A stretch of 64,000 nt of DNA from Bacilli bacterium (lineage in GTDB: Bacteria > Bacillota_I > Bacilli_A > RF39 > UBA660). How positions within the stretch are numbered: position 1 is the stretch's first letter; every line of letters begins with the position of its first letter. A program made the position numbers and the translations under genes. The stretch covers positions 1,846-65,845 of the forward strand of contig JAGBJG010000002.1 in assembly GCA_017934595.1 (NCBI GenBank), given 5' to 3'. The notes beneath the pieces were generated by a model. It was not told the DNA's origin. It searched no databases and worked only from the letters and a program-made list of their open reading frames with translations. Positions 1-64,000 of this stretch are shown here, piece by piece.

Positions 1-3
1 AAA

Positions 4-45
4 TAAAAAAACACCCTACATTAAATAAAAAATGTAAGGTGTTTT
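4..45 (-). terminator. Intrinsic terminator after mob
   Basis: Inverted repeat 11-22/31-42 (12 bp, one G-U in minus-strand RNA) followed by a U-run (complement of 1-10), directly 3' of the mob stop. Confidence 0.7.
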
Positions 46-46
46 T

Positions 47-1321
47 CTATAAACTCATATCTAAATCATCTTCAATATCTTCATTATTTGCCTTATGATA
101 ATCTGGAATATAAGCATAATCAAATAATTCATCTTCTTTTGTTGTTCCTCTAGCAATATCAATAATATCATCTTGTTGAAAATCTCCATATTTATAATAA
201 TCTTTAACTTCCTGAGTAGCTAAATCTTTTGAATCTTCATTTCCTTTTAATAATATATTTCTAAAGAACTCTTTTATCCTATCAAATAAGTATTTAATAA
301 AACTATTTAAGTTTCTATTTTCTTGTTCTAATTTCTCATTTTTATTCTTTAATGATTTAACCTCTTTTTTAATATTTTCGTTCTCTTTTTCTAATGATTT
401 ATAACTATCAGCATAATTATCGACTTCATTGAAAACTTGCTTTATTTTAGGCTCTAATTCCTTTATTTTTTTAGATTCATTAATAACCTTATTCATTGTA
501 TCAAAAGTATCTTTATCAATTAGAATATGCTTTTTATCAAATGGAACATTTTTTGAAGATTCCATTTTTTTATCCAGTTCCTCAAATTCTTTAGTAAGTC
601 TATCGGATCTAACATTAATTTTTTGCTCAAGCTCTCTATTTATTCTTTTGTATTCTTTAATTTTAATATGTTTTCTATCGCTACCTTTAATACCTCTTTC
701 TAAATCATATCCTTTATCAGTTAGTCTTTTATGGTATTTATCTTGTAACTCTGATAGGTGTATCTTATCTCTTATATATTGTTTTTTAGAAATTGTATAT
801 CTTTCAGTATTAGTCCTCTTATCATACTTTTTAATTAAGGGAACTACTACACAATGTACATGAGGTGTTTTTTCATCCATATGAACTGTTGCGTGTAAAA
901 CTTGTTCTTTCTTATAACCCAAATCATTATAAACAAATTCCATACAAGTATCTGCCCATTCTTTAATATCATCTCTTGTCATATTTTTAAAGAACTCATT
1001 AGTTGCTGTAAACATTAATTCATCAGCTATTACATTATTAGATCTATCTAGCATTTGTTTAAATGTCTTTTTTCTATCTTCTCTTTCAGTTTTCATTCTT
1101 TTATCATGTTCTTTTTTATATTCTTTAGTTAAGTTATAAAAACCCTTAACATATTTTTCAGTTAAGGGTACTAATTCAATATTATTTTTAGTTAATTCTA
1201 ATTTTATATCTGGATTTGATTGATAAGCTTTCTTTTCTCTTTTATTGTGTGATCCTATTTGTGCTAAATCAGGTATAGTATAAATAGGTTCACTTCTAAA
1301 TATTGCATAATTTAAATTCAT
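47..1321 (-). CDS. mob: MobV-family (Pre/MobM-like) plasmid mobilisation relaxase
   Basis: HxxR-like SHNKRE and the HxDExxPHxH motif (HMDEKTPHVH); K/E-rich coiled-coil C-terminus. Start set at ATG 1321, preceded by AGGAG; ORF-track start 1369 has no RBS. Confidence 0.85.
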   Translation of the reverse strand: MNLNYAIFRSEPIYTIPDLAQIGSHNKREKKAYQSNPDIKLELTKNNIELVPLTEKYVKGFYNLTKEYKKEHDKRMKTEREDRKKTFKQMLDRSNNVIADELMFTATNEFFKNMTRDDIKEWADTCMEFVYNDLGYKKEQVLHATVHMDEKTPHVHCVVVPLIKKYDKRTNTERYTISKKQYIRDKIHLSELQDKYHKRLTDKGYDLERGIKGSDRKHIKIKEYKRINRELEQKINVRSDRLTKEFEELDKKMESSKNVPFDKKHILIDKDTFDTMNKVINESKKIKELEPKIKQVFNEVDNYADSYKSLEKENENIKKEVKSLKNKNEKLEQENRNLNSFIKYLFDRIKEFFRNILLKGNEDSKDLATQEVKDYYKYGDFQQDDIIDIARGTTKEDELFDYAYIPDYHKANNEDIEDDLDMSL

Positions 1322-1352
1322 AATATCGTTTCTCCTTTCTTTATGCACGAAA

Positions 1353-1377
1353 AAAGATACTTTATTCAAGTATCTTT
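1353..1377 (-). repeat. Perfect 10-bp inverted repeat upstream of mob (candidate oriT hairpin or terminator)
   Basis: AAAGATACTT (1353-1362) / AAGTATCTTT (1368-1377) with a 5-nt loop, followed on the minus strand by TTTTCG; 30 nt upstream of the mob start. Confidence 0.4.
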
Positions 1378-1426
1378 AAACTCTTGTATTTATTATCATT
1401 CATAGTCATTCACTTATTTTTTGGAT

Positions 1427-1555
1427 TTATCCTATTCCTCCATGACCTGGATCTAGATAAATACATTTACCATATAAAGAATTATCTGCTTTAACCGTAC
1501 CAAATATAACTAAACTGATAACAAATATCGAAAGCATAAATATTTTATATTTCAT
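1427..1555 (-). pseudogene. cwlD: N-terminal stump of a CwlD-like N-acetylmuramoyl-L-alanine amidase (42 codons)
   Basis: AGGTGA RBS, then MKYKIFMLSIFVISLVIFGTVKADNSLYGKCIYLDPGHGGIG-stop. That is a signal/TM segment plus the start of the amidase_3 DPGHGG motif, after which the reading frame ends. Confidence 0.6.
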
Positions 1556-1579
1556 ACTATCACCTAATAATTTTATGAC

Positions 1580-1609
1580 GCATAAAAATAAAAGATACCT
1601 AAGTATCTT
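1580..1609 (-). terminator. Intrinsic terminator after the RluA-family gene
   Basis: Stem AAGATAC/GTATCTT (1592-1598/1603-1609), 4-nt loop, U-rich tail on the minus strand. Confidence 0.6.
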
Positions 1610-2257
1610 CTATTCAAATATGTTCCAAGGATATTTATTTGGTTTGTCTAATTTAAATTCCATCTTCTCTTTTGTTACTGGATGTTCAAAAGATAAATAG
1701 TATGCAAATAAAGCAATTTGCTCACCTACTTTAGCGTTCTTATTATATCTTTGATCGCCATATAAAGGATGATTTCTAGATGAAAATTGTACTCTTATTT
1801 GATGAGATCTTCCTGTTTCCAGATGTATATCAACTAATGATAATCCATCTTTATAGGTAATATTTTTGAAAGATAATATTGATTCTTTTCCCAAATCACT
1901 TACTATTGTATTGTTGGTTTTAGTATCTTTAAGTAATTTATCTTTTAATATTCCTTCTTCTAATTTACCTTCTATAACCGCATAATATCTTTTATCTAGT
2001 TTATGAGTTCTAACTTGATCAGATAATCTTGATGCAGCTTTAGAAGTCTTTGCAAAAACCATAACGCCACCTACTGGTCTATCTAATCTATGAACCAAGC
2101 CTAAATATACATTACCTGGCTTATTATATTTCTCTTTAATATATTTTTTTAATTCATTTAATAAATCGGGATCTTTACTATCATCTTCTTGGGTAGGCAT
2201 ATTAATAGGTTTTTCTACTACAAGTAAATGATTATCTTCATATATAACCTTAATCAT
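1610..2257 (-). CDS. RluA-family pseudouridine synthase
   Basis: HRLDRPVGGVMVFAKT catalytic Asp motif and GRSHQIRVQF. Start uncertain (ATG 2257 overlapping the upstream stop, or 2275/2284). Confidence 0.85.
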   Translation of the reverse strand: MIKVIYEDNHLLVVEKPINMPTQEDDSKDPDLLNELKKYIKEKYNKPGNVYLGLVHRLDRPVGGVMVFAKTSKAASRLSDQVRTHKLDKRYYAVIEGKLEEGILKDKLLKDTKTNNTIVSDLGKESILSFKNITYKDGLSLVDIHLETGRSHQIRVQFSSRNHPLYGDQRYNKNAKVGEQIALFAYYLSFEHPVTKEKMEFKLDKPNKYPWNIFE

Positions 2258-3122
2258 TAGATACCCATCTTCCATATATACCACAAGGTAATACTAAATT
2301 ATCTCTTTTGATAGGCAAACCTACTTCACCACTCTCAATCTTTCCATTTGGATAAATTGGTAATAAAGTTGTTTTTAAAATATTATCTAATACGATATTA
2401 GATATACCAGTAGTATATGAATTAATTAAGAAAAATAATGGTTTATCACTTAATATCTTAGTACAAGCTACTATTAAATTATATAAGTTTTCTTCAAATT
2501 TCCATGTTTCACCATTAGGACCTCTTCCATAACTTGGAGGATCCATTATAATCGCATCATATTTATTACCACGTCTAGCTTCTCTTTCAACAAATTTAAG
2601 GCAATCATCTACTATGAATCTAATTACATTATTTTCTAAACCTGATAATCTCATGTTTTCTTTAGCCCATTCAATCATACCTTTAGAAGCATCTACATGT
2701 ACCACATCAGCGCCTGCATAACTAGCTGCCATAGTAGCTCCACCCGTATACGCAAATAAGTTTAATACTTTAATTTTTCTACCACTATTTTGAATTTTAT
2801 CAATTATGAAATCCCAGTTAGTAGCTTGTTCAGGAAATAAACCTGTATGCTTAAAATTAGTTGGGCTTACTTTAAATTTTAAATCTCTATAATTAATAGT
2901 CCAATATTCATCTAACTTCTTATTAAAATCCCAGTAGCCACCACCTTTATTGCTTCTATGATAGAAGCCATCTGGTTTTTTCCATAAATCAGTATAGTCT
3001 ACTTTCCACATAGCTTGAGGATCTGGTCTTCTTAATATTACATTACCCCAACGTTCTAACTTTTCACCATTACCTGCATCTAAGCATTCATAATCTTTCC
3101 AATTATCACTTATTTTTAACAT
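2250..3122 (-). CDS. Class I SAM-dependent (RlmI/RlmK-like) methyltransferase
   Basis: LNLFAYTGGATMAA SAM-binding motif and IIMDPPSYGRG (DPPxY-type) motif. Confidence 0.75.
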   Translation of the reverse strand: MLKISDNWKDYECLDAGNGEKLERWGNVILRRPDPQAMWKVDYTDLWKKPDGFYHRSNKGGGYWDFNKKLDEYWTINYRDLKFKVSPTNFKHTGLFPEQATNWDFIIDKIQNSGRKIKVLNLFAYTGGATMAASYAGADVVHVDASKGMIEWAKENMRLSGLENNVIRFIVDDCLKFVEREARRGNKYDAIIMDPPSYGRGPNGETWKFEENLYNLIVACTKILSDKPLFFLINSYTTGISNIVLDNILKTTLLPIYPNGKIESGEVGLPIKRDNLVLPCGIYGRWVSND

Positions 3123-3130
3123 ATTATCAC

Positions 3131-4081
3131 CTACCTATAATATTTTTTTAATCTTTTAACAGCTTTTTTAAATGCCGGCTTATTATCAAGGCATTCATTT
3201 AATTCAGAGTCATTATACCAACCATCATATTCTTTATTAAGAATATCTATAAACTTATTAAATAATTTTTCTTTTTCTTCTTTAGAGTAGAACAACCAAT
3301 GTTCCACTTCCTGTAATCTATATAATAAATGGATAGTAAATATTGATTTATATTGTTCTTCATAGCCCTTTGGCATACGTGACTTTAATTTATCTAATGA
3401 TTTAAATATATCATCAATATTTTTTATAACTCTAAATTGGTCTAATACAGAAGTACTTAAATTAAATCTATAATTATATAAAGCCTCATTCATGAAATAA
3501 ACTTTACCAGATTTAGCTAATATAGCTGGTACAAAAGCTAAATCTTCCCATTTAATACCTTCACCAAAATTAGTATCTTTAAGTAAATCTCTTTTAATTA
3601 ACTTATTACCGATACCTGCAGTTTCTTTTACTATATAATTTTTATCTTTAGTAGTATCTATAACGCCATTTTTTCTTTTGTAGTAATTATGGAAATCACC
3701 CAATTTAAATGGTCCTATAATGGTTCTATAACTGCATCTAACTATACCTGCATCATTTTCTTTCGCTTTATTATACATTAATTCTAAAGCATTAGGTTCA
3801 ATATAATCATCACTATCAACAAATTTAATATACTCACCTTTAGCTAAGCTTATACCTTTATTTCTTGCTTTACCAACACCACCACGATTCATTTGGATAG
3901 CTGTAACATTATCATAATTGTTATCATAATATTTCATAATTTCAAAAGTTTTATCAGTAGAGCCGTCATCAATCAATATAATTTCTATATCTTTTAAAGT
4001 TTGATTAAGTATACTATCAATACATTTTTTAATATATTTTTCTTCGTTGAAAGCCGGTATTATAACACTAACTTTAGTCAT
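3131..4081 (-). CDS. Family 2 glycosyltransferase
   Basis: VSVIIPAFNEEKYIKKCIDSILNQT ... IDDGSTDKT ... DSDD, the typical GT2 N-terminal domain. Confidence 0.85.
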   Translation of the reverse strand: MTKVSVIIPAFNEEKYIKKCIDSILNQTLKDIEIILIDDGSTDKTFEIMKYYDNNYDNVTAIQMNRGGVGKARNKGISLAKGEYIKFVDSDDYIEPNALELMYNKAKENDAGIVRCSYRTIIGPFKLGDFHNYYKRKNGVIDTTKDKNYIVKETAGIGNKLIKRDLLKDTNFGEGIKWEDLAFVPAILAKSGKVYFMNEALYNYRFNLSTSVLDQFRVIKNIDDIFKSLDKLKSRMPKGYEEQYKSIFTIHLLYRLQEVEHWLFYSKEEKEKLFNKFIDILNKEYDGWYNDSELNECLDNKPAFKKAVKRLKKYYR

Positions 4082-4118
4082 AAAATCACCATCTAAATTA
4101 TAACATTTTTTATAGAAT

Positions 4119-4151
4119 AAAAAAAGAAAAACCCTTGAATTAAATCAAGAG
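4119..4151 (-). terminator. Intrinsic terminator after hypothetical gene 4194-4892
   Basis: 7-bp stem 4132-4138/4145-4151 (one G-U) followed by a U-run on the minus strand. Confidence 0.55.
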
Positions 4152-4193
4152 TATACATTAAGTATATACTAAAATTTACATTAATGCTTTCAA

Positions 4194-4892
4194 TTATTTT
4201 TTTGTACCTATAGTTTTAGTTTTCTCTAAAGGTAATTTATAATGTTGTAGCCCATTATGCTCCTCACATGTTCCCATAACGTCAAAACCTGGCCCTGCAT
4301 ATTCTCTGATACCTTTATCAATAACTTTATTATTAAGCGCGATTAACTCATTTTCTAATGTTTCATTTCTATTAACTGATACACCAAAATTCCAACCGAT
4401 AAAATGATCTAAAAAATGATTAATAAAATATTTGTTTTCCTCTTCAAAATTATGCTCATTCAATCTTAGATTTCTAATTGCGCGTTCAGTTATTAATAAA
4501 TCAGCACGGCCATGATAATTTTCAGAAACCTCATCAGTTAATTTAAGCATAAAGCAATATGGATCTAATACAATACCTTTATCAAGTGAAGCATTATATA
4601 TTCTTACCAATTGCAAAATAATATCATCTAAATTAGCTATTTCACTATAATTTTTATAATTACCAATAACTAATTCATCATTTTTATAAAATCTAAAATT
4701 ACAAGTTGGGCATCCATCATTTAAAGGATATAAATAAATCAAATTTTCATCTGTCATTTCGTATGCAATAATACCACTCATTTTTATTTTACCTAAATTA
4801 TATGCATGGTACTCTAAGCCTAAATCTTCAGTGACAGACTTAATTTGAGCTGATTCCCTAGCTAAAACAAATTTTCTAAATAAATTGCTCAT
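4194..4892 (-). CDS. Hypothetical protein (no recognisable family)
   Basis: 232-codon ORF with GAGGAG RBS before ATG 4892, its own promoter and terminator. The ORF-track GTG start at 4907 lies inside the RBS. Confidence 0.6.
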   Translation of the reverse strand: MSNLFRKFVLARESAQIKSVTEDLGLEYHAYNLGKIKMSGIIAYEMTDENLIYLYPLNDGCPTCNFRFYKNDELVIGNYKNYSEIANLDDIILQLVRIYNASLDKGIVLDPYCFMLKLTDEVSENYHGRADLLITERAIRNLRLNEHNFEEENKYFINHFLDHFIGWNFGVSVNRNETLENELIALNNKVIDKGIREYAGPGFDVMGTCEEHNGLQHYKLPLEKTKTIGTKK

Positions 4893-4917
4893 AAAATTTC
4901 TCCTCACATAGTGATTT

Positions 4918-4946
4918 ATTATACAAAAGTATCGAATATATTACAA
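4918..4946 (-). promoter_or_regulatory. Sigma-A-type promoter for 4194-4892
   Basis: TTGTAA - 17 nt - TATAAT on the minus strand. Confidence 0.5.
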
Positions 4947-4974
4947 TAAAAAAGCATAAATTTATGCTTTTTTA
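4947..4974. terminator. Bidirectional-looking intrinsic terminator after the GNAT gene
   Basis: AAAAAGCAT AAATTT ATGCTTTTT palindrome flanked by A- and T-runs. Confidence 0.6.
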
Positions 4975-5069
4975 ATTATTTCATTATACATTTCAACTAT
5001 CTTATCTACATCATCACGATTCATATGATCTAAACTTGATTGATAAGTTAAATTTAGATTCTTATTATC

Positions 5070-5561
5070 TCATAAATCAACATCATCATTTATTAAACTT
5101 TTAGAATAAATTCTACAATCATAGGATAATTCTTCAAGAGTATATTTTTCGCCTACAAATCCTTCTTCTTCATATAATTTAATCGCATCCTTATTATCAA
5201 TAAAATCAGTATATAATCTCATAGTTTTAAAATTCATAGTTTTCACTTTAGATACTGTATTTCTAAGAAGTTGCCTACCTAAACCATTATTTCTAAATTC
5301 TTTTAAAATACCAAACCAAGCAAGCCAAGCATTATCTGAATCATAATAATATATACCTGTTATTCCAATATAATTATCATCAACCTTAGCTAAATAATAC
5401 TTAACATGATCATCCACATAATCTAATCCTGTTTTTTCTATAAATAAATCCCTATCTAATGACGCTAAAATATTTAAAGCACCATCTTCTTTTGGAAATA
5501 TCATACGTTGTATTTCTATTGCTTTTTTATAATTATTTTTATCAACTAATATTAATTCCAT
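5070..5561 (-). CDS. GNAT-family N-acetyltransferase
   Basis: FGILKEFRNNGLGRQLL acetyl-CoA binding motif (R/Q-x-x-G-x-G/A); about 160 aa. Confidence 0.8.
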   Translation of the reverse strand: MELILVDKNNYKKAIEIQRMIFPKEDGALNILASLDRDLFIEKTGLDYVDDHVKYYLAKVDDNYIGITGIYYYDSDNAWLAWFGILKEFRNNGLGRQLLRNTVSKVKTMNFKTMRLYTDFIDNKDAIKLYEEEGFVGEKYTLEELSYDCRIYSKSLINDDVDL

Positions 5562-5573
5562 AGAGACTCCTAA

Positions 5574-6248
5574 CTATTTTAATAATCTATCTAAATCATA
5601 TAATCCATCCGGATTTTTATCTTTCATCAAAAGAGCTATTTTTAAAATATCAGAAGCTAATTCTTTGAATCCTATAACACGACAATGTAAATTTCCTACT
5701 CTCCAGTCATTAATTAATTCGTCATATTCTAAAAAAGATTTTATATTAACTATTTTACCTGTTTCATCCAATACTCTTTTGGCTATTACTTTAGCTGTTT
5801 CACTTGGTATCTTTTTTGTCTTATAATGTGTTTCTACTAATTCAATTTCACTATCTTTAGTTTGTTTAGCATATTCAACTACAGAATCTATGAATTCTTT
5901 AACTTTATATCTAAAATTACCACCCCTAAATACTGGTATTATTTTTGATGCTTCTTCATAAGCTTTTACTTGTTCTTCGTCTAAACCAGATGTACCTATT
6001 ATTATTGGCTTTTTAACCTTTAATGCGAAATTTAACATTTTATAAAAACTATCTTTATGTGAAAAATCAACTATTACATCAAATTCTTCTTTTATTTCAT
6101 CCAATTGATCATAATTATAAAAATCACTATTATTTCTGCATACGCCAGCCACTATTTCTACTTCTTTACTTTGTTTAGCTAATTCATATGCTTCTTTTCC
6201 AGTTCTTCCTGTTATACCACTCCATAATATTCTAACCTTATTATTCAC
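5574..6248 (-). CDS. DapB-like (4-hydroxy-tetrahydrodipicolinate reductase family) protein, divergent
   Basis: GITGRTGKE dinucleotide motif, DFSH, IIGTSG, and a degenerate ETHYKTKKIPSETA in place of E-x-HH-x-x-K-x-DAPSGTA. Start set at GTG 6248 with AGGTGA RBS; the longer ORF-track start would run through the rpsI terminator. Confidence 0.55.
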   Translation of the reverse strand: MNNKVRILWSGITGRTGKEAYELAKQSKEVEIVAGVCRNNSDFYNYDQLDEIKEEFDVIVDFSHKDSFYKMLNFALKVKKPIIIGTSGLDEEQVKAYEEASKIIPVFRGGNFRYKVKEFIDSVVEYAKQTKDSEIELVETHYKTKKIPSETAKVIAKRVLDETGKIVNIKSFLEYDELINDWRVGNLHCRVIGFKELASDILKIALLMKDKNPDGLYDLDRLLK

Positions 6249-6264
6249 AAAATCACCTACATAG

Positions 6265-6273
6265 ATTATATCA
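6265..6273 (-). promoter_or_regulatory. Extended -10 element (TGATATAAT) for the dapB-like gene
   Basis: TGnTATAAT match on the minus strand just downstream of the rpsI terminator. Confidence 0.4.
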
Positions 6274-6299
6274 CAAAAAAACTCGCATAAGCGAGTTTT
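6274..6299 (-). terminator. Intrinsic terminator after rpsI
   Basis: AAAACTCGC ATAA GCGAGTTTT hairpin followed by a U-run on the minus strand. Confidence 0.8.
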
Positions 6300-6310
6300 G
6301 AAACACAATA

Positions 6311-6721
6311 TTATCTCTTTGAGAATTGAGGCGCACGACGTGCTGCTTTAAGTCCTGGTTTCTTTCTTTCTTTCATTCTAGGATCTCTAGTTATGAAACC
6401 AGCTCTTTTTAATGTTGTTCTATAGCTATCATCATTACCTTCATTAGCTTCATCATATTGTAGTAAAGCTCTTGTAATACCTAAACGAATAGCTCCAGTA
6501 GCTCCTGTAAAACCACCACCTGTAACATTTGCTTCAATATCAAATGTTTTTTCGTTATTAGTTGCAACTAATGGTTGCATTAAATCCATAACATTAGTTT
6601 CGTAAGGGAAGAATTCTCTAACGTCTCTACCATTAACAGTAATTTTTCCTGTACCAGGAACCATTCTTACTCTTGCAACAGTAGATTTTCTACGACCTGT
6701 TCCAGTATAAACCTTTTTCAT
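6311..6721 (-). CDS. rpsI: 30S ribosomal protein S9
   Basis: [19 protein letters not shown] ... ends PQFSKR; follows rplM. Confidence 0.97.
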
Positions 6722-6730
6722 TTAACCCTC

Positions 6731-7165
6731 CTACTTAACTTCCATAGCACTTGGTTTTTGAGCTGCATGTGGATGTTCTTCACCAGCGTATACAAATAAT
6801 TTTTTAATCATTTGTCTACCTAATCTTCCTTTTGGAAGCATTCCTTTAACTGCTCTTTCAACCATTTCTACAGGATAATTTTCTTTCATTTCACGTGCTG
6901 TTCTTTCTCTTAGACCACCAGTGTAACCACTGTGATTGTAATAAATTTTGTCATCTAATTTGTTTCCAGTTAAATTAACTTTAGAAGCATTGATAACAAT
7001 TACATTATCTCCGCAATCAACGTGTGGAGTATATGTAGGTTTGTGTTTTCCACGAAGTACATGAGCACATTTAGTAGCTAAACGACCTAAGTTAACATCT
7101 GTAGCGTCGATAACATACCAATTTCTCACTACTTCTTCTTTCTTTTGCATATATGTATCTTTCAT
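6731..7165 (-). CDS. rplM: 50S ribosomal protein L13
   Basis: [21 protein letters not shown], a typical L13 N-terminus. Start moved to ATG 7165 (GGAGAAAGGA RBS). Confidence 0.95.
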
Positions 7166-7237
7166 GCTTAATTTTCCTTTCTCCATTATATTAAGTGGAT
7201 GTCCCAAGTCCACTTATATGGGATTAAAAATGTACCA
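7166..7237 (-). promoter_or_regulatory. Structured rplM 5' leader (L13-leader-like)
   Basis: Hairpin AAGUGGA/UCCACUU (7193-7199/7209-7215) interleaved with UCCCA/UGGGA pairing, just upstream of the SD. Confidence 0.45.
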
Positions 7238-7243
7238 GTATTA

Positions 7244-7272
7244 ATTATATGTGAAAAAGCAAATAAAGTCAA
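7244..7272 (-). promoter_or_regulatory. Sigma-A promoter of rplM-rpsI
   Basis: TTGACT - 17 nt - TATAAT on the minus strand. Confidence 0.65.
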
Positions 7273-7309
7273 CAAAAATATAGCAAATTATTAATGAAAA
7301 TTCCTATTT

Positions 7310-7783
7310 TTACACTTTTTGAACTAATTCATTAATAATTATATCTTTTATTCTATCAATATCAGACATAAACAAGTTAATTCCATGCGTTTTAAGCCTT
7401 AGCATACGTCTTAAATTCTTATCAATTCTAACTTTTAACGAATTTATAGCTTGAATTTCTACCCCATCAATATTATGAACATGCGCGACAAATTTTTCTA
7501 TACACGGGAAAGCATTTTGTAAAAGTATTGCTTGTTCAGTACCAAATATTTCACTAACAATGATCGTCTCACAATAATTATGTTTTTTTCTTTTTGCTAA
7601 AATATTCTTATACTTCTCTATTCTAGATGATAGTGGTACAAACCATAATGTACCGTCTATTTTAGCTGCATAGTAAGTAGGTCTGGTATGCCCGTTTTCA
7701 TAGTTTTGCATTAATTTATTATCGTCTACTAAATTAAAGAAATTATCTTTGATATGATATAAATATCCAATCTTTATCTTCAT
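7310..7783 (-). CDS. Type III toxin-antitoxin system toxin, ToxN/AbiQ/CptN-like endoribonuclease (157 aa)
   Basis: MKIKIGYLYHIKDNFF...HTRPTYYAAKIDGTLWFVPLSSRIEKYKNI...LLQNAFPCIEKFV resembles the ToxN/AbiQ/CptN core (aromatic-x-PLSS-x-K). AGGAGG RBS before ATG 7783. Preceded by tandem repeats plus a terminator. Confidence 0.7.
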   Translation of the reverse strand: MKIKIGYLYHIKDNFFNLVDDNKLMQNYENGHTRPTYYAAKIDGTLWFVPLSSRIEKYKNILAKRKKHNYCETIIVSEIFGTEQAILLQNAFPCIEKFVAHVHNIDGVEIQAINSLKVRIDKNLRRMLRLKTHGINLFMSDIDRIKDIIINELVQKV

Positions 7784-7793
7784 ATATCCTCCT

Positions 7794-7834
7794 ATAAAAC
7801 AAAAAGAAGGCTTTGTAAAACACAAAACCTTCTT
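7794..7834 (-). terminator. Intrinsic terminator between the repeat array and the toxin gene
   Basis: 13-bp stem 7804-7816/7822-7834 (one G-U in minus-strand RNA), 5-nt loop, then UUUUUGUUUU. Confidence 0.75.
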
Positions 7835-7938
7835 ATATTTACAACCGGGATATTTTGTTACTCGCACCACCCGAGAGCGAGATTATTTACGACCGGGATA
7901 TTTTGTTACTCGCACCACCCGAGAGCGAGATTATTTAC
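7835..7938 (-). ncRNA. Candidate type III antitoxin RNA: tandem 48-nt direct repeats
   Basis: Copies 7843-7890 and 7891-7938 are identical at 47 of 48 positions, plus an 8-nt partial copy at 7835-7842. Markedly more GC-rich than the surroundings. No ORF. Confidence 0.7.
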
Positions 7939-7961
7939 AACTATGTGCCAAGCACACTATT

Positions 7962-7990
7962 AATATACTATAATCAATTAATAATGTCAA
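7962..7990 (-). promoter_or_regulatory. Sigma-A promoter driving the repeat array and toxin gene
   Basis: TTGACA - 17 nt - TATATT on the minus strand. The -35 overlaps the truA stop codon. Palindrome TGTGC-CAA-GCACA (7944-7957) lies between the -10 and the first repeat. Confidence 0.6.
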
Positions 7991-8715
7991 TAATTAACAT
8001 TTTTTAGATATAATCCACATGCTGGAGCTGTTTTACCAGATGCTTTCCTATCTTCTTTTTCTAGTATTGTTAAAACATCACTAGCTTTTCTTTTACCTTC
8101 ACCCATTTCAATAAGTAATCCAACCATATTTCTAACCATATATCTTAGAAAACCAGTTCCTACAAACGAAATAGTCATTATATCATTTTCTACTTCTATA
8201 TTAGCAGATATAATTTCTCTATCATAGTTATCTCTTACATCATCAGCTGCCACTAAAGATTTAAAGTTATGCATACCTATAAAGTATTTTATACCCTTAT
8301 TCATTGCTTCTACATCTAGTGATTTACCATATTGATAAATATAATCTTTTTCAATTGGATTATATTCACCTAGATTAATCTTATAAACATATTCTTTAGA
8401 TTTAACATTAAATCTTGCATGGAAATTACTATCTACTACTTCTACATTCTTAACATATATATCATTAGGAATTAAACTGTTTAAAGCCATTTTAAGCTTA
8501 TCGGGTGTAATATTAATATCTAAATCAAAATGAGCTTTTTGATTAATAGCATGTACACCTCTATCAGTTCTACCAGAAGCAACAACAGAAGTTTCTTTAT
8601 TATTTAATTTTGTTAATGCAGTTTCTAATTCGGCTTGTATAGTATTAATATCTAATTGTTTTTGATATCCACCATACTTAGATCCATCATAGGAAAAAGT
8701 AATTAAATATCTCAT
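7987..8715 (-). CDS. truA: tRNA pseudouridine(38-40) synthase TruA
   Basis: MRYLITFSYDGSKYGGYQKQ ... ASGRTDRGVHA catalytic motif; follows ecfT as in Bacilli. Confidence 0.95.
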   Translation of the reverse strand: MRYLITFSYDGSKYGGYQKQLDINTIQAELETALTKLNNKETSVVASGRTDRGVHAINQKAHFDLDINITPDKLKMALNSLIPNDIYVKNVEVVDSNFHARFNVKSKEYVYKINLGEYNPIEKDYIYQYGKSLDVEAMNKGIKYFIGMHNFKSLVAADDVRDNYDREIISANIEVENDIMTISFVGTGFLRYMVRNMVGLLIEMGEGKRKASDVLTILEKEDRKASGKTAPACGLYLKNVNY

Positions 8716-9470
8716 AATACCATGAAACTCCTAACTATTAATGTAAGCATTAAAACCACATGAATAGATACTAAATATGTATCATAGAATCCCCATTTAT
8801 TTTGTCTAAAGTTAGTTCTTTTTCTATAAATACTAAATAATCTAACTTCCATAGCGTCAGCTAATTCATCAGCTCTTTTAATAGTTAAAACAAACATAGG
8901 AACAATTAAAGCTTTAATAGCTACTAATTTATCTTTAATATTTGAACTATTATAATCAATACCTCTACATGCTTGAGATTTAAGGATTTTGTTACCTTCA
9001 TCGATGATAGTTGGGATAAATCTTAAAGCAATTGAAATTGATAATGCCATTCTATTAACTGGTACTTTAAATACTTTTAATGGAGATAAGAATTTTTCTA
9101 ATCCATATGTAATCTCAGTAGGTGGAGTCGTAAGTGTTAATATACTAGTATATAAAACTAATAATATTAATCTTGATAACATAATTAATGTTGTTTCAAA
9201 ATATATATTTAATATCATATTAAATATAATTGTAAATAGTAATATAAATCTTAAAGACCTAATTGTCTTAAAGAAATACTTAACTGGAATATGTGAATTT
9301 ATAATCATTAAGATTACTAATATAAATAGCATAGCATTCATAAGCATACTATTCGCGAATAGACACATTAATACAAATGTAATTGTACAAATTATTTTAG
9401 ATAATGGATTCATTAAATGGACACGACTTCTTACAGGGTAATATTTGCCAATAGTTATATTATTTAGCAT
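8712..9470 (-). CDS. ecfT: ECF transporter transmembrane (T) component
   Basis: Polytopic membrane ORF downstream of two ECF ATPases; ACRGID-type coupling motif (SQACRGIDY). Confidence 0.9.
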   Translation of the reverse strand: MLNNITIGKYYPVRSRVHLMNPLSKIICTITFVLMCLFANSMLMNAMLFILVILMIINSHIPVKYFFKTIRSLRFILLFTIIFNMILNIYFETTLIMLSRLILLVLYTSILTLTTPPTEITYGLEKFLSPLKVFKVPVNRMALSISIALRFIPTIIDEGNKILKSQACRGIDYNSSNIKDKLVAIKALIVPMFVLTIKRADELADAMEVRLFSIYRKRTNFRQNKWGFYDTYLVSIHVVLMLTLIVRSFMVL

Positions 9471-10311
9471 ATCTATATATATCCTTTAATAAATCATTAA
9501 CATCGTCCCTGTATCCCATTTTAATTCCTTTATCCTTAAGTGCCTTATATGAAAATTCCACTATCTTTGGCATTGGTATATTATAATGTTTTAATGCTTC
9601 TGGATTAGCTAATATATCATATTTATTACCAGTTATTATTAAATTACCATTATCAAGTAATATTACATAATCTGATATAGCATGTATAAAATCTATATCA
9701 TGTGAAATGATTATTACTGTTTTATTATATCTATTTTTTAACATTCTAATTAGTTTAACTAAGTTTTTCTTACTATCATAATCCAAACCAATAGTAGGTT
9801 CATCAAAAACTATTACTTTTGGATTGAATACTAATATAGATGCAATAGCTACTTTTCTTTGTTCACCATTTGAAAGTTTAAATGGATCTCTTTCAAGATA
9901 ACTATCATCTAATCCTACCATTTTAAGTGCATCACTAACTCTTTTATCAAGTTCATTAGTTCTATAATTAAAACTAAGTAAACCAAATTCTATTTCTTTT
10001 TTAACTGTTAAGTTAAAGAATTGTTCTTCAGGGAATTGAAATACTATTCCTACTTTTCTTCTTAAAGCATTTATATTTTTTATACGACTTTTAGGTCCTA
10101 TTAAATCTTCATCTACTTTTACCTTACCTTTTGTAGGTACTAAAAGTGAATTGATTAGTTGAATTAATGTTGTTTTACCTGAACCAGAAGTTCCTATTAA
10201 AGCATTAACTTTACCTTCTTGAATAACTAAATTAATATCTCTTAAAGCAACTTTCTTTAAAGGTGTCTTTGCATTATAAGTATAACTTACATCATCAAAT
10301 TTTATTTCCAT
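9460..10311 (-). CDS. ecfA2: ECF transporter ATPase component A2
   Basis: Walker A GTSGSGKTT, signature LSNGEQRKV, Walker B VIVFDEP. Confidence 0.93.
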   Translation of the reverse strand: MEIKFDDVSYTYNAKTPLKKVALRDINLVIQEGKVNALIGTSGSGKTTLIQLINSLLVPTKGKVKVDEDLIGPKSRIKNINALRRKVGIVFQFPEEQFFNLTVKKEIEFGLLSFNYRTNELDKRVSDALKMVGLDDSYLERDPFKLSNGEQRKVAIASILVFNPKVIVFDEPTIGLDYDSKKNLVKLIRMLKNRYNKTVIIISHDIDFIHAISDYVILLDNGNLIITGNKYDILANPEALKHYNIPMPKIVEFSYKALKDKGIKMGYRDDVNDLLKDIYRYAK

Positions 10312-11108
10312 ATTAAATTCACCAACTCATCTATATCTAAAACAATATCATCAACTAAACCATAATATTTTAACTTATATGATAAATCTACAACGAAAGG
10401 TAATTCTAAACCATTATTCTTAAATAGTTTTTCATTTCTTAGTAACTCTTTTGTTTCACCTTGATCCATAACTTTACCATCATTCATAACAACAATATCT
10501 GTACCATATAATAATTCTTCTGAATTATGTGTGATGTTTATAATAGTTAAACCTTTCTTATTTAAATCAGTTAATACTTTTAAGACATCATCTCTTCTAT
10601 TGTTATCAATCATGTCAAGAGCTTCATCTAAAACTAATATTTTAGGATGTGTAGCAAAAGCACTAGCTAAGGCAACTAATTCCTTTTGACCACCACTTAG
10701 ACTATGTGGTTCTTTTTCCATGATAGATTCAATATCAAGAAGCTTACCTACTTCTTTTACTCTTTCTCTAATTAGTTTTTTATCATAATTCATATTTTCT
10801 AACGCAAAAGCAATTTCATCCATAACTGTTTCAGCTACAAATTGATTATCCGGATTTTCAAATACAAATCCAATTTTACTTCTGACTTCTTTATACGTTT
10901 CTTCAGATATTTTAATTCCATCTACTTCTATTGTACCTTCAGCTTTATATAATCCAACAATCAATTTCATTAATGTTGATTTACCAGATCCATTTGGTCC
11001 AATTATAGAAGTGAAACTTCCTTTCCTAATATTTAAATCAAACTTATCAAATATTTTTTTATCTTCATAACTGAATTTTACTTTTTTTAATTTAATAATG
11101 TTCTCCAT
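10302..11108 (-). CDS. ecfA1: ECF transporter ATPase component A1
   Basis: Walker A GPNGSGKST, signature LSGGQKE, Walker B ILVLDEA. Confidence 0.93.
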   Translation of the reverse strand: MENIIKLKKVKFSYEDKKIFDKFDLNIRKGSFTSIIGPNGSGKSTLMKLIVGLYKAEGTIEVDGIKISEETYKEVRSKIGFVFENPDNQFVAETVMDEIAFALENMNYDKKLIRERVKEVGKLLDIESIMEKEPHSLSGGQKELVALASAFATHPKILVLDEALDMIDNNRRDDVLKVLTDLNKKGLTIINITHNSEELLYGTDIVVMNDGKVMDQGETKELLRNEKLFKNNGLELPFVVDLSYKLKYYGLVDDIVLDIDELVNLIWK

Positions 11109-11149
11109 ATTATCACCACTATAATCATTATACTATAATTACATTTACT

Positions 11150-11178
11150 TTAAAAGAAAAAAGTTCTAATAAGAACTT
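11150..11178 (-). terminator. Intrinsic terminator overlapping the stop of 11166-11708
   Basis: AAGTTCT/AGAACTT stem (11161-11167/11172-11178) followed by a U-run on the minus strand. Confidence 0.6.
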
Positions 11179-11708
11179 TGTACTGCATCCTCTATTATAG
11201 GTAATACAGGTATTTTATTAAATTCATTGGAAGTAGTTCTATAAGATGATCTAGAAGCACTCTTAACTTTTACTTTAGAGACTTTTCTTTCAGCAGGTAT
11301 TTCTTTTAATAATGTAGGTTTCATATTATAAACCTTAACTAAATTATAAGCATTTGTATAAATGTCTGGTAAACTATCTTCCTTTTCTTCTATATCTTCC
11401 TTATAATTTTGATATTCCCTTATTTTTTCTTCCATTTCTTCTTCAAATGTTTTAATTTTTTCTATTGGTTCTTCATCCACTATAGGTTCTATAGATTCTT
11501 TTTCTTTTGGTAAATCTACTGATACTTTTTCAGCCATATATCTTTTCATTATATTTATTTGATTTACCTTGTTTGTATATTCTAATTGAAGGGCGGCCCT
11601 AGTAGTGTCGTCTTCAACTTCAGATATCATTTTTTCGATACGGTCTAAGTAACTTTCATCACTATCAACACTAATATAAGAAATATAACTTCTTATTTGA
11701 CCAGCCAT
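11166..11708 (-). CDS. Hypothetical acidic protein
   Basis: E/K/D-rich ORF. Start at ATG 11708 with AAGGAAGTGA RBS overlapping the SDR stop codon, so it looks translationally coupled. Confidence 0.55.
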   Translation of the reverse strand: MAGQIRSYISYISVDSDESYLDRIEKMISEVEDDTTRAALQLEYTNKVNQINIMKRYMAEKVSVDLPKEKESIEPIVDEEPIEKIKTFEEEMEEKIREYQNYKEDIEEKEDSLPDIYTNAYNLVKVYNMKPTLLKEIPAERKVSKVKVKSASRSSYRTTSNEFNKIPVLPIIEDAVQSSY

Positions 11709-11713
11709 TTCAA

Positions 11714-12460
11714 TCACTTCCTTTTCTGACTATTATAAGATATTTTAGCTAATAAACTATCTGGAACTAACTTAGAGAATGTTTTAGCTAATTTCATACC
11801 AAATCCTGGTACAATTATCTTTTTATTTTTAAACATTCTTTTAATCGCATATCTGGCAACATATTCACTATCCATTTTTTTAGTTTTAAATTCTACATGT
11901 GCGACACTTTCAAATTCAGTCTTAATAGGTCCTGGACATAACGCCCCAACATAAACTGGAATACCTTCTATCTTAAGTTCATAATTAATTGCCTCTGTAA
12001 GTCTTAATAAATATGCTTTAGTGGCATAATATGTAGCCATCATAGGACCTGGCATAAAAGCCGCCATAGATGCGACATTTAAAATATAACCGTAGCCACG
12101 TTTTTTAAAATCTTTTAGATAAAGTTTTGTTAATACATGAGCAGCTTTAATATTTAAGTCTATCATATCTAATTCTTTATCAATATTTGTTTTAGTGAAT
12201 TCACCAAATAGACCAAATCCAGCATTATTGATAACTACTTCAATATCTTCATCTTTTGTTTTTTCATATAGCTTCATACAATTATATGTACTACATAAAT
12301 CCATAGGAATAATAGTCACATTAGTATGTAAAGACTCTTTTAATTCCTCTAATTTATTTTTTCTTCTAGCTACTAGAATAAGATCATAGCCCATTTCGCT
12401 TAAAATACGTGCCATTTTTAGTCCTATTCCACTACTAGCGCCAGTTACCATAGCTTTCAT
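11714..12460 (-). CDS. Short-chain dehydrogenase/reductase (SDR) family oxidoreductase
   Basis: TGASSGIG cofactor motif, NNAG, YxxxK (YYATKAY). Confidence 0.88.
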   Translation of the reverse strand: MKAMVTGASSGIGLKMARILSEMGYDLILVARRKNKLEELKESLHTNVTIIPMDLCSTYNCMKLYEKTKDEDIEVVINNAGFGLFGEFTKTNIDKELDMIDLNIKAAHVLTKLYLKDFKKRGYGYILNVASMAAFMPGPMMATYYATKAYLLRLTEAINYELKIEGIPVYVGALCPGPIKTEFESVAHVEFKTKKMDSEYVARYAIKRMFKNKKIIVPGFGMKLAKTFSKLVPDSLLAKISYNSQKRK

Positions 12461-12523
12461 ATAACCACCCTATTATAATTATATACTAAATATTAATTTT
12501 TAACAATATTTCTTATTCTAACG

Positions 12524-12548
12524 ACAAAAAAAGATGCTATTTAGCATC
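12524..12548 (-). terminator. Intrinsic terminator after rplQ
   Basis: GATGCT/AGCATC stem overlapping the rplQ stop, followed by UUUUUUU. Confidence 0.7.
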
Positions 12549-12893
12549 TCCTTCAACTAATTCTAAAACAACTTCTAAAGCGTCATCGCCTTTTCTTTCA
12601 GTCATCTTTAAAATTCTTGTATAGCCACCATTACGTTTAGCGTATCTTGGAGCTAATACATCAAATACTTTCTTAACAGCTTCAGTATCATTTTCTAAGA
12701 ATGCTAATGCATTTCTTCTAGCTACTAAAGTACCTTTCTTACCATAAGTAATCATCTTTTCTACAAATTTACGTGCTTCTTTAGCTCTTTCTTCTGTAGT
12801 TACGATTCTTTCGTTCATGATAACACTTTTAGTTAAATTAGCTAGCATACTTCTTCTGTGTTTATTAGTACGTCCTAATTTTCTATAAGCCAT
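12537..12893 (-). CDS. rplQ: 50S ribosomal protein L17
   Basis: [20 protein letters not shown]; follows rpoA. Confidence 0.97.
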
Positions 12894-12911
12894 AATTATC
12901 CTCCTTAACTA

Positions 12912-13862
12912 CTAATCTTCGTCACGGAATCTAAGTCCCATATCTTTAATTTTATCAATAACTTCTTTTAAAGACTTTTTACCTAAATTACGTATTTTCA
13001 TCATTTCTAATTCTGATTTTTCAGTTAAATCACCTAATGTATTGATATTAGCTCTCTTTAAGCAGTTATATGCTCTTACTGAGAAATCTAAATCATCAAT
13101 TGGAGTTTCTAATTTCTTAATTTTGCTGTCTTCTTGTTTAGCGTTCATAATTCCTGTCATATCAGAAATATCACTTAAATTAGTTACGATATTAAAGTGT
13201 TCAATTAATATTTGTGCACCTAAAGCCATAGCTTCTTCTGGACGGATTGAACCGTTTGTAGAAACATTCATAACTAATTTATCATAGTTATCATTTTGAC
13301 CAACACGAGCTGGTTCAACTTCATAACTGATATTATCAATTGGTGAATATAACGCATCGATTGCGATATATCCTAATTTGTTACCTTCTACATATTTTTT
13401 ATTTTCTGTAGATGGAACATAACCTCTACCGTTACCAATAATCATTTCAATATCAAGTTTACCACCTTTTGATACAGTAGCAATTTCTTGATCTTTATTG
13501 ATTATTTCAACATCTGCATCAGTTTCAATATCAGCAGCTGTTACAGTTTTTTCTTCATGAACAGATAGATGAACTACCTTTTCTTCTTCAGAATGATTCT
13601 TAACAACTATGTTCTTTAAGTTTAAGATAATAGTTGTTACATCTTCTACTACACCTTCAATAGTTTGGAATTCATGCATTACACCATCAATTTTGATAGC
13701 TACAATTGCACTTCCTGGTAAACTAGATAACATAACTCTTCTTAAAGCGTTACCTAAAGTTATACCAAAACCTCTTTCTAAAGGTTCTAATTCAAATTTT
13801 CCATAATTATTACTTTCTACATAGTCAGTAATTTTAAATACTGGTTTCTCAAAATTTAACAA
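12912..13862 (-). CDS. rpoA: DNA-directed RNA polymerase alpha subunit
   Basis: GFGITLGNALRRVMLSSLPG and the C-terminal SVRAYNCLKRANINTLGDL; apparent TTG start with GGAGTG RBS. Confidence 0.96.
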   Translation of the reverse strand: MLNFEKPVFKITDYVESNNYGKFELEPLERGFGITLGNALRRVMLSSLPGSAIVAIKIDGVMHEFQTIEGVVEDVTTIILNLKNIVVKNHSEEEKVVHLSVHEEKTVTAADIETDADVEIINKDQEIATVSKGGKLDIEMIIGNGRGYVPSTENKKYVEGNKLGYIAIDALYSPIDNISYEVEPARVGQNDNYDKLVMNVSTNGSIRPEEAMALGAQILIEHFNIVTNLSDISDMTGIMNAKQEDSKIKKLETPIDDLDFSVRAYNCLKRANINTLGDLTEKSELEMMKIRNLGKKSLKEVIDKIKDMGLRFRDED

Positions 13863-13880
13863 ATCTAAACACTCCTCTCA

Positions 13881-14264
13881 TTATCCACGTGGGCGTTTTG
13901 GTGGACGACATCCATTATGTGGTATAGGTGTTACATCAGAAATTGAAGTAATTTCTAATCCTGCAGTTTGTAATGATCTAATTGCAGTTTCACGACCTGA
14001 ACCAAGTCCTTTTACATATACTTCAACTTTTTTCATTCCCATATCTACAGCAGCTTTACCTGCAGCTTCTGCTGACATACCAGCTGCATATGGTGTTGAT
14101 TTTTTACTTCCTTTAAAACCTAAAGTACCAGCTGAAGCCCAACTTATTGCATTACCTTCCATATCACTAATTGTTACAATAGTGTTATTGAATGTTGAAT
14201 GAATAAATGCTTTACCTGCAGGTACATTCTTTTTAGTCTTACGTTTTCTTGCTTTATAAGCCAT
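13881..14264 (-). CDS. rpsK: 30S ribosomal protein S11
   Basis: [14 protein letters not shown] ... [13 protein letters not shown]. Confidence 0.97.
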
Positions 14265-14286
14265 ACAAATAACCTCCTTATTTCAA

Positions 14287-14652
14287 TTATTTTTTCTTAT
14301 TAGCAACTACTTTTCCTTTACCTTTACGAGTACGAGCGTTTCTATTAGTTCTTTGTCCTCTTACAGGTAAACCTTTTTTATGACGAGTTCCTTCATATGA
14401 ATTGATTTCCATCTTAGTTTTAATATTCATATTAACTTCACGACGTAAATCACCTTCAGTTGCATACTTATTTAATTCATCACGAAGTTTTGCGATTTCA
14501 TCAGTAGTTAAATCGCCAGCTTTTTTGTTTTTATCGATACCAGTAGCATCTAAAACAGTATTAGATAAACTTCTACCAATACCATAAATGTATGTTAGAG
14601 CTATTTCAACTCTTTTATTATTTGGTATATCTACACCTTTAACACGTGCCAT
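14287..14652 (-). CDS. rpsM: 30S ribosomal protein S13
   Basis: [26 protein letters not shown]. Confidence 0.97.
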
Positions 14653-14665
14653 TTTTAACCTCCTA

Positions 14666-14779
14666 TTAACCTTGTACTTGTTTATGTTTTGGGTTAGTAC
14701 AAATTACCCTAACTTTTCCATTTCTTCTTATAATTCTACAGTTTTCACACATTTTTTTAACTGATGGTTTCTTTTTCAT
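14666..14779 (-). CDS. rpmJ: 50S ribosomal protein L36
   Basis: Not in the ORF track. Hand translation gives [37 protein letters not shown], located between infA and rpsM. Confidence 0.93.
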
Positions 14780-14794
14780 ATATAATACCTCCTT

Positions 14795-15010
14795 TTATTT
14801 TCGGTAAGTTATACGCCCATGTGTTAAATCATATGTTGACATCTCAACAGTTACTGTATCACCTGGTAAAATGCGGATATAGTTCATACGGATTTTACCA
14901 GAAACATGAGCCTCTACAGTATGTTTATTTTCTAATTCAACTCTAAATTTGCCGCCAGGTAATACTTCTATTACTTTACCTTCGACTTCAATTGTATCAC
15001 TTTTTGCCAT
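14795..15010 (-). CDS. infA: Translation initiation factor IF-1
   Basis: [28 protein letters not shown] ... RITYRK. Confidence 0.97.
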
Positions 15011-15014
15011 TATA

Positions 15015-15761
15015 TCACCTCTTCGTTAATATCTCATAGCCGTCTTTAGTAACGACTACAGTGTGCTCATAATGAGCTGATGGCTCACCGTCAGCAGTTA
15101 CAATTGTCCAGTCATCATCTAATATGCAAACATATCTCTTACCATATGTTAACATTGGTTCTACGGCAATAACCATACCTTCTTTAAGAAGTGGTCCACT
15201 ACCTGCTTTACCATAATTAGGTACTTCTGGATCTTCATGCATATCTGTGCCGACACCATGACCAACTAATTCCCTTACGACACCCATGTGATGTTTAGTG
15301 GCATACTCTTCTATCGCGTGACTAATATCACCAACTCTATTACCTGGTTTAACCATTTTTAAACCTTCAAATAAAGCTTTTTCAGTATGCTCCATCATGT
15401 ACTTTTTCTTATCATCTATAGTACCGACTGCGTAAGTCCAAGCTGAATCACCATGATAACCTTTATAACAAGCTACAATATCAAGTGTAATAATATCTCC
15501 ATTCTTAAGTTTCCTAGGTCCTGGTATTCCATGCACTACCTCATCATTTACTGATGTACATAGCGTTGCAGGATAACCTTCATAACCTAAGCAAGATGGA
15601 GTTGCACCCTTACTTATTATAAAGTCATAGGCTAATTTATCTAATTCCTTAGTTGTGATACCTGGTTTAATAAATTTTTCTAGATAGTGATGTGTTTCAC
15701 CAACTATTTCACCAGCACGTCTAAGTAATTCGATTTCATCTTCATTTCTTATAGTGATCAT
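15015..15761 (-). CDS. map: Type I methionine aminopeptidase
   Basis: Metal-ligand regions [12 protein letters not shown] and HGVGTDMHE. Start moved to ATG 15761 (AGAGGTGA RBS). Confidence 0.95.
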
Positions 15762-15762
15762 T

Positions 15763-16407
15763 CTAATCACCTCTTACTATATCTTCGATGTTTTTAAATG
15801 TTTCTTCTGGTGTTCCATTTGCATCAACGACATATAAAACACCTGATTTTTTATAATAATCAATTAATGGTTTAGTTTTTTCTAAATATGTATTATATCT
15901 AGTTTTATATGTTTCTTCATTGTCATCATCTCTTTTAGTTAAAGATGAACCACATTTATTACATATATTCTCATTAGTAGGCTTCATCCCATCGAAATAT
16001 ATATTATAAGTAGCTCCACATTTAGGGCAACTTCTTCTACCACTAATACGTTTAGCTGCTAACTCTGGATCTATATTTAATTCAATTACATATCCGATAT
16101 CCTTATTTAAATCTTTCAAAATTTCATCATAAGTTTTAGCTTGTTCTATATTTCTTGGAAATCCATCTAATAAATAACCATTAATAGTGTCATTGGAACT
16201 GATACGTTTCTTGATTAAATCAAAAATGATTTCATCACTTACTAACATACCAGCATCCATGATCTTCTTTAATTCTGTATTGCCATTTTCTACTTCAGCT
16301 CTTAAAAGATCTCCTGTAGATATATGAGCAATGTTATATTTTGAACATAATAACTCAGATTGAGTTCCTTTTCCTCCAGCTGGAGGTGCGATTAATATTA
16401 TATTCAT
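15763..16407 (-). CDS. adk: Adenylate kinase
   Basis: P-loop APPAGGKGTQ, zinc lid CPKCGATY...CNKCGS. Confidence 0.96.
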   Translation of the reverse strand: MNIILIAPPAGGKGTQSELLCSKYNIAHISTGDLLRAEVENGNTELKKIMDAGMLVSDEIIFDLIKKRISSNDTINGYLLDGFPRNIEQAKTYDEILKDLNKDIGYVIELNIDPELAAKRISGRRSCPKCGATYNIYFDGMKPTNENICNKCGSSLTKRDDDNEETYKTRYNTYLEKTKPLIDYYKKSGVLYVVDANGTPEETFKNIEDIVRGD

Positions 16408-17663
16408 CTATTTCTTCTTCCTTTTCTATAACTTGTCATTGCAAGTGAACCTTCAATTTGTTTATAAGTTTCAAGTGCAACTCCAACTACAATTAAAAGT
16501 CCTGTACCACCAATGCTTACTGAAGCAGGTAGATCTTTAGCAATCATACCAAATATAATTGGTAATGCAGCTAATATTGTTAAAGCAAATGAACCTACAA
16601 AAGTGATTCTATATAACACATTGTTTATATATTTTAGTGTATCATCACCTGGTCTAACACCTGGGATATAACCACCATTCTTTTGTAAATTATCAGCCAT
16701 ATCTTTTGGTTTTAATTGTAAGAATGCATAGAAGAATGAAAATGCAAATATGAATATAACATATAGTGCAAATCCAACAGGTACACTTGTTACTAAATAT
16801 TTATTTACGAAAGCAGTAAATGCTTCTTTCTTAGCGAAATTAGCAATCATTGACGGTATTGATAACAATGCAGATGCAAAGATTACCGGTACAACTCCTG
16901 CAGAGTTTAGCTTAAATGGTAAATAACTTTGTGCCCCCATAGATGTTGCTTGCTTATTAGAATATTGAACTGGTAGTCTTCTTTCAGCTAATTGGAAGAA
17001 TACAATACCAAGTATAATTACTAAGTAAACAATTACATATATTACAAATAATGTTATTCCTCTAGCAGTGCCATCCATTAAACCTGTCCATGCTTGAGCA
17101 AACATGTTAGGTAAATTAGATATGATACCAGCCATGATGATGATTGACATACCATTACCGATACCTTTTTGAGTCATTACATCACCTAACCACATTAATA
17201 CACAAGTACCTGCAGTTAAAACAAGTGAATAACTCATATAATCCATAACACTACCACCATTCATATAAGTGAATGAATAGATATAACCTTGAACGAATGC
17301 AAGTGCTATACCAGCGATACGTGTTATTTGATTTAATTTGGCTCTACCAGTTCCACCTTGCTTTGATAAATCAGCTAGGTAAGGAACAATATCCATTTCT
17401 AATAATTGAATGATGATTTGAGCAGTGATGTAAGGCATAACACCTAGAGCAAAGATAGAAAACTTTTCTAATGCTCCACCACCCATTACATTCATTAGTT
17501 CAAGAAATCCTAAACTTCTTGTACCAAGTGCGGCTTGATCGATTCCTGGAACTACAATTGCAGTACCAACTTTAAAAACTATCAAGCAAGCAAAGGTAAA
17601 CAAAATACGTTTTTGTAATTCCTTGTTTCTTGGATTAAATATTTGCTTAATTGTTGCAAACAT
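16404..17663 (-). CDS. secY: Preprotein translocase subunit SecY
   Basis: 10-TM ORF between rplO and adk; GIGNGMSIII motif. Confidence 0.96.
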   Translation of the reverse strand: MFATIKQIFNPRNKELQKRILFTFACLIVFKVGTAIVVPGIDQAALGTRSLGFLELMNVMGGGALEKFSIFALGVMPYITAQIIIQLLEMDIVPYLADLSKQGGTGRAKLNQITRIAGIALAFVQGYIYSFTYMNGGSVMDYMSYSLVLTAGTCVLMWLGDVMTQKGIGNGMSIIIMAGIISNLPNMFAQAWTGLMDGTARGITLFVIYVIVYLVIILGIVFFQLAERRLPVQYSNKQATSMGAQSYLPFKLNSAGVVPVIFASALLSIPSMIANFAKKEAFTAFVNKYLVTSVPVGFALYVIFIFAFSFFYAFLQLKPKDMADNLQKNGGYIPGVRPGDDTLKYINNVLYRITFVGSFALTILAALPIIFGMIAKDLPASVSIGGTGLLIVVGVALETYKQIEGSLAMTSYRKGRRNR

Positions 17664-17664
17664 T

Positions 17665-18108
17665 TTAAATCACCTCTGCTTTTCCACCTAGTTTTTCTAT
17701 TTGTTCAGCAGCTTTAGCTGAAAATTTGTGAGCTTTAACAATTACTTTTTTCTCTAAAGTACCGTTACCTAATACTTTGATACCAGATAATTGATTTTTA
17801 ACTAAGCCCATTTCTTTTAATAATTCTGGAGTAATAACTGCTCCATCTTCAAATCTGTTTAAATCAGTCATGTTAATTACAGCATATTCAACTTTGAAAC
17901 GTGCGTTTGTGAAACCTCTTTTAGGAAGTCTTCTGTATAAAGGTAATTGTCCACCTTCGAATACAGCTCTTACTCCGCCGCCGCTTCTAGCGTTTTGTCC
18001 TTTATGTCCTTTACCACTTGTTTTACCGTGACCAGAACTAGTACCACGTCCTAATCTCTTAGTAGCGTGTGTAGCCCCTTCGTTAGCATGTAAATTATAT
18101 AATTTCAT
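17665..18108 (-). CDS. rplO: 50S ribosomal protein L15
   Basis: [27 protein letters not shown]. Confidence 0.97.
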
Positions 18109-18617
18109 TAGATAATCTCCTCTACTTTCTTACCACGTAATTTTGCAACTTCTTCAACTGTTCTTTGTGATTTTAAAGCATTTAATGTAGCATAAGCCAT
18201 ATTAATCTTTGTGTTTGATCCAAGTGATTTTGATAAGACATCTTTAATACCTGCTAATTCTAATACTGAACGAACAGGTCCACCTGCTTTAACTCCAGTA
18301 CCTTCTTTAGCTGGTTTTAACATAACTTTACTTGCTCCTCTAACTCCTACAGCTTCATGAGGAATAGTTCTTTCGTCTACAATTGAAACTCTACATACAT
18401 TTTTAGTAGCAGCAGCAACTGCTTTTTTAATTGCATCAGGTACTTCATTAGCTTTACCTGTTCCAATTCCTACTTGACCTTTTTTATCTCCAACAGCTAC
18501 AGTAGCAGAGAAACGGAAATGACGACCACCTTTAGTTACTTTTGTAACTCTACCAATATTGATAATTTCTTCTTCGAATTGTTTTGGGCGTGGTTCTCTT
18601 TTTGTAGTTTTTTCCAT
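18108..18617 (-). CDS. rpsE: 30S ribosomal protein S5
   Basis: [26 protein letters not shown]. Its stop overlaps the rplO start (TAATG). Confidence 0.97.
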
Positions 18618-18628
18618 ACTTTCCCTCC

Positions 18629-18991
18629 TTAGAATTCTAGTCCATTTTCACGTGCAGCAGTAGCTAATGCTTCTACACGTCCATGATATTGGTATCCACC
18701 TCTATCAAATACGACTTTTGTAATTTTTGCTTTTTTAGCTCTTTTAGCAAGTAATTCACCGACTTTAGTAGCAGCTTCTACATTTCCTCCATTTTTAAGT
18801 TTTAATTCTTTGTCAATAGAAGAAGCACTAACTAAAGTAACAGCTTTTTCATCATCTATAATTTGAGCAAAAATGTTACCATTAGATCTGAAAACATTTA
18901 ATCTAGGTGTTGCACTAGTACCAAATACTTTTTCTCTAACACGTGCATGTTTTGCTTGACGCATTTCATTGCGTGATTCTTTCTTTATCAT
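18629..18991 (-). CDS. rplR: 50S ribosomal protein L18
   Basis: [18 protein letters not shown] ... [19 protein letters not shown]. Confidence 0.97.
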
Positions 18992-19009
18992 GAATAGCTC
19001 TCCTTCCTA

Positions 19010-19543
19010 TTATTTAGAAGCTTTCTTACCAACCTTACGGATAATGTGTTCATCAGTATAACGAATACCTTTTCCTTTGTAAGGTTCTGGTTCTCTTACT
19101 TTTCTTATTTTTGCAGCAAATTCACCGACTAATTGTTTGTCGATTCCTTTTACTAATAATTCAGTATTACTTGGACATTCCAAAGTAATTCCTTCTGGTG
19201 TTACCATTTCTACGTGATGAGAATAACCAGCAGCGATATCTAAATCTTTACCTTTTAAAGCAAATTTATAACCAACACCTACTGCCTCTAATTTTTTCTC
19301 ATAACCTTCAGTTACACCTTTAATCATGTTGTTAATGTTAGCGTTAGCAGTTCCATGGAAATTTTTATATAAATCACTATCTCTAGAAATTTTTAATTCA
19401 TTTCCATTAACTTCAACCTTAATGTGTTTATTAATTTCAGTAGAAAGTTCACCTTTTGGACCCTTAACACTAACTACATTACCTTCAGTTGTAACAGTTA
19501 CGCCTGCAGGTATTGTTAATATTCTATTTCCAATACGACTCAT
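19010..19543 (-). CDS. rplF: 50S ribosomal protein L6
   Basis: MSRIGNRILTIPAGVTV ... EPYKGKGIRY. Confidence 0.97.
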   Translation of the reverse strand: MSRIGNRILTIPAGVTVTTEGNVVSVKGPKGELSTEINKHIKVEVNGNELKISRDSDLYKNFHGTANANINNMIKGVTEGYEKKLEAVGVGYKFALKGKDLDIAAGYSHHVEMVTPEGITLECPSNTELLVKGIDKQLVGEFAAKIRKVREPEPYKGKGIRYTDEHIIRKVGKKASK

Positions 19544-19556
19544 AATATCTTCCTTT

Positions 19557-19952
19557 CTACCAAATGTATGCTAATACTTCTCCACCTAAAGAGTTCTTTC
19601 TAGCATTCTTATCAGTCATAATTCCTTTAGATGTAGAAATTACAGCGATACCTAAACCATTTAAAACTCTTGGTAGTTCTTCAGCTTTAACATATACACG
19701 TAATCCTGGTTTAGAAATTCTCTTTAATCCAGTAATTACTCTTTCTTTCTTTTCACCATATTTTAGTGTTAAAACTATAATATCTTGTGGTTTATTTTTA
19801 TTAATTTTATAATCAGCTATGAATCCTTCTTCTTTTAAGATTTTAGCGATTTCTACTTTAGTTTTTGAAGCGGGTACTTCAACTTCTTTATATCGCATTT
19901 GATTAGCGTTACGAATTCTTGTAAGCATATCTGCGATTGGATCTGTTACCAT
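19557..19952 (-). CDS. rpsH: 30S ribosomal protein S8
   Basis: [17 protein letters not shown] ... GGEVLAYIW. Confidence 0.97.
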
Positions 19953-19970
19953 ATATATCCTCCCTTCATC

Positions 19971-20156
19971 CTACCAGCTTGATTTTTTAAATCCTGGTAT
20001 TTGTCCTTTATAAGCTAGTTCTCTAAAGCAAATACGGCAGATACCATATTTACTAAGTACAGCGTGTGGTCTACCACATCTTTGACAACGTGTATACTCA
20101 CGTACTTTAAATTTAGGTTTACGACTAGCTTTAATTATCATACTTTTCTTAGCCAT
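19971..20156 (-). CDS. rpsN: 30S ribosomal protein S14, zinc-binding type Z
   Basis: 61 aa with [10 protein letters not shown]...CRICFRE. Confidence 0.96.
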
Positions 20157-20174
20157 ATTTTCCTCCTAATTTCG

Positions 20175-20714
20175 TTATTTCTTAAATGGCATACCGAAAC
20201 CCTTTAAAAGATCATACGCTTCTTCGTTAGTTTTTGCTGTTGTAACAAATACTATATCCATACCACGTACTTTTACGACATCATCGTATACAATTTCTGA
20301 GAAAATTAATTGTTCATTTAATCCTAATGTATAGTTTCCTCTTCCATCAAATGATTTATTAGAGATACCTCTGAAGTCTCTTACACGAGGTAATGTAATA
20401 CTAATTAGTTTATCTAAGAAGTTATACATATTTTCACCTCTTAAAGTAACTTTGCATCCGATAGCTTGACCTTCTCTGATTTTGAAACCAGCGATAGCTT
20501 TCTTAGCTTTAGTTACAACTGGTTGTTGACCTGAAATTAATTTTAAGTCATGTACAGCAGCTTCTAATAATTTAGCATTTGAAGCACCATCACCAACACC
20601 CATGTTGATAACAATTTTATCTAATTTTGGAACTTCCATTTTACTTTTGTATGAGTATTTACTCATTAATTCATTTACGATTTCGTTATTATATTTTTCT
20701 TTTAGGCGGTTCAT
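20175..20714 (-). CDS. rplE: 50S ribosomal protein L5
   Basis: [13 protein letters not shown] ... [20 protein letters not shown]. Confidence 0.97.
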
Positions 20715-20731
20715 ATATACCCTCCTTCCAA

Positions 20732-21040
20732 TTAATCAAGATTCTCATTAGATTTTCTTGCGATTCTAATTTTTTTACCTTTTTTATCAGTAGAATGTCC
20801 TACTCTGGTACCCTTATTAGTTTTTGGGTCAATTATCATAACATTAGATGCATTAATAGGCGCTTCCATATCAATGATACTTCCAGCGTTTTGTCCATTT
20901 GGTTTAACATGTTTTTTTATCATGTTGATACCTTCAACGATAACCTTATTTTCTGCTCTTAAAGTTTTGATTATTTTACCTTGTTTACCTTTGTCTTTAC
21001 CAGTAATAACAACTACTTTATCTCCAGTTTTTAAGTTCAT
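20732..21040 (-). CDS. rplX: 50S ribosomal protein L24
   Basis: [23 protein letters not shown]. Start moved to ATG 21040 (GGAGGGTGA RBS). Confidence 0.96.
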
Positions 21041-21055
21041 AATCTCACCCTCCAA

Positions 21056-21424
21056 CTATAGTACTTCCTTAGCAAGTGAAACGATCTTCATAAAATCTTT
21101 ATCACGTAATTCTCTTGCTACTGGTCCAAATACACGAGTTCCGATTGGACTTTTATCATCTTTGATTAATACACAAGCATTGTCATCAAATTTAATGTAA
21201 GATCCATCTTCTCTTTTTAGACCAAATTTACTTCTTACCACTACAGCTTTCACAACTTTTCCCTTGCCAACTGTACCAGTAGGAGTAGCTTTTTTTACAG
21301 TTACAACAACTGTATCACCAATATTTCCGAATTTTCTTTTGCTTCCACCCATTACACGGATTACTGAAACTTCACGTGCACCTGAGTTATCTGCAACTTT
21401 TAAACGACTTTCTTGTTGAATCAT
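21056..21424 (-). CDS. rplN: 50S ribosomal protein L14
   Basis: [19 protein letters not shown]. Confidence 0.98.
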
Positions 21425-21450
21425 ATTAATCCTCCTTTACTTGTTAGCAA

Positions 21451-21708
21451 CTATAGAATAATTGCTTTTTCTACTACTTTTACTAAACGGAAATGTTTAG
21501 TTTTTGATAGTGGTCTAGTCTCAGCGATAACTACTGTATCACCAACACCAGCTACATTATTCTCATCATGTGCTGCATATTTTTTTGAATATTTAACACG
21601 TTTATGATATTTACTATCATTTACATATGTTTCTACTAAAACTGTTATAGTTTTATCATTTTTTGCACTTACAACTTTTCCTGTTAATTCTTGTCTTCTA
21701 GTTTCCAT
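21451..21708 (-). CDS. rpsQ: 30S ribosomal protein S17
   Basis: [20 protein letters not shown] ... [25 protein letters not shown]. Confidence 0.97.
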
Positions 21709-21717
21709 ATTAACCTC

Positions 21718-21912
21718 CTACTTATTTAGTTCTCTCTCACGAAGAATAGTCTTCATACGAGCAACTAGCTTTCTTAATTCATTAATTCTTGAAGGTTTTT
21801 CTAAACTCCCAGAAGCTTGACTAAGACGTAGGTTAAATAATTCAGCCTTAGATTCATCAATTTTCTTAACTAATTCTTCATTAGATAATTTTCTGATTTC
21901 TTCATTAGTCAT
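21718..21912 (-). CDS. rpmC: 50S ribosomal protein L29
   Basis: [29 protein letters not shown]. Start moved to ATG 21912. Confidence 0.95.
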
Positions 21913-22330
21913 TAGTCTCACTCTCCTTCTTTACAAATTTACATCTAATAGGAAGTTTATGCATAGCAAGTCTAAGTGCTTCACGTGCTATATCTTCTGT
22001 AACCCCATCGATTTCAAACATGATTTTACCTTTTTTAACAACTGCAACCCAAACTTCTGGTTGACCTTTACCTTTACCCATACGAGTTTCTAGAGGTACT
22101 TTAGTTAATGATAAGTGAGGGAAAATATTAATCCATACTTTTCCACCACGTTTCATGTAACGTGTCATAGCAACACGGGCTGCTTCAATTTGTTGTTGTG
22201 TAATCCATGCACCTTCTAATGCTTGTAAACCATAACTACCGAAATGTAATTCAGTATTTCCTTTAGCTTTACCATCATAAGGTAGTCTATGAGGACGACG
22301 ATACTTAGTTCTTTTTGGAATTACTGCCAT
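21905..22330 (-). CDS. rplP: 50S ribosomal protein L16
   Basis: [11 protein letters not shown] ... [19 protein letters not shown]. Confidence 0.97.
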
Positions 22331-22982
22331 CTACATTACCTCCCTTATTTTTACTTGGAAGGATTTCACCTTTATAAATCCATACTTTAACACCAATCTT
22401 ACCATAAGTAGTATCAGCTTCTTTATGAGCATAATCAATATCAGCTCTTAAAGTATGTAGAGGAATCATTCCCTCAGTATATCCTTCTGTTCTTGCCATA
22501 TCAGCTCCGCCTAAACGTCCTGATACAGATGTTTTAATACCCTTAGCTCCAGCCTTCATTGTATTTCTGATTGCTTTCTTTTGAGCAACTCTGAATGAAA
22601 CACGATTTTCAATTTGGTGAGCTATATTTTCAGCTACTAAAGCTGCTACCATGTCAGGGTTCTTAACTTCCATGATAGATATTTCAACGTTTTCATCAAC
22701 TAATTTTGATAATTCTTTTTTAATCTTTTCAATTTCTTCACCACTGTGACCAATTACAACACCAGGTTTAGCTGTGTTAATAATTACATTAGTCTTCTTA
22801 GCAGTTCTTTCAATTAGTATACTTGAAACAGATGCGTCTTTTAATTTCTTTTCTAAAAATCTACGGATCTTAACATCATTATTTAAGTATTTAGCAAAAT
22901 CTTTATTGCCAGCATACCATTTTGATTCCCAAGTTTTATTTATTCCAATTCTCATTCCTATTGGACTAACTTTTTGACCCAT
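22305..22982 (-). CDS. rpsC: 30S ribosomal protein S3
   Basis: [24 protein letters not shown]. The 3' end overlaps rplP by 26 nt. Confidence 0.97.
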
Positions 22983-23004
22983 CAGTTTACCTCCTTTGCA
23001 TTAA

Positions 23005-23337
23005 TTATTTTTCGCTTACCTTAACAGTAATATGACTTGTTCTCTTTTTAATTGGATCTACATGTCCACGAGAACCAAATTTCATTCTTTTTAGTACAAC
23101 GCCTTCATTAGCGTATGCTTCAGAAACAATTAAGTTTTCACGTTTTAAACCTAAATTGTTTTCTGCATTAGCGATAGCTGAATCTAATACTTTAATAGTA
23201 TATCTTGCAGCGTCACTATTATAATTATTTAATATGTTACGAGCTTCAACAACACTCTTACCACGTATTAAATCAATAACTAAACGAGCTTTTCTAGGTG
23301 AAATTCTAACACCTTTTGCAATTGCATATGCTTCCAT
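23005..23337 (-). CDS. rplV: 50S ribosomal protein L22
   Basis: [21 protein letters not shown]. Confidence 0.97.
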
Positions 23338-23363
23338 TTTAGTCCTCCTTCCTGATCTCTATC

Positions 23364-23630
23364 TTATTTCTTATCTTCGCCATGACCACCGAATTTACGT
23401 GTCAAAGCAAATTCACCTAATTTATGTCCAACCATATCTTCTGTAACATAAACAGGGATAAATTCTTTACCATTATGAACAGCAAATGTATGTCCGATAA
23501 AGTCAGGATAAATTGTTGAACGTCTAGACCATGTCTTAATTACTTCATTCTTACCAGATTCTTTAACATTTTTTACCTTTTTCATTAAATGTGCATCAAT
23601 GAAAGGTAATTTCTTACTACTTCTAGCCAT
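23364..23630 (-). CDS. rpsS: 30S ribosomal protein S19
   Basis: [44 protein letters not shown]. Confidence 0.98.
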
Positions 23631-23647
23631 TATTTAATCATCCTTTC

Positions 23648-24478
23648 CTATTTATTACGTCTACGAACAATTAACTTGTTACTAGCTTTTTTGCTGTCAC
23701 GAGTTTTATGTCCTAAAGCAGGTTTACCCCATGGAGTAACTGGTCCTTTACGTCCAACTGGAGCTCTACCTTCACCACCACCATGTGGATGGTCATTAGG
23801 GTTCATAACAGAACCACGAACTGTAGGTCTAATACCCATATGTCTTTTTGTACCAGCTTTACCAACTTTAACTAATTCATGATCGGCATTTCCTACTTCA
23901 CCTATAGTAGCTCTACAAGCGCTTAATACTTTTCTAACTTCACCACTTTGAAGTCTTAATAAAGTATATCTTCCTTCATGTCCTAATATTTGAACACTTG
24001 AACCTGCAGAACGAGCCATTTGTGCTCCCTTACCAGGCATTAATTCAACATTGTGAACCATTGTACCTTCAGGTATATTACCAAGCATTAATGAATTACC
24101 AACAATTATATCTGTTGCATCTCCACTAACAACTTTTCCTCCAACTTGTAAACCTTTTGGAGCGATGATATATCTTTTTTCACCATCTGCATAAGTAATT
24201 AAAGCAATGTTAGCTGTTCTATTAGGATCGTATTCGATAGCAGTTACTGTTCCAACAATACCGTCTTTATTTCTTTTGAAATCAATAATACGATATTTTC
24301 TTTTTTCACCACCACCATGATGACGTACGGTAATTCTACCTTGGTTATTACGTCCACCATTTTTCTTTAGTGTAACAACTAATGATTTTTCTGGAGTAGT
24401 CTTAGTTATTTCGTCATTAACGATAACTGACATATTCCTTTGACCATTAGTCATTGGTTTATATGTTTTTATTGCCAT
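23648..24478 (-). CDS. rplB: 50S ribosomal protein L2
   Basis: [14 protein letters not shown] ... [19 protein letters not shown]. Confidence 0.98.
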
Positions 24479-24496
24479 AATATCCTCCTTTTAAGA

Positions 24497-24775
24497 TTAT
24501 AGTTCGATTGAACTACCTTCACTTAATTTAACAATTGCTTTTTTAACTTTATTTGTTTTTCCAACATAACGACCAACTCTTTTTTTCTTTGGTCTAACAT
24601 TTACAGTATTTACTGATTCAACTTTAACATTGAATAATTTTTCTACTGCTTGTTTAATTTCAGTTTTGTTAGCTTTTGTATCAACACTAAATGTAATAGT
24701 ATTTCCTTCTTGAGCTAACTTAGCACTTTTCTCAGTTACGATTGGTGCTTTTATGATATCTCTATAATTATTCAT
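24497..24775 (-). CDS. rplW: 50S ribosomal protein L23
   Basis: [24 protein letters not shown]; between rplD and rplB. Confidence 0.96.
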
Positions 24776-25400
24776 AGTTTAGCACCTCCTCAATAGCTTT
24801 AGCTGCATCTTTAGTAACTACCATCTTATCAGCAGAGATAATATCTAATACATTGATTTCATCAGCTGTTAATAAAATTACGTTTCTAAAGTTACGACTA
24901 GCTAAAACTAAATTTTCATCTAATTCTTTAACTACGATTAAGATATTTTTATCTAATTTTAAATTAGACATTAAATCTTTAAATTCTTTTGTTTTGTTAC
25001 TTGTTAATTTAATATCATCAACTACAATTAGTTCTGATTCAATTACTTTGTAAGATAAAACAGATTTTAAAGCTAAAACTCTTTCTTTTCTGTTTTGTTT
25101 TTGAGTGTAGTTTCTATTTGCATGTGGTCCAAATACTACTCCACCATGATACCAATGTGGTGCTCTTGTACTACCTTGTCTAGCACGTCCAGTACCTTTT
25201 TGTCTCCATGGTTTTGCTCCACCACCAGATACTTCACTACGAGTTTTTGTTTCAGCTGTTCCTTGTCTTTCTGCATTACGAGCAAGTCTTACTGCATCAT
25301 AGATAACAGCATCGTTTGGTTCAATTCCCCAAACTTTTTCATTTAATGTTATATCGCTTGTTTTTTCTCCCTTAATATTTAATACATTAATCTTTTTCAT
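24768..25400 (-). CDS. rplD: 50S ribosomal protein L4
   Basis: [26 protein letters not shown]. Start moved to ATG 25400 (AGGAGG RBS). Confidence 0.96.
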
Positions 25401-25410
25401 GTTGTACCTC

Positions 25411-26196
25411 CTATTCAGCACTTTCTTCTGTAGTAGCTTCTTCAGCAGTTTCTACTGTTTCTTCTGCTACAGTTTCTTCTACAGTTTCAGCTACTTCTGT
25501 AACATCTTCTGTATTTTCAATTACTTCGTTTGATACATAAGTAATTAATTCTTCTCTAGGATTTACTTTATTAGGGTTTTTAACAGCGGATTTAATAACA
25601 ACTAATGCATTTTTAGCACCAGGAACATTTCCTTTTACTAAAATAACATTATTAGTAAGATCAACATCAACTATTTCTAAGTTTTGAATAGTTACAGTTA
25701 ATACTCCCATGTGTCCAGGTAATTTTTTACCTTTGAATACACGCATTGGTCTCATTGTTCCCATTGAACCTGGTTTTCTATGATAATGTGAACCATGTCC
25801 CATAGGACCTCTATTATTTCCATGACGTTTAACAACACCTTGGAAACCTTTACCTTTTGTAGTTCCAGTTACGTCTACAACTTCTCCTGGAGTAAAGATA
25901 TCTGCCTTAACTTCTTGTCCTAAAGCATAATCCTTAATATCTACACCTCTAATTTCTTTAAAGAAGCGCTTAGGTGTAGTTTTCGCTTTATTAGTAATTC
26001 CTAATGAAGCTTTTGTCGCTAACTTTTCACGCTTAGTATCGAAACCTAATTGAATAGCTTCGTAACCATCATTTTCAATTGTCTTAATTTGTGTTACAAC
26101 ATTTGGTTCAACTGAAATAACAGTTACTGGAGTTAATTTACCAGATTTGCTAAATACTTGCGTCATTCCAATCTTACGACCTAAGATTCCTTTCAT
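25411..26196 (-). CDS. rplC: 50S ribosomal protein L3 with acidic C-terminal extension
   Basis: [15 protein letters not shown] ... [12 protein letters not shown] core, then about 55 extra residues rich in E/T/V/A ([25 protein letters not shown]). Confidence 0.95.
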
Positions 26197-26206
26197 ATTC
26201 TACCTC

Positions 26207-26515
26207 CTATAATTTAATTTGAATATCAACACCGCTTGGAATATCAATATGAGTTAATGCCTCAACTGTTTCCTTGCTTGGATTATTGATATCAATAAGT
26301 CTTTTGTGTGTTCTCTTTTCAAATTGTTCACGTGAATCTTTATATTTGTGAACAGCTCTTAAAATAGTTACCTTTTCGATTTCTGTAGGTAGTGGTACTG
26401 GTCCACTAACTGCTCCACCATTTCTCTTAACTGTTTCAACAATTTTAGCACACGCATTGTCTAAGCTCTTATGATCAAAAGCTTTTAATTTGATACGAAC
26501 TTTTGTAGTTGCCAT
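26207..26515 (-). CDS. rpsJ: 30S ribosomal protein S10
   Basis: [14 protein letters not shown] ... SGPVPLPT; first gene of the cluster. Confidence 0.98.
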
Positions 26516-26648
26516 TATTGTATCCTCCCTTCGCCTATATCTAGTATAGACTTGCTCCGTGTAAATAACCCGATTGCGCCGTAAAGTTTTTACAACTTAA
26601 CCTGGCGTATCGGCAACCTCACACATCTAAGCATGCCACACGTAATTA
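26516..26648 (-). promoter_or_regulatory. Structured, GC-enriched 5' leader of the S10 operon
   Basis: Nested complementarities in minus-strand RNA: CGUGU...ACACG, CCGAU-A-CGCC...GGCG-CA-AUCGG, AAGUU-GUAAA-AACUU. Confidence 0.45.
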
Positions 26649-26677
26649 ATTATATTACAAAAAGTGTTGGAAATCAA
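26649..26677 (-). promoter_or_regulatory. Sigma-A promoter of the S10 operon
   Basis: TTGATT - 17 nt - TATAAT on the minus strand; the -35 lies in the loop of the upstream terminator. Confidence 0.6.
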
Positions 26678-26686
26678 CACTTTTTT
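26657..26686 (-). terminator. Intrinsic terminator after gene 26703-27986
   Basis: GTGTTG GAAAT CAACAC hairpin flanked by A- and T-runs. Confidence 0.7.
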
Positions 26687-26702
26687 AAACTTTTTTTAAA
26701 TT

Positions 26703-27986
26703 TTACAGCGAGTATACTTTTGCGTCCTCTTCTTCTGTTGTGTCTTCAATAATGTCTTCATCACTTTCATAAACAAATTCAAGGGATAGATCTTCATCGG
26801 CCTCTTCTGTTTCTACATTATCTTCCACTAAGTCTAATTCAAATTCATCATCAATTTGTTCATCAACTAATATTTCATCATCAAGTAATACTTCTATGTT
26901 TTCGTCATCAATCCATTCTAAATTTTCGTCATTTAAAATTTCTACTGGTTGATTAAATATTGATACGCATTTTATTTGTATATAATCTATAGTTACACCA
27001 GACCAACCTGATATATCAATATCTTCTTTAGCACCCAATGATTCCCATTCAACACCATCGATACGTCCTCCACCAAGTCTATGACCATATGGAGTGTAGT
27101 TTCTATCGTTAGGACTTTTAGCATCTGCGATAATACAAGGAATTACTTCACCGTTAGTTAATACTATATCTATATAGTCTCCTACTCTACCAAATGTAGT
27201 AGATACAGCCACTAAATATCTTCCATTGATTGTTGCTATTCCACGGTCTGACGTTCTATCAATAGTATCCCATATATCGGCTACAGCTCTTTGTCCAGTA
27301 TTAGGCATCCATCTATTATAGAAAAATGTATAATTAGTATAATTACGTGATATACCTGTTTGTTTAACTCCTGTAAAATATATTCTATTATCAGAAGTAA
27401 GTACAGCATCAGGATAATCTACTACCACAGGTGAACTAGCTACTGTAGCTTCACTTTCATTATCAACTTGATACATATATGGATCTTCAGGTAATTTACT
27501 TGGTATAAAAGGTACCTCATATATATGACTAGTTGTATCTATAGTACTAGTAGCAAACATTGATGTATCCATTAATGTAGTAATTTCGGGAGATGTTTCT
27601 TCATTAATATTATTAGCAACATACGCCGTAAATCCAGTTAAAACTAACGTTAACGTTCCGGCTGCAGCCAATTTAATAATAGTAGGAAGTTTTTTCATTC
27701 TTTTATAATCTTCTACTTTTTTATGAATTTTAAGTGCAATATCTATATCAATTCTACCTAAAACTTCACTATAGTTTTCTATCTTTAAAGAAAGTGCTTT
27801 ATTTCTAAATGTTGCAAAATTACCTAATTCAATGCAATCATATATAGTTTTAAAGTTCATTTTAGATAGATACGCTAGTCCATATGCAATTTTATCTTGA
27901 TCCACTACATGTGTTGTTTCCTTATCTTCAACTATTTCTAAAACAACATTATCAAGATCATTTATATAATATCTTAGTAATGCCAT
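26703..27986 (-). CDS. Membrane-anchored hypothetical protein with possible DPBB/3D-like domain and acidic tail
   Basis: Single TM (LPTIIKLAAAGTLTLVLTGFTAYVA). The segment GRVGDYIDIVLTNGEVIPCIIADAKS...GGGRIDGVEW resembles RlpA/3D double-psi barrel proteins. D/E-rich C-terminus. Start at ATG 27986 with a GGGGGGAG RBS. Confidence 0.5.
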   Translation of the reverse strand: MALLRYYINDLDNVVLEIVEDKETTHVVDQDKIAYGLAYLSKMNFKTIYDCIELGNFATFRNKALSLKIENYSEVLGRIDIDIALKIHKKVEDYKRMKKLPTIIKLAAAGTLTLVLTGFTAYVANNINEETSPEITTLMDTSMFATSTIDTTSHIYEVPFIPSKLPEDPYMYQVDNESEATVASSPVVVDYPDAVLTSDNRIYFTGVKQTGISRNYTNYTFFYNRWMPNTGQRAVADIWDTIDRTSDRGIATINGRYLVAVSTTFGRVGDYIDIVLTNGEVIPCIIADAKSPNDRNYTPYGHRLGGGRIDGVEWESLGAKEDIDISGWSGVTIDYIQIKCVSIFNQPVEILNDENLEWIDDENIEVLLDDEILVDEQIDDEFELDLVEDNVETEEADEDLSLEFVYESDEDIIEDTTEEEDAKVYSL

Positions 27987-28017
27987 AGTAACTCCCCCCC
28001 TTTTCAAAACTTTTTAT

Positions 28018-28046
28018 ATTTTACTAAATAATATATGTTATGTCAA
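28018..28046 (-). promoter_or_regulatory. Sigma-A-type promoter for 26703-27986
   Basis: TTGACA - 17 nt - TAAAAT on the minus strand. Confidence 0.5.
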
Positions 28047-28049
28047 ATC

Positions 28050-28073
28050 ACAAAAAAAGCGATTAAATCGCTT
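28050..28073 (-). terminator. Intrinsic terminator after rpsR
   Basis: AAGCGAT TAA ATCGCTT hairpin overlapping the stop, followed by a U-run. Confidence 0.7.
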
Positions 28074-28290
28074 ATCTTGTAAATGGAATTAATGCCATAA
28101 AACGTGCTTTTTTAACTTCAGCAGCAATATGTCTTTGATGTTTAGCACAAGCACCAGTAATTCTTCTTGGTAATATTTTATATTTATCACCACTAACATA
28201 TTTTTTGATTACTTCAACATTTTTATAATCTACATCTTTACCAGCACACATTTGGCAAACTTTTTTCTTTTTTCTATAAAATTCAGCCAT
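28072..28290 (-). CDS. rpsR: 30S ribosomal protein S18
   Basis: [33 protein letters not shown]. Confidence 0.97.
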
Positions 28291-28303
28291 AATTTCCTCC
28301 TTA

Positions 28304-28750
28304 TTAATCTAGGAAGTTATCATCGATTGAAACAGAATCACCATATTCAGCATATGGATCACCTTCTAAATCAATGTCATTGCTTGGAGCATTAAACATT
28401 TCATTAGATGAATCATTTGATTCTGCACCTTGTCCTCTTGAACTTAAGAATTCAACGCGATCGGCACGTACGTCAAATGAAGTTCTTTTGTTTCCATCTT
28501 TATCTGTATAACTTCCAGTTTGGATACTTCCTTCAACGCCTACTAATCTGCCTTTATCTAAATAGTTAGCAACATTTTCAGCTTGTTTTCCCCAAACTAC
28601 AACGTTTATAAAGTCTGTTCCTCTTTCACCTTGAGCATTAGCAAAAGCTCTTGTAATCGCTACAGAGAATCTTGCATATGCCATATTTGAACTTGTATAT
28701 CTAAGTTCTGGTTTTGCAGTTAAACGTCCTACTAATTCAACTTTATTCAT
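28304..28750 (-). CDS. ssb: Single-stranded DNA-binding protein
   Basis: [19 protein letters not shown] ... OB fold, acidic C-terminal tip; flanked by rpsF and rpsR. Confidence 0.95.
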
Positions 28751-28762
28751 AAACGCACCTCA

Positions 28763-29053
28763 CTAGTCTTCTTTCTTAGTAATTAAATGTCTTACTACAT
28801 CTTTACTATTTCTAGCTAAACGATCAAATTCACTAATAGCTTTATCATCATTAGCAGTTAAAGTTATAACATAGTAATAACCACTCTTATTGTCGTTAAT
28901 TTCATAAGCCAATTCTCTTTGACCCCATTCATTAACGTCAGTAATTTTTGCACCATTATCAGTTAAAACTTTTTCAAAAGATTTAGCAACTTTCTTTACT
29001 TCATCTTCTGCTATAGTTGTTCTAATAATGTACATGATTTCATAATTTCTCAT
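28763..29053 (-). CDS. rpsF: 30S ribosomal protein S6
   Basis: MRNYEIMYIIRT ... WGQRELAYEI. Confidence 0.97.
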   Translation of the reverse strand: MRNYEIMYIIRTTIAEDEVKKVAKSFEKVLTDNGAKITDVNEWGQRELAYEINDNKSGYYYVITLTANDDKAISEFDRLARNSKDVVRHLITKKED

Positions 29054-29108
29054 AATACACCTCCTTATGGTCTTAAGGCTTCCTAAGAAGCAAGGAGCTC
29101 ATCGCTCT
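29054..29108 (-). promoter_or_regulatory. rpsF leader with anti-SD pairing (S6:S18-leader-like)
   Basis: CUCCUU (complement of 29092-29097) can pair with the SD AAGGAG (29061-29066), enclosing hairpin GCUUC-UUAG-GAAGC (29078-29091). Confidence 0.45.
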
Positions 29109-29114
29109 AGGGGT

Positions 29115-29143
29115 ATTATAACAAAAAAAATATATAAAGTAAA
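29115..29143 (-). promoter_or_regulatory. Promoter of rpsF-ssb-rpsR
   Basis: TTTACT - 17 nt - TATAAT with extended -10 (TGTTATAAT) on the minus strand. Confidence 0.55.
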
Positions 29144-29179
29144 TATAATTTTTTTATTATTTTACTCTATATATTTATA

Positions 29180-30280
29180 TTAGACATTAAATCTAAAATG
29201 ACAAATATCTCCATCTTGCATAATGTAGTCTTTACCTTCTAGTCTTAGTCTACCGGCTTCTTTAACAGCTTTTTCATTACCTAGATATTTTAAATCTTCA
29301 AAACTCATTACTTCAGCTTTGATAAATCCTTTTTCGAAATCAGTATGGATTATACCAGCACATTCAGGTGCCTTCATTCCTTGTTTAAATGTCCAAGCTC
29401 TACATTCATCAGATCCAGCTGTAAAATATGTAGCTAAACCTAATAATCTATATGTTGCTTTTATTAATTGATCAAGACCACTTTCTTTAATTCCTAAGTC
29501 TTTTAAGAATTCAGCTTTATCAGATTCTTCTAATTCACTTAATTCAGATTCTATCTTAGCACATACAACTACTGTATCAGCGCCTTCTGCTTCTGCATAA
29601 CCTTTTACCATATCAGTATATTTATTACCACCAGCAACAATATCTTCTTCTGATATATTAGCCATATATATAATTGGTTTTGCAGTTATTAATGCAAATG
29701 ACTTGATAAGCATTTGTTCATCTTCATCTAAATCTAATCTTCTTACAGGTATATTTTGTTGTAGGCCATCTCTAATCTTGCGAAGTAAATTTAATTCTTT
29801 CATATCATCTTTATTTTTACTAGTTATTGCTTTTTTCTCAACTCTACCAATTCTACCTTCAATAATTTCCATATCAGAAAGCATTAATTCAATATTGATA
29901 GTTTCAATATCTCTTATTGGGTCAACACTATTTTCAACATGAATAATATCACTATTATCAAAACATCTAACAACTTCTACTATAGCGTCTGTTTCTCTAA
30001 TATGAGATAAGAATTTATTACCTAATCCCTCACCTTTAGATGCACCTTTTACAAGTCCAGCTATATCTGTAAATTCATATGTAGTTGGAACCACTCTTTC
30101 AGGTATATATAGATTTTCTAAAAACTCTAATCTTTTATCAGGAACTGTAACTACTCCTACATTTGGATCTATAGTTGCAAATGGATAGTTAGCAGCTAAT
30201 ATATTTTTTTTAGTAATGGCATTAAATAATGTTGATTTACCTACATTAGGTAATCCTACTATTCCTGCTTTTAAACTCAT
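29180..30280 (-). CDS. ychF: Redox-regulated ATPase YchF
   Basis: GIVGLPNVGKSTLFNA ... C-terminal TGS-like ... FRFNV. Confidence 0.96.
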   Translation of the reverse strand: MSLKAGIVGLPNVGKSTLFNAITKKNILAANYPFATIDPNVGVVTVPDKRLEFLENLYIPERVVPTTYEFTDIAGLVKGASKGEGLGNKFLSHIRETDAIVEVVRCFDNSDIIHVENSVDPIRDIETINIELMLSDMEIIEGRIGRVEKKAITSKNKDDMKELNLLRKIRDGLQQNIPVRRLDLDEDEQMLIKSFALITAKPIIYMANISEEDIVAGGNKYTDMVKGYAEAEGADTVVVCAKIESELSELEESDKAEFLKDLGIKESGLDQLIKATYRLLGLATYFTAGSDECRAWTFKQGMKAPECAGIIHTDFEKGFIKAEVMSFEDLKYLGNEKAVKEAGRLRLEGKDYIMQDGDICHFRFNV

Positions 30281-30327
30281 AATATCACTTCTTCCTAACT
30301 CATTATACCATATTTTTAAAAATATAA

Positions 30328-30352
30328 AAGAAAAAAGCGACTACATAGTCGC
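30328..30352 (-). terminator. Intrinsic terminator after the AbgT-family gene
   Basis: GCGAC TACATA GTCGC hairpin overlapping the stop, followed by a U-run. Confidence 0.6.
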
Positions 30353-31846
30353 ATAAGTATTTATTCCAAGAGGAATACCTATAATATTCCATGATACTAT
30401 TAATACTAACCATACAACCGCTAATAAAAGTACTGTAGGTAATATTAATTTAATTGTACCAACAATAGTAATTTCTTTTTTATCACCATCATTATATTTT
30501 TGTAAGAATCCTAACATGATTATAAAATATATAAAGAATGGCGATATTGCTTTACCTATTCCGTCTGCAATACTAAATATAAATTGAGTAAACTCCGGAG
30601 ATATATTAGCTCGCATAAATAGTGGTACAACAAGTGGAGATGCCATATTCCATTTTGTATAAGTACTAGGGATTAATATACTTATTAATATAGTAAATAC
30701 AAAGAATACAATTATTAATAATCCACCTGAAAATTGTAATGAACTAACTATATTTATTAATATAGCTGAAATAACTGTTCCTATATTTGTATATTCTAAT
30801 ACTCCAAACATAATTGATGCAAAGAACATTAATACAAATATATATCCACAGTTTTCAAAACTTTTATATAATCCAATATTATATTCAAGTCTATTTTTAA
30901 TATTTTTAGATATAAATCCATAAATACCACCACATATCATCATAGCTACCAATATGATAAACATCAAGGCTTCTTTAAATGGAGCTGTGTCACTCATAAG
31001 TTTGGCTACATATGTAGTTTGTGAGTTATCAAGTAATACTCCACCAGGAAGTATCATTAAGACTGTCGCGATTAATATTACTAATGTAGCTGCATTAGTT
31101 ACCCATAGAGCTTTATTAGAAATATTAATTTCATCTTCTTCAATTTGAACTCTTTTAAATTTTGGAACTAAATATTTATTTATAATTGCAGTTCCTAAGA
31201 AAATAATTATTAATGTACTAACAATCATTATGTACATACAAGATAGTACATCATAAGAGAATGTTGGATCTACTTCAATTGTCGCAGATAACTCTGTTAA
31301 TGTACCTAATATATAAGTATTATAATTATATATAATACCAGTACCATAACCACACGTAATTCCTATGAAAGCAGTAATTATACCAAGCATAGGATTTCTT
31401 CCTAAATATCTATACACCACACCTATTAAAGGTAATACAATTATAAATGCATAATCCCCAAAGAAGGTCATTGCTGCGCATATAAATAATGTGAAGAAAG
31501 TTATAACAGATGTCTTTAATTGTCTAAAAGGCATTGTCATATGTTTAATTAAACCAGATCTTTCTGCTATACTTGTTGCTATTAAAGATACAATTATTAA
31601 AGCAAGAGGTTCTAATAAACGGAAATTAGTTATTGAATTACTTAAAATGTATTTAATACCATCAATACTAAAAGCGTTTTTTATTGATACTAAACTCATT
31701 TCTAGATGTCCAAAATTTATTACTGCTTCTTCACTTTCAATACCAATAACTGAAAGTATAAAGCTTAGAATCATAAGTCCTAAAACAATAATTCCCATTA
31801 CAAATATTGGACCTAATACTTTAGGTGTTCTATTTCTCTTTTTCAT
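30341..31846 (-). CDS. AbgT-family transporter
   Basis: About 500-aa polytopic protein. The N-terminal pattern (SIKNAFSIDGIKYIL...NFRLLEPLALIIVSLIATSIAERSGLI) resembles AbgT/MtrF proteins. Start ATG 31846 preferred. Confidence 0.7.
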   Translation of the reverse strand: MKKRNRTPKVLGPIFVMGIIVLGLMILSFILSVIGIESEEAVINFGHLEMSLVSIKNAFSIDGIKYILSNSITNFRLLEPLALIIVSLIATSIAERSGLIKHMTMPFRQLKTSVITFFTLFICAAMTFFGDYAFIIVLPLIGVVYRYLGRNPMLGIITAFIGITCGYGTGIIYNYNTYILGTLTELSATIEVDPTFSYDVLSCMYIMIVSTLIIIFLGTAIINKYLVPKFKRVQIEEDEINISNKALWVTNAATLVILIATVLMILPGGVLLDNSQTTYVAKLMSDTAPFKEALMFIILVAMMICGGIYGFISKNIKNRLEYNIGLYKSFENCGYIFVLMFFASIMFGVLEYTNIGTVISAILINIVSSLQFSGGLLIIVFFVFTILISILIPSTYTKWNMASPLVVPLFMRANISPEFTQFIFSIADGIGKAISPFFIYFIIMLGFLQKYNDGDKKEITIVGTIKLILPTVLLLAVVWLVLIVSWNIIGIPLGINTYATM

Positions 31847-32042
31847 ATTCACCACCATCTAATTTCAAAACTTTTTTAAGTTTTTTATTAAATTCTATTC
31901 TAGGTAGCATAATACTTCTTCCGCAGTTTAAACATTTAATTTTTATATCTGCTCCAACTCTTGTGATTTCCCATTCATTAGAACCACAAGGATGTTCTTT
32001 TTTCATTGTTACAATACTACCTAATTTATATTCTTTATCCAT
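31830..32042 (-). CDS. DUF951-family small protein (YyzM-like)
   Basis: KKEHPCGSNEWEITRVGADIKIKCLNCGRSIMLPR; conserved position near ychF/spo0J. Confidence 0.8.
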   Translation of the reverse strand: MDKEYKLGSIVTMKKEHPCGSNEWEITRVGADIKIKCLNCGRSIMLPRIEFNKKLKKVLKLDGGEYEKEK

Positions 32043-32823
32043 TATGAATCACCAACTGACTATATGGTATATTTATACCATTTTTATCTAATTCACTTTT
32101 TAATATTTTTCTCATTTGTCTTTGAGCATTAAAATGAGTACCACTTTTTACCTCAGCTGTTATACGATATACAATAGCTGAAGAATCTAAATTTTCTAAT
32201 CCTAAAACATTAACTTCACCTTTTAAATCAGATAATTCCTTAGATATTTTTGAGCATATTTTATTCAATACTTTCTCTAATTTTTCAACGTCTTCTTCAT
32301 AAGGTAATCCCACATCTACATAAGCTAATGAGTTGTTATGTGTATAATTAATAACTTCGCCAATAAGGTGATTACTAATTATCTTTTCTTCTCCTGTCCA
32401 AGCTTTTATTCTAGTTGTTTTTAGAGTAAAACTTGTAACAGTACCCATGAAATCTCCTATTTTAACTAAATCACCAATAGCAAATTGGTTTTCACCAACT
32501 ATTGATATTCCAGCTACAAAATCTTTTAGGAAATCTTGCATAGCTAAAGCAACTGCGGCACCTACAATACCTAATGATGTTATGATACTTTTTGTATCTA
32601 TACCATATTTATCTAGTATCATTAAAGCACATACTATAATAATAAAATATTTAGATATTGTCTTCGCTAATGATTCAATAGTTTTATATCTATTATTTTT
32701 AGTTTTATTTCTTAATTTAAATGCTTTTGTTATAACACTTTTAATAACTGTATACATTAAAATACCAACTAAAATAATAGCTATAGGAACTATTATTTTA
32801 TTAATGATAGTTGTTCTATCCAT
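32035..32823 (-). CDS. Small-conductance mechanosensitive channel (MscS family)
   Basis: Three N-terminal TMs, then FAIGDLVKIGDFMGTVTSFTLKTTRIKAWTGEEKIISN. Confidence 0.85.
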   Translation of the reverse strand: MDRTTIINKIIVPIAIILVGILMYTVIKSVITKAFKLRNKTKNNRYKTIESLAKTISKYFIIIVCALMILDKYGIDTKSIITSLGIVGAAVALAMQDFLKDFVAGISIVGENQFAIGDLVKIGDFMGTVTSFTLKTTRIKAWTGEEKIISNHLIGEVINYTHNNSLAYVDVGLPYEEDVEKLEKVLNKICSKISKELSDLKGEVNVLGLENLDSSAIVYRITAEVKSGTHFNAQRQMRKILKSELDKNGINIPYSQLVIHNG

Positions 32824-32826
32824 ATA

Positions 32827-33702
32827 TTACTCCTTCACATCTAATATCTCTAATATTCTATTTAAATCAGCGATATTTGTAAAGTTGATTATTACTTTTT
32901 TATCTTTAATTTTTACTTTTGTATCTAACTTATCTCTTAACATATCTTCAACATATTTGAATTCGTTAGATTCCGGTTTTTCTTTTCTAACAATCTTTAC
33001 TTTTTTCTCTTTATTTTGTGCGATATCTTCAAGATCATGTACAGCTAAACCTTTTTCTGCTATTTCTCTAGCCATAGCAAGAATTTCTTCTTCATTTTCA
33101 ATTTTACTTAAGATTTTAGCATGACTCATAGTAAGTTTTTCTTCTGCTATCATCTTTTGTACTTCTGCTGGTAATCTAAGTATTCCTATAATATTAGTTA
33201 TATGACTACGACTCTTACCAACTCTCTTAGATAGTTCATCTTGTGTTAATCCTAATCTATCAATCATATTTTTATAAGCTAATGCTTCTTCTAAAGGATT
33301 TAAGTTTTCTCTTTGAAGATTTTCTAATAATGATATTTCCATCATTTGATCATCAGTGAAATCTCTTATAATTGCAGGGATAGTTTCTTTACCAGCTAAT
33401 TTAGAAGCTCTAAATCTTCTTTCGCCAGCTATTATTTCATATCCTTTAATACTTTTCTTAACAATTATTGGTTGGAATACACCGTGTTCTTTAATTGATT
33501 CACATAATTCATTTAATGCCCCATCATCAAATAGTTTTCTCGGTTGATAAGGGTTTGGTCTTAACTCATCTAAAGGTAACTCTACAATTTCCTCTTTTGG
33601 AGTAGACTCAATAACATTTTTTTCAAATGTATCTAAATCAAAATTTTCATTATTAAATAATTGTTCTAATCCTTTTCCTAAGGCTCTTTTTTTAGTTTCC
33701 AT
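32827..33702 (-). CDS. spo0J: Chromosome partitioning protein ParB/Spo0J
   Basis: KRALGKGLEQLF, LRPNPYQPRK, IIAGERRFRASKLAG, HTH, downstream of soj. Confidence 0.94.
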   Translation of the reverse strand: METKKRALGKGLEQLFNNENFDLDTFEKNVIESTPKEEIVELPLDELRPNPYQPRKLFDDGALNELCESIKEHGVFQPIIVKKSIKGYEIIAGERRFRASKLAGKETIPAIIRDFTDDQMMEISLLENLQRENLNPLEEALAYKNMIDRLGLTQDELSKRVGKSRSHITNIIGILRLPAEVQKMIAEEKLTMSHAKILSKIENEEEILAMAREIAEKGLAVHDLEDIAQNKEKKVKIVRKEKPESNEFKYVEDMLRDKLDTKVKIKDKKVIINFTNIADLNRILEILDVKE

Positions 33703-34477
33703 TTCTTGTAATCACCTCTTTAGCTAAATTAAGGTAAGCTTCTGTACCTCTACTTTTTGGTTCATATGCAAGTATAGGCATACCATGACTTGGTGCTTCT
33801 GATAATTTAACTAATCTAGGAATAATAGTATCATATACTCTTTCTTTAAAGTATGTTTTAATTTCTTCTACTACTTCTAATCCTAAGTTAGTTCTATTAT
33901 CTAACATTGTAAGCAATACGCCTTCTATATCTAGAGTTGGATTTAAATTCTTTTGTGCCCACATAATTGAGTTTAATAGTTGCATAATTCCTTCCAACGC
34001 GAAGAATTCACATTGTACTGGAATTATTACTGAATCAGCTGCGTATAATGCATTTGTAGTTAAGATACCTAATGAAGGTGGACAATCTATAATAATATAA
34101 TCATAAATATCCCTAACTTCATCAAGTCTTAATCTTAATTGTGCATTTTTATTAAATTCATGATCTAATCTGCTTTTTTCCATTAATTCAATATCAATAC
34201 CAGCTAAGTTAATTGATGCGGGAATAATAGATAAATTTTTAAATTTAGTTTTAATGATAGCTTCATCTATTGTTCCTTCACCAATAAGTAATTCATAGAT
34301 ACTTTTATTTGTTTCTCTTTTATCTATTCCTACTCCTGTAGTACTATTACCTTGTGGATCCAAATCTATTAACAAAGTTTTTTTATTATAAGCGCCTAAA
34401 GATGCTGATAAGTTGATACTTGTAGTAGTTTTACCTACACCACCTTTTTGATTAACTAACGCAATTATTTTTCCCAT
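33692..34477 (-). CDS. soj: Chromosome partitioning ATPase ParA/Soj
   Basis: Deviant Walker A NQKGGVGKTT. Start moved to ATG 34477 (GGTGA RBS). Confidence 0.94.
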   Translation of the reverse strand: MGKIIALVNQKGGVGKTTTSINLSASLGAYNKKTLLIDLDPQGNSTTGVGIDKRETNKSIYELLIGEGTIDEAIIKTKFKNLSIIPASINLAGIDIELMEKSRLDHEFNKNAQLRLRLDEVRDIYDYIIIDCPPSLGILTTNALYAADSVIIPVQCEFFALEGIMQLLNSIMWAQKNLNPTLDIEGVLLTMLDNRTNLGLEVVEEIKTYFKERVYDTIIPRLVKLSEAPSHGMPILAYEPKSRGTEAYLNLAKEVITRNGN

Positions 34478-34543
34478 AAAATCACCATTTTCCATATCAA
34501 TAATATTGTATCAAATTAGACAAAATAAGTCTATATTTTAGGG

Positions 34544-34571
34544 CAAAAAAAGAAAAGTAACTTTCGTTACT
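34544..34571 (-). terminator. Intrinsic terminator after hsp20
   Basis: AGTAAC TTTC GTTACT hairpin followed by a U-run on the minus strand. Confidence 0.65.
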
Positions 34572-34953
34572 AATCTTCTATTTCAATTACTTTTTTATTG
34601 TCAACTTTAGATGTTTTTGGAACTGTTATTGATAAGATACCATTTTTATAATTAGCTTTGATTTCATCTTCAGTAATAGCATCACCTACATAAAATGTAC
34701 GGCTGCATTTACCATAAGAAATTTCTCTTCTGATATATTTTTCACTATCAGAGTTTACTTCTTTATTTTTCTCAGCTGTTACAGTAAGATATCCTTTTTC
34801 TAATTCCAATTTAATATCTTCTTTAGCATATCCTGGAACGGATATATCAACCAAATAATTATCTCCTACTACTTTTACATCAGTCTTCATGATATCACTA
34901 TTTGTTTTTTCAAACATATTATCAAAAACATCATCAAAAATACTTGGTAACAT
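34570..34953 (-). CDS. Hsp20/alpha-crystallin family small heat-shock protein
   Basis: Alpha-crystallin domain: YLVDISVPGYAKEDIKLELEKGYLTVTAEK ... NGILSITVPK. Confidence 0.9.
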   Translation of the reverse strand: MLPSIFDDVFDNMFEKTNSDIMKTDVKVVGDNYLVDISVPGYAKEDIKLELEKGYLTVTAEKNKEVNSDSEKYIRREISYGKCSRTFYVGDAITEDEIKANYKNGILSITVPKTSKVDNKKVIEIED

Positions 34954-34998
34954 ATAATCATTTCCTTTCCTTCGTAAGTTTTCCTCACTTACAAATTA

Positions 34999-35027
34999 AG
35001 TATAGCACTAAAAATTAGCAAAGTCAA
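34999..35027 (-). promoter_or_regulatory. Sigma-A promoter of hsp20
   Basis: TTGACT - 17 nt - TATACT on the minus strand. Confidence 0.6.
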
Positions 35028-35041
35028 TAGGAGAGTGCTAA
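35015..35041. promoter_or_regulatory. CIRCE-like inverted repeat (candidate HrcA operator)
   Basis: TTAGCAAAG-N9-GAGTGCTAA versus consensus TTAGCACTC-N9-GAGTGCTAA: one half perfect, the other 6 of 9. It overlaps the -35 of the hsp20 promoter. Confidence 0.5.
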
Positions 35042-35262
35042 AAAATTGAAAGTAGTTTACATTGGCTCCTTAAAGTCTTTAAATATACTTGAAAACCTTT
35101 CTTTTCTTTATCTGTAAGTTTAGAATATTCTTTCGTATTATTTATCATTAAATCTTCTATCGTTGATATACTAACATTATTAGTAATTAAAGTATATATT
35201 GTATTTATACCATTTGCTTCTAATTCAGCATTAATTGTTTCTACTAATTTAACATAATCCAT
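35038..35262 (-). CDS. Hypothetical 74-aa protein coupled to the upstream helicase gene
   Basis: ATG 5 nt after the helicase stop. The segment ELEANGINTIYTLITNNVSISTIEDL is weakly reminiscent of helix-hairpin-helix / RpoA-CTD modules. Confidence 0.5.
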   Translation of the reverse strand: MDYVKLVETINAELEANGINTIYTLITNNVSISTIEDLMINNTKEYSKLTDKEKKGFQVYLKTLRSQCKLLSIF

Positions 35263-35267
35263 TTACT

Positions 35268-36743
35268 TCACGCCTTCTTTATTTCATCTACAAATTCTGA
35301 TGCGTTATACTTAGGAGTATATAAATAAACATACCCTTTAGTCCTTGTTAGGCCGACATAAAAAAGCCTTCTTTCCTCGCTATAAGGATAAGCATCAGCT
35401 TTATTACTAACAAGTGATAATATTTTGTTATCTTCTAATTTAGATGGAAAACCCATTATATCATTCACTAAATTAATTATTATAACAACATCAGCTTCTA
35501 ATCCTTTCGACTTATGAATAGTCATATACTTGAATTTAATATTTTTTGGTATATAGACTATATTGAAGCCACTATCAATATTATAATCCTTATCTAATAA
35601 TTTATAAATATCTTTATTATTCCTACCTAACACAAGTATACTATTTTTTACACTTATCTCCTCAATTAGTTTTTTAAAATCTTTTTTATAATCTTTGTAT
35701 TTTATTATTTTTATAGGATCTTCCAATCTTTTGTTAGATTTTAATTCTTTATATATTTGATTTTTATTCTTCATTATAAATGAACCAGCTATATCAATTA
35801 GTTCCTGACTATTTCTATATGTATTAGTTATTTTATATATCGATGCATCTTTAAAATATTTTTTAAAGTCTAACATTATTCTTAAATCGCATCCAGCAAA
35901 TTTATATATAGATTGAAAATCATCACCTACTACAAATAAAGATGAATCAGTTTTATTAAGGATAGTTTTAATTAGACTGAAGCGTATCATAGAACTATCT
36001 TGAAATTCATCAATTATTATATATTTATAGTTATTTTTTATTCCGTATTTGTCCACCATATTTCTAGCTTCTATAATTAAATCATCAAAATCTAATTCGC
36101 CCATACTTCTAAGTTCATTATGATATTTTTGATATAGAATTAAAACTAATTTTAGAAAGTAAAAACTTTTTCTTTTAAATTTATTTTTATAGAATTTATT
36201 AAAACTATATATATCATATCCATTAGTCTTCATTAATCTTATAAATTTAGTAATTAAATGTATTAATCTATCAATTTTTTTATCCGATATCAATTGCCTA
36301 TATTTCTTTAATACATTTATTTTTACTGTGAATAAGTTAAAATATCTAAGTACTATATACATCATATCTATATCATTTAGAATAATATTTTCAAGATATT
36401 CTTTAACTAAATAGTCTAAGAAATCGGATGAACATATTTTATATTCTAAACTATTATTCAAGATATTCATTGATAGTTTATGAAAAGTATATACATCTAC
36501 TGATTCATTTATCTCATCTATAATTTTACCTTTTAAACTTTCCACAGTAGCGTTAGTGAAAGATATACAAAGAATGCTATTTGGATCTACGCCATTTTGT
36601 ATTAAATATTTTATTCTACCTATGATAGTAGTTGTCTTACCTGATCCAGCACCTGCAACAACCATTATATGTTTTGAATCACTACATACTGCATCCATCT
36701 GTTCTTTATCTAATTCAAATCCTCCAACAGTAATAGCAATCAC
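35268..36743 (-). CDS. UvrD/Rep/helicase IV-like SF1 helicase (short form, about 490 aa)
   Basis: Walker A AGAGSGKTTT, motif II IIIDEFQD, VGDDFQSIY, TIHKSKGLEAD, YVGLTRTK. Start uncertain: GTG 36743 sits directly on a GAGG, and the next ATG is codon 16. Confidence 0.8.
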   Translation of the reverse strand: MIAITVGGFELDKEQMDAVCSDSKHIMVVAGAGSGKTTTIIGRIKYLIQNGVDPNSILCISFTNATVESLKGKIIDEINESVDVYTFHKLSMNILNNSLEYKICSSDFLDYLVKEYLENIILNDIDMMYIVLRYFNLFTVKINVLKKYRQLISDKKIDRLIHLITKFIRLMKTNGYDIYSFNKFYKNKFKRKSFYFLKLVLILYQKYHNELRSMGELDFDDLIIEARNMVDKYGIKNNYKYIIIDEFQDSSMIRFSLIKTILNKTDSSLFVVGDDFQSIYKFAGCDLRIMLDFKKYFKDASIYKITNTYRNSQELIDIAGSFIMKNKNQIYKELKSNKRLEDPIKIIKYKDYKKDFKKLIEEISVKNSILVLGRNNKDIYKLLDKDYNIDSGFNIVYIPKNIKFKYMTIHKSKGLEADVVIIINLVNDIMGFPSKLEDNKILSLVSNKADAYPYSEERRLFYVGLTRTKGYVYLYTPKYNASEFVDEIKKA

Positions 36744-36793
36744 CTCACTACATAAATTATACTATTACTTTTAGATGACTTAATTAAAAATCG

Positions 36794-36813
36794 TTCGACA
36801 AAATTCGACAAAA
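36794..36813. repeat. Tandem decamer TTCGACAAAA x2 in the helicase/mscL intergenic region
   Basis: Exact direct repeat 36794-36803 / 36804-36813. Confidence 0.6.
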
Positions 36814-36841
36814 TAAAACACTTTAATTAGATAAAGAGTTG

Positions 36842-36850
36842 TGCTATAAT
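36842..36850 (+). promoter_or_regulatory. Extended -10 element (TGCTATAAT) of mscL
   Basis: TGnTATAAT about 20 nt upstream of the mscL start codon (about 5 nt upstream of the GGAGG RBS). Confidence 0.5.
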
Positions 36851-36869
36851 TTGGGTAGGAGGTAATCAT

Positions 36870-37331
36870 ATGGTTAAAAAAGTTGATCCAAAAGCTTTAA
36901 AAGATAAAGCAGTAAAAGGTGGTAAAGGATTCATCGGAGAATTCAAAGCATTCGTATTACGTGGAAATGTTATGGATATGGCAATCGGTGTTATTATCGG
37001 TTCTGCATTTGCTAGTATAGTAACTGCTTTAACAAATGATTTTATTAATCCACTAATCAATTCAATTGGTGGTGCTTCATTTGGCGGTTCTATCCATTTA
37101 CCATGGACACCAGAAGGTGAAGCAGGTCAATACTTATTATGGGGTGACTTTGTTACAGCTCTTATCAACTTCTTAATAATGGCATTCGTATTATTTATTA
37201 TGCTTAAGGTAGTAAATAAGATAATGAGCATTGGCAAAAAGAAAAAAGAAAAAGAAGTTAAACCAGCTGAACCATCTGCTGAAGTTAAATTATTAACTGA
37301 AATCAGAGATGAACTTAAAAAGAAAAAATAA
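36870..37331 (+). CDS. mscL: Large-conductance mechanosensitive channel
   Basis: EFKAFVLRGNVMDMAIGVIIGSAFASIVTALTNDFINPLI. Confidence 0.95.
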   Translation: MVKKVDPKALKDKAVKGGKGFIGEFKAFVLRGNVMDMAIGVIIGSAFASIVTALTNDFINPLINSIGGASFGGSIHLPWTPEGEAGQYLLWGDFVTALINFLIMAFVLFIMLKVVNKIMSIGKKKKEKEVKPAEPSAEVKLLTEIRDELKKKK

Positions 37332-37343
37332 TCGATTATTCGA

Positions 37344-37751
37344 TTATTTTTTTTCGTTGATTTCTTTTGTATTCTTGTAAATTAAGATTACTAATAATGA
37401 TCCTTCGTAAATAACTCTTGCGAATAAGTTACCTAAGATTAAGATACCGAAGAATAATAATGCACTTGTACCAATGAATGCAAATGATACTAGTGTTAAG
37501 TAAATTGCTGTAATTAAGTAGAATACTTTTAATAACATTTCTAATGTTAATGTTTTAAATGATAAGAAATCATATAACCATTTAACAAAACCTGTGAATT
37601 TCTTTTCGTTTTTCTTGCTTAAGAATAAAACATATACTAAAATTCCACCAATGATTGCTAAGATTGCAGCAATAATTCCCCATACACCAGCAGCAGCTAA
37701 ACTTGAAGTAGCCTTAGGTGCAGATACTGTAGTATAACCGTAAGTATACAT
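37344..37751 (-). CDS. Hypothetical integral membrane protein
   Basis: Three to four predicted TM segments. Start moved to ATG 37751 (GGAGTGA RBS). Confidence 0.6.
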   Translation of the reverse strand: MYTYGYTTVSAPKATSSLAAAGVWGIIAAILAIIGGILVYVLFLSKKNEKKFTGFVKWLYDFLSFKTLTLEMLLKVFYLITAIYLTLVSFAFIGTSALLFFGILILGNLFARVIYEGSLLVILIYKNTKEINEKK

Positions 37752-37791
37752 CAAAATCACTCCTTCCTAAGATAATTATACCAAATAATTA

Positions 37792-37817
37792 CAAAAAAAA
37801 GAAGAAATATTCTTCTT
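37792..37817. terminator. Intrinsic terminator after GT2 gene 37819-38868
   Basis: AAGAAGAA ATA TTCTTCTT hairpin flanked by A- and T-runs. Confidence 0.65.
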
Positions 37818-37818
37818 T

Positions 37819-38868
37819 TTATTTTGATTTTAGTATTATTGATTCATCATATTTTTTTAATAATTCTTCTGGAGATTCACCATTATATGTTTTATTAATC
37901 CCATATCTTTTAATAAATTGACTACATAATATAAATGAAATTCTATCATTTATTTCCGAATCTCTAAAATCATCTTTATAATATATATTATTAGTATAAT
38001 TAGGAACAATACTTTCAATAATATTTAAGAATAAAGAAGCCATTTCTACTTTATTTTTTATATCATTGCTCAAAAGCATTCTCCTCATTCTTTGATATAT
38101 TAATTTAACCATTATCGAATCCATTTCATTCTTATAATCAGCATACAATTCATTTTCTTTTAATATATCAATCATAAAGTTATATGATTCTAATATCTTA
38201 CTAATACAAGTAGATGATACAGGGTCAAGTTCTCCATTAGAAGATGACGATTTTCTCATTCTATATTCATATATAATGTCATTTGTATGAACCATGTCGC
38301 CTGACTTTATTAGTGCCGGATATACTACTTCCATATCATGATATTGTGTATGAGTGGATGGTGTCTGAATAACAGGCGCTAAATCTTCATGATATATTTT
38401 ATCCCAAAATGTACATGTGACATTACCTAATAAACTTTTATCTTTAATAAAGTCTATATGTTCAAGTTTCCATTTTTTATTATTCAATCCAATAGGTGAA
38501 CCTGGTAAATAGCATTTAATTCTGCCATTTCCTACCATGCTGTCATATTTTTTCATTTTGTTCAATAACTTTAATAAGTTATCTACATGAGAAACATCAT
38601 CGCAATCTACAAATGTAAAATATTTAGTTGTAAGAAAATTCAATCCATTCTTACGAGCCATGGCGGCACCTTGATTATCCTGATTGACTAATTTAACGTG
38701 TTTTTTACCCTTCGCAAATTTCTCAAGGCAATCAGTTGTCTCTTTATTTGAGCCATCGTTTATAATCAATACATCAACCGCTTCATTATCAACACTTTTT
38801 AAAGTCCTTTCAAGTAATGGTAATGGCGTATTATATACCGGCATAATAATCGTTAATTCTTTTCCCAT
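37819..38868 (-). CDS. Family 2 glycosyltransferase
   Basis: LTIIMPVYNTPLPLLERTLKSV ... INDGSNKET ... VDCDD. Confidence 0.85.
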   Translation of the reverse strand: MGKELTIIMPVYNTPLPLLERTLKSVDNEAVDVLIINDGSNKETTDCLEKFAKGKKHVKLVNQDNQGAAMARKNGLNFLTTKYFTFVDCDDVSHVDNLLKLLNKMKKYDSMVGNGRIKCYLPGSPIGLNNKKWKLEHIDFIKDKSLLGNVTCTFWDKIYHEDLAPVIQTPSTHTQYHDMEVVYPALIKSGDMVHTNDIIYEYRMRKSSSSNGELDPVSSTCISKILESYNFMIDILKENELYADYKNEMDSIMVKLIYQRMRRMLLSNDIKNKVEMASLFLNIIESIVPNYTNNIYYKDDFRDSEINDRISFILCSQFIKRYGINKTYNGESPEELLKKYDESIILKSK

Positions 38869-38910
38869 ATATACACCTCACTAAAGTATATTATACATAT
38901 AAATATATTA

Positions 38911-38938
38911 TTGTCAAATATATTTAGTATGATATAAT
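38911..38938 (+). promoter_or_regulatory. Sigma-A promoter for 38962-39741
   Basis: TTGTCA - 16 nt - TATAAT with extended -10 TG. Confidence 0.55.
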
Positions 38939-38961
38939 GATATTGTATATAGGAGGTTTTT

Positions 38962-39741
38962 ATGACAAAAATTGATTACAATGAATACTTTGATAGTGAG
39001 GAAAATAAGTATTATGAGCCAGAGGTAATGATGAGCCTTTTAGAAAAACTTAGTGGTAGAAATTTTGAAGATATAATATTATTTCTTACTGAAAGCGAAA
39101 TAACAGTTACAGATGGGAAAATAGAAGCTTACTTAGAAGAAAGATTTAGTAAAGATGAACCAGAATTAAAAGCAAGAATAGAAGCAAGAAAAAGTAGCCG
39201 CGAGCCATCTGTTAGTATATCTTCTAGGGAATATGTCAAATGGAATACAGAAAAATTTATGGATGAGTTAGCTGCTAAAAAATACGCATATAATCCAGCT
39301 GTTTTAAATTATTATAGATGTTATTCAAGAGTATGTGCATCTAAAGCTGAAGCAATATTAACTATTATCAGTAATATTTGTAATAAGACTACTGGTAAAA
39401 TACAAGACACGCTTGATGATTTAAAAATACGACTAGATGCAAGAGGAAATATACTTAAAGATGATATAATTCATTTGGTTAGACCTGCCATTCATAACAT
39501 CGATGAATTTGAAAAAACAATTGAAGATGCAAATAATTTAAACACATATTTAGAAAAGAAATTCACTGAAGAAGAATTAATTGATGGCATGATTCGCTGC
39601 GAAGAAAAAGAAATACAGAAAAAAAATCTATATAACGATTTATATGAAGGCAACATACCATTAACAGAAGAGCAAAAAGAAGAAATAAAAGAAACACATT
39701 CTAAAATAATGACAAAATTTTTAAATATGATTGAAGAATAA
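38962..39741 (+). CDS. Hypothetical protein (no recognisable family)
   Basis: 259-codon ORF with AGGAGG RBS, its own promoter and terminator; E/K-rich, predicted helical. Confidence 0.6.
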   Translation: MTKIDYNEYFDSEENKYYEPEVMMSLLEKLSGRNFEDIILFLTESEITVTDGKIEAYLEERFSKDEPELKARIEARKSSREPSVSISSREYVKWNTEKFMDELAAKKYAYNPAVLNYYRCYSRVCASKAEAILTIISNICNKTTGKIQDTLDDLKIRLDARGNILKDDIIHLVRPAIHNIDEFEKTIEDANNLNTYLEKKFTEEELIDGMIRCEEKEIQKKNLYNDLYEGNIPLTEEQKEEIKETHSKIMTKFLNMIEE

Positions 39742-39743
39742 TA

Positions 39744-39773
39744 AAAAAGGAAGAGATAACTCTTCCTTTTAAA
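39744..39773. terminator. Bidirectional intrinsic terminator (38962-39741 and tRNA-His)
   Basis: AAAGGAAGAG ATAA CTCTTCCTTT (10-bp stem) flanked by A- and T-runs. Confidence 0.8.
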
Positions 39774-39782
39774 ATACTTAAG

Positions 39783-39859
39783 TGGGGCGCGGTAAGGGGA
39801 TCGAACCCTTGCATAACGGAACCACAATCCGCCGTGTTAACCACTTCACCAACCACGCC
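39783..39859 (-). tRNA. tRNA-His (anticodon GTG)
   Basis: Hand-folded cloverleaf of 77 nt: 8-bp acceptor stem including the encoded G-1:C73, anticodon loop TTGTGGT, T-arm AAGGG-TTCGATC-CCCTT, encoded CCA. Confidence 0.92.
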
Positions 39860-39883
39860 AAGATGTCATTGCTGACATGTAAT

Positions 39884-39912
39884 ATTCTATCAACTTTTTT
39901 ACCTTTTTGCAA
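39884..39912 (-). promoter_or_regulatory. Sigma-A promoter of tRNA-His
   Basis: TTGCAA - 17 nt - TAGAAT on the minus strand, about 25 nt upstream of the mature 5' end. Confidence 0.55.
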
Positions 39913-39995
39913 CCCCCTTATATTACTTTTTGTTTAAATAGTTATAAACCTATACACTATTTTACTAAAACCATAAGATAATGTGGGAGGTATTT

Positions 39996-40436
39996 ATGAA
40001 TAATTACAATATAGATAGAGGATATTATAACTACATTAATAATAACTATAATATCCCAACTTATGAACAAGACATTAATAAAAATAATATATTTGATCCA
40101 TATAACGGTTTAATTAGAGGTAACATGTTTCCAGATTTATATAATACTTATAAAATAGATAATCCAATCGATATTAAACCAATGAATGAACAAGCGGAGA
40201 TGTTAACTTATATAGATGCCCTATGCTTCGCATGCATAGATTTAAGTTTATATTTAGATATTAATCCAAATGATAAAGACGCAATTGAACTATATAATGT
40301 CTACCGCACTAATTTAGGTGAATATATGTTAATGTATCAAAACAAATATGGACCAATTACTAAAACAAGTGATTCACTAAATGCATATCCATGGAAATGG
40401 AATGATTCACCGTGGCCTTGGGAGAAAGGAGTATAA
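39996..40436 (+). CDS. cotJB: Spore coat protein CotJB with CotJA-like N-terminal extension (apparent fusion)
   Basis: C-terminal part: MLTYIDALCFACIDLSLYLDINPNDKDAIELYN...YGPI...YPWKWNDSPWPWE (CotJB). N-terminal part: FDPYNGLIRGNMFPDLYNTYK (CotJA-like). GGGAGG RBS before ATG 39996. Confidence 0.75.
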   Translation: MNNYNIDRGYYNYINNNYNIPTYEQDINKNNIFDPYNGLIRGNMFPDLYNTYKIDNPIDIKPMNEQAEMLTYIDALCFACIDLSLYLDINPNDKDAIELYNVYRTNLGEYMLMYQNKYGPITKTSDSLNAYPWKWNDSPWPWEKGV

Positions 40437-40437
40437 T

Positions 40438-40995
40438 ATGTGGGCATATCAAAAAAAATTAGAATATCCTATTAATATAAAAAGAAAAGATTTAAAGATG
40501 GCAAAATATTTAATGGATCAATATGGTGGACCATATGGTGAATTAAATGCAGCATTACAATATCTAAATCAAAGATATACTATGCCTGATGAAAGAGGAA
40601 AATCATTACTTACAGATATTGGTACAGAGGAATTCGCGCATTTAGAAATGATTGCTACGATGATATATCAATTAACTAAAGATGCAACTACTGACGAATT
40701 AGAAAAAGCTGGATTAGGGTGTCATTACGTATCATTTGACCACGCAACATTCCCTGCTAATTCAAATGGCGTTCCTTATACAGCTGCATACTTGCAAACT
40801 ACTGGAGATTATATTGCTGATTTAGAATCCGATATGGCTGCTGAACAACGAGCCAGATCAACTTATGAGCACTTAATGGATTTAACAGATGATCCAGATT
40901 TAATCGCACCATTAGCGTTCTTAAGACAAAGAGAAATTATACATTATCAGAGATTTAAAGAATTAAGAAATTACTATTTAAAAAATAAAATATAA
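40438..40995 (+). CDS. cotJC: Spore coat protein CotJC (manganese-catalase family)
   Basis: MWAYQKKLEYPINIKRKDLKMAKYLMDQYGGPYGELNAALQYLNQRY...EEFAHLEMI. Start at ATG 40438 (AAAGGAG RBS). Confidence 0.9.
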   Translation: MWAYQKKLEYPINIKRKDLKMAKYLMDQYGGPYGELNAALQYLNQRYTMPDERGKSLLTDIGTEEFAHLEMIATMIYQLTKDATTDELEKAGLGCHYVSFDHATFPANSNGVPYTAAYLQTTGDYIADLESDMAAEQRARSTYEHLMDLTDDPDLIAPLAFLRQREIIHYQRFKELRNYYLKNKI

Positions 40996-41038
40996 GTATT
41001 AATTCAGTCATTTAGAAAATAATAATAATGGTGATTTT

Positions 41039-41416
41039 ATGAAAAGATGGATTATATTTTTAATACCACTTATATTATGCGGTTGTTCTAAAAACGTATC
41101 CTTAGATATTCCTACAAATACTATTACTAATATAGTATATGAAGATACTGAAATTAGAAATAGTGATTTTGACAAGATAATATCTGAAATAAACGATAAA
41201 AAATTTTATGATTTACAAAATATTGATGTTGAAGGCAAAAAACTGACAATAGATACTAATGATGAATTATATAATTTAGAAGTATTTGATAACTACTTAG
41301 TTTATACGATAGATAATAAAAGATATTATACTAAAGTTGATAATATTTCTATGTATATTAATGATATTGTAGATAAATATGATAATCCAATAATTAAAGC
41401 TAATAAAAATAATTAA
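41039..41416 (+). CDS. Putative lipoprotein, function unknown
   Basis: Signal peptide with lipobox-like LILCGC. Confidence 0.6.
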   Translation: MKRWIIFLIPLILCGCSKNVSLDIPTNTITNIVYEDTEIRNSDFDKIISEINDKKFYDLQNIDVEGKKLTIDTNDELYNLEVFDNYLVYTIDNKRYYTKVDNISMYINDIVDKYDNPIIKANKNN

Positions 41417-41445
41417 TAAGCATACACTCTATTAGGAGTGTGTAT

Positions 41446-42423
41446 ATGAATAAAGTATTAATCTTATTTGGAGGCAATTCATCCGAACATGAAATATCAT
41501 GTAAATCTGTTATAAATGTAATAGAAAATATTGATACTAATCTATTTGATTTTAAAGTTGTAGGTATCACTAAGGATAATAGATGGATAGAATGTAATAA
41601 AGAAAATATTATTAATAATAATTGGTATCAACTAGATGAAATAGAGAATATTATTAAATATCTAATAAAATTTGATATAGTTTTACCAATTATGCATGGT
41701 ATTGGCGGTGAAGATGGTAAACTTCAAGGTATGCTAGAGTTATTTGATATTAAATATGTAGGTTCCAATATAGAAGCTAGTTCTATAGGAATGAATAAGT
41801 ATTTATCAAAAATATTTTTTGACAATATAGGAATTCCACAGATACCTTATATTAAATATGATAATAACATAGACGAAATACTAAAACTCGGATTTCCTCT
41901 AATTGTTAAACCTTGTAATGGTGGTTCATCCATAGGTATAAATAAAGTTACTAATGAAGAAGAATTAAAAAAAGCTATAAAAGAAGCTTCTCTATATGAT
42001 AAAAATATTATTGTGGAAAAGTTTATAAATGCTAGGGAATTTGAATGTGCCGTATTAGAAACCGATGAAATAAAAGTATCAGATATAGGAGAAATTAAAT
42101 TCAATAATGAATTTTATGACTATGAGGATAAATATAAAAATCACGTTGATACAATTATACCTGCCGATATTGACGATGACTTAAGAGAAAAAATTAGAAA
42201 ATATAGTAAAGATATATTTATTAAATTAGGCTGCAAGAATTTATGTAGAATAGATTTTTTATATGATAAAGATACAAACAACTTATATTTAAATGAATTA
42301 AATACATTGCCTGGATTTACTAATATAAGTATGTATCCAAGACTAATTAAAAATATGGGATATTCGTATAAAGAATTAATCACAATGTTAATTACAAAAA
42401 AAGATGCTAAGCACGTTTCTTAG
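41446..42423 (+). CDS. ddl: D-alanine--D-alanine ligase
   Basis: MNKVLILFGGNSSEHEISCKS, HGIGGEDGKLQG, ATP-grasp core, LNELNTLPGFT. Start moved to ATG 41446. Confidence 0.93.
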   Translation: MNKVLILFGGNSSEHEISCKSVINVIENIDTNLFDFKVVGITKDNRWIECNKENIINNNWYQLDEIENIIKYLIKFDIVLPIMHGIGGEDGKLQGMLELFDIKYVGSNIEASSIGMNKYLSKIFFDNIGIPQIPYIKYDNNIDEILKLGFPLIVKPCNGGSSIGINKVTNEEELKKAIKEASLYDKNIIVEKFINAREFECAVLETDEIKVSDIGEIKFNNEFYDYEDKYKNHVDTIIPADIDDDLREKIRKYSKDIFIKLGCKNLCRIDFLYDKDTNNLYLNELNTLPGFTNISMYPRLIKNMGYSYKELITMLITKKDAKHVS

Positions 42424-42438
42424 CATCTTCTTTTTTTC
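42395..42438. terminator. Bidirectional intrinsic terminator embedded in the overlapping ddl/typA 3' ends
   Basis: 9-bp stem GATGCTAAG/CTTAGCATC (42403-42411/42419-42427), 7-nt loop, A-run upstream and T-run downstream. Both stop codons lie in the stem arms. Confidence 0.75.
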
Positions 42439-44224
42439 TTAATTCAGTATTTAATATTTTCTTTCTTAATCTGAAACTTACTGGAGTTACTTCAACTAAT
42501 TCATCACTATTGATATAGTCTAAACACATCTCTAAAGTCATAACTCTAGGTCTATCAAGTACTACTGTATGATCAGAACCTGCTGCACGTGTATTAGTAA
42601 GTTTTTTACCTTTAACAACGTTTACAGCTAAATCATTATCATGATTATGTTCACCAACTATCATACCTTCATATACTTCAGTACCAGGTTCAATAAACAT
42701 AACACCACGGTCCTCTAAGGCACCTAAAGCATAAGCAGTTGCTTTACCATTTTCCATTGAAACCATAACACCAAGTTTTCTTTCACCTACGTTACCTGAA
42801 GCCATTTTTCTATATTCTTTATATGTATGATTCATGATACCATAACCTTTTGTCATAGTCATAAATTCTGTTGCGAATCCGATTAATCCACGTGAAGGAA
42901 TGACATAAGTTAATCTTGTTTGTCCACCTGATGGATTCATAGAAACCATTTCAGCATCTCTCGTACCTAATGCAGTTATAATATTACCAACATATTCTTC
43001 TGGTACATCGATTTGTAAATCTTCATATGGTTCACACATAACACCATCTATTTCTTTTGTAATAACAGCTGGTTTAGATACTTGAAGTTCAAAACCTTCT
43101 CTTCTCATGTTTTCAATTAAAATAGATAAGTGTAATTCACCACGACCAGATACTATAAATGATTCATTATCAGCTGGTTCTACTTTTAAAGATACGTCTC
43201 TTTCAGTTTCTTTCATTAATCTATCTTGAATTTTACTAGCTGTAAGAAGTTTACCTTCTCTACCAGAAAATGGAGATGAGTTAACACCAAATGTCATTTG
43301 TAATGTTGGTTCATCTATTCTTAATATTGGTAAGGCATCTTCTTTTCCTACTGTACAAACAGTTTCACCAACTGAAATATCAGGAAGTCCAGCTATAGCT
43401 ATAATATCACCGGCAGAAGCTTCTTGAATTTCAATTCTTTTATATCCTAAGAAGCCATACATCTTTTGGATTCTAAATTGCTTAACTGAACCATCTAGCC
43501 TCATACAAGAAACCATTTCATTAACTTTTACAGAACCTCTTTTAACAACACCGATACCAATTCTTCCTACGAAATCAGTATAATCTAATAATGCAGGTTG
43601 GAATTGTAATCCTTCACCTTCATTTATTTTTGGATCAGGAATACTTTCTAATATTGTATCTAATATAGGAGCCATAGTTTCTTCTTGAGTAGCTTTATCA
43701 GGATTATAACTAGATGTACCTGCTAATGCTGAAGCATAAATAACAGGGAAATCTAATTGATCAACATCTGCGCCTAAGTCAATAAATAACTCCATAACTT
43801 CATCTACTACTTCTTTTGGTCTAGCAGATTCCTTATCTATCTTATTTACTACAACAATAGGAGTTATTTTAGCTTCTAATGCTTTTTTAAGTACAAACTT
43901 AGTTTGAGGCATTGGTCCTTCATAAGCATCTACTACTAAGATTACACCATCAACCATATTCATAATACGTTCTACTTCTCCACCAAAATCAGCATGGCCT
44001 GGAGTATCAACTATATTAATTCTATAGTCTTTATAATCAATAGCTGTAGTTTTAGCTAAAATTGTAATTCCTCTTTCTCTTTCAATCGCATTTGAATCCA
44101 TAGATAAATCATCGATATTTTCATTAGCTCTAAACATACCAGATGATTTTAATAATCTATCAACTAATTTAGTTTTACCATGATCGACATGGGCAATTAT
44201 CGCGATATTCTTTATTTTTTTCAT
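42407..44224 (-). CDS. typA: Translational GTPase TypA/BipA
   Basis: IKNIAIIAHVDHGKTKLVD, DTPGHADFGGEVER, NKID. Start moved to ATG 44224. Confidence 0.96.
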   Translation of the reverse strand: MKKIKNIAIIAHVDHGKTKLVDRLLKSSGMFRANENIDDLSMDSNAIERERGITILAKTTAIDYKDYRINIVDTPGHADFGGEVERIMNMVDGVILVVDAYEGPMPQTKFVLKKALEAKITPIVVVNKIDKESARPKEVVDEVMELFIDLGADVDQLDFPVIYASALAGTSSYNPDKATQEETMAPILDTILESIPDPKINEGEGLQFQPALLDYTDFVGRIGIGVVKRGSVKVNEMVSCMRLDGSVKQFRIQKMYGFLGYKRIEIQEASAGDIIAIAGLPDISVGETVCTVGKEDALPILRIDEPTLQMTFGVNSSPFSGREGKLLTASKIQDRLMKETERDVSLKVEPADNESFIVSGRGELHLSILIENMRREGFELQVSKPAVITKEIDGVMCEPYEDLQIDVPEEYVGNIITALGTRDAEMVSMNPSGGQTRLTYVIPSRGLIGFATEFMTMTKGYGIMNHTYKEYRKMASGNVGERKLGVMVSMENGKATAYALGALEDRGVMFIEPGTEVYEGMIVGEHNHDNDLAVNVVKGKKLTNTRAAGSDHTVVLDRPRVMTLEMCLDYINSDELVEVTPVSFRLRKKILNTELRKKEDAKKRA

Positions 44225-44282
44225 AAAAATCACTCCACAACTGCATAATCATACCACAACAATCGAAAAAAGTAAACATTTG

Positions 44283-44311
44283 TTGACTTTTTAAACAAAT
44301 TTATATATATT
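44283..44311 (+). promoter_or_regulatory. Sigma-A-type promoter for 44332-44787
   Basis: TTGACT - 17 nt - TATATT. Confidence 0.5.
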
Positions 44312-44331
44312 ATATCGTGGAGATGACAAGC

Positions 44332-44787
44332 ATGATTGACGCAAAAAAACACTTAGTAACAATTATATATAATCCAGCATATGAAGATATTAAAGGTATC
44401 ACTATGTATGGGGATGATGAAACATATAGTCATGCCAATGCTATTAATAATATCGAAAGAAAAATGGCTTATACATATGATTGGCCACAAATTACTTATA
44501 AAGAAAGACTAAGTCAAATTAAAATATATAAACATTGTGATTATAACAACATCGTTATAGCGAATAACGGATTTAATGGAGTTCCAGTTTTATATGTATA
44601 TTTACCTGAAAATATTGATGATGATAGAATAGAAATGATAAAAGAATTCATTAATGAAAATAGAGAATATATTAAAGAAATAGCAATATGTAACTCAACT
44701 GAAGAACAGAGAATAGATATTGATAGTTTTTTACATAATAAGACTAAAAAATTTACAATTATTGAACACATTAATCGATTAAGATAA
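44332..44787 (+). CDS. Hypothetical protein (no recognisable family)
   Basis: ORF with GGAG 9 nt upstream of ATG 44332 (alternative starts 44317/44323); its own promoter and terminator. Confidence 0.5.
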   Translation: MIDAKKHLVTIIYNPAYEDIKGITMYGDDETYSHANAINNIERKMAYTYDWPQITYKERLSQIKIYKHCDYNNIVIANNGFNGVPVLYVYLPENIDDDRIEMIKEFINENREYIKEIAICNSTEEQRIDIDSFLHNKTKKFTIIEHINRLR

Positions 44788-44796
44788 AAGGATAAG

Positions 44797-44833
44797 AAAA
44801 AAGACTAAAATTTCATATTTTTTAGTCTTTTAT
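44797..44833. terminator. Bidirectional intrinsic terminator (44332-44787 / NUDIX gene)
   Basis: AAGACTAAAA / TTTTAGTCTT 10-bp stem (44801-44810/44820-44829), 9-nt loop. Confidence 0.7.
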
Positions 44834-44868
44834 TTGCTTTATATTAGGTAATATTTTCCTAAAACATG

Positions 44869-45300
44869 CTATTTTATGATATTTTTTAAAATATAATCCA
44901 TTGTTATCTTAACATCAGGAAAAACATCCATAGTATCTAACTCTTCTCTAGTGAACCAGCCAGCACTAATGCATTCATTTTTATCAATTGTTATTAATGG
45001 ATCGTCATATGGAACAGCTGCATAAATTACATCGACATGAGTTATATCATCACGATAATTTTTTTGAATTCCTAAAGGTCTTATAAAATCACTTTCTCTA
45101 GGAAATCTATCTCCAACTATCTTTATTCTAACACCTGTTTCTTCAAATACTTCTCTTTCAGCTGTTTCTTCAAATACCTCATCACCTATTACATGTCCAC
45201 CTGGTTGCATCCATTTATTATAGCTAGAATGTTTAACCAATAATATCTTTTTATTGCTCGGATTTATTACATAAGCAGATGCACAAAAATCTCTTCTCAT
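44869..45300 (-). CDS. NUDIX hydrolase
   Basis: Nudix box GGHVIGDEVFEETAEREVFEETGV. Confidence 0.9.
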   Translation of the reverse strand: MRRDFCASAYVINPSNKKILLVKHSSYNKWMQPGGHVIGDEVFEETAEREVFEETGVRIKIVGDRFPRESDFIRPLGIQKNYRDDITHVDVIYAAVPYDDPLITIDKNECISAGWFTREELDTMDVFPDVKITMDYILKNIIK

Positions 45301-45346
45301 ATTATCACCTATATATATTTTATCATAAATAAAAGAAAAAACTCAA

Positions 45347-46420
45347 TTAATGAGCTTTCTTTTTAATTTTATCAACTATTTCTTTTTCCTTACTTGGAAA
45401 ATCAAATATTACATCAGTTGTTAATACAAATATTATTACAACTACCATTAATATACCATACATTATATATCCTAATTTAGGACTATATAGTAAATATATA
45501 ATAATTGCGGCACTGAATAATGCTTGTACTGTATATATAATTAATACAGTTTTCTTTTGTGAAGATGTTCTTCTAAGAATTTGATGATGTATATGAGAAG
45601 CATCAGGTGTAGCTATACTTTCACCTTTAAGCTTTCTTCTTATAATCGCGAATATTACATCAAGTAATGGAATTATTATTATTAAAAATGGTATTACAAC
45701 AGAAGTTAATACTACACTTTTATACCCTAATAAAGCAACTACACCAACCATATATCCTAAGAACATCGATCCAGAATCACCTAAGAATATATCAGCAGGA
45801 TTGAAATTATGTATCAAGAATCCTATTGTACATCCTAATAATATTAATGAGATTATATAGTATATTCCAAATCTGCCCATTACAAAACTTATAATACCAA
45901 TAGTTAAGAAATATATCGCACTGATACCAGATGATAAACCATCCATACCATCTATTAAATTCATACAATTAATACATGTTAATAAAAATAATATTGTAAA
46001 TGGAATCGTTAACCATTTAAAATCTATTAAATATCCAAATACTGTTAACTTAGATATATTGATATTACCATATAATACAACTACCAATACAGCGATGAAT
46101 TGAAGCAAAAATTTTACCTTAGCAGATATCGGCTTAATATCATCAATCATCCCAGTTATAACGATAATAAAACTTCCTATTAAGATTGAATTCATAAGTA
46201 CGCTTGGCTCACCAAATAACATATATCCAAGTAAAAATCCTGATACAATAGCAAGTCCACCTAGTCTAGGAATTGGTTTTTTATGTATTTTTCTTTTATC
46301 TGGTATATCCAAAGCATTTATATGCACAGCAACTTTTTTTATAATAGGAGTAAATAATGCCACAAATAATAGTGGTATTATTACATATAAAAGAGAGTCT
46401 TTTAACATTGTATAATCCAT
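45347..46420 (-). CDS. tagO: MraY/WecA-family undecaprenyl-phosphate N-acetylhexosamine-1-phosphate transferase (TagO-like)
   Basis: Polytopic; IPRLGGLAI, NLIDGMDGL, GDSGSMFLG motifs. Confidence 0.85.
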   Translation of the reverse strand: MDYTMLKDSLLYVIIPLLFVALFTPIIKKVAVHINALDIPDKRKIHKKPIPRLGGLAIVSGFLLGYMLFGEPSVLMNSILIGSFIIVITGMIDDIKPISAKVKFLLQFIAVLVVVLYGNINISKLTVFGYLIDFKWLTIPFTILFLLTCINCMNLIDGMDGLSSGISAIYFLTIGIISFVMGRFGIYYIISLILLGCTIGFLIHNFNPADIFLGDSGSMFLGYMVGVVALLGYKSVVLTSVVIPFLIIIIPLLDVIFAIIRRKLKGESIATPDASHIHHQILRRTSSQKKTVLIIYTVQALFSAAIIIYLLYSPKLGYIMYGILMVVVIIFVLTTDVIFDFPSKEKEIVDKIKKKAH

Positions 46421-46471
46421 CTATATCACCTATATAAATTATACCATAAACGAAATTGTAAATACAATAAA

Positions 46472-46720
46472 TTATTTATTTAAATACTTTAATCTTGTTG
46501 ATTCGCCACCTCTTATGTGTCTTATATCTATATGATGTTTTAAAATTAAATTTACTTTATTATATAATTCTATATTTATTTCTTTTAGCCTATCACGTAG
46601 ATCTTTATGAACAGTACTTTTTGATACATTAAATATCTTAGCGATATCTCTGACCGTATCATTTGTAGATATAATATATAAAGCTTCTTTTATAACCCTA
46701 TCAGAAATTATCCTATTCAC
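46472..46720 (-). CDS. spoIIID: Sporulation transcriptional regulator SpoIIID
   Basis: VRDIAKIFNVSKSTVHKDL...ILKHHIDIRHIRGGESTRLKY. Start probably GTG 46720 (GAGG 7 nt upstream); ATG 46756 is the alternative. Confidence 0.9.
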   Translation of the reverse strand: MNRIISDRVIKEALYIISTNDTVRDIAKIFNVSKSTVHKDLRDRLKEINIELYNKVNLILKHHIDIRHIRGGESTRLKYLNK

Positions 46721-46764
46721 ATAATCGCCTCTAATAAAGTATATATATTTTATCATTTTTTATA

Positions 46765-46791
46765 ACAAAAAAGAGATATTCATTATATCTC
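46765..46791 (-). terminator. Intrinsic terminator after the spoIIQ-like gene
   Basis: GAGATAT/ATATCTC stem overlapping the stop, followed by UUUUUUG. Confidence 0.65.
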
Positions 46792-47397
46792 ATTTATATC
46801 TTTGCCATAATAATCTTCTGCATCAACTATACTATCGTGTACTAATAATTCAAAATACAGTTGATATTTTGTATTATCAGTTATGTTGGAAATACCACTT
46901 TCACCAATTTTATCACCTTGTTTAATTGTCTTGTTTGGTGTAACTGATGTGGTTTCTAAAAAACGATATACACTAACTAAATTATCATTATGTTTTACTG
47001 TAACAACTTTACCAAATAAATTACCATCTTCTACCTTAATTACTTCGCCATCTGCAATAGCTATTACATCAAATTTATTATCTGTTCCATATATATTTCC
47101 AGTATTTTGCATATAAGTATTATCATAATAAATTATTGAATTAAGCTGTTCGTCATTATCTGATTTATAATCATAAAAACTATTTAATATGGCAACATTT
47201 GAATCAGTATATGGCCTTATTATTTTTTTATTTTCTGATAAAACAGGTATTACTTTTTCTAATACTTGATCATTAACTGGTTGTAAGTTTTTTTCTTCCT
47301 GTAAACTATTTTTAATCATCAATCCACCAGTAAATATACCTCCCACTAAAGTTAATACTAAAACATAAATCAAAGATTTTTTATACTTTCTTTTCAA
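46783..47397 (-). CDS. SpoIIQ-like membrane protein with degenerate LytM (M23) domain
   Basis: N-terminal TM. LytM fold (DGEVIKVEDGNLFGKVVTVKHNDNLVSVY...QGDKIGESG), but the metal ligands are replaced (IYGTD for HxGxD, QLYFE for HLHFE). Lies between spoIID and spoIIID. Probable TTG start at 47397. Confidence 0.7.
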   Translation of the reverse strand: MKRKYKKSLIYVLVLTLVGGIFTGGLMIKNSLQEEKNLQPVNDQVLEKVIPVLSENKKIIRPYTDSNVAILNSFYDYKSDNDEQLNSIIYYDNTYMQNTGNIYGTDNKFDVIAIADGEVIKVEDGNLFGKVVTVKHNDNLVSVYRFLETTSVTPNKTIKQGDKIGESGISNITDNTKYQLYFELLVHDSIVDAEDYYGKDINEI

Positions 47398-47443
47398 ATT
47401 ATTCACCTCTATTTAAAGTGTGAACAATAATTATTTTTTTATA

Positions 47444-48364
47444 CTATAAATTTGATATTTCAACATTTGTGTAATAATGTTTTAATATCTCCTTATAATT
47501 ATATCCTCTTTTAGCCATAGCTAATGCTCCATACTGACTCATTCCAACACCGTGTCCATATCCTTTAGTATTAATATATACCTTATTTCCATCTTGTTCT
47601 ATTTTGAAAAATGCTGATCTTAAAGATAGTTTAGACGCGACTTCACTACCTGTATATTCTTTATCATTAATTTTTATTTTTTTAATTCTACCAGTACTTG
47701 TTGTATCAATTATTTCCATCTTAATATCTTCAGCGTATGGTAAATCAAGTCCTGCATAAAAATCATCCAATGTATACTCTTTTTCCACAGCAAAAACAGG
47801 AGATACATCCTCATCCCATGATGAATCTACACTGACTAGATATGGAAGATTCCCGCCAAACACATCTACACAATTCTCCGTTTTACCTACACTTGTAGAA
47901 AAAAAGAAAGCATTTACTACTTCCCCATTATATGTTAAATATTCACCTCTTGTTGATATAACAGCCTCTTTTACTTTATTTATATTCACATCATAGTTAT
48001 TTCCCCAATTAGATCTTAATTTATTATCATCTAAATAAACTTGATTACTTATTGTATCTACCACATCATAATCATTTTTAAAATTTTGTTTCATCTTCGT
48101 AAGAACATAACTACGTGCAGCTACAGCTTGAGCTTTTAAGGCTTCTATATCAAAACTTGCAGGCATTTCACCTGCAACTACTCCTATTATATATTCTTCA
48201 AAAGGAACTTTATCTATTATTCCTAAAGATTCTCTTTTAACTCTAACATATGTATTTTCATTAAAGTTAAATTTATATTTATCTAATATTTGTTCTTCAA
48301 ATAAGATATTTACTACATAAATCATTAAAACTATTACTACAGAAATGAACAATAGTTTTTTCAT
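47444..48364 (-). CDS. spoIID: Stage II sporulation protein D (lytic transglycosylase)
   Basis: ALKAQAVAARSYVL ... GYGHGVGMSQYGA (SpoIID/LytB domain). Confidence 0.92.
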   Translation of the reverse strand: MKKLLFISVVIVLMIYVVNILFEEQILDKYKFNFNENTYVRVKRESLGIIDKVPFEEYIIGVVAGEMPASFDIEALKAQAVAARSYVLTKMKQNFKNDYDVVDTISNQVYLDDNKLRSNWGNNYDVNINKVKEAVISTRGEYLTYNGEVVNAFFFSTSVGKTENCVDVFGGNLPYLVSVDSSWDEDVSPVFAVEKEYTLDDFYAGLDLPYAEDIKMEIIDTTSTGRIKKIKINDKEYTGSEVASKLSLRSAFFKIEQDGNKVYINTKGYGHGVGMSQYGALAMAKRGYNYKEILKHYYTNVEISNL

Positions 48365-48373
48365 AGTAACTCC

Positions 48374-48556
48374 TTATAGTCTTAAAAAATCATATATAAA
48401 ATTTACAACTAAATAAGATAAAGATAATGTGATAAACAAATATATTATTCTGGATTGAATGTATCTATTCTTTTTAAATATTTCATTTAGTCTAACACTA
48501 TCTAATGCCCATAGAGTTATACAAGAAATAATTAAATAAAATATCGTCTTAACCAT
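48374..48556 (-). CDS. DUF1146-family small membrane protein (YwzB-like)
   Basis: 60 aa, two TMs; ALDSVRLNEIFKKNRYIQSRIIYLFITLSLSYLVVNF pattern; near murA/spoIID as in Bacillus. Confidence 0.7.
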   Translation of the reverse strand: MVKTIFYLIISCITLWALDSVRLNEIFKKNRYIQSRIIYLFITLSLSYLVVNFIYDFLRL

Positions 48557-48986
48557 TGTAACTATCTATCATGTTAACTCTTCTAACATGCCTTTCTTCT
48601 TCTGATGGTTTTGTACTTAAATATGTATCAATTATTTCATAAATAGCATCTATATCTAAATTAGCAGAAAATGCGATTGCATTAGCATGATTATGTAATG
48701 AAGCATACATCGCATCATTTTTATCTACTACCCTAGCACATCTAATTCCTTTTACTTTATTAGCTGCAATTGACATACCTATACCAGTTCCACACATAAG
48801 TATGGCTTTATCTATTTCCCCAGATACAACTGCTTTACTTATATTAAATGCGTATTCAGGATAATCTACACCATTGATATCATCAGTACCAAAATCTACA
48901 ACAGTGTATCCCTTACTTTCCAAATATTTTTTAATTTCATTTCTTTTTTCTATACCATGATGGTCAGAAGTTATACCTATTTTCAT
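48549..48986 (-). CDS. rpiB: Ribose-5-phosphate isomerase B
   Basis: MKIGITSDHHG ... LMCGTGIGMSIAANKVKGIRCA. Start moved to ATG 48986. Confidence 0.92.
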   Translation of the reverse strand: MKIGITSDHHGIEKRNEIKKYLESKGYTVVDFGTDDINGVDYPEYAFNISKAVVSGEIDKAILMCGTGIGMSIAANKVKGIRCARVVDKNDAMYASLHNHANAIAFSANLDIDAIYEIIDTYLSTKPSEEERHVRRVNMIDSYNG

Positions 48987-49038
48987 AAAATCACCTAACT
49001 TAATTATATTATAAATTAATCTTATTATCAATAATTGT

Positions 49039-49062
49039 CGAAAAAAAGAAGCTTATGCTTCT
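49039..49062 (-). terminator. Intrinsic terminator after rpmE
   Basis: AGAAGC TTAT GCTTCT hairpin overlapping the stop, followed by a U-run. Confidence 0.7.
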
Positions 49063-49268
49063 TTTCCATTGTTTAATCCATATTTACGATTGAATTTTTC
49101 AACACGACCTGTTTTCTTAGTAGCTCCTTGTACACCTGTATAGAATGGATGACATTTATCACATACTTCAACATGTAATTCTTTAACTGTTGATTTAACA
49201 GTAAATTCATTACCACAGATACAAGTTACTTTTGTATCAACATAATCTGGATGAATATTTGCTTTCAT
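49053..49268 (-). CDS. rpmE: 50S ribosomal protein L31 (zinc-binding type A)
   Basis: MKANIHPDYVDTKVTCICGNEF...CDKCHPFYTG. Start moved to ATG 49268 (GGAAGGAG RBS). Confidence 0.95.
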   Translation of the reverse strand: MKANIHPDYVDTKVTCICGNEFTVKSTVKELHVEVCDKCHPFYTGVQGATKKTGRVEKFNRKYGLNNGKEA

Positions 49269-49324
49269 ACTATTTCTCCTTCCGCCATGACCTTTTTTGG
49301 CCATAGATATTCAAATGCATTTGT

Positions 49325-49354
49325 ATTATAGCACACATTCACTTAAAATAGCAA
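49325..49354 (-). promoter_or_regulatory. Promoter of rpmE
   Basis: TTGCTA - 18 nt - TATAAT with extended -10 (TGCTATAAT). Confidence 0.55.
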
Positions 49355-49365
49355 TACATTTTTTA

Positions 49366-50013
49366 TTATTTTCTTTTTATATTGTCATCAATTATACATC
49401 TAATTCTATCAAATATAATATGTTCACCTTCTATAGTTATGTATTGGTCTTTAATATAATTAGTAATATCTGATATATCAACATATTCGATATTATATTT
49501 TTTAGTTAATTCTTCTACTTTTAAATTTATATATTTAATTATCTCATTATATTTATTATCATACGGATTATAATATCCTAACATAACTATTTTTTCTTTA
49601 TCAAATTGCCTTAATATATTGAACAAATTATCTAAATCAATTAAAAATGTATCAATATAACTATACATATTATATATACTGTATTTATCTATTTTAGATA
49701 TCAAGTCATTATATCCTATAGATAAAGTTAGTAAATCTGCTTTAATTAATATATTTTGAAAAGTCTTATCTCCATATACTTTATTATCTTTTATATTTCT
49801 TATAATATCTGTTATCCTATCATCTAAATTAGATATATCAGTGTGATTTTCCAATATATTTAATTCATCTAAATAATCTTTAATATAATCTTTATAAGTA
49901 TAATTATCAGAGATATTACTTATTGATACATAGTAAATCTTATTGTCTTTAAATATATTATATATTATTACTATAAGCATGATAATTAATGTAGCCACTA
50001 AAATTTTTTTCAT
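49366..50013 (-). CDS. Membrane-anchored hypothetical protein (possibly degenerate SGNH/GDSL-like)
   Basis: N-terminal TM; LSIGYNDL resembles SGNH block II, but no clear GDS block. Start moved to ATG 50013 (GGAGG RBS). Confidence 0.45.
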   Translation of the reverse strand: MKKILVATLIIMLIVIIYNIFKDNKIYYVSISNISDNYTYKDYIKDYLDELNILENHTDISNLDDRITDIIRNIKDNKVYGDKTFQNILIKADLLTLSIGYNDLISKIDKYSIYNMYSYIDTFLIDLDNLFNILRQFDKEKIVMLGYYNPYDNKYNEIIKYINLKVEELTKKYNIEYVDISDITNYIKDQYITIEGEHIIFDRIRCIIDDNIKRK

Positions 50014-50022
50014 AAACGCCTC

Positions 50023-50050
50023 CAAAAAAAGTAGATTATCAAATCTACTT
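50023..50050 (-). terminator. Intrinsic terminator after murA
   Basis: AAGTAGAT TATCAA ATCTACTT hairpin followed by UUUUUU on the minus strand. Confidence 0.75.
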
Positions 50051-50070
50051 AATTTTATGCATAATTATTA

Positions 50071-51327
50071 TTAATTATCAATTAAACTTATTGAAGCACC
50101 TACATCTGTTAATTTGCCAATAATATTTTCATATCCTCTTAAAATATATTCGACATTATCAATTGTAGTTTTTCCTTTAGCCGCTAATCCTGCTAATACT
50201 AAACATGCACCAGCTCTTAAATCCGTAGCACTTACATTAGCACCCTTGAATTCAATAGGTCCATGAATTTTTATTATTCTATTTGTTATAGTTTCAACTG
50301 AAGCTCCCATTTTTTCTAATTCAGGAATATTTTTATATCTATTTTCATATATTGTTTCTTCTAATTTACTAACGCCTTCGCATGTACATAATAATGGTGT
50401 AATAGGTTGTTGTAAATCAGTTGCGAATCCAGGATAACCTAATGTTTTAATATTGACAGGTTTTATACATGGCGTTTTAGATACAACTACATAATCAGTA
50501 CCAACTTCTAATTCAACACCCATCTCATCTAATTTAGATAAGAATGCATCAATATGTTTAGGTATTAAGTTTTCTACTCTAAGTTTATCACCGCATAAAG
50601 CACCTGCAACAATATAAGTACCTGCTTCGATACGATCTGGAATAACTTCTGTAAAACAACTACCTAATTTATCTACACCAGTAATTGTTACTACACTTGT
50701 ACCCGCACCTTTAATTTTGGCACCCATATTATTTAAGAAAGTTGCGACATTTACTATTTCTGGTTCTTTTGCTGCATTATGAATTACAGTTACACCTTCT
50801 GATATACAGGCAGAAAGTAATATATTTATAGTTGCACCTACACTAGGCATATCTAAATATATATCATCACCTTTTAATTTAGAGGCTTTTACTGTTACTT
50901 TATCTTCAACTTCAGTAACATTAGCACCTAATGCACGATATCCTTTTAAAGTTTGATCAATAGGTCTAGCACCAATTGAACATCCACCTGGAAAATACAT
51001 AGTGACATCTTTAAATCTACCTAATAGAGCTGACATAAAATAATATGATGCCCTTAATTTATTACTTAATTCTCTAGGTATTTCTTTGCTTACTACATTT
51101 GATGAATCAATTTCCATCAAATTGCCTTCATGTTTTACTTTTGCACCCAAAAAAGTCAATATATCTTCTAATGCTTTTACATCTGATATATCAGGTATAT
51201 TATCTATTTTTACAATTCCGCTTGATAGTAATGCTGCAGGGATTAAAGCTACAGCACTATTTTTAGCACCACTAACTTTAATTGTACCTTTTAATGTTTT
51301 ACCACCATCTATAACAATTTGTTTCAT
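50071..51327 (-). CDS. murA: UDP-N-acetylglucosamine 1-carboxyvinyltransferase
   Basis: GGKTLKGTIKVSGAKNSAVALIPAALL ... PGGCSIGARPID (active-site Cys). Confidence 0.96.
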   Translation of the reverse strand: MKQIVIDGGKTLKGTIKVSGAKNSAVALIPAALLSSGIVKIDNIPDISDVKALEDILTFLGAKVKHEGNLMEIDSSNVVSKEIPRELSNKLRASYYFMSALLGRFKDVTMYFPGGCSIGARPIDQTLKGYRALGANVTEVEDKVTVKASKLKGDDIYLDMPSVGATINILLSACISEGVTVIHNAAKEPEIVNVATFLNNMGAKIKGAGTSVVTITGVDKLGSCFTEVIPDRIEAGTYIVAGALCGDKLRVENLIPKHIDAFLSKLDEMGVELEVGTDYVVVSKTPCIKPVNIKTLGYPGFATDLQQPITPLLCTCEGVSKLEETIYENRYKNIPELEKMGASVETITNRIIKIHGPIEFKGANVSATDLRAGACLVLAGLAAKGKTTIDNVEYILRGYENIIGKLTDVGASISLIDN

Positions 51328-51389
51328 ACTACCTCCACTACTATAAAATATGTAATTAATCTATTACAGTTACTTATATGTATAATAAT

Positions 51390-51418
51390 ATTATATAAGT
51401 TTTAAGAATCTTTTGCAA
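51390..51418 (-). promoter_or_regulatory. Sigma-A promoter of murA
   Basis: TTGCAA - 17 nt - TATAAT on the minus strand. Confidence 0.6.
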
Positions 51419-51459
51419 CCATAAAGCAACATAAAAAGCCTTTATAAAAAGACCGTTAT

Positions 51460-51984
51460 TTATTTAAACAAATATATTACACCTAATATAACTAACACTA
51501 ATCCACCTATTAAGTTAGAAATTTTTCCGATTTTCTTACCTATTATTTTACCAAATGATAAACCTATATATGTTAGAATTCCACTTATGAGCATAAATAC
51601 TATACTTGATGTTAATACATTATTAGTTAGTACATCAAAGCCTATTCCTATACCAAAACTATCTATACTCACGGCTAACCCAAATAATAACATTCCACTT
51701 ATACTAGTTATTAAATTATATTTAGTTTCTTTAAGACTATCAATTATCATGTCTATGCCAATCAAAGTAAATATTATTGTAACTAATGTATGAAGTTGAA
51801 TAGGAAATATTTCTAATATAAACTCGCCTATGATATATCCTAATAATGGCATAATAAAATGAAATAAACCTACTATTACTGAAAGAATGATTTCATTTTT
51901 CTTAGATAAACTATTCACACCATATATTAACGCTAAGGAAAAAGCATCCATTGATAGACTTAACGCGACTAAAAGTATCACCAT
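51460..51984 (-). CDS. MntP/YtaF-family (DUF204) membrane protein
   Basis: ALSLSMDAFSLAL and AVSIDSFGIG duplicated DUF204 motifs. Start moved to ATG 51984 (AGGTGA RBS). Immediately downstream of spoIIR. Confidence 0.75.
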   Translation of the reverse strand: MVILLVALSLSMDAFSLALIYGVNSLSKKNEIILSVIVGLFHFIMPLLGYIIGEFILEIFPIQLHTLVTIIFTLIGIDMIIDSLKETKYNLITSISGMLLFGLAVSIDSFGIGIGFDVLTNNVLTSSIVFMLISGILTYIGLSFGKIIGKKIGKISNLIGGLVLVILGVIYLFK

Positions 51985-52009
51985 ATATATCACCTATATA
52001 ATAATACGT

Positions 52010-52540
52010 TTATTTAAAATATTTATTAATTAAATCCTTTATTAACCATCGATATTCTATATCTGTCGTACCATTATCATGTGCTTCTATAAGGCAAAAA
52101 GGAGGAAACATAACGCACCACCAATTATCCCCCTTACCACTGCCTAAAGTTACTACTACTGATTCATACATACCTTCTTCGTATTTTATTCCTTTATACT
52201 CTTTCTCCGGAAAATAATTATATCCAAAATTTATATTGTGGCCTAGCTTATAATCTTTAGATTTTAAAAAATCATCTATTTTAGTATCTAAATTGATTAA
52301 ATCACTATTTATTAATTTTCTTGCATTATTTATATCTAATGTATCTTTTAATAAATAATACATCTCATCTTCAACTATATCTTTCACTTCATTTTTAATA
52401 TTTTGATCATATTCTTCATTAGAATTAGCTATTACTCTAATTCTTATTGCTTCTTTTGGTATAACTATTTTATCTTTCATCGAAAAAAACATAAAAAATA
52501 TTATTAATATACTTATTAAAAATCTTTTAATAAAAATCAC
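52010..52540 (-). CDS. spoIIR: Stage II sporulation protein R
   Basis: AIRIRVIANSNEEYDQNIKNEVKDIV ... GDNWWCVMFPPFCL. Start ambiguous: GTG 52540 is part of GGGAGTGA, and an in-frame ATT lies at 52531. Confidence 0.88.
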   Translation of the reverse strand: MIFIKRFLISILIIFFMFFSMKDKIVIPKEAIRIRVIANSNEEYDQNIKNEVKDIVEDEMYYLLKDTLDINNARKLINSDLINLDTKIDDFLKSKDYKLGHNINFGYNYFPEKEYKGIKYEEGMYESVVVTLGSGKGDNWWCVMFPPFCLIEAHDNGTTDIEYRWLIKDLINKYFK

Positions 52541-52562
52541 TCCCTAATATATAGTGAGTGAT
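52536..52562 (-). terminator. Hairpin after rlmH that contains the spoIIR Shine-Dalgarno
   Basis: ATCACTC (52536-52542) / GAGTGAT (52556-52562), 13-nt loop, followed by UUUUUAUU on the minus strand. Confidence 0.5.
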
Positions 52563-52581
52563 TTATTAATATTTTATTCAA

Positions 52582-53034
52582 TTATTTATGATAAGTTTCA
52601 TTATTTAAAATTTTATAACTTCTATATATTTGTTCTAATAAGATAATTCTAAATAATTGATGAGGAAATGTCATTTTTGAAAATGATAACTTATAATTAC
52701 TGATTTTCTTAACTTCATCTGATAGTCCATATGAACCACCAATAATAAAGGTAATATCTGAATTAGTATTAAATATATTATCCATTTTTTTACTTAATTC
52801 AACTGAACTAAGTTCATTTCCATCTATTTCTAAAGTTATAATATAAGACTTATCTTTTATTTGTTTCAGTATTAATTCGCTTTCCTTTTTTAATATTGTA
52901 TTTATATCTGCATCAAAATCTGGTAGTTCAACTATTTCTAATTTAGTATATTTACTTAACCTTTTTTGATACTCTTTAATAGCATCAGTAAAATATTTTT
53001 CTTTTATTTTACCTACACAAATTATTCTAATCAT
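52582..53034 (-). CDS. rlmH: 23S rRNA (pseudouridine1915-N3)-methyltransferase RlmH
   Basis: MIRIICVGKIKEKYFTDAIKEYQKRL ... SFSKMTFPHQLFRIILLEQIYR (SPOUT). Confidence 0.93.
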   Translation of the reverse strand: MIRIICVGKIKEKYFTDAIKEYQKRLSKYTKLEIVELPDFDADINTILKKESELILKQIKDKSYIITLEIDGNELSSVELSKKMDNIFNTNSDITFIIGGSYGLSDEVKKISNYKLSFSKMTFPHQLFRIILLEQIYRSYKILNNETYHK

Positions 53035-54482
53035 TAATATAGCGAGAACGGATTAATACGACAATGCTCACAGTTTTTCCAAACTTCAAAATGCAAGTGT
53101 GGCCCTGTTGCCCAACCAGTACTACCAATATAGCCAATAAGTTGACCTTTCTGTACTATATCGCCTTCATCTACATCAGCTGCAAATCTAGACATATGTC
53201 CATATAAAGTCCAATAACCATTATTATGATTGATTAAGATATAATAGCCATAATCACCTTTATATCTTTCAACTTCAATTGTACCATTATTAGCGGCATA
53301 TATTGGTGCACCATATCCTAAACCAGAAATATCTATTCCTGAATGGTGTTCACGAGCACCGGTAATAGGATTTGTACGCCATTCGAAATCATCAGTTATA
53401 GTATAACCTGACATAGTTGGCCATGCCCAGTTATTAAGATCTCCTATATGAGGTATTTTATGATTACCAATTAATACAATTTTACTAATAGGTTGTTTAA
53501 CTTCTACACGGTCGATTGGTTCGATATATGTAATAGAGCCATTTATTGATTGAACATTTTGAGATACTCTAATTATACCATTAACCCCCTCTTGAATTAC
53601 TTTAGTTGTACCTATATTCATTTCATCGTCATATCTTTCTTCAACTTGATATGCACTTTCTTTATCAACTACTTGATACTCTTCTACAACTACTTGAATT
53701 TGAGGATTTGGAACAGCTATAGTCACAGTTTCACCTACATGTAGTAAATTACTTTTATCAGTAAAAGAGGTATTTGCAATTAAAAATTCTTCTGTACTTA
53801 TTTCATTTTCTAAAGAAACACTACTTATAGTATCTCCTACTTTTACAACATATTCTTTAGTATTAGCATTATCTCCATATAATAGATATTTTGATAGAGA
53901 TGATGCACTGCTAAATATTTTTTTACTGACAGGTATACGCATTTTTTTAATAGTTATATCATTTTGTACATATATATTCTCTATTATTTTACCTGTATCC
54001 AATATTTCTGCTTGACTGTTTGTGTCATATAATTTATATCTATCTGATCCTACATAAGTCTTAATTAAATCTATTACAGCAGTTTTAAATATATCTTCCT
54101 CTGTTACATATATATGCTTGATATCATCGCCACTTTTTAAAGATATTTGATAACCTTCAATTGTTAAATCAGCCTTCGATATTATAGTTCTATAAACCTT
54201 AGATACTTCTGATACCTCTTGATTATAAGAAGTTAATTCTTCCATTATCAATCCTTCAGGTGCATATACAGTATCAACACCATATTTTTTCTTTATACTT
54301 TCACCTTCAGCATCAATAAATTTTTCTAATTTGCTTTTAGATTGAATAACTCCTATAACTTCATCATTTAAATAAACTTTGTAATAATTATTAGGACTTT
54401 TAGTATCCCTATAATCATAGGCAAGGCAAAAAGTAATTACGGATAATATTGTTACTAAAATACCACATAATACTTTTTTCAT
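53034..54482 (-). CDS. Membrane-anchored M23 peptidase with LysM and G5-like domains
   Basis: Intact HSGIDIS and GPHLHFEV metal motifs; LysM-like YVVKVGDTISSVS; G5-like TKVIQEGVNGI. Start at ATG 54482. Confidence 0.88.
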   Translation of the reverse strand: MKKVLCGILVTILSVITFCLAYDYRDTKSPNNYYKVYLNDEVIGVIQSKSKLEKFIDAEGESIKKKYGVDTVYAPEGLIMEELTSYNQEVSEVSKVYRTIISKADLTIEGYQISLKSGDDIKHIYVTEEDIFKTAVIDLIKTYVGSDRYKLYDTNSQAEILDTGKIIENIYVQNDITIKKMRIPVSKKIFSSASSLSKYLLYGDNANTKEYVVKVGDTISSVSLENEISTEEFLIANTSFTDKSNLLHVGETVTIAVPNPQIQVVVEEYQVVDKESAYQVEERYDDEMNIGTTKVIQEGVNGIIRVSQNVQSINGSITYIEPIDRVEVKQPISKIVLIGNHKIPHIGDLNNWAWPTMSGYTITDDFEWRTNPITGAREHHSGIDISGLGYGAPIYAANNGTIEVERYKGDYGYYILINHNNGYWTLYGHMSRFAADVDEGDIVQKGQLIGYIGSTGWATGPHLHFEVWKNCEHCRINPFSLY

Positions 54483-54493
54483 TATTCCCACCT

Positions 54494-55840
54494 CTATTCT
54501 TCATTTTCCATTTTATTATAATTCGCGAATGTGGATGTATCGCGTTTAAATATTAAATCTATAGTTGGAGTTCCACCATTACGGTTCTTAGCAAAGATAA
54601 ATTCACTTTTACTTGTAAATTCATCAATAGCTGCAGATTTATTGTAGTAATCATCACGATACAAGAACGCGACTACATCGGCATCTTGCTCGATAGAACC
54701 AGATTCCCTTAAATCACTAAGTAATGGTCTCTTATCTTCTCTTGATTCAACACTACGTGATAATTGCGCTAATGCAACGATAGGTATTTCTAATTCCATT
54801 GCTAAAGTTTTTAATGAACGTGAAATTTCAGCAACTTCTTGTTGTCTATTTCCACCCCATCTATCGCTACCTGAAATTAATTGTAAGTAGTCGATAATAA
54901 TTAGATCTAGTCCATCTTTAGAAGAAGCCAATCTTCTACATTTAGCACGAATTTCACTAATACTCATACCTGGTGTATCATCAATGTACATCTTAGCGTC
55001 TGCAAGTCTAGATATACCTTCATTTACACCCTTCCAATCATTATGTTCTAATCTACCACTACGTAATTTACCTTGATTAATTTGACCTAAGTTAGCAAGC
55101 ATTCTCATTGCTAATTGTTCAGCACCCATTTCCAAGTTAAATAAGGCAACTGTTTTACCAGTATTGATTGCAACATTAGTAGCTAAATTTAGGGCAAAAG
55201 CAGTTTTACCCATAGCTGGACGAGCTGCTATAATGATAAGTTCGTTTTTTTGCATACCAGATGTAACTCTATCAATATCTTTGAATCCTGTAGCTATACC
55301 AGTAATATCACTTTTTGATTGAGATAATTTTTCTAAATCAGCCTGAGTTTTTACAAGTACATCTTGAATACTTCTAAACTCACTACCTTTTCTAGCTTTA
55401 ACAACAGATAGCATTTTCTTTTCTGCGTCATCCAATACATCAGATAAACTAGCAGTTGATGTATAACCTTCTGTTGCTATATCTGTAGCAGCATCAATCA
55501 AGCGTCTTAATACCGCTTTTTCTTCAACGATTTTAATATATTCATCAATGTTAGCTGCAGTAGGAACATAATCAATTATTTCTGCTAAATAACTAACATC
55601 ACCTATTGATTTTAATACTTTTTGCTTATCTAATTCAGCTGTAACTGTAGTCATATCAATAGGAATATTTTTGTTTGTTAAATCACATAATACTTCAAAT
55701 ATTTTTCCATTAGCATCTAAAAAGAATGATTCTTTTGTAAGTGACTCCATCGCTTTTTGTAAGGCATACTTTGTCAAAAACATTGAACCTAATACTGATT
55801 TTTCTGCATCTATATTATGTGGTAATACTTTTTCAGCCAT
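54494..55840 (-). CDS. dnaB: Replicative DNA helicase (DnaB family; DnaC in B. subtilis nomenclature)
   Basis: LPHNIDAEKSVLGSMF, Walker A ARPAMGKTAFALN, IIDYLQL, SIEQDADVV. Confidence 0.96.
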   Translation of the reverse strand: MAEKVLPHNIDAEKSVLGSMFLTKYALQKAMESLTKESFFLDANGKIFEVLCDLTNKNIPIDMTTVTAELDKQKVLKSIGDVSYLAEIIDYVPTAANIDEYIKIVEEKAVLRRLIDAATDIATEGYTSTASLSDVLDDAEKKMLSVVKARKGSEFRSIQDVLVKTQADLEKLSQSKSDITGIATGFKDIDRVTSGMQKNELIIIAARPAMGKTAFALNLATNVAINTGKTVALFNLEMGAEQLAMRMLANLGQINQGKLRSGRLEHNDWKGVNEGISRLADAKMYIDDTPGMSISEIRAKCRRLASSKDGLDLIIIDYLQLISGSDRWGGNRQQEVAEISRSLKTLAMELEIPIVALAQLSRSVESREDKRPLLSDLRESGSIEQDADVVAFLYRDDYYNKSAAIDEFTSKSEFIFAKNRNGGTPTIDLIFKRDTSTFANYNKMENEE

Positions 55841-55845
55841 ATTCT

Positions 55846-56286
55846 CTACTCCTTACTAACATTTACTTTTAGAATTGCGACTACTTTTTTATGTAATTCT
55901 ATTTTTACTTGATGAACACCTAAACTAGATATTGCATCTTCAATTAAAATTATTTTTTTATCTATATTAAATCCTTTATTTTTAAGGGCTTCTGAAATTG
56001 CTTTACTACTTACACTTCCAAAAACTCTACCATCATTTGAAGCTTTTACTTTAAAATCTAAAGTTATTTTAGCTAACTCTGATTTTACTTTTTCACATTC
56101 TTTAATTCTAGCTTGTTCTAAAGCATCTTCCTTAGCTAATTCTCTATTATGAGCTTTCATATTATCTTCACTTGCTGCTAATGCATAACCATTCTTTATT
56201 AAGAACGCAGCATATCCATCTTTAACTTCTTTAATATCGTTTCTTTTACCTTGGCCCTTTAAATCCTTTATAAAGATTACTTTCAT
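55846..56286 (-). CDS. rplI: 50S ribosomal protein L9
   Basis: [26 protein letters not shown]; upstream of dnaB. Confidence 0.96.
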
Positions 56287-56342
56287 AAAATGCCTCCCAA
56301 CTCATAAACGTCTATTAATATTATACTAAATTAATATCAATA

Positions 56343-56374
56343 AAACAAGAAAAGACAACCATTTTTTAGTTGTC
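56343..56374 (-). terminator. Intrinsic terminator after whiA
   Basis: GACAAC/GTTGTC stem overlapping the stop, followed by UUUUCUUGUUUU. Confidence 0.6.
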
Positions 56375-57280
56375 CTTACTTCTTATCTTATCGGCTAAAT
56401 CTTTTATTTTTTTAAGTCTATGATGCAATCCTGATTTAGTAATAGGATTTCCTGTTTCAATTGATATAATTTCACTTAATTCTTGAAGTGATACCTCAGG
56501 ATATTTTTTTCTATATATAGCAACTTCTTTTACTTTATCGTCTAATAAATCTAACCCACCTATTGATTCAATAAGTTCAATGTCAGATACTTCTTTAGAT
56601 GCAGATGCAATCATCTTATCTACATTAGCTTGTTCACAGTTATTTAATCTATTAGTCATGTTTTTATGATCACGATATATTCTCATATCTTCGAAATAAA
56701 ATAACGCAGTTGTGGCATTAATAATTCTTAAAAAATCTCCTATTTTTTCGGCTTCTTTGATATATACCATATATCTATTTTCATGTTTTAAATATTTTGC
56801 GTTTAAATTAAACGTATTAAGTAAATCTGTTAAAAATGAAGCATATTCTTCACTACTAACTACAAATTCTAAGTGATATCTTGATGTTTTTGGGTCATTA
56901 ATGCTTCCACACATAGTGAATACACCTTTTAGATAATATCTAGATATCTCATTATCATCAGTTATAAATGACTTAGGTATTATGCCATTATCTAAACCTG
57001 TATCTCTTAAAATAATATCTTTTTTATCTGTTATTTCAATTATATATAATAACTTTTTATTATAATTATAACCTTTTCTGACTGTTACTTTAGGATATAT
57101 TGTATATAATTCTTTTACTAAATTATATACATATCTAGCCACAGATGCATTTTCTGTAGAAATTTTTATATTATCACCAATTGAACTATTACTAATAATA
57201 GCTGATAATAATGAGATATTACCAGCTTCATTAAATTCATGTTTACTTATTTCGTTTTTAACATCGCCTGTAAAAGACAT
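56366..57280 (-). CDS. whiA: DNA-binding protein WhiA
   Basis: MSFTGDVKNEIS ... LAGLIDADG-like domains, C-terminal HTH (TKSGLHHRLKKI). Start moved to ATG 57280. Confidence 0.93.
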   Translation of the reverse strand: MSFTGDVKNEISKHEFNEAGNISLLSAIISNSSIGDNIKISTENASVARYVYNLVKELYTIYPKVTVRKGYNYNKKLLYIIEITDKKDIILRDTGLDNGIIPKSFITDDNEISRYYLKGVFTMCGSINDPKTSRYHLEFVVSSEEYASFLTDLLNTFNLNAKYLKHENRYMVYIKEAEKIGDFLRIINATTALFYFEDMRIYRDHKNMTNRLNNCEQANVDKMIASASKEVSDIELIESIGGLDLLDDKVKEVAIYRKKYPEVSLQELSEIISIETGNPITKSGLHHRLKKIKDLADKIRSKDN

Positions 57281-57299
57281 TATTATCACCTACTAACTT

Positions 57300-58094
57300 T
57301 TATTCTGTTGAATTATATTGATCTTCTAATTTAAAACCCCTTAATTTTATTACAATTAAAATAATTCCAACAATTATCATAACGATTGATATTAGTTGCG
57401 CCATTTTAATATTTCCCAACATTAAACTATCAGTACGCATCTTTTCAATAAATAATCTTCCAACTCCATACCATATAAAATAAGTACCTGTTATTTGACC
57501 AATTTTAATATATTTTAATCTTCTTATTATAAGTAATACTATAAATCCTATAAAACACCAAATTGATTCATATAAAAATGTTGGTTCATAGTATACACCA
57601 TTTATATTCATTCCTTCAACTATAAATTTAAATGGAATAAATTTTGATAAAGCTTCAGCCGTTGTTACAGCACCATAAGCTTCACCATTAAAGAAATTAC
57701 CCCATCTACCTATAGCTTGACCTAAAATTAAACTTACTACTAAGATATCAGTCATTCTACCGATGCTTATGTTATGTTTTAAACAATATAGCATAACAAA
57801 TAGTAAACCAGCTAAAATACCTCCATGTATAGCAAGTCCACCTTCCCATACTTCAAGTATTTCAATTAGATTTTGACTATAGTATGACCAATTAAAAGCA
57901 ACATAATATAATCTAGCTCCTATGATTGATATAGGGATTAAATAGAAAAACATATTAATCATTTTATCTTCACTTATATGCCATTTCTTACCTTCATGAA
58001 GGGCTAAAGTGCCACCTATTAATAATGCGACAAAAATTAATACTGAATACCAATATATTTGTATAAATCCAAAATCAAATAATACACGATTCAT
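57300..58094 (-). CDS. lgt: Prolipoprotein diacylglyceryl transferase
   Basis: IYWYSVLI, HGGILAGLL, GRWGNFFNGEAYG. Confidence 0.95.
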   Translation of the reverse strand: MNRVLFDFGFIQIYWYSVLIFVALLIGGTLALHEGKKWHISEDKMINMFFYLIPISIIGARLYYVAFNWSYYSQNLIEILEVWEGGLAIHGGILAGLLFVMLYCLKHNISIGRMTDILVVSLILGQAIGRWGNFFNGEAYGAVTTAEALSKFIPFKFIVEGMNINGVYYEPTFLYESIWCFIGFIVLLIIRRLKYIKIGQITGTYFIWYGVGRLFIEKMRTDSLMLGNIKMAQLISIVMIIVGIILIVIKLRGFKLEDQYNSTE

Positions 58095-58118
58095 ATAATC
58101 ATCTCCTATTATATTATA

Positions 58119-60071
58119 CTATGATTCGCTTTGCATTTCAAACAACGCATCACGTAATTCCATAGCCCTTTCAAAATCAAGAGCTTTAGCTGCTTTTTTC
58201 ATTTCATTTTCTAATTCAGCCATAATTTCTTCTTTTTGTTTCTTAGTTAATTTTTGTTCTGTTTTTACAGTATCTTTTATATTATTAGATATAACATCTT
58301 TAATATCTTTAATAATTGTTTTTGGAATAATATTATGTTCTTTATTATATGCTTCTTGAATAGTTCTACGTCTATTAGTTTCTGTAATAGCTTTATTCAT
58401 AGAATCACTCATCTCATCAGCATACATGATGACTCTACCATTAGCATTTCTAGCAGCACGACCAATAATTTGGATTAAACTTCTTTCACTTCTTAAGAAT
58501 CCCTGTTTATCTGCATCCATAATCGCTATTAAACTTACCTCAGGAACATCTATTCCTTCTCTAAGTAAGTTAATACCTACTAATACATCATATTTTCCTA
58601 ATCTTAAATCTCTTATAATTTGTAATCTTTCTAAAGTCTTTATTTCATTATGTAAATACGCTACTTTTATATCTAATTTTCTTAAGTAAGTAGTTAATTC
58701 CTCAGCCATTCTTATAGTTAAAGTAGTAATGATTGTTCTTTCATTCTTTTTAACTTGAGCATCTATTTCACTTACTAAATCGTCGATTTGACCTTCTATT
58801 CTTCTAACATCTATTTTTGGATCTAATAATCCTGTAGGTCTAATTATTTGTTCATATACATGTCCTTTAGATATTTCTAATTCATAATCTCCCGGTGTAG
58901 CTGAAACATATATTGCCTGATTTAATTTCTTTTCAAATTCATCAAATTTTAATGGCCTATTATCCAAAGCACTTGGAAGTCTAAATCCATAATCAACTAA
59001 AGATTCTTTTCTGGCCCTATCACCATTATACATACCTCTAACCTGAGGTAGTGTTACGTGAGATTCATCCACAACTAAAAGGAAATCTTCAGGGAAGAAA
59101 TCTATTAATGTTGTTGGTGTATCACCTGGATTTCTAAGCGATAATGGAGCTGAATAGTTTTCTACACCCCTACAAGTACCTGTTTCTTTTAACATTTCTA
59201 TATCATAATTAGTTCTTTCTTGCAGTCTTTGATATTCTAGTAATTTATTATTTTCTTTGAAATATTTAAGTCTATCCTCTAATTCTTTTTCAATTCTTTC
59301 AATAGCAACTTTTAATTTATCTTCACTTGTTACGAAGTGTGTAGCTGGGAATATTGATACACTATTTTTTCTATTAACAATACTACCTGTAACAGTATCA
59401 AATTCAACAATCGAATCAACTGTATCACCAAAGAAATCAATACGATATCCTTTATCATGCATATTAGCAGGTATTACTTCTAAAGTATCACCATGAACAC
59501 GGAATGTTCCTCTTTTTAAGTCGATATTATTTCTTTCATATAACATATCAACTAACTTTTCCATGACAATATTTCTATCAACTTCATCATTAAGAGAAAG
59601 AGTTAACATATGTTTTTCATAATCTTCTTTTTCACCTATACCATAAATACATGATACAGAAGCAACTACAATAGTATCTCTATATTTTAAAAGTGAAGAT
59701 GTGGCTGAATGTCTAAGTTCATCTATTTCATCATTAATTGATGCATCTTTTTCAATATAAGTATCTGATTTAGCTACATATGCCTCTGGTTGATAATAAT
59801 CGTAGTAGGAAACAAAATATTCTACATGATTATTTGGAAATATTTCCTTTAATTCAGCATATAATTGTCCAGCTAAAGTTTTGTTATGCGCAAGTATTAG
59901 TGTTGGTTTGTCTACTTCTTTGATAACATTAGCTATCGTAAAAGTTTTACCTGTACCAGTAGCTCCTAATAAAACTTGATTTTTAACCCCGTTATTAATA
60001 CCTGATACAAGTTCACTTATTGCCTTTGGTTGATCACCACTAGGTTTATACTTCGATACTATCTCAAACAT
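58119..60071 (-). CDS. uvrB: Excinuclease ABC subunit B
   Basis: [26 protein letters not shown]-terminal UVR domain ([12 protein letters not shown]). Confidence 0.97.
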
Positions 60072-60122
60072 ATTATCCCTCCTTTCTTTAATATGTGCGT
60101 TTTTAATATTTTATCATAAATT

Positions 60123-60150
60123 AAATAAAAAAGGATGTTTTTAACATCCT
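60123..60150 (-). terminator. Intrinsic terminator after noc
   Basis: AGGATGTT TTT AACATCCT hairpin overlapping the stop, followed by a U-run. Confidence 0.7.
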
Positions 60151-61678
60151 ATTTATCAATTTTAATTATTACTTGATAGATTGAATCTAAATCAATTTCA
60201 TCAGCATCAACAGAATAACCTAATGATTCTAATTTAGATACTGCTTCCCTAATAACATTAACTGCTGCCATAACATTTTTCACTTGTGGTTTTGGAGCAA
60301 TTATTTCATCACTTGAATTACTTGAAAGATCAACTTCTCCAGGAATTAATGTTGATGTGTTATTTGATACTTGTGCTGTTGGAGTTGGAACTGTTATAGT
60401 TGGTTCCGGCATTACAGATGCTGCAGTATCATTAAAGTTTGTATATTGTGTAGGTGCTGGGATGATAACTTCTTCATCCTCAATTTTAGTTTGTTTTGCA
60501 AACATATCATCAAAATTAGGAACTGCAACCGGTTCTTGTGGTTTTGGTTCAGCTTCTACAAAATTATTGAAATTAAATCCTACACCAGGATTAACTTGTG
60601 GTTTTTCCTCTACTTTTTCTTCTACAGGTGCGAAATTAAAGAATCTATTTGTAGATTGCTCTGGTGCTGGTGCAGCCTCTTCTACTACTGGAGCAGGTGT
60701 TGGGGCAACTACGTCAGATTTTAATAAAGCATCCATATCTGCAAGTGGTTTTTCTTCAAATACTGGTGCTGCCTGTGATTCAATTTTATTTAAATCTGTT
60801 TGTTCTACATTAATATTTTCTACCTTTTCTGCTTGTTCAGATGATATCACAGTTGATTCATTAGCTCCTGTAACAGCTTTCATAGGCTCTACTGGTGCAC
60901 TAAATCCAAATATTGAAGGCGCAGCTGGCGTCTCATTTATTTCGATTGGTTTTACTTCATTTACTACTGGAATATCAGCTATAGGTTCTTCTACAACTGG
61001 TGCTTCTTCTACAGTAGGAATTGATGCAACTGGATTCATATTGTTAAAACTATTCATATTATCACTATTTAACATCTTTTCAATCTCCTCGTCTGTTTTT
61101 CTAACAGTTAATCTCTCATTTATAATTCTTTTTAACATGATTTTTTGATCAGCATTATCTTTTAATTTTAATAATGATCTAGCATGTCTTTCAGATATTT
61201 TATTTTGAAGTAATGCTTCTTGAACATCTTCATCTAAATTAAGTAATCTTATTTTATTAGCTATTGTTGATTGAGTTTTACCAAGTTTTTGAGCTAAAGC
61301 TTCTTGTTTGATATAACCCATATCCAATATTTTTTTATAACTAATTGCTTCCTCGATTGGAGTTAAATTAGCTCTTTGGACATTTTCTATTAATGCCACT
61401 TCTACCGTATCTTTATCATTTAAACTCATTATAATAGCTGGTATAGTTGTTTTATTTGCTAAGACACTAGCTTTATATCTTCTTTCGCCGGCTATTATTT
61501 CATATTTATCTCCTATTGGTCTTACTAGTATTGGTTGAAATACCCCATGATTTTTGATTGATTCACTTAACTCATATATAGAATCATCATCAAATTTAAT
61601 ACGTGGTTGGTATCTATTAGGCAATATGTCATCAATAGGCAAATCTATAACTTTTTTTACACTACTATCATCAGCCAT
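60149..61678 (-). CDS. noc: Nucleoid occlusion protein Noc (ParB paralogue) with long low-complexity insertion
   Basis: ILPNRYQPR, IIAGERRYKAS, QSTIANKIRLL, ISERHARSL and the C-terminal VNVIREAVSKLESLGYSVDADEIDLDSIYQVIIKIDK all parallel B. subtilis Noc. Adjacent to rsmG. Residues about 204-466 are P/V/E/A/N-rich. Confidence 0.85.
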   Translation of the reverse strand: MADDSSVKKVIDLPIDDILPNRYQPRIKFDDDSIYELSESIKNHGVFQPILVRPIGDKYEIIAGERRYKASVLANKTTIPAIIMSLNDKDTVEVALIENVQRANLTPIEEAISYKKILDMGYIKQEALAQKLGKTQSTIANKIRLLNLDEDVQEALLQNKISERHARSLLKLKDNADQKIMLKRIINERLTVRKTDEEIEKMLNSDNMNSFNNMNPVASIPTVEEAPVVEEPIADIPVVNEVKPIEINETPAAPSIFGFSAPVEPMKAVTGANESTVISSEQAEKVENINVEQTDLNKIESQAAPVFEEKPLADMDALLKSDVVAPTPAPVVEEAAPAPEQSTNRFFNFAPVEEKVEEKPQVNPGVGFNFNNFVEAEPKPQEPVAVPNFDDMFAKQTKIEDEEVIIPAPTQYTNFNDTAASVMPEPTITVPTPTAQVSNNTSTLIPGEVDLSSNSSDEIIAPKPQVKNVMAAVNVIREAVSKLESLGYSVDADEIDLDSIYQVIIKIDK

Positions 61679-61745
61679 ACGTACTCCCCTTTTTATCTAT
61701 TCTAATAATAGTTTACCCTATTTTTTAAAATAAAGCAATATCTTT

Positions 61746-61769
61746 GGGAAATATTTTGGGAAATATTTT
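61746..61769. repeat. Tandem 12-mer GGGAAATATTTT x2 upstream of noc
   Basis: Exact direct repeat 61746-61757 / 61758-61769; each unit contains the palindrome AAATATTT. Confidence 0.6.
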
Positions 61770-61774
61770 TAGCC

Positions 61775-61805
61775 CTTAAAAAACCACCTATTATCTAAGT
61801 GGTTT
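61775..61805 (-). terminator. Intrinsic terminator after rsmG
   Basis: AAACCAC / GTGGTTT stem (61781-61787/61799-61805) overlapping the stop, followed by a short U-run. Confidence 0.55.
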
Positions 61806-62495
61806 CTTTTTAATTTCAACATATTTCCTGGGAAATACCTTGTTTGTAATACTTATTTTTTTAAATTTCATTAAAGCCCTATTACTATTTTCAAATGGCA
61901 ATAAAAATGTAACTATTTTATCTAACTCTATATTTAATTTTTTATAAATATCTTTTAAATCATTTAATTCATCTTTACTACTTTTCATAGCTATAAAGTA
62001 TCCATCTACTTTTACTAATGGTATAGCGTATTCTAATAAAACAGGTAGACTAGCAACTGCTCTAGCTACTACTATATCATATATTTCCCTATTTTTAACA
62101 CCATATTCTTCTATTCTAGCAGAAATAGTCTCAATATTTTCTAATTTTAATTCTTTTATAACTTCATTTAAAAAGTTAATTCTTTTATTTAATGAATCTA
62201 CTAAAGTTACTTTTATTTCTGGAAAAACTATTTTTATAACTAATCCAGGAAATCCAGCACCTGTACCGATATCACATAATGTCTCAACTTTATTTAAATC
62301 TATTACTTTCATTAAAGTTAAACTATCATAGAAATGTTTTAAATAGACATCTTCCTTTTTAGTAATACCGGTAAGATTCATCTTAAGATTCCATTCAACT
62401 AATAATTCAAAATATCTTTCTAAATTAGATAATTTTTTATCATCTAGTTCAATTCCTATTTTAGATAATTCTTCGATAAAATCATTTATGGTCAT
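61791..62495 (-). CDS. rsmG: 16S rRNA (guanine527-N7)-methyltransferase RsmG (GidB)
   Basis: NLTGITKKEDVYLKHFYDS ... DIGTGAGFPGLV; downstream of mnmG. Confidence 0.95.
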   Translation of the reverse strand: MTINDFIEELSKIGIELDDKKLSNLERYFELLVEWNLKMNLTGITKKEDVYLKHFYDSLTLMKVIDLNKVETLCDIGTGAGFPGLVIKIVFPEIKVTLVDSLNKRINFLNEVIKELKLENIETISARIEEYGVKNREIYDIVVARAVASLPVLLEYAIPLVKVDGYFIAMKSSKDELNDLKDIYKKLNIELDKIVTFLLPFENSNRALMKFKKISITNKVFPRKYVEIKKKPLR

Positions 62496-64000
62496 AATGA
62501 TACTCCTTTTTTAAATATATCATTATAAGTGATATATCTGTAGGGTTAACACCGCTTATTCTTAAAGCTTGTCCTAAAGATGTAGGTCTTACTTCGTTTA
62601 ATTTTTGTTTAGCCTCTGAAGCTAAATTATGAATTTTGGTGTAATCAATATCTTCTGGTATTTTTTGGTTATCTAAATCTTTCATTTTAGCTGCTTCTTT
62701 ATAAGCTTTAGCTATATATCCCTCATATTTAATACTAATTTCTACTTGTTCTTTTACCTCTTCATCAAATGGAATTTCACATACTTTTTCTAAAATTTCC
62801 ATAGTAATTTCTGGTCTTCTTAAAATATCATATAATGTAATACCATCTTTTAATGTAGTTGAATTAATACTTTCTAAAAACTCATTAGTTTTAGCTGTAG
62901 GAGTTAATTTGTTTTTCTTTAAATAATCTTTTAATTCTTCTATTTTACTAAGTTTTTCATTTAATCTATTATTTTGTTCTTCACTAATTAATCCTACTTG
63001 ATAACCATATTTTCTAAGTCTTAAATCAGCATTATCATGTCTTAATAATAATCTATATTCAGCTCTTGAAGTAAGTAATCTATATGGATCTCTTATACCT
63101 TTAGTTACTAAATCATCTATTAATACACCAATATATGCTTCATCTCTACCTAATATTAATGGTTCTTTACCTTCTACTTTTAATGACGCATTTATACCAG
63201 CCATCAAACCTTGACATGCTGCTTCTTCATATCCTGATGTGCCATTAATTTGACCTGCTGTAAATAAGCCTTCAATTAATTTAGTTTCTAATGATTGTTT
63301 TAATTGTGTTGGATATATTGAATCATACTCAATGGCATAAGCATATTTTAATATTTTAGCATTTTCTAATCCTTCTAAACTATGTACCATTTCTTCTTGT
63401 ACATCATAAGGCATAGATGTAGAAAAACCTTGAATATAAATTGTATTTCCATATGTTGGATCAGTTAAGACATTACTTTCTGGTTCCAAGAATAGTTGAT
63501 GTCTTTCTTTATCAGCGAATCTAACTATCTTATCTTCTATAGATGGGCAATATCTTGGACCTACTCCTTTAATATCATCAAGTCCACCATACATAGATGC
63601 TTTTGATAAATTATCTCTTATTATTTTATGTGTTTTGGCATTAGTATAAACTAAATGACATGGAACTTGTTCTTCAATCTTATATTTAGGTTTATCATCA
63701 AAACTAAATGTATGATATTCTTGATCGCCTAATTCTAATTTAGTTTTACTATAATCTATTGAATCTTTATCTACTCTAGCTGGAGTTCCTGTCTTAAGTC
63801 TTACAATTTTGAAACCTAATTTAGCTAAGTTATCTGATAAATGCATAGATGGTCTTTCACCATGTGGTCCTCTTCTAGTTCTTGTAGATCCAACTAATAT
63901 ATCTGCTTTTAAGTATGTACCTGTAGTTAATACGACAGCTTTAGAAGTTATTTTAGTACCATCTTCTAAGATAACTCCCTTTATTTTATTATCTTCTACA
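62482..64000 (-). CDS. mnmG: tRNA uridine 5-carboxymethylaminomethyl modification enzyme MnmG (GidA), 5'-truncated by the window edge
   Basis: The frame stays open upstream of the ORF-track Met to position 64000 (…VLTTGTYLKADILVGSTRTRRGPHGERPS MHLSDNL…). GPRYCPSIEDK and QINGTSGYEEAA motifs. Confidence 0.95.
   Translation of the reverse strand, partial: VEDNKIKGVILEDGTKITSKAVVLTTGTYLKADILVGSTRTRRGPHGERPSMHLSDNLAKLGFKIVRLKTGTPARVDKDSIDYSKTKLELGDQEYHTFSFDDKPKYKIEEQVPCHLVYTNAKTHKIIRDNLSKASMYGGLDDIKGVGPRYCPSIEDKIVRFADKERHQLFLEPESNVLTDPTYGNTIYIQGFSTSMPYDVQEEMVHSLEGLENAKILKYAYAIEYDSIYPTQLKQSLETKLIEGLFTAGQINGTSGYEEAACQGLMAGINASLKVEGKEPLILGRDEAYIGVLIDDLVTKGIRDPYRLLTSRAEYRLLLRHDNADLRLRKYGYQVGLISEEQNNRLNEKLSKIEELKDYLKKNKLTPTAKTNEFLESINSTTLKDGITLYDILRRPEITMEILEKVCEIPFDEEVKEQVEISIKYEGYIAKAYKEAAKMKDLDNQKIPEDIDYTKIHNLASEAKQKLNEVRPTSLGQALRISGVNPTDISLIMIYLKKEYHYDHK

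Follow-up and report, generated by a model that had tools for sequence, protein, structure and literature searches.

The locus between truA and rplM raises the question of whether the repeats, terminator and small open reading frame found there on the minus strand form a working type III toxin-antitoxin module and, if they do, to which family the module belongs and what it does for its host. The window, as the term is used here, is the whole 64-kb stretch of DNA that was analysed. The evidence leaves little doubt that positions 7990-7310 of the minus strand carry an intact chromosomal type III module of the CptIN family, ~690 bp long, and the module is a fresh example of this already described family, with no new class of system involved. 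The identification is based on the profile match, sequence and predicted fold of the toxin, on an architecture that is conserved among homologous loci, on covariation in the antitoxin pseudoknots and on the status of the locus as an insertion.

Organization of the locus

A first-pass annotation had proposed that the minus strand carries the full type III layout of promoter, repeats, terminator and toxin. Every element was found, with small corrections to the coordinates, and the same order is kept in homologous loci. The features are as follows.

7962..7990, minus strand: module promoter, with the -35 element TTGACA at 7990-7985, a 17-nt spacer and the -10 element TATATT at 7967-7962
7943..7957, minus strand: 5'-proximal hairpin GUGUGC-UUG-GCACAU, between the -10 element and the array
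7836..7941, minus strand: cptI antitoxin array, 106 nt, 2.2 units of 48 nt
7893..7929, minus strand: pseudoknot 1, with stem S1 CUCGC (7929-7925) paired with GCGAG (7913-7909) and stem S2 UCGGG (7922-7918) paired with CCCGG (7897-7893)
7845..7881, minus strand: pseudoknot 2, with S1 pairing 7881-7877 with 7865-7861, S2 pairing 7874-7870 with 7849-7845, and the A-rich loop at 7860-7850
7794..7834, minus strand: intrinsic terminator between antitoxin and toxin, a 14-bp stem (7834-7804) followed by the T-run TTTTGTTTTAT
7310..7793, minus strand: cptN gene, with the ribosome binding site AGGAGG at 7793-7788, ATG at 7783 and the stop codon at 7312-7310, encoding 157 aa
7166..7272, minus strand: native rplM promoter and conserved rplM leader, outside the module and forming its downstream boundary

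The promoter had been called near consensus, and it matches the consensus at 11 of 12 positions; the TGA stop codon of truA falls within its -35 hexamer. A promoter of the form TTGAC(A/T)-N17-TATA(T/C)T, typically with TATAGTATATT, was found in 47 of 51 distinct homologous loci, which indicates that the promoter travels with the module. At or just past the predicted transcription start lies the 5' hairpin, which the earlier reading missed and which appears in both the MFE and the centroid folds. When 46 distinct homologous leaders were folded, a hairpin was seen by eye, and so is reported uncounted, at the same place in many of them; what recurs is its position, since the sequence is not conserved. 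It probably acts as a 5' stabiliser or folding insulator that would be removed by the first processing cut.

The terminator is as strong as had been claimed, in a 2.2-kb scanned region where shuffled sequence is expected to yield 0.5 terminators, and of 51 distinct homologous loci, 49 have a hairpin with a T-run where this terminator lies. By analogy with ToxIN and CptIN, it would determine by how much antitoxin RNA outnumbers toxin mRNA.

The toxin and its antitoxin RNA

The 157-aa product had been likened to ToxN, AbiQ and CptN as a group. The resemblance proved to be specifically to CptN; the suggested check against the Pfam ToxN_toxin family came out negative, a Pfam-A search returning no match to it even at E-values up to 1. 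In a profile-HMM search the protein matched the NCBIfam equivalog NF047359 ('type III toxin-antitoxin system CptIN family toxin') at 131.7 bits against a cut-off of 90 bits (E 1.9e-38, 148 of 150 profile positions). A phmmer search of the PDB found Eubacterium rectale CptN (4RMO) over residues 8-140 (E 7.4e-16). The AF2 model (pLDDT 87.6, pTM 0.85) gave 4RMO_A as its best Foldseek match in the PDB (E 1.2e-9, TM 0.78/0.79, 154 aligned columns), followed by AbiQ (TM 0.68), MazF, ToxN_Bt and CcdB, which, on the predicted model, is the expected fold neighbourhood. Because Pfam, PADLOC and Rfam gave no match, the CptN assignment rests on NCBIfam, similarity to the PDB entry and the predicted fold. 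Pfam-A matches to HAUS2 and IceA2 were treated as sub-threshold noise, and a weak PADLOC match to NsnC (E 0.005), the only one from that source, was disregarded. In nr the product is annotated as 'hypothetical protein'. Two other open reading frames in the region are artefacts: a 186-aa frame with a GTG start at 7870 spans the terminator and one repeat, and a 50-aa plus-strand frame (7855-8007) owes its existence to the repeats.

The putative catalytic residues Ser52-Ser53-Arg54 (PLSSR) align with the Ser-Ser-Arg stretch of E. rectale CptN (CptN_Er) and fit the [Ser]-[Ser/Thr]-[Arg] triad that Rao 2015 describes. There are 60 homologues of the toxin at 45-55% identity, and in an alignment of 42 homologues Ser52 was invariant, Ser53 was at least 90% conserved and position 54 was Arg or Lys in the sequences shown. 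The residues that recognise the substrate in CptN_Er are a different matter. There, Tyr104 specifies and stacks on the scissile adenine; in the present toxin it aligns with His103, Asp81 is opposite an alignment gap and the position of Ser85 is taken by Gln84, within a variable loop, so that the Asp81/Ser85 loop is not conserved, although these adenine-specifying residues come from the one solved member and do not define the family. Since Tyr104 is replaced by His103 and the loop is not conserved, cleavage specificity may differ, and the alignment suggests that cut-site recognition is altered relative to CptN_Er.

The change at the Tyr104 position, together with the existence of truncated CptN genes in the family (Blower 2012), could be read as a sign of a type III system that has decayed and no longer functions. 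However, the same 42-sequence alignment shows His103 to be invariant, which makes it a trait of the subfamily and not a mark of decay, and Ser52 and the other columns invariant in that alignment are kept, as are Ser53 and Arg54. Additionally, the open reading frame is full length (157 aa against a family mean of 148.6 in Blower 2012), the promoter, both pseudoknots, the terminator and the ribosome binding site are all undamaged, and 7 contigs carry an identical protein. Decay is therefore considered very improbable, and the module is treated as intact in what follows.

Upstream of the toxin, two 48-nt units (7931-7884 and 7883-7836) are identical at 47 of 48 positions, as had been noted; the partial copy that precedes them is 10 nt long and not 8 (7941-7932, the last 10 nt of the unit), which extends the array to 7836-7941. 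We estimate the chance of an adjacent 47/48 repeat anywhere in this AT-rich window at ~1e-17. The array has 44% G+C compared with 28.7% for the window, and no second cptN copy or CptI motif was found in the window. The first-pass annotation had also singled out the minimal array of ~2.2 units and the long 48-nt unit as unusual, but both are normal for CptIN, for which Table 2 of Blower 2012 lists repeats of 40-48 nt in 1.9-3.4 copies. Of 80 homologous loci, 76 have homologous units of 48-51 nt in the corresponding position, and most loci of the present CptN subfamily have two repeats that are not identical; one relative, for example, has AUGGA/UCCAA in one unit and CCGAG/CUCGG in the other.

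The folding of the repeats was examined in a comparative set of 352 metagenomic relatives and 56 distinct RNA units. Covariation across these units supports an H-type pseudoknot with an A-rich loop in each repeat. The four core pairs of S2 had no unpaired cells and 6-23 double changes each, pair 16-36 of S1 was UA in 46 units and CG in 10, and overall 92.5% of cells were paired, compared with 25-49% in a control in which the partners were slid. The two pseudoknots of the present locus have the same sequence and share this support. Pseudoknot 1 has the invariant UGG at 7917-7915 and the A-rich loop UAACAAAAUAU at 7908-7898. Across homologous units the loop is conserved as UAA(U/C)AAA, giving the pattern AA-pyrimidine-AAA, and the segment UGG(U/C), all four nucleotides of which are invariant or nearly so, separates the 5' arm of S2 from the 3' arm of S1. 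The motif GUAAAUA occurs three times (7938-7932, 7890-7884 and 7842-7836), on both sides of each pseudoknot, and in the linkers of homologues its A-U is invariant and the preceding A nearly so. Judged from the sequence, these three motifs are probable CptN processing sites.

Leaders that act by transcription attenuation share the order of promoter, structured RNA, terminator and open reading frame, and the repeats with their terminator could instead regulate an unrelated small gene in cis, as an attenuator or riboswitch-like leader. A CRISPR-like array with two repeats is another conceivable reading. The downstream frame, however, is a CptN toxin, and the RNA is one pseudoknot in two tandem copies for which no alternative anti-terminator pairing was found. 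No Rfam family matched the repeats at E-values up to 10 over 6500-8800 or at the gathering threshold over the whole window (the weak Rfam matches all fall on the terminator hairpin). The repeats abut without spacers, and the unannotated list of open reading frames in the window showed no evident cas genes. The toxin assignment and the pseudoknot covariation effectively refute both readings, and the chance that either is correct is close to nil.

The two components of the CptIN module suggest the following mechanism. The module's own sigma-70 promoter would produce a short transcript with, in order, the 5' hairpin, a cut site, a pseudoknot, a cut site, a pseudoknot and a cut site, very likely supplemented by read-through from truA. 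Most transcripts would halt at the strong terminator and a minority would continue, allowing CptN to be translated, as in the rest of the family. CptN, a predicted endoribonuclease of the ToxN/Kid fold with a Ser-Ser-Arg active site, would cut the precursor at the three GUAAAU motifs, probably 3' of the invariant A and leaving a 2',3'-cyclic phosphate. The 48-nt pseudoknot products would then keep CptN bound in a closed, inactive complex, possibly with the 2 protein : 2 RNA stoichiometry of the E. rectale CptIN structure. If the supply of antitoxin dropped, the labile RNA would disappear and the freed CptN would cleave cellular or phage RNA and arrest growth; the trigger could be, for example, a phage that shuts off transcription, stress or the loss of the module. 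Toxicity of the present protein is predicted from the CptIN loci of E. rectale, C. catus and R. torques, for which growth inhibition and its neutralisation by the cognate RNA have been demonstrated.

Insertion site and possible biological role

The uncultured host is a gut bacterium of low G+C content whose relatives include MAGs named 'Bacilli bacterium', 'Tenericutes' and Candidatus Faecisoma. In its genome the truA stop codon and the native rplM promoter (TTGACT-17-TATAAT, 7272-7244) mark the exact borders of the inserted module, and both that promoter and the leader of rplM are undamaged. Comparison of the truA-rplM spacer among relatives, which had been proposed as a check on whether the spacer is normally empty, bore this out: rplM lies within 3 kb in 49 relatives, and 38 of these have a spacer as short as 128-262 bp; cptN was found at this site in 0 of 80 related genomes. 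The location is thus lineage-specific, with 7 contigs sharing both protein and context. Homologous modules are single and lie at unrelated chromosomal sites, for example beside gatCAB, tRNA synthetase genes and PPDK, and none of 89 homologous cptN loci was near truA or rplM genes. Homologues were absent from 50,697 phage genomes, IMG/VR gave only 3 matches, and plasmids gave 8 distant matches (26-33% identity). The family is essentially chromosomal, in agreement with the published account. No transposase or integrase frame adjoins the module and no flanking repeats were found at the site; short direct and inverted repeats around the module were considered as a mobility signature and look like AT-rich chance matches.

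The distribution of the module bears on what it is selected for. The earlier suggestion that CptIN modules act as abortive-infection defence is without experimental backing, as CptIN loci failed to protect E. coli in two published tests, the first with 6 and the second with more than 200 coliphages. For CptIN_Er, which had no effect on the more than 200 coliphages, plasmid retention in E. coli rose from ~50% to 100%. This is consistent with a selfish addiction element whose loss kills the cell and which brings no benefit beyond stabilising the surrounding DNA, and single homologues at unrelated sites, with 0 of 89 at the present one, form the pattern of a small mobile selfish unit. However, the lack of a transposase, integrase or flanking repeats speaks against this, core chromosomal strings such as truA-rplM have no need to be stabilised, and little weight attaches to a missing phage phenotype when the host is heterologous. 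Addiction is accordingly a tentative reading, to which we give somewhat less than an even chance.

Abortive infection is also a possible role, which we hold with more doubt. Phage shut-off of host transcription would deplete CptI, and the freed CptN would destroy phage and host RNA. Systems of the same fold and architecture, namely ToxIN, AbiQ and TenpIN, do give phage resistance. Furthermore, the array lies directly 3' of a co-oriented string of ribosomal-protein, ecf and truA genes with no terminator found in between, so antitoxin supply would track host transcription. Against this role stand the negative E. coli tests, the lack of a PADLOC model match, and the lack of a nearby defence island in the window or at the homologous loci inspected, where the called neighbours are mostly housekeeping or metabolic genes.

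A third and rather unlikely reading is that the module is no random passenger and that the locus serves as a direct gauge of host housekeeping transcription. One of the busiest transcription units of the cell would top up the antitoxin RNA by read-through, and the CptI terminator would end the ribosomal-protein/ecf/truA transcription unit. If this were true, CptN would fire when phage or stress shuts housekeeping transcription off. A separate part of this reading is that complexes with two different RNAs and a distinct cut-site specificity may occur in the subfamily, because of the His at the Tyr104 position and because most relatives have two diverged pseudoknots, in which the stem changes are compensating.

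Whichever role was selected, an nr 'hypothetical protein' gains a correct name and a proposed mechanism, and CptIN is extended to a poorly known, reduced-genome gut lineage. The 56 distinct units provide covariation support for the CptI pseudoknot beyond a single crystal structure, in a family whose CptI sequences were described as not alignable (Blower 2012). The compact module is also a candidate for use in kill/rescue tests and in sequence-specific RNase tools.

Comparison with known type III systems

ToxIN of Pectobacterium atrosepticum and Bacillus thuringiensis shares with the present locus its operon logic, toxin fold class and a repeated, self-processed pseudoknot RNA whose own cleavage product inhibits the toxin, which for the present locus is a prediction. 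It differs in its toxin (ToxN_Bt, 4ATO, gives a sequence E-value of 0.37 and a fold TM of 0.59, and the present protein has no Pfam ToxN_toxin match), in its 36-nt ToxI units (P. atrosepticum), in its 3:3 triangle complex and in its proven abortive-infection activity. AbiQ/antiQ of Lactococcus lactis is a type III architecture in a Firmicute, and the structure of AbiQ (4GLK), a lactococcal anti-phage endoribonuclease according to its depositors, was the second-best match, but this toxin has ~15% identity and the repeats belong to another family. TenpIN has similarly long repeats (39-57 nt) in ~2 copies, and a 2025 survey found TenpIN repeats to be non-identical, as was observed in relatives of the present locus; it differs in the sequence family of its toxin and in giving phage resistance in E. 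coli.

The closest known system is E. rectale CptIN (4RMO; Blower 2012, Rao 2015), which is chromosomal, has a homologous toxin with a Ser-Ser-Arg triad and has the same order of promoter, ~2 tandem repeats, terminator and toxin. Its unit is likewise an H-type pseudoknot, in which a pyrimidine breaks up the long A-rich loop, and the AA-pyrimidine-AAA loop of the present RNA resembles the A-minor-twist loop of CptI_Er with its kink U. There are differences as well. CptN_Er, the sole solved CptN, is only ~28% identical to the present toxin and has Tyr104 where an invariant His is found here, along with an adenine-binding Asp81/Ser85 loop that is not conserved here. Its unit is 45 nt rather than 48 nt, with a one-base L1 and coaxial stems, and because the UGG(U/C) segment is absent from the description of CptI_Er, the present RNA fold is a variant and not a copy. 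Finally, E. rectale belongs to the Lachnospiraceae, whereas the host of the present module is of an uncultured Bacilli/Mycoplasmatota-like lineage with a reduced genome, and the module lies within the ecf-truA / rplM-rpsI string.

The cptIN module and its toxin

The module between truA and rplM was examined by direct reading of the minus strand from 8400 to 6900 and by mechanical scans.

Elements of the module, in window coordinates
7990..7962, minus strand: promoter TTGACA-17-TATATT, 11 of 12 consensus matches in a mechanical scan
7957-7943, minus strand: 5' hairpin GUGUGC-UUG-GCACAU, after the -10 and before the first cut motif (RNA folding)
7932-7941, minus strand: third, partial repeat copy of 10 nt (repeat scan)
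7836-7883 and 7884-7931, minus strand: two 48-nt direct repeats of cptI, the antitoxin RNA array, identical at 47 of 48 positions
7938-7932, 7890-7884 and 7842-7836, minus strand: three copies of the linker motif GUAAAUA, flanking both pseudoknots
Minus strand: pseudoknot stems S1 (CUCGC/GCGAG) and S2 (UCGGG/CCCGG), modelled from A2, the alignment of repeat units
7834..7804, minus strand: intrinsic terminator, 14-bp stem and T-run (terminator scan)
7793-7788, minus strand: ribosome-binding site AGGAGG (sequence reading)
ATG 7783 to stop 7310, minus strand: cptN, toxin ORF of 157 aa (ORF scan)

The promoter, repeats, terminator, AGGAGG and ORF of the first-pass annotation were all borne out, although the partial third copy is 10 nt and not 8 nt as reported there. 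By our own estimate an adjacent 47/48 repeat is expected about 1e-17 times by chance in a sequence of this size, and shuffled sequence gave 0.5 terminators in the scanned 2.2-kb region. The G+C content of the cptI array is 44%, versus 28.7% for the window. Two other ORF calls were rejected as artefacts: a 186-aa GTG-start ORF that reads through the terminator and a 50-aa ORF on the plus strand that spans the repeats.

The same anatomy recurs among 51 distinct homologous loci. A hairpin and T-run lie directly 3' of the second pseudoknot in 49 of them, and a TTGAC(A/T)-N17-TATA(T/C)T promoter, typically with TATAGTATATT, was found in 47, so the promoter is part of the module. The short 5' hairpin also recurs in homologous leaders, as a feature kept without its sequence; we infer that it is a 5' stabiliser or folding insulator removed by the first cut. 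Separately, several homologous toxin genes have small unannotated ORFs 270-590 nt to their 5' side, farther out than the repeats (locus L171, 4267-4410; L174, 4444-4587; L165-L170, 4415-4732). These encode 47 aa in two contexts unrelated to each other and 105 aa in a third; the window has no counterpart.

The toxin, named "hypothetical protein [Bacilli bacterium]" in nr, matched the NCBIfam equivalog NF047359 (type III toxin-antitoxin system CptIN family toxin) at 131.7 bits against a curated cut-off of 90, covering 148 of 150 profile positions. Its sole significant match among all PDB sequences was the Eubacterium rectale toxin CptN_Er (4RMO, E 7.4e-16); ToxN of B. thuringiensis gave E 0.37. 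The likeness to CptN suggested earlier is therefore confirmed. The Pfam-A search gave no ToxN_toxin match, and the PADLOC search returned nothing usable. An AlphaFold2 model built from 42 homologues (pLDDT 87.6, pTM 0.85) agreed with the expected structural relationship, being closest to 4RMO_A (E 1.2e-9, TM 0.78, 28% identity) and then to AbiQ (TM 0.68), MazF, ToxN_Bt and CcdB, which are the fold neighbours known for type III toxins.

The catalytic triad of CptN is [Ser]-[Ser/Thr]-[Arg] (Rao et al. 2015), and Ser52-Ser53-Arg54 aligned pairwise with the Ser-Ser-Arg stretch of CptN_Er; among the 42 homologues S52 is invariant and S53 nearly so. Tyr104 of CptN_Er specifies the scissile adenine and stacks on it (Rao et al. 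2015). The aligned residue here is His103, invariant across the subfamily, and the Asp81/Ser85 loop of CptN_Er is not conserved. By these two differences in sequence the protein is a CptN of a distinct subfamily, and its cut-site preference may differ from that of CptN_Er.

The truA-rplM junction

Relatives of the site were collected by a TruA scan of 185,579 species-representative genomes, which gave 80 loci (L002-L081), nearly all from uncultured MAGs and most labelled Bacilli bacterium. Other labels were Tenericutes, Erysipelotrichaceae, Candidatus Faecisoma (Mycoplasmatota incertae sedis in NCBI taxonomy), Coprosoma, Pelethosoma and Firmicutes bacterium CAG:822. TruA identity to these relatives never exceeded 69%; the identical toxin in the same context was found on 7 contigs. 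Between truA and rplM lie 128-262 bp in 38 of the 80 relatives; 11 have a longer gap of 567-1990 bp that holds various unrelated ORFs. In the other 31, rplM did not turn up, owing to broken synteny or to the end of the contig or fetched stretch. None of the 80 carries cptN at this junction. The spacer is thus normally short, but in this lineage the junction is not fixed and repeatedly takes up small insertions; the location of the module in the ecf-truA, rplM-rpsI string is a lineage-specific curiosity. Several of the 31 loci have other genes directly after truA, and L006 and L032 have long unannotated ORFs there, possibly mobile-element genes.

The junction alignment (A3) showed that the module fills exactly the stretch from the truA stop to the conserved rplM promoter and leader, which are intact beside it. 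The rplM 5' leader (7166-7243, minus strand) is itself conserved in the relatives, with GGUACAUU directly 3' of the -10, then UCCCA and a hairpin with UGGGA in its loop. In alignment A4, of 35 sequences, this hairpin is 97% paired, with compensatory changes at 6 of 6 pairs. UCCCA and UGGGA could pair to complete an H-type pseudoknot, a pairing without covariation. Rfam gave no match over the leader, and the matches at E up to 10 did not include L13_leader; the leader may serve L13 autoregulation in this lineage specifically.

More broadly, short co-oriented ORFs of the minus strand form a long series from about 12.9 to 26 kb (~12900-26200), which looks like the main ribosomal-protein cluster and is followed 3' by two ABC ATPase genes, a CbiQ-family gene (ecfT), truA, the module, rplM and rpsI. 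This apparent cluster, an L31-Firmicutes ribosomal-protein leader (37.8 bits, 49276-49306, minus strand) and tRNA-His(GTG) (39783-39858, minus strand) are ordinary housekeeping content.

Distribution and proposed role

None of 89 loci with homologous cptN had truA, rplM, rpsI or ecfT nearby. Where neighbours were called, homologues stood alone next to genes of housekeeping or metabolism (following gatCAB, flanked by two tRNA-synthetase genes, following PPDK); flanks of some were variable or held integrase or transposase fragments. The toxin family is rare on mobile replicons, with no homologue in 50,697 GenBank phage genomes, 3 matches in IMG/VR and 8 distant matches among 72,556 plasmid records. 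The toxin (7310-7783, minus strand) also matched phrog_33519, of function not known, at E 1.1e-14; given these phage and IMG/VR counts, the PHROG may come from sequence that is misassigned or that lies next to a prophage.

Of the mechanisms considered, that of CptIN/ToxIN is best supported for the module, its family membership, architecture and RNA fold having been tested here. By analogy with the family, which is our guide to processing, stoichiometry and toxicity, antitoxin RNA would be in excess because most transcripts would end at the terminator, CptN would cut the precursor at the linker motifs and then be held in a closed complex by its own cleavage products, and the RNase would be set free once the RNA supply was lost. 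The truA stop TGA (7987-7989) lies inside the -35 hexamer TTGACA (7985-7990), so the module abuts the truA coding sequence without a spacer and truA transcripts would enter the array. The terminator scan found none between truA and the array or between cptN and rplM, which makes read-through into and out of the module likely.

An abortive-infection role, as first proposed, finds no support in the CptIN literature. Two cptIN loci failed to protect against six coliphages (Blower et al. 2012), and CptIN_Er gave no resistance to >200 coliphages but stabilised a plasmid (Rao et al. 2015); these published tests used a heterologous host. Among the papers from 2018 on that a search for both CptIN and phage found, no title or abstract reports a CptIN phage phenotype. 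Phage defence and pure addiction are rated about equally likely as the role of this module.

Antitoxin RNA and comparison with known CptI

The array had been described as minimal and its unit as long, but both are normal for the family. In 33 cptIN loci, repeats average 44.8 nt (range 40-48) in 2.4 copies (range 1.9-3.4), with toxins averaging 148.6 aa (Blower et al. 2012, Table 2); the window locus, with 48 nt, 2.2 copies and 157 aa, is within all three ranges. A metagenome-contig scan with the toxin alignment found 352 relatives, from which 80 loci (L082-L161) were retrieved, and 76 of these have two homologous 48-51-nt units at the same position 5' of the toxin gene.

Pairs of an H-type pseudoknot were counted over the 56 distinct units of A2. 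Paired cells made up 92.5%, versus 25-49% when the 3' partners were shifted by 1-3 columns. In S2 the four core pairs had no unpaired cell and showed 17, 6, 7 and 23 double substitutions. In S1 one pair alternates cleanly (U-A in 46 sequences, C-G in 10), the remaining three core pairs are invariant and the outermost pair is unpaired in 29 of the 56. With double changes at seven pairs, five of them in S2, the CptI pseudoknot is supported by covariation.

The single-stranded linker motif has an invariant A-U with a near-invariant A before it (GUAAAUA in the window, mostly AAAUGUU in relatives). Release of two full units takes three cut sites, and the one 5' of the first pseudoknot comes from the partial copy, which explains the additional 0.2 repeat. 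CptN_Er leaves a 2',3'-cyclic phosphate on a 3'-terminal A (Rao et al. 2015), so cleavage would probably follow an A of the motif.

A side observation concerns repeat divergence. About 110-190 nt 5' of the toxin gene, the two units are <80% identical in 61 of the 76 loci and their S2 arms differ in 67, counts that are not independent since many loci are near-duplicates. Each unit is still self-complementary, as in L086 (AUGGA/UCCAA vs CCGAG/CUCGG). The two units in the window are nearly identical, unlike these pairs; a 2025 survey (PMC12283969) describes cptI repeats as mostly perfect.

The locus is a clean, intact addition to the known CptIN family in a little-studied host. Perhaps more useful to specialists are the by-products: the covariation evidence for the CptI pseudoknot, the reading of "2.2 repeats" as two units with three cut sites, the subfamily with His103 and the diverged repeat pairs of most relatives. 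Between the S1 3' arm and the S2 3' arm lies an A-rich loop in which a pyrimidine is conserved (UAACAAAAUAU in the window, UAAUAAAU.AU in relatives); it is reminiscent of the A-minor-twist loop with the "kink" U30 in the crystal structure of the E. rectale antitoxin CptI_Er. Between the S2 5' arm and the S1 3' arm stands a UGG(U/C) segment with little or no variation, whereas CptI_Er, compared by its published description, has a one-base L1 and coaxial stems with no such segment described.
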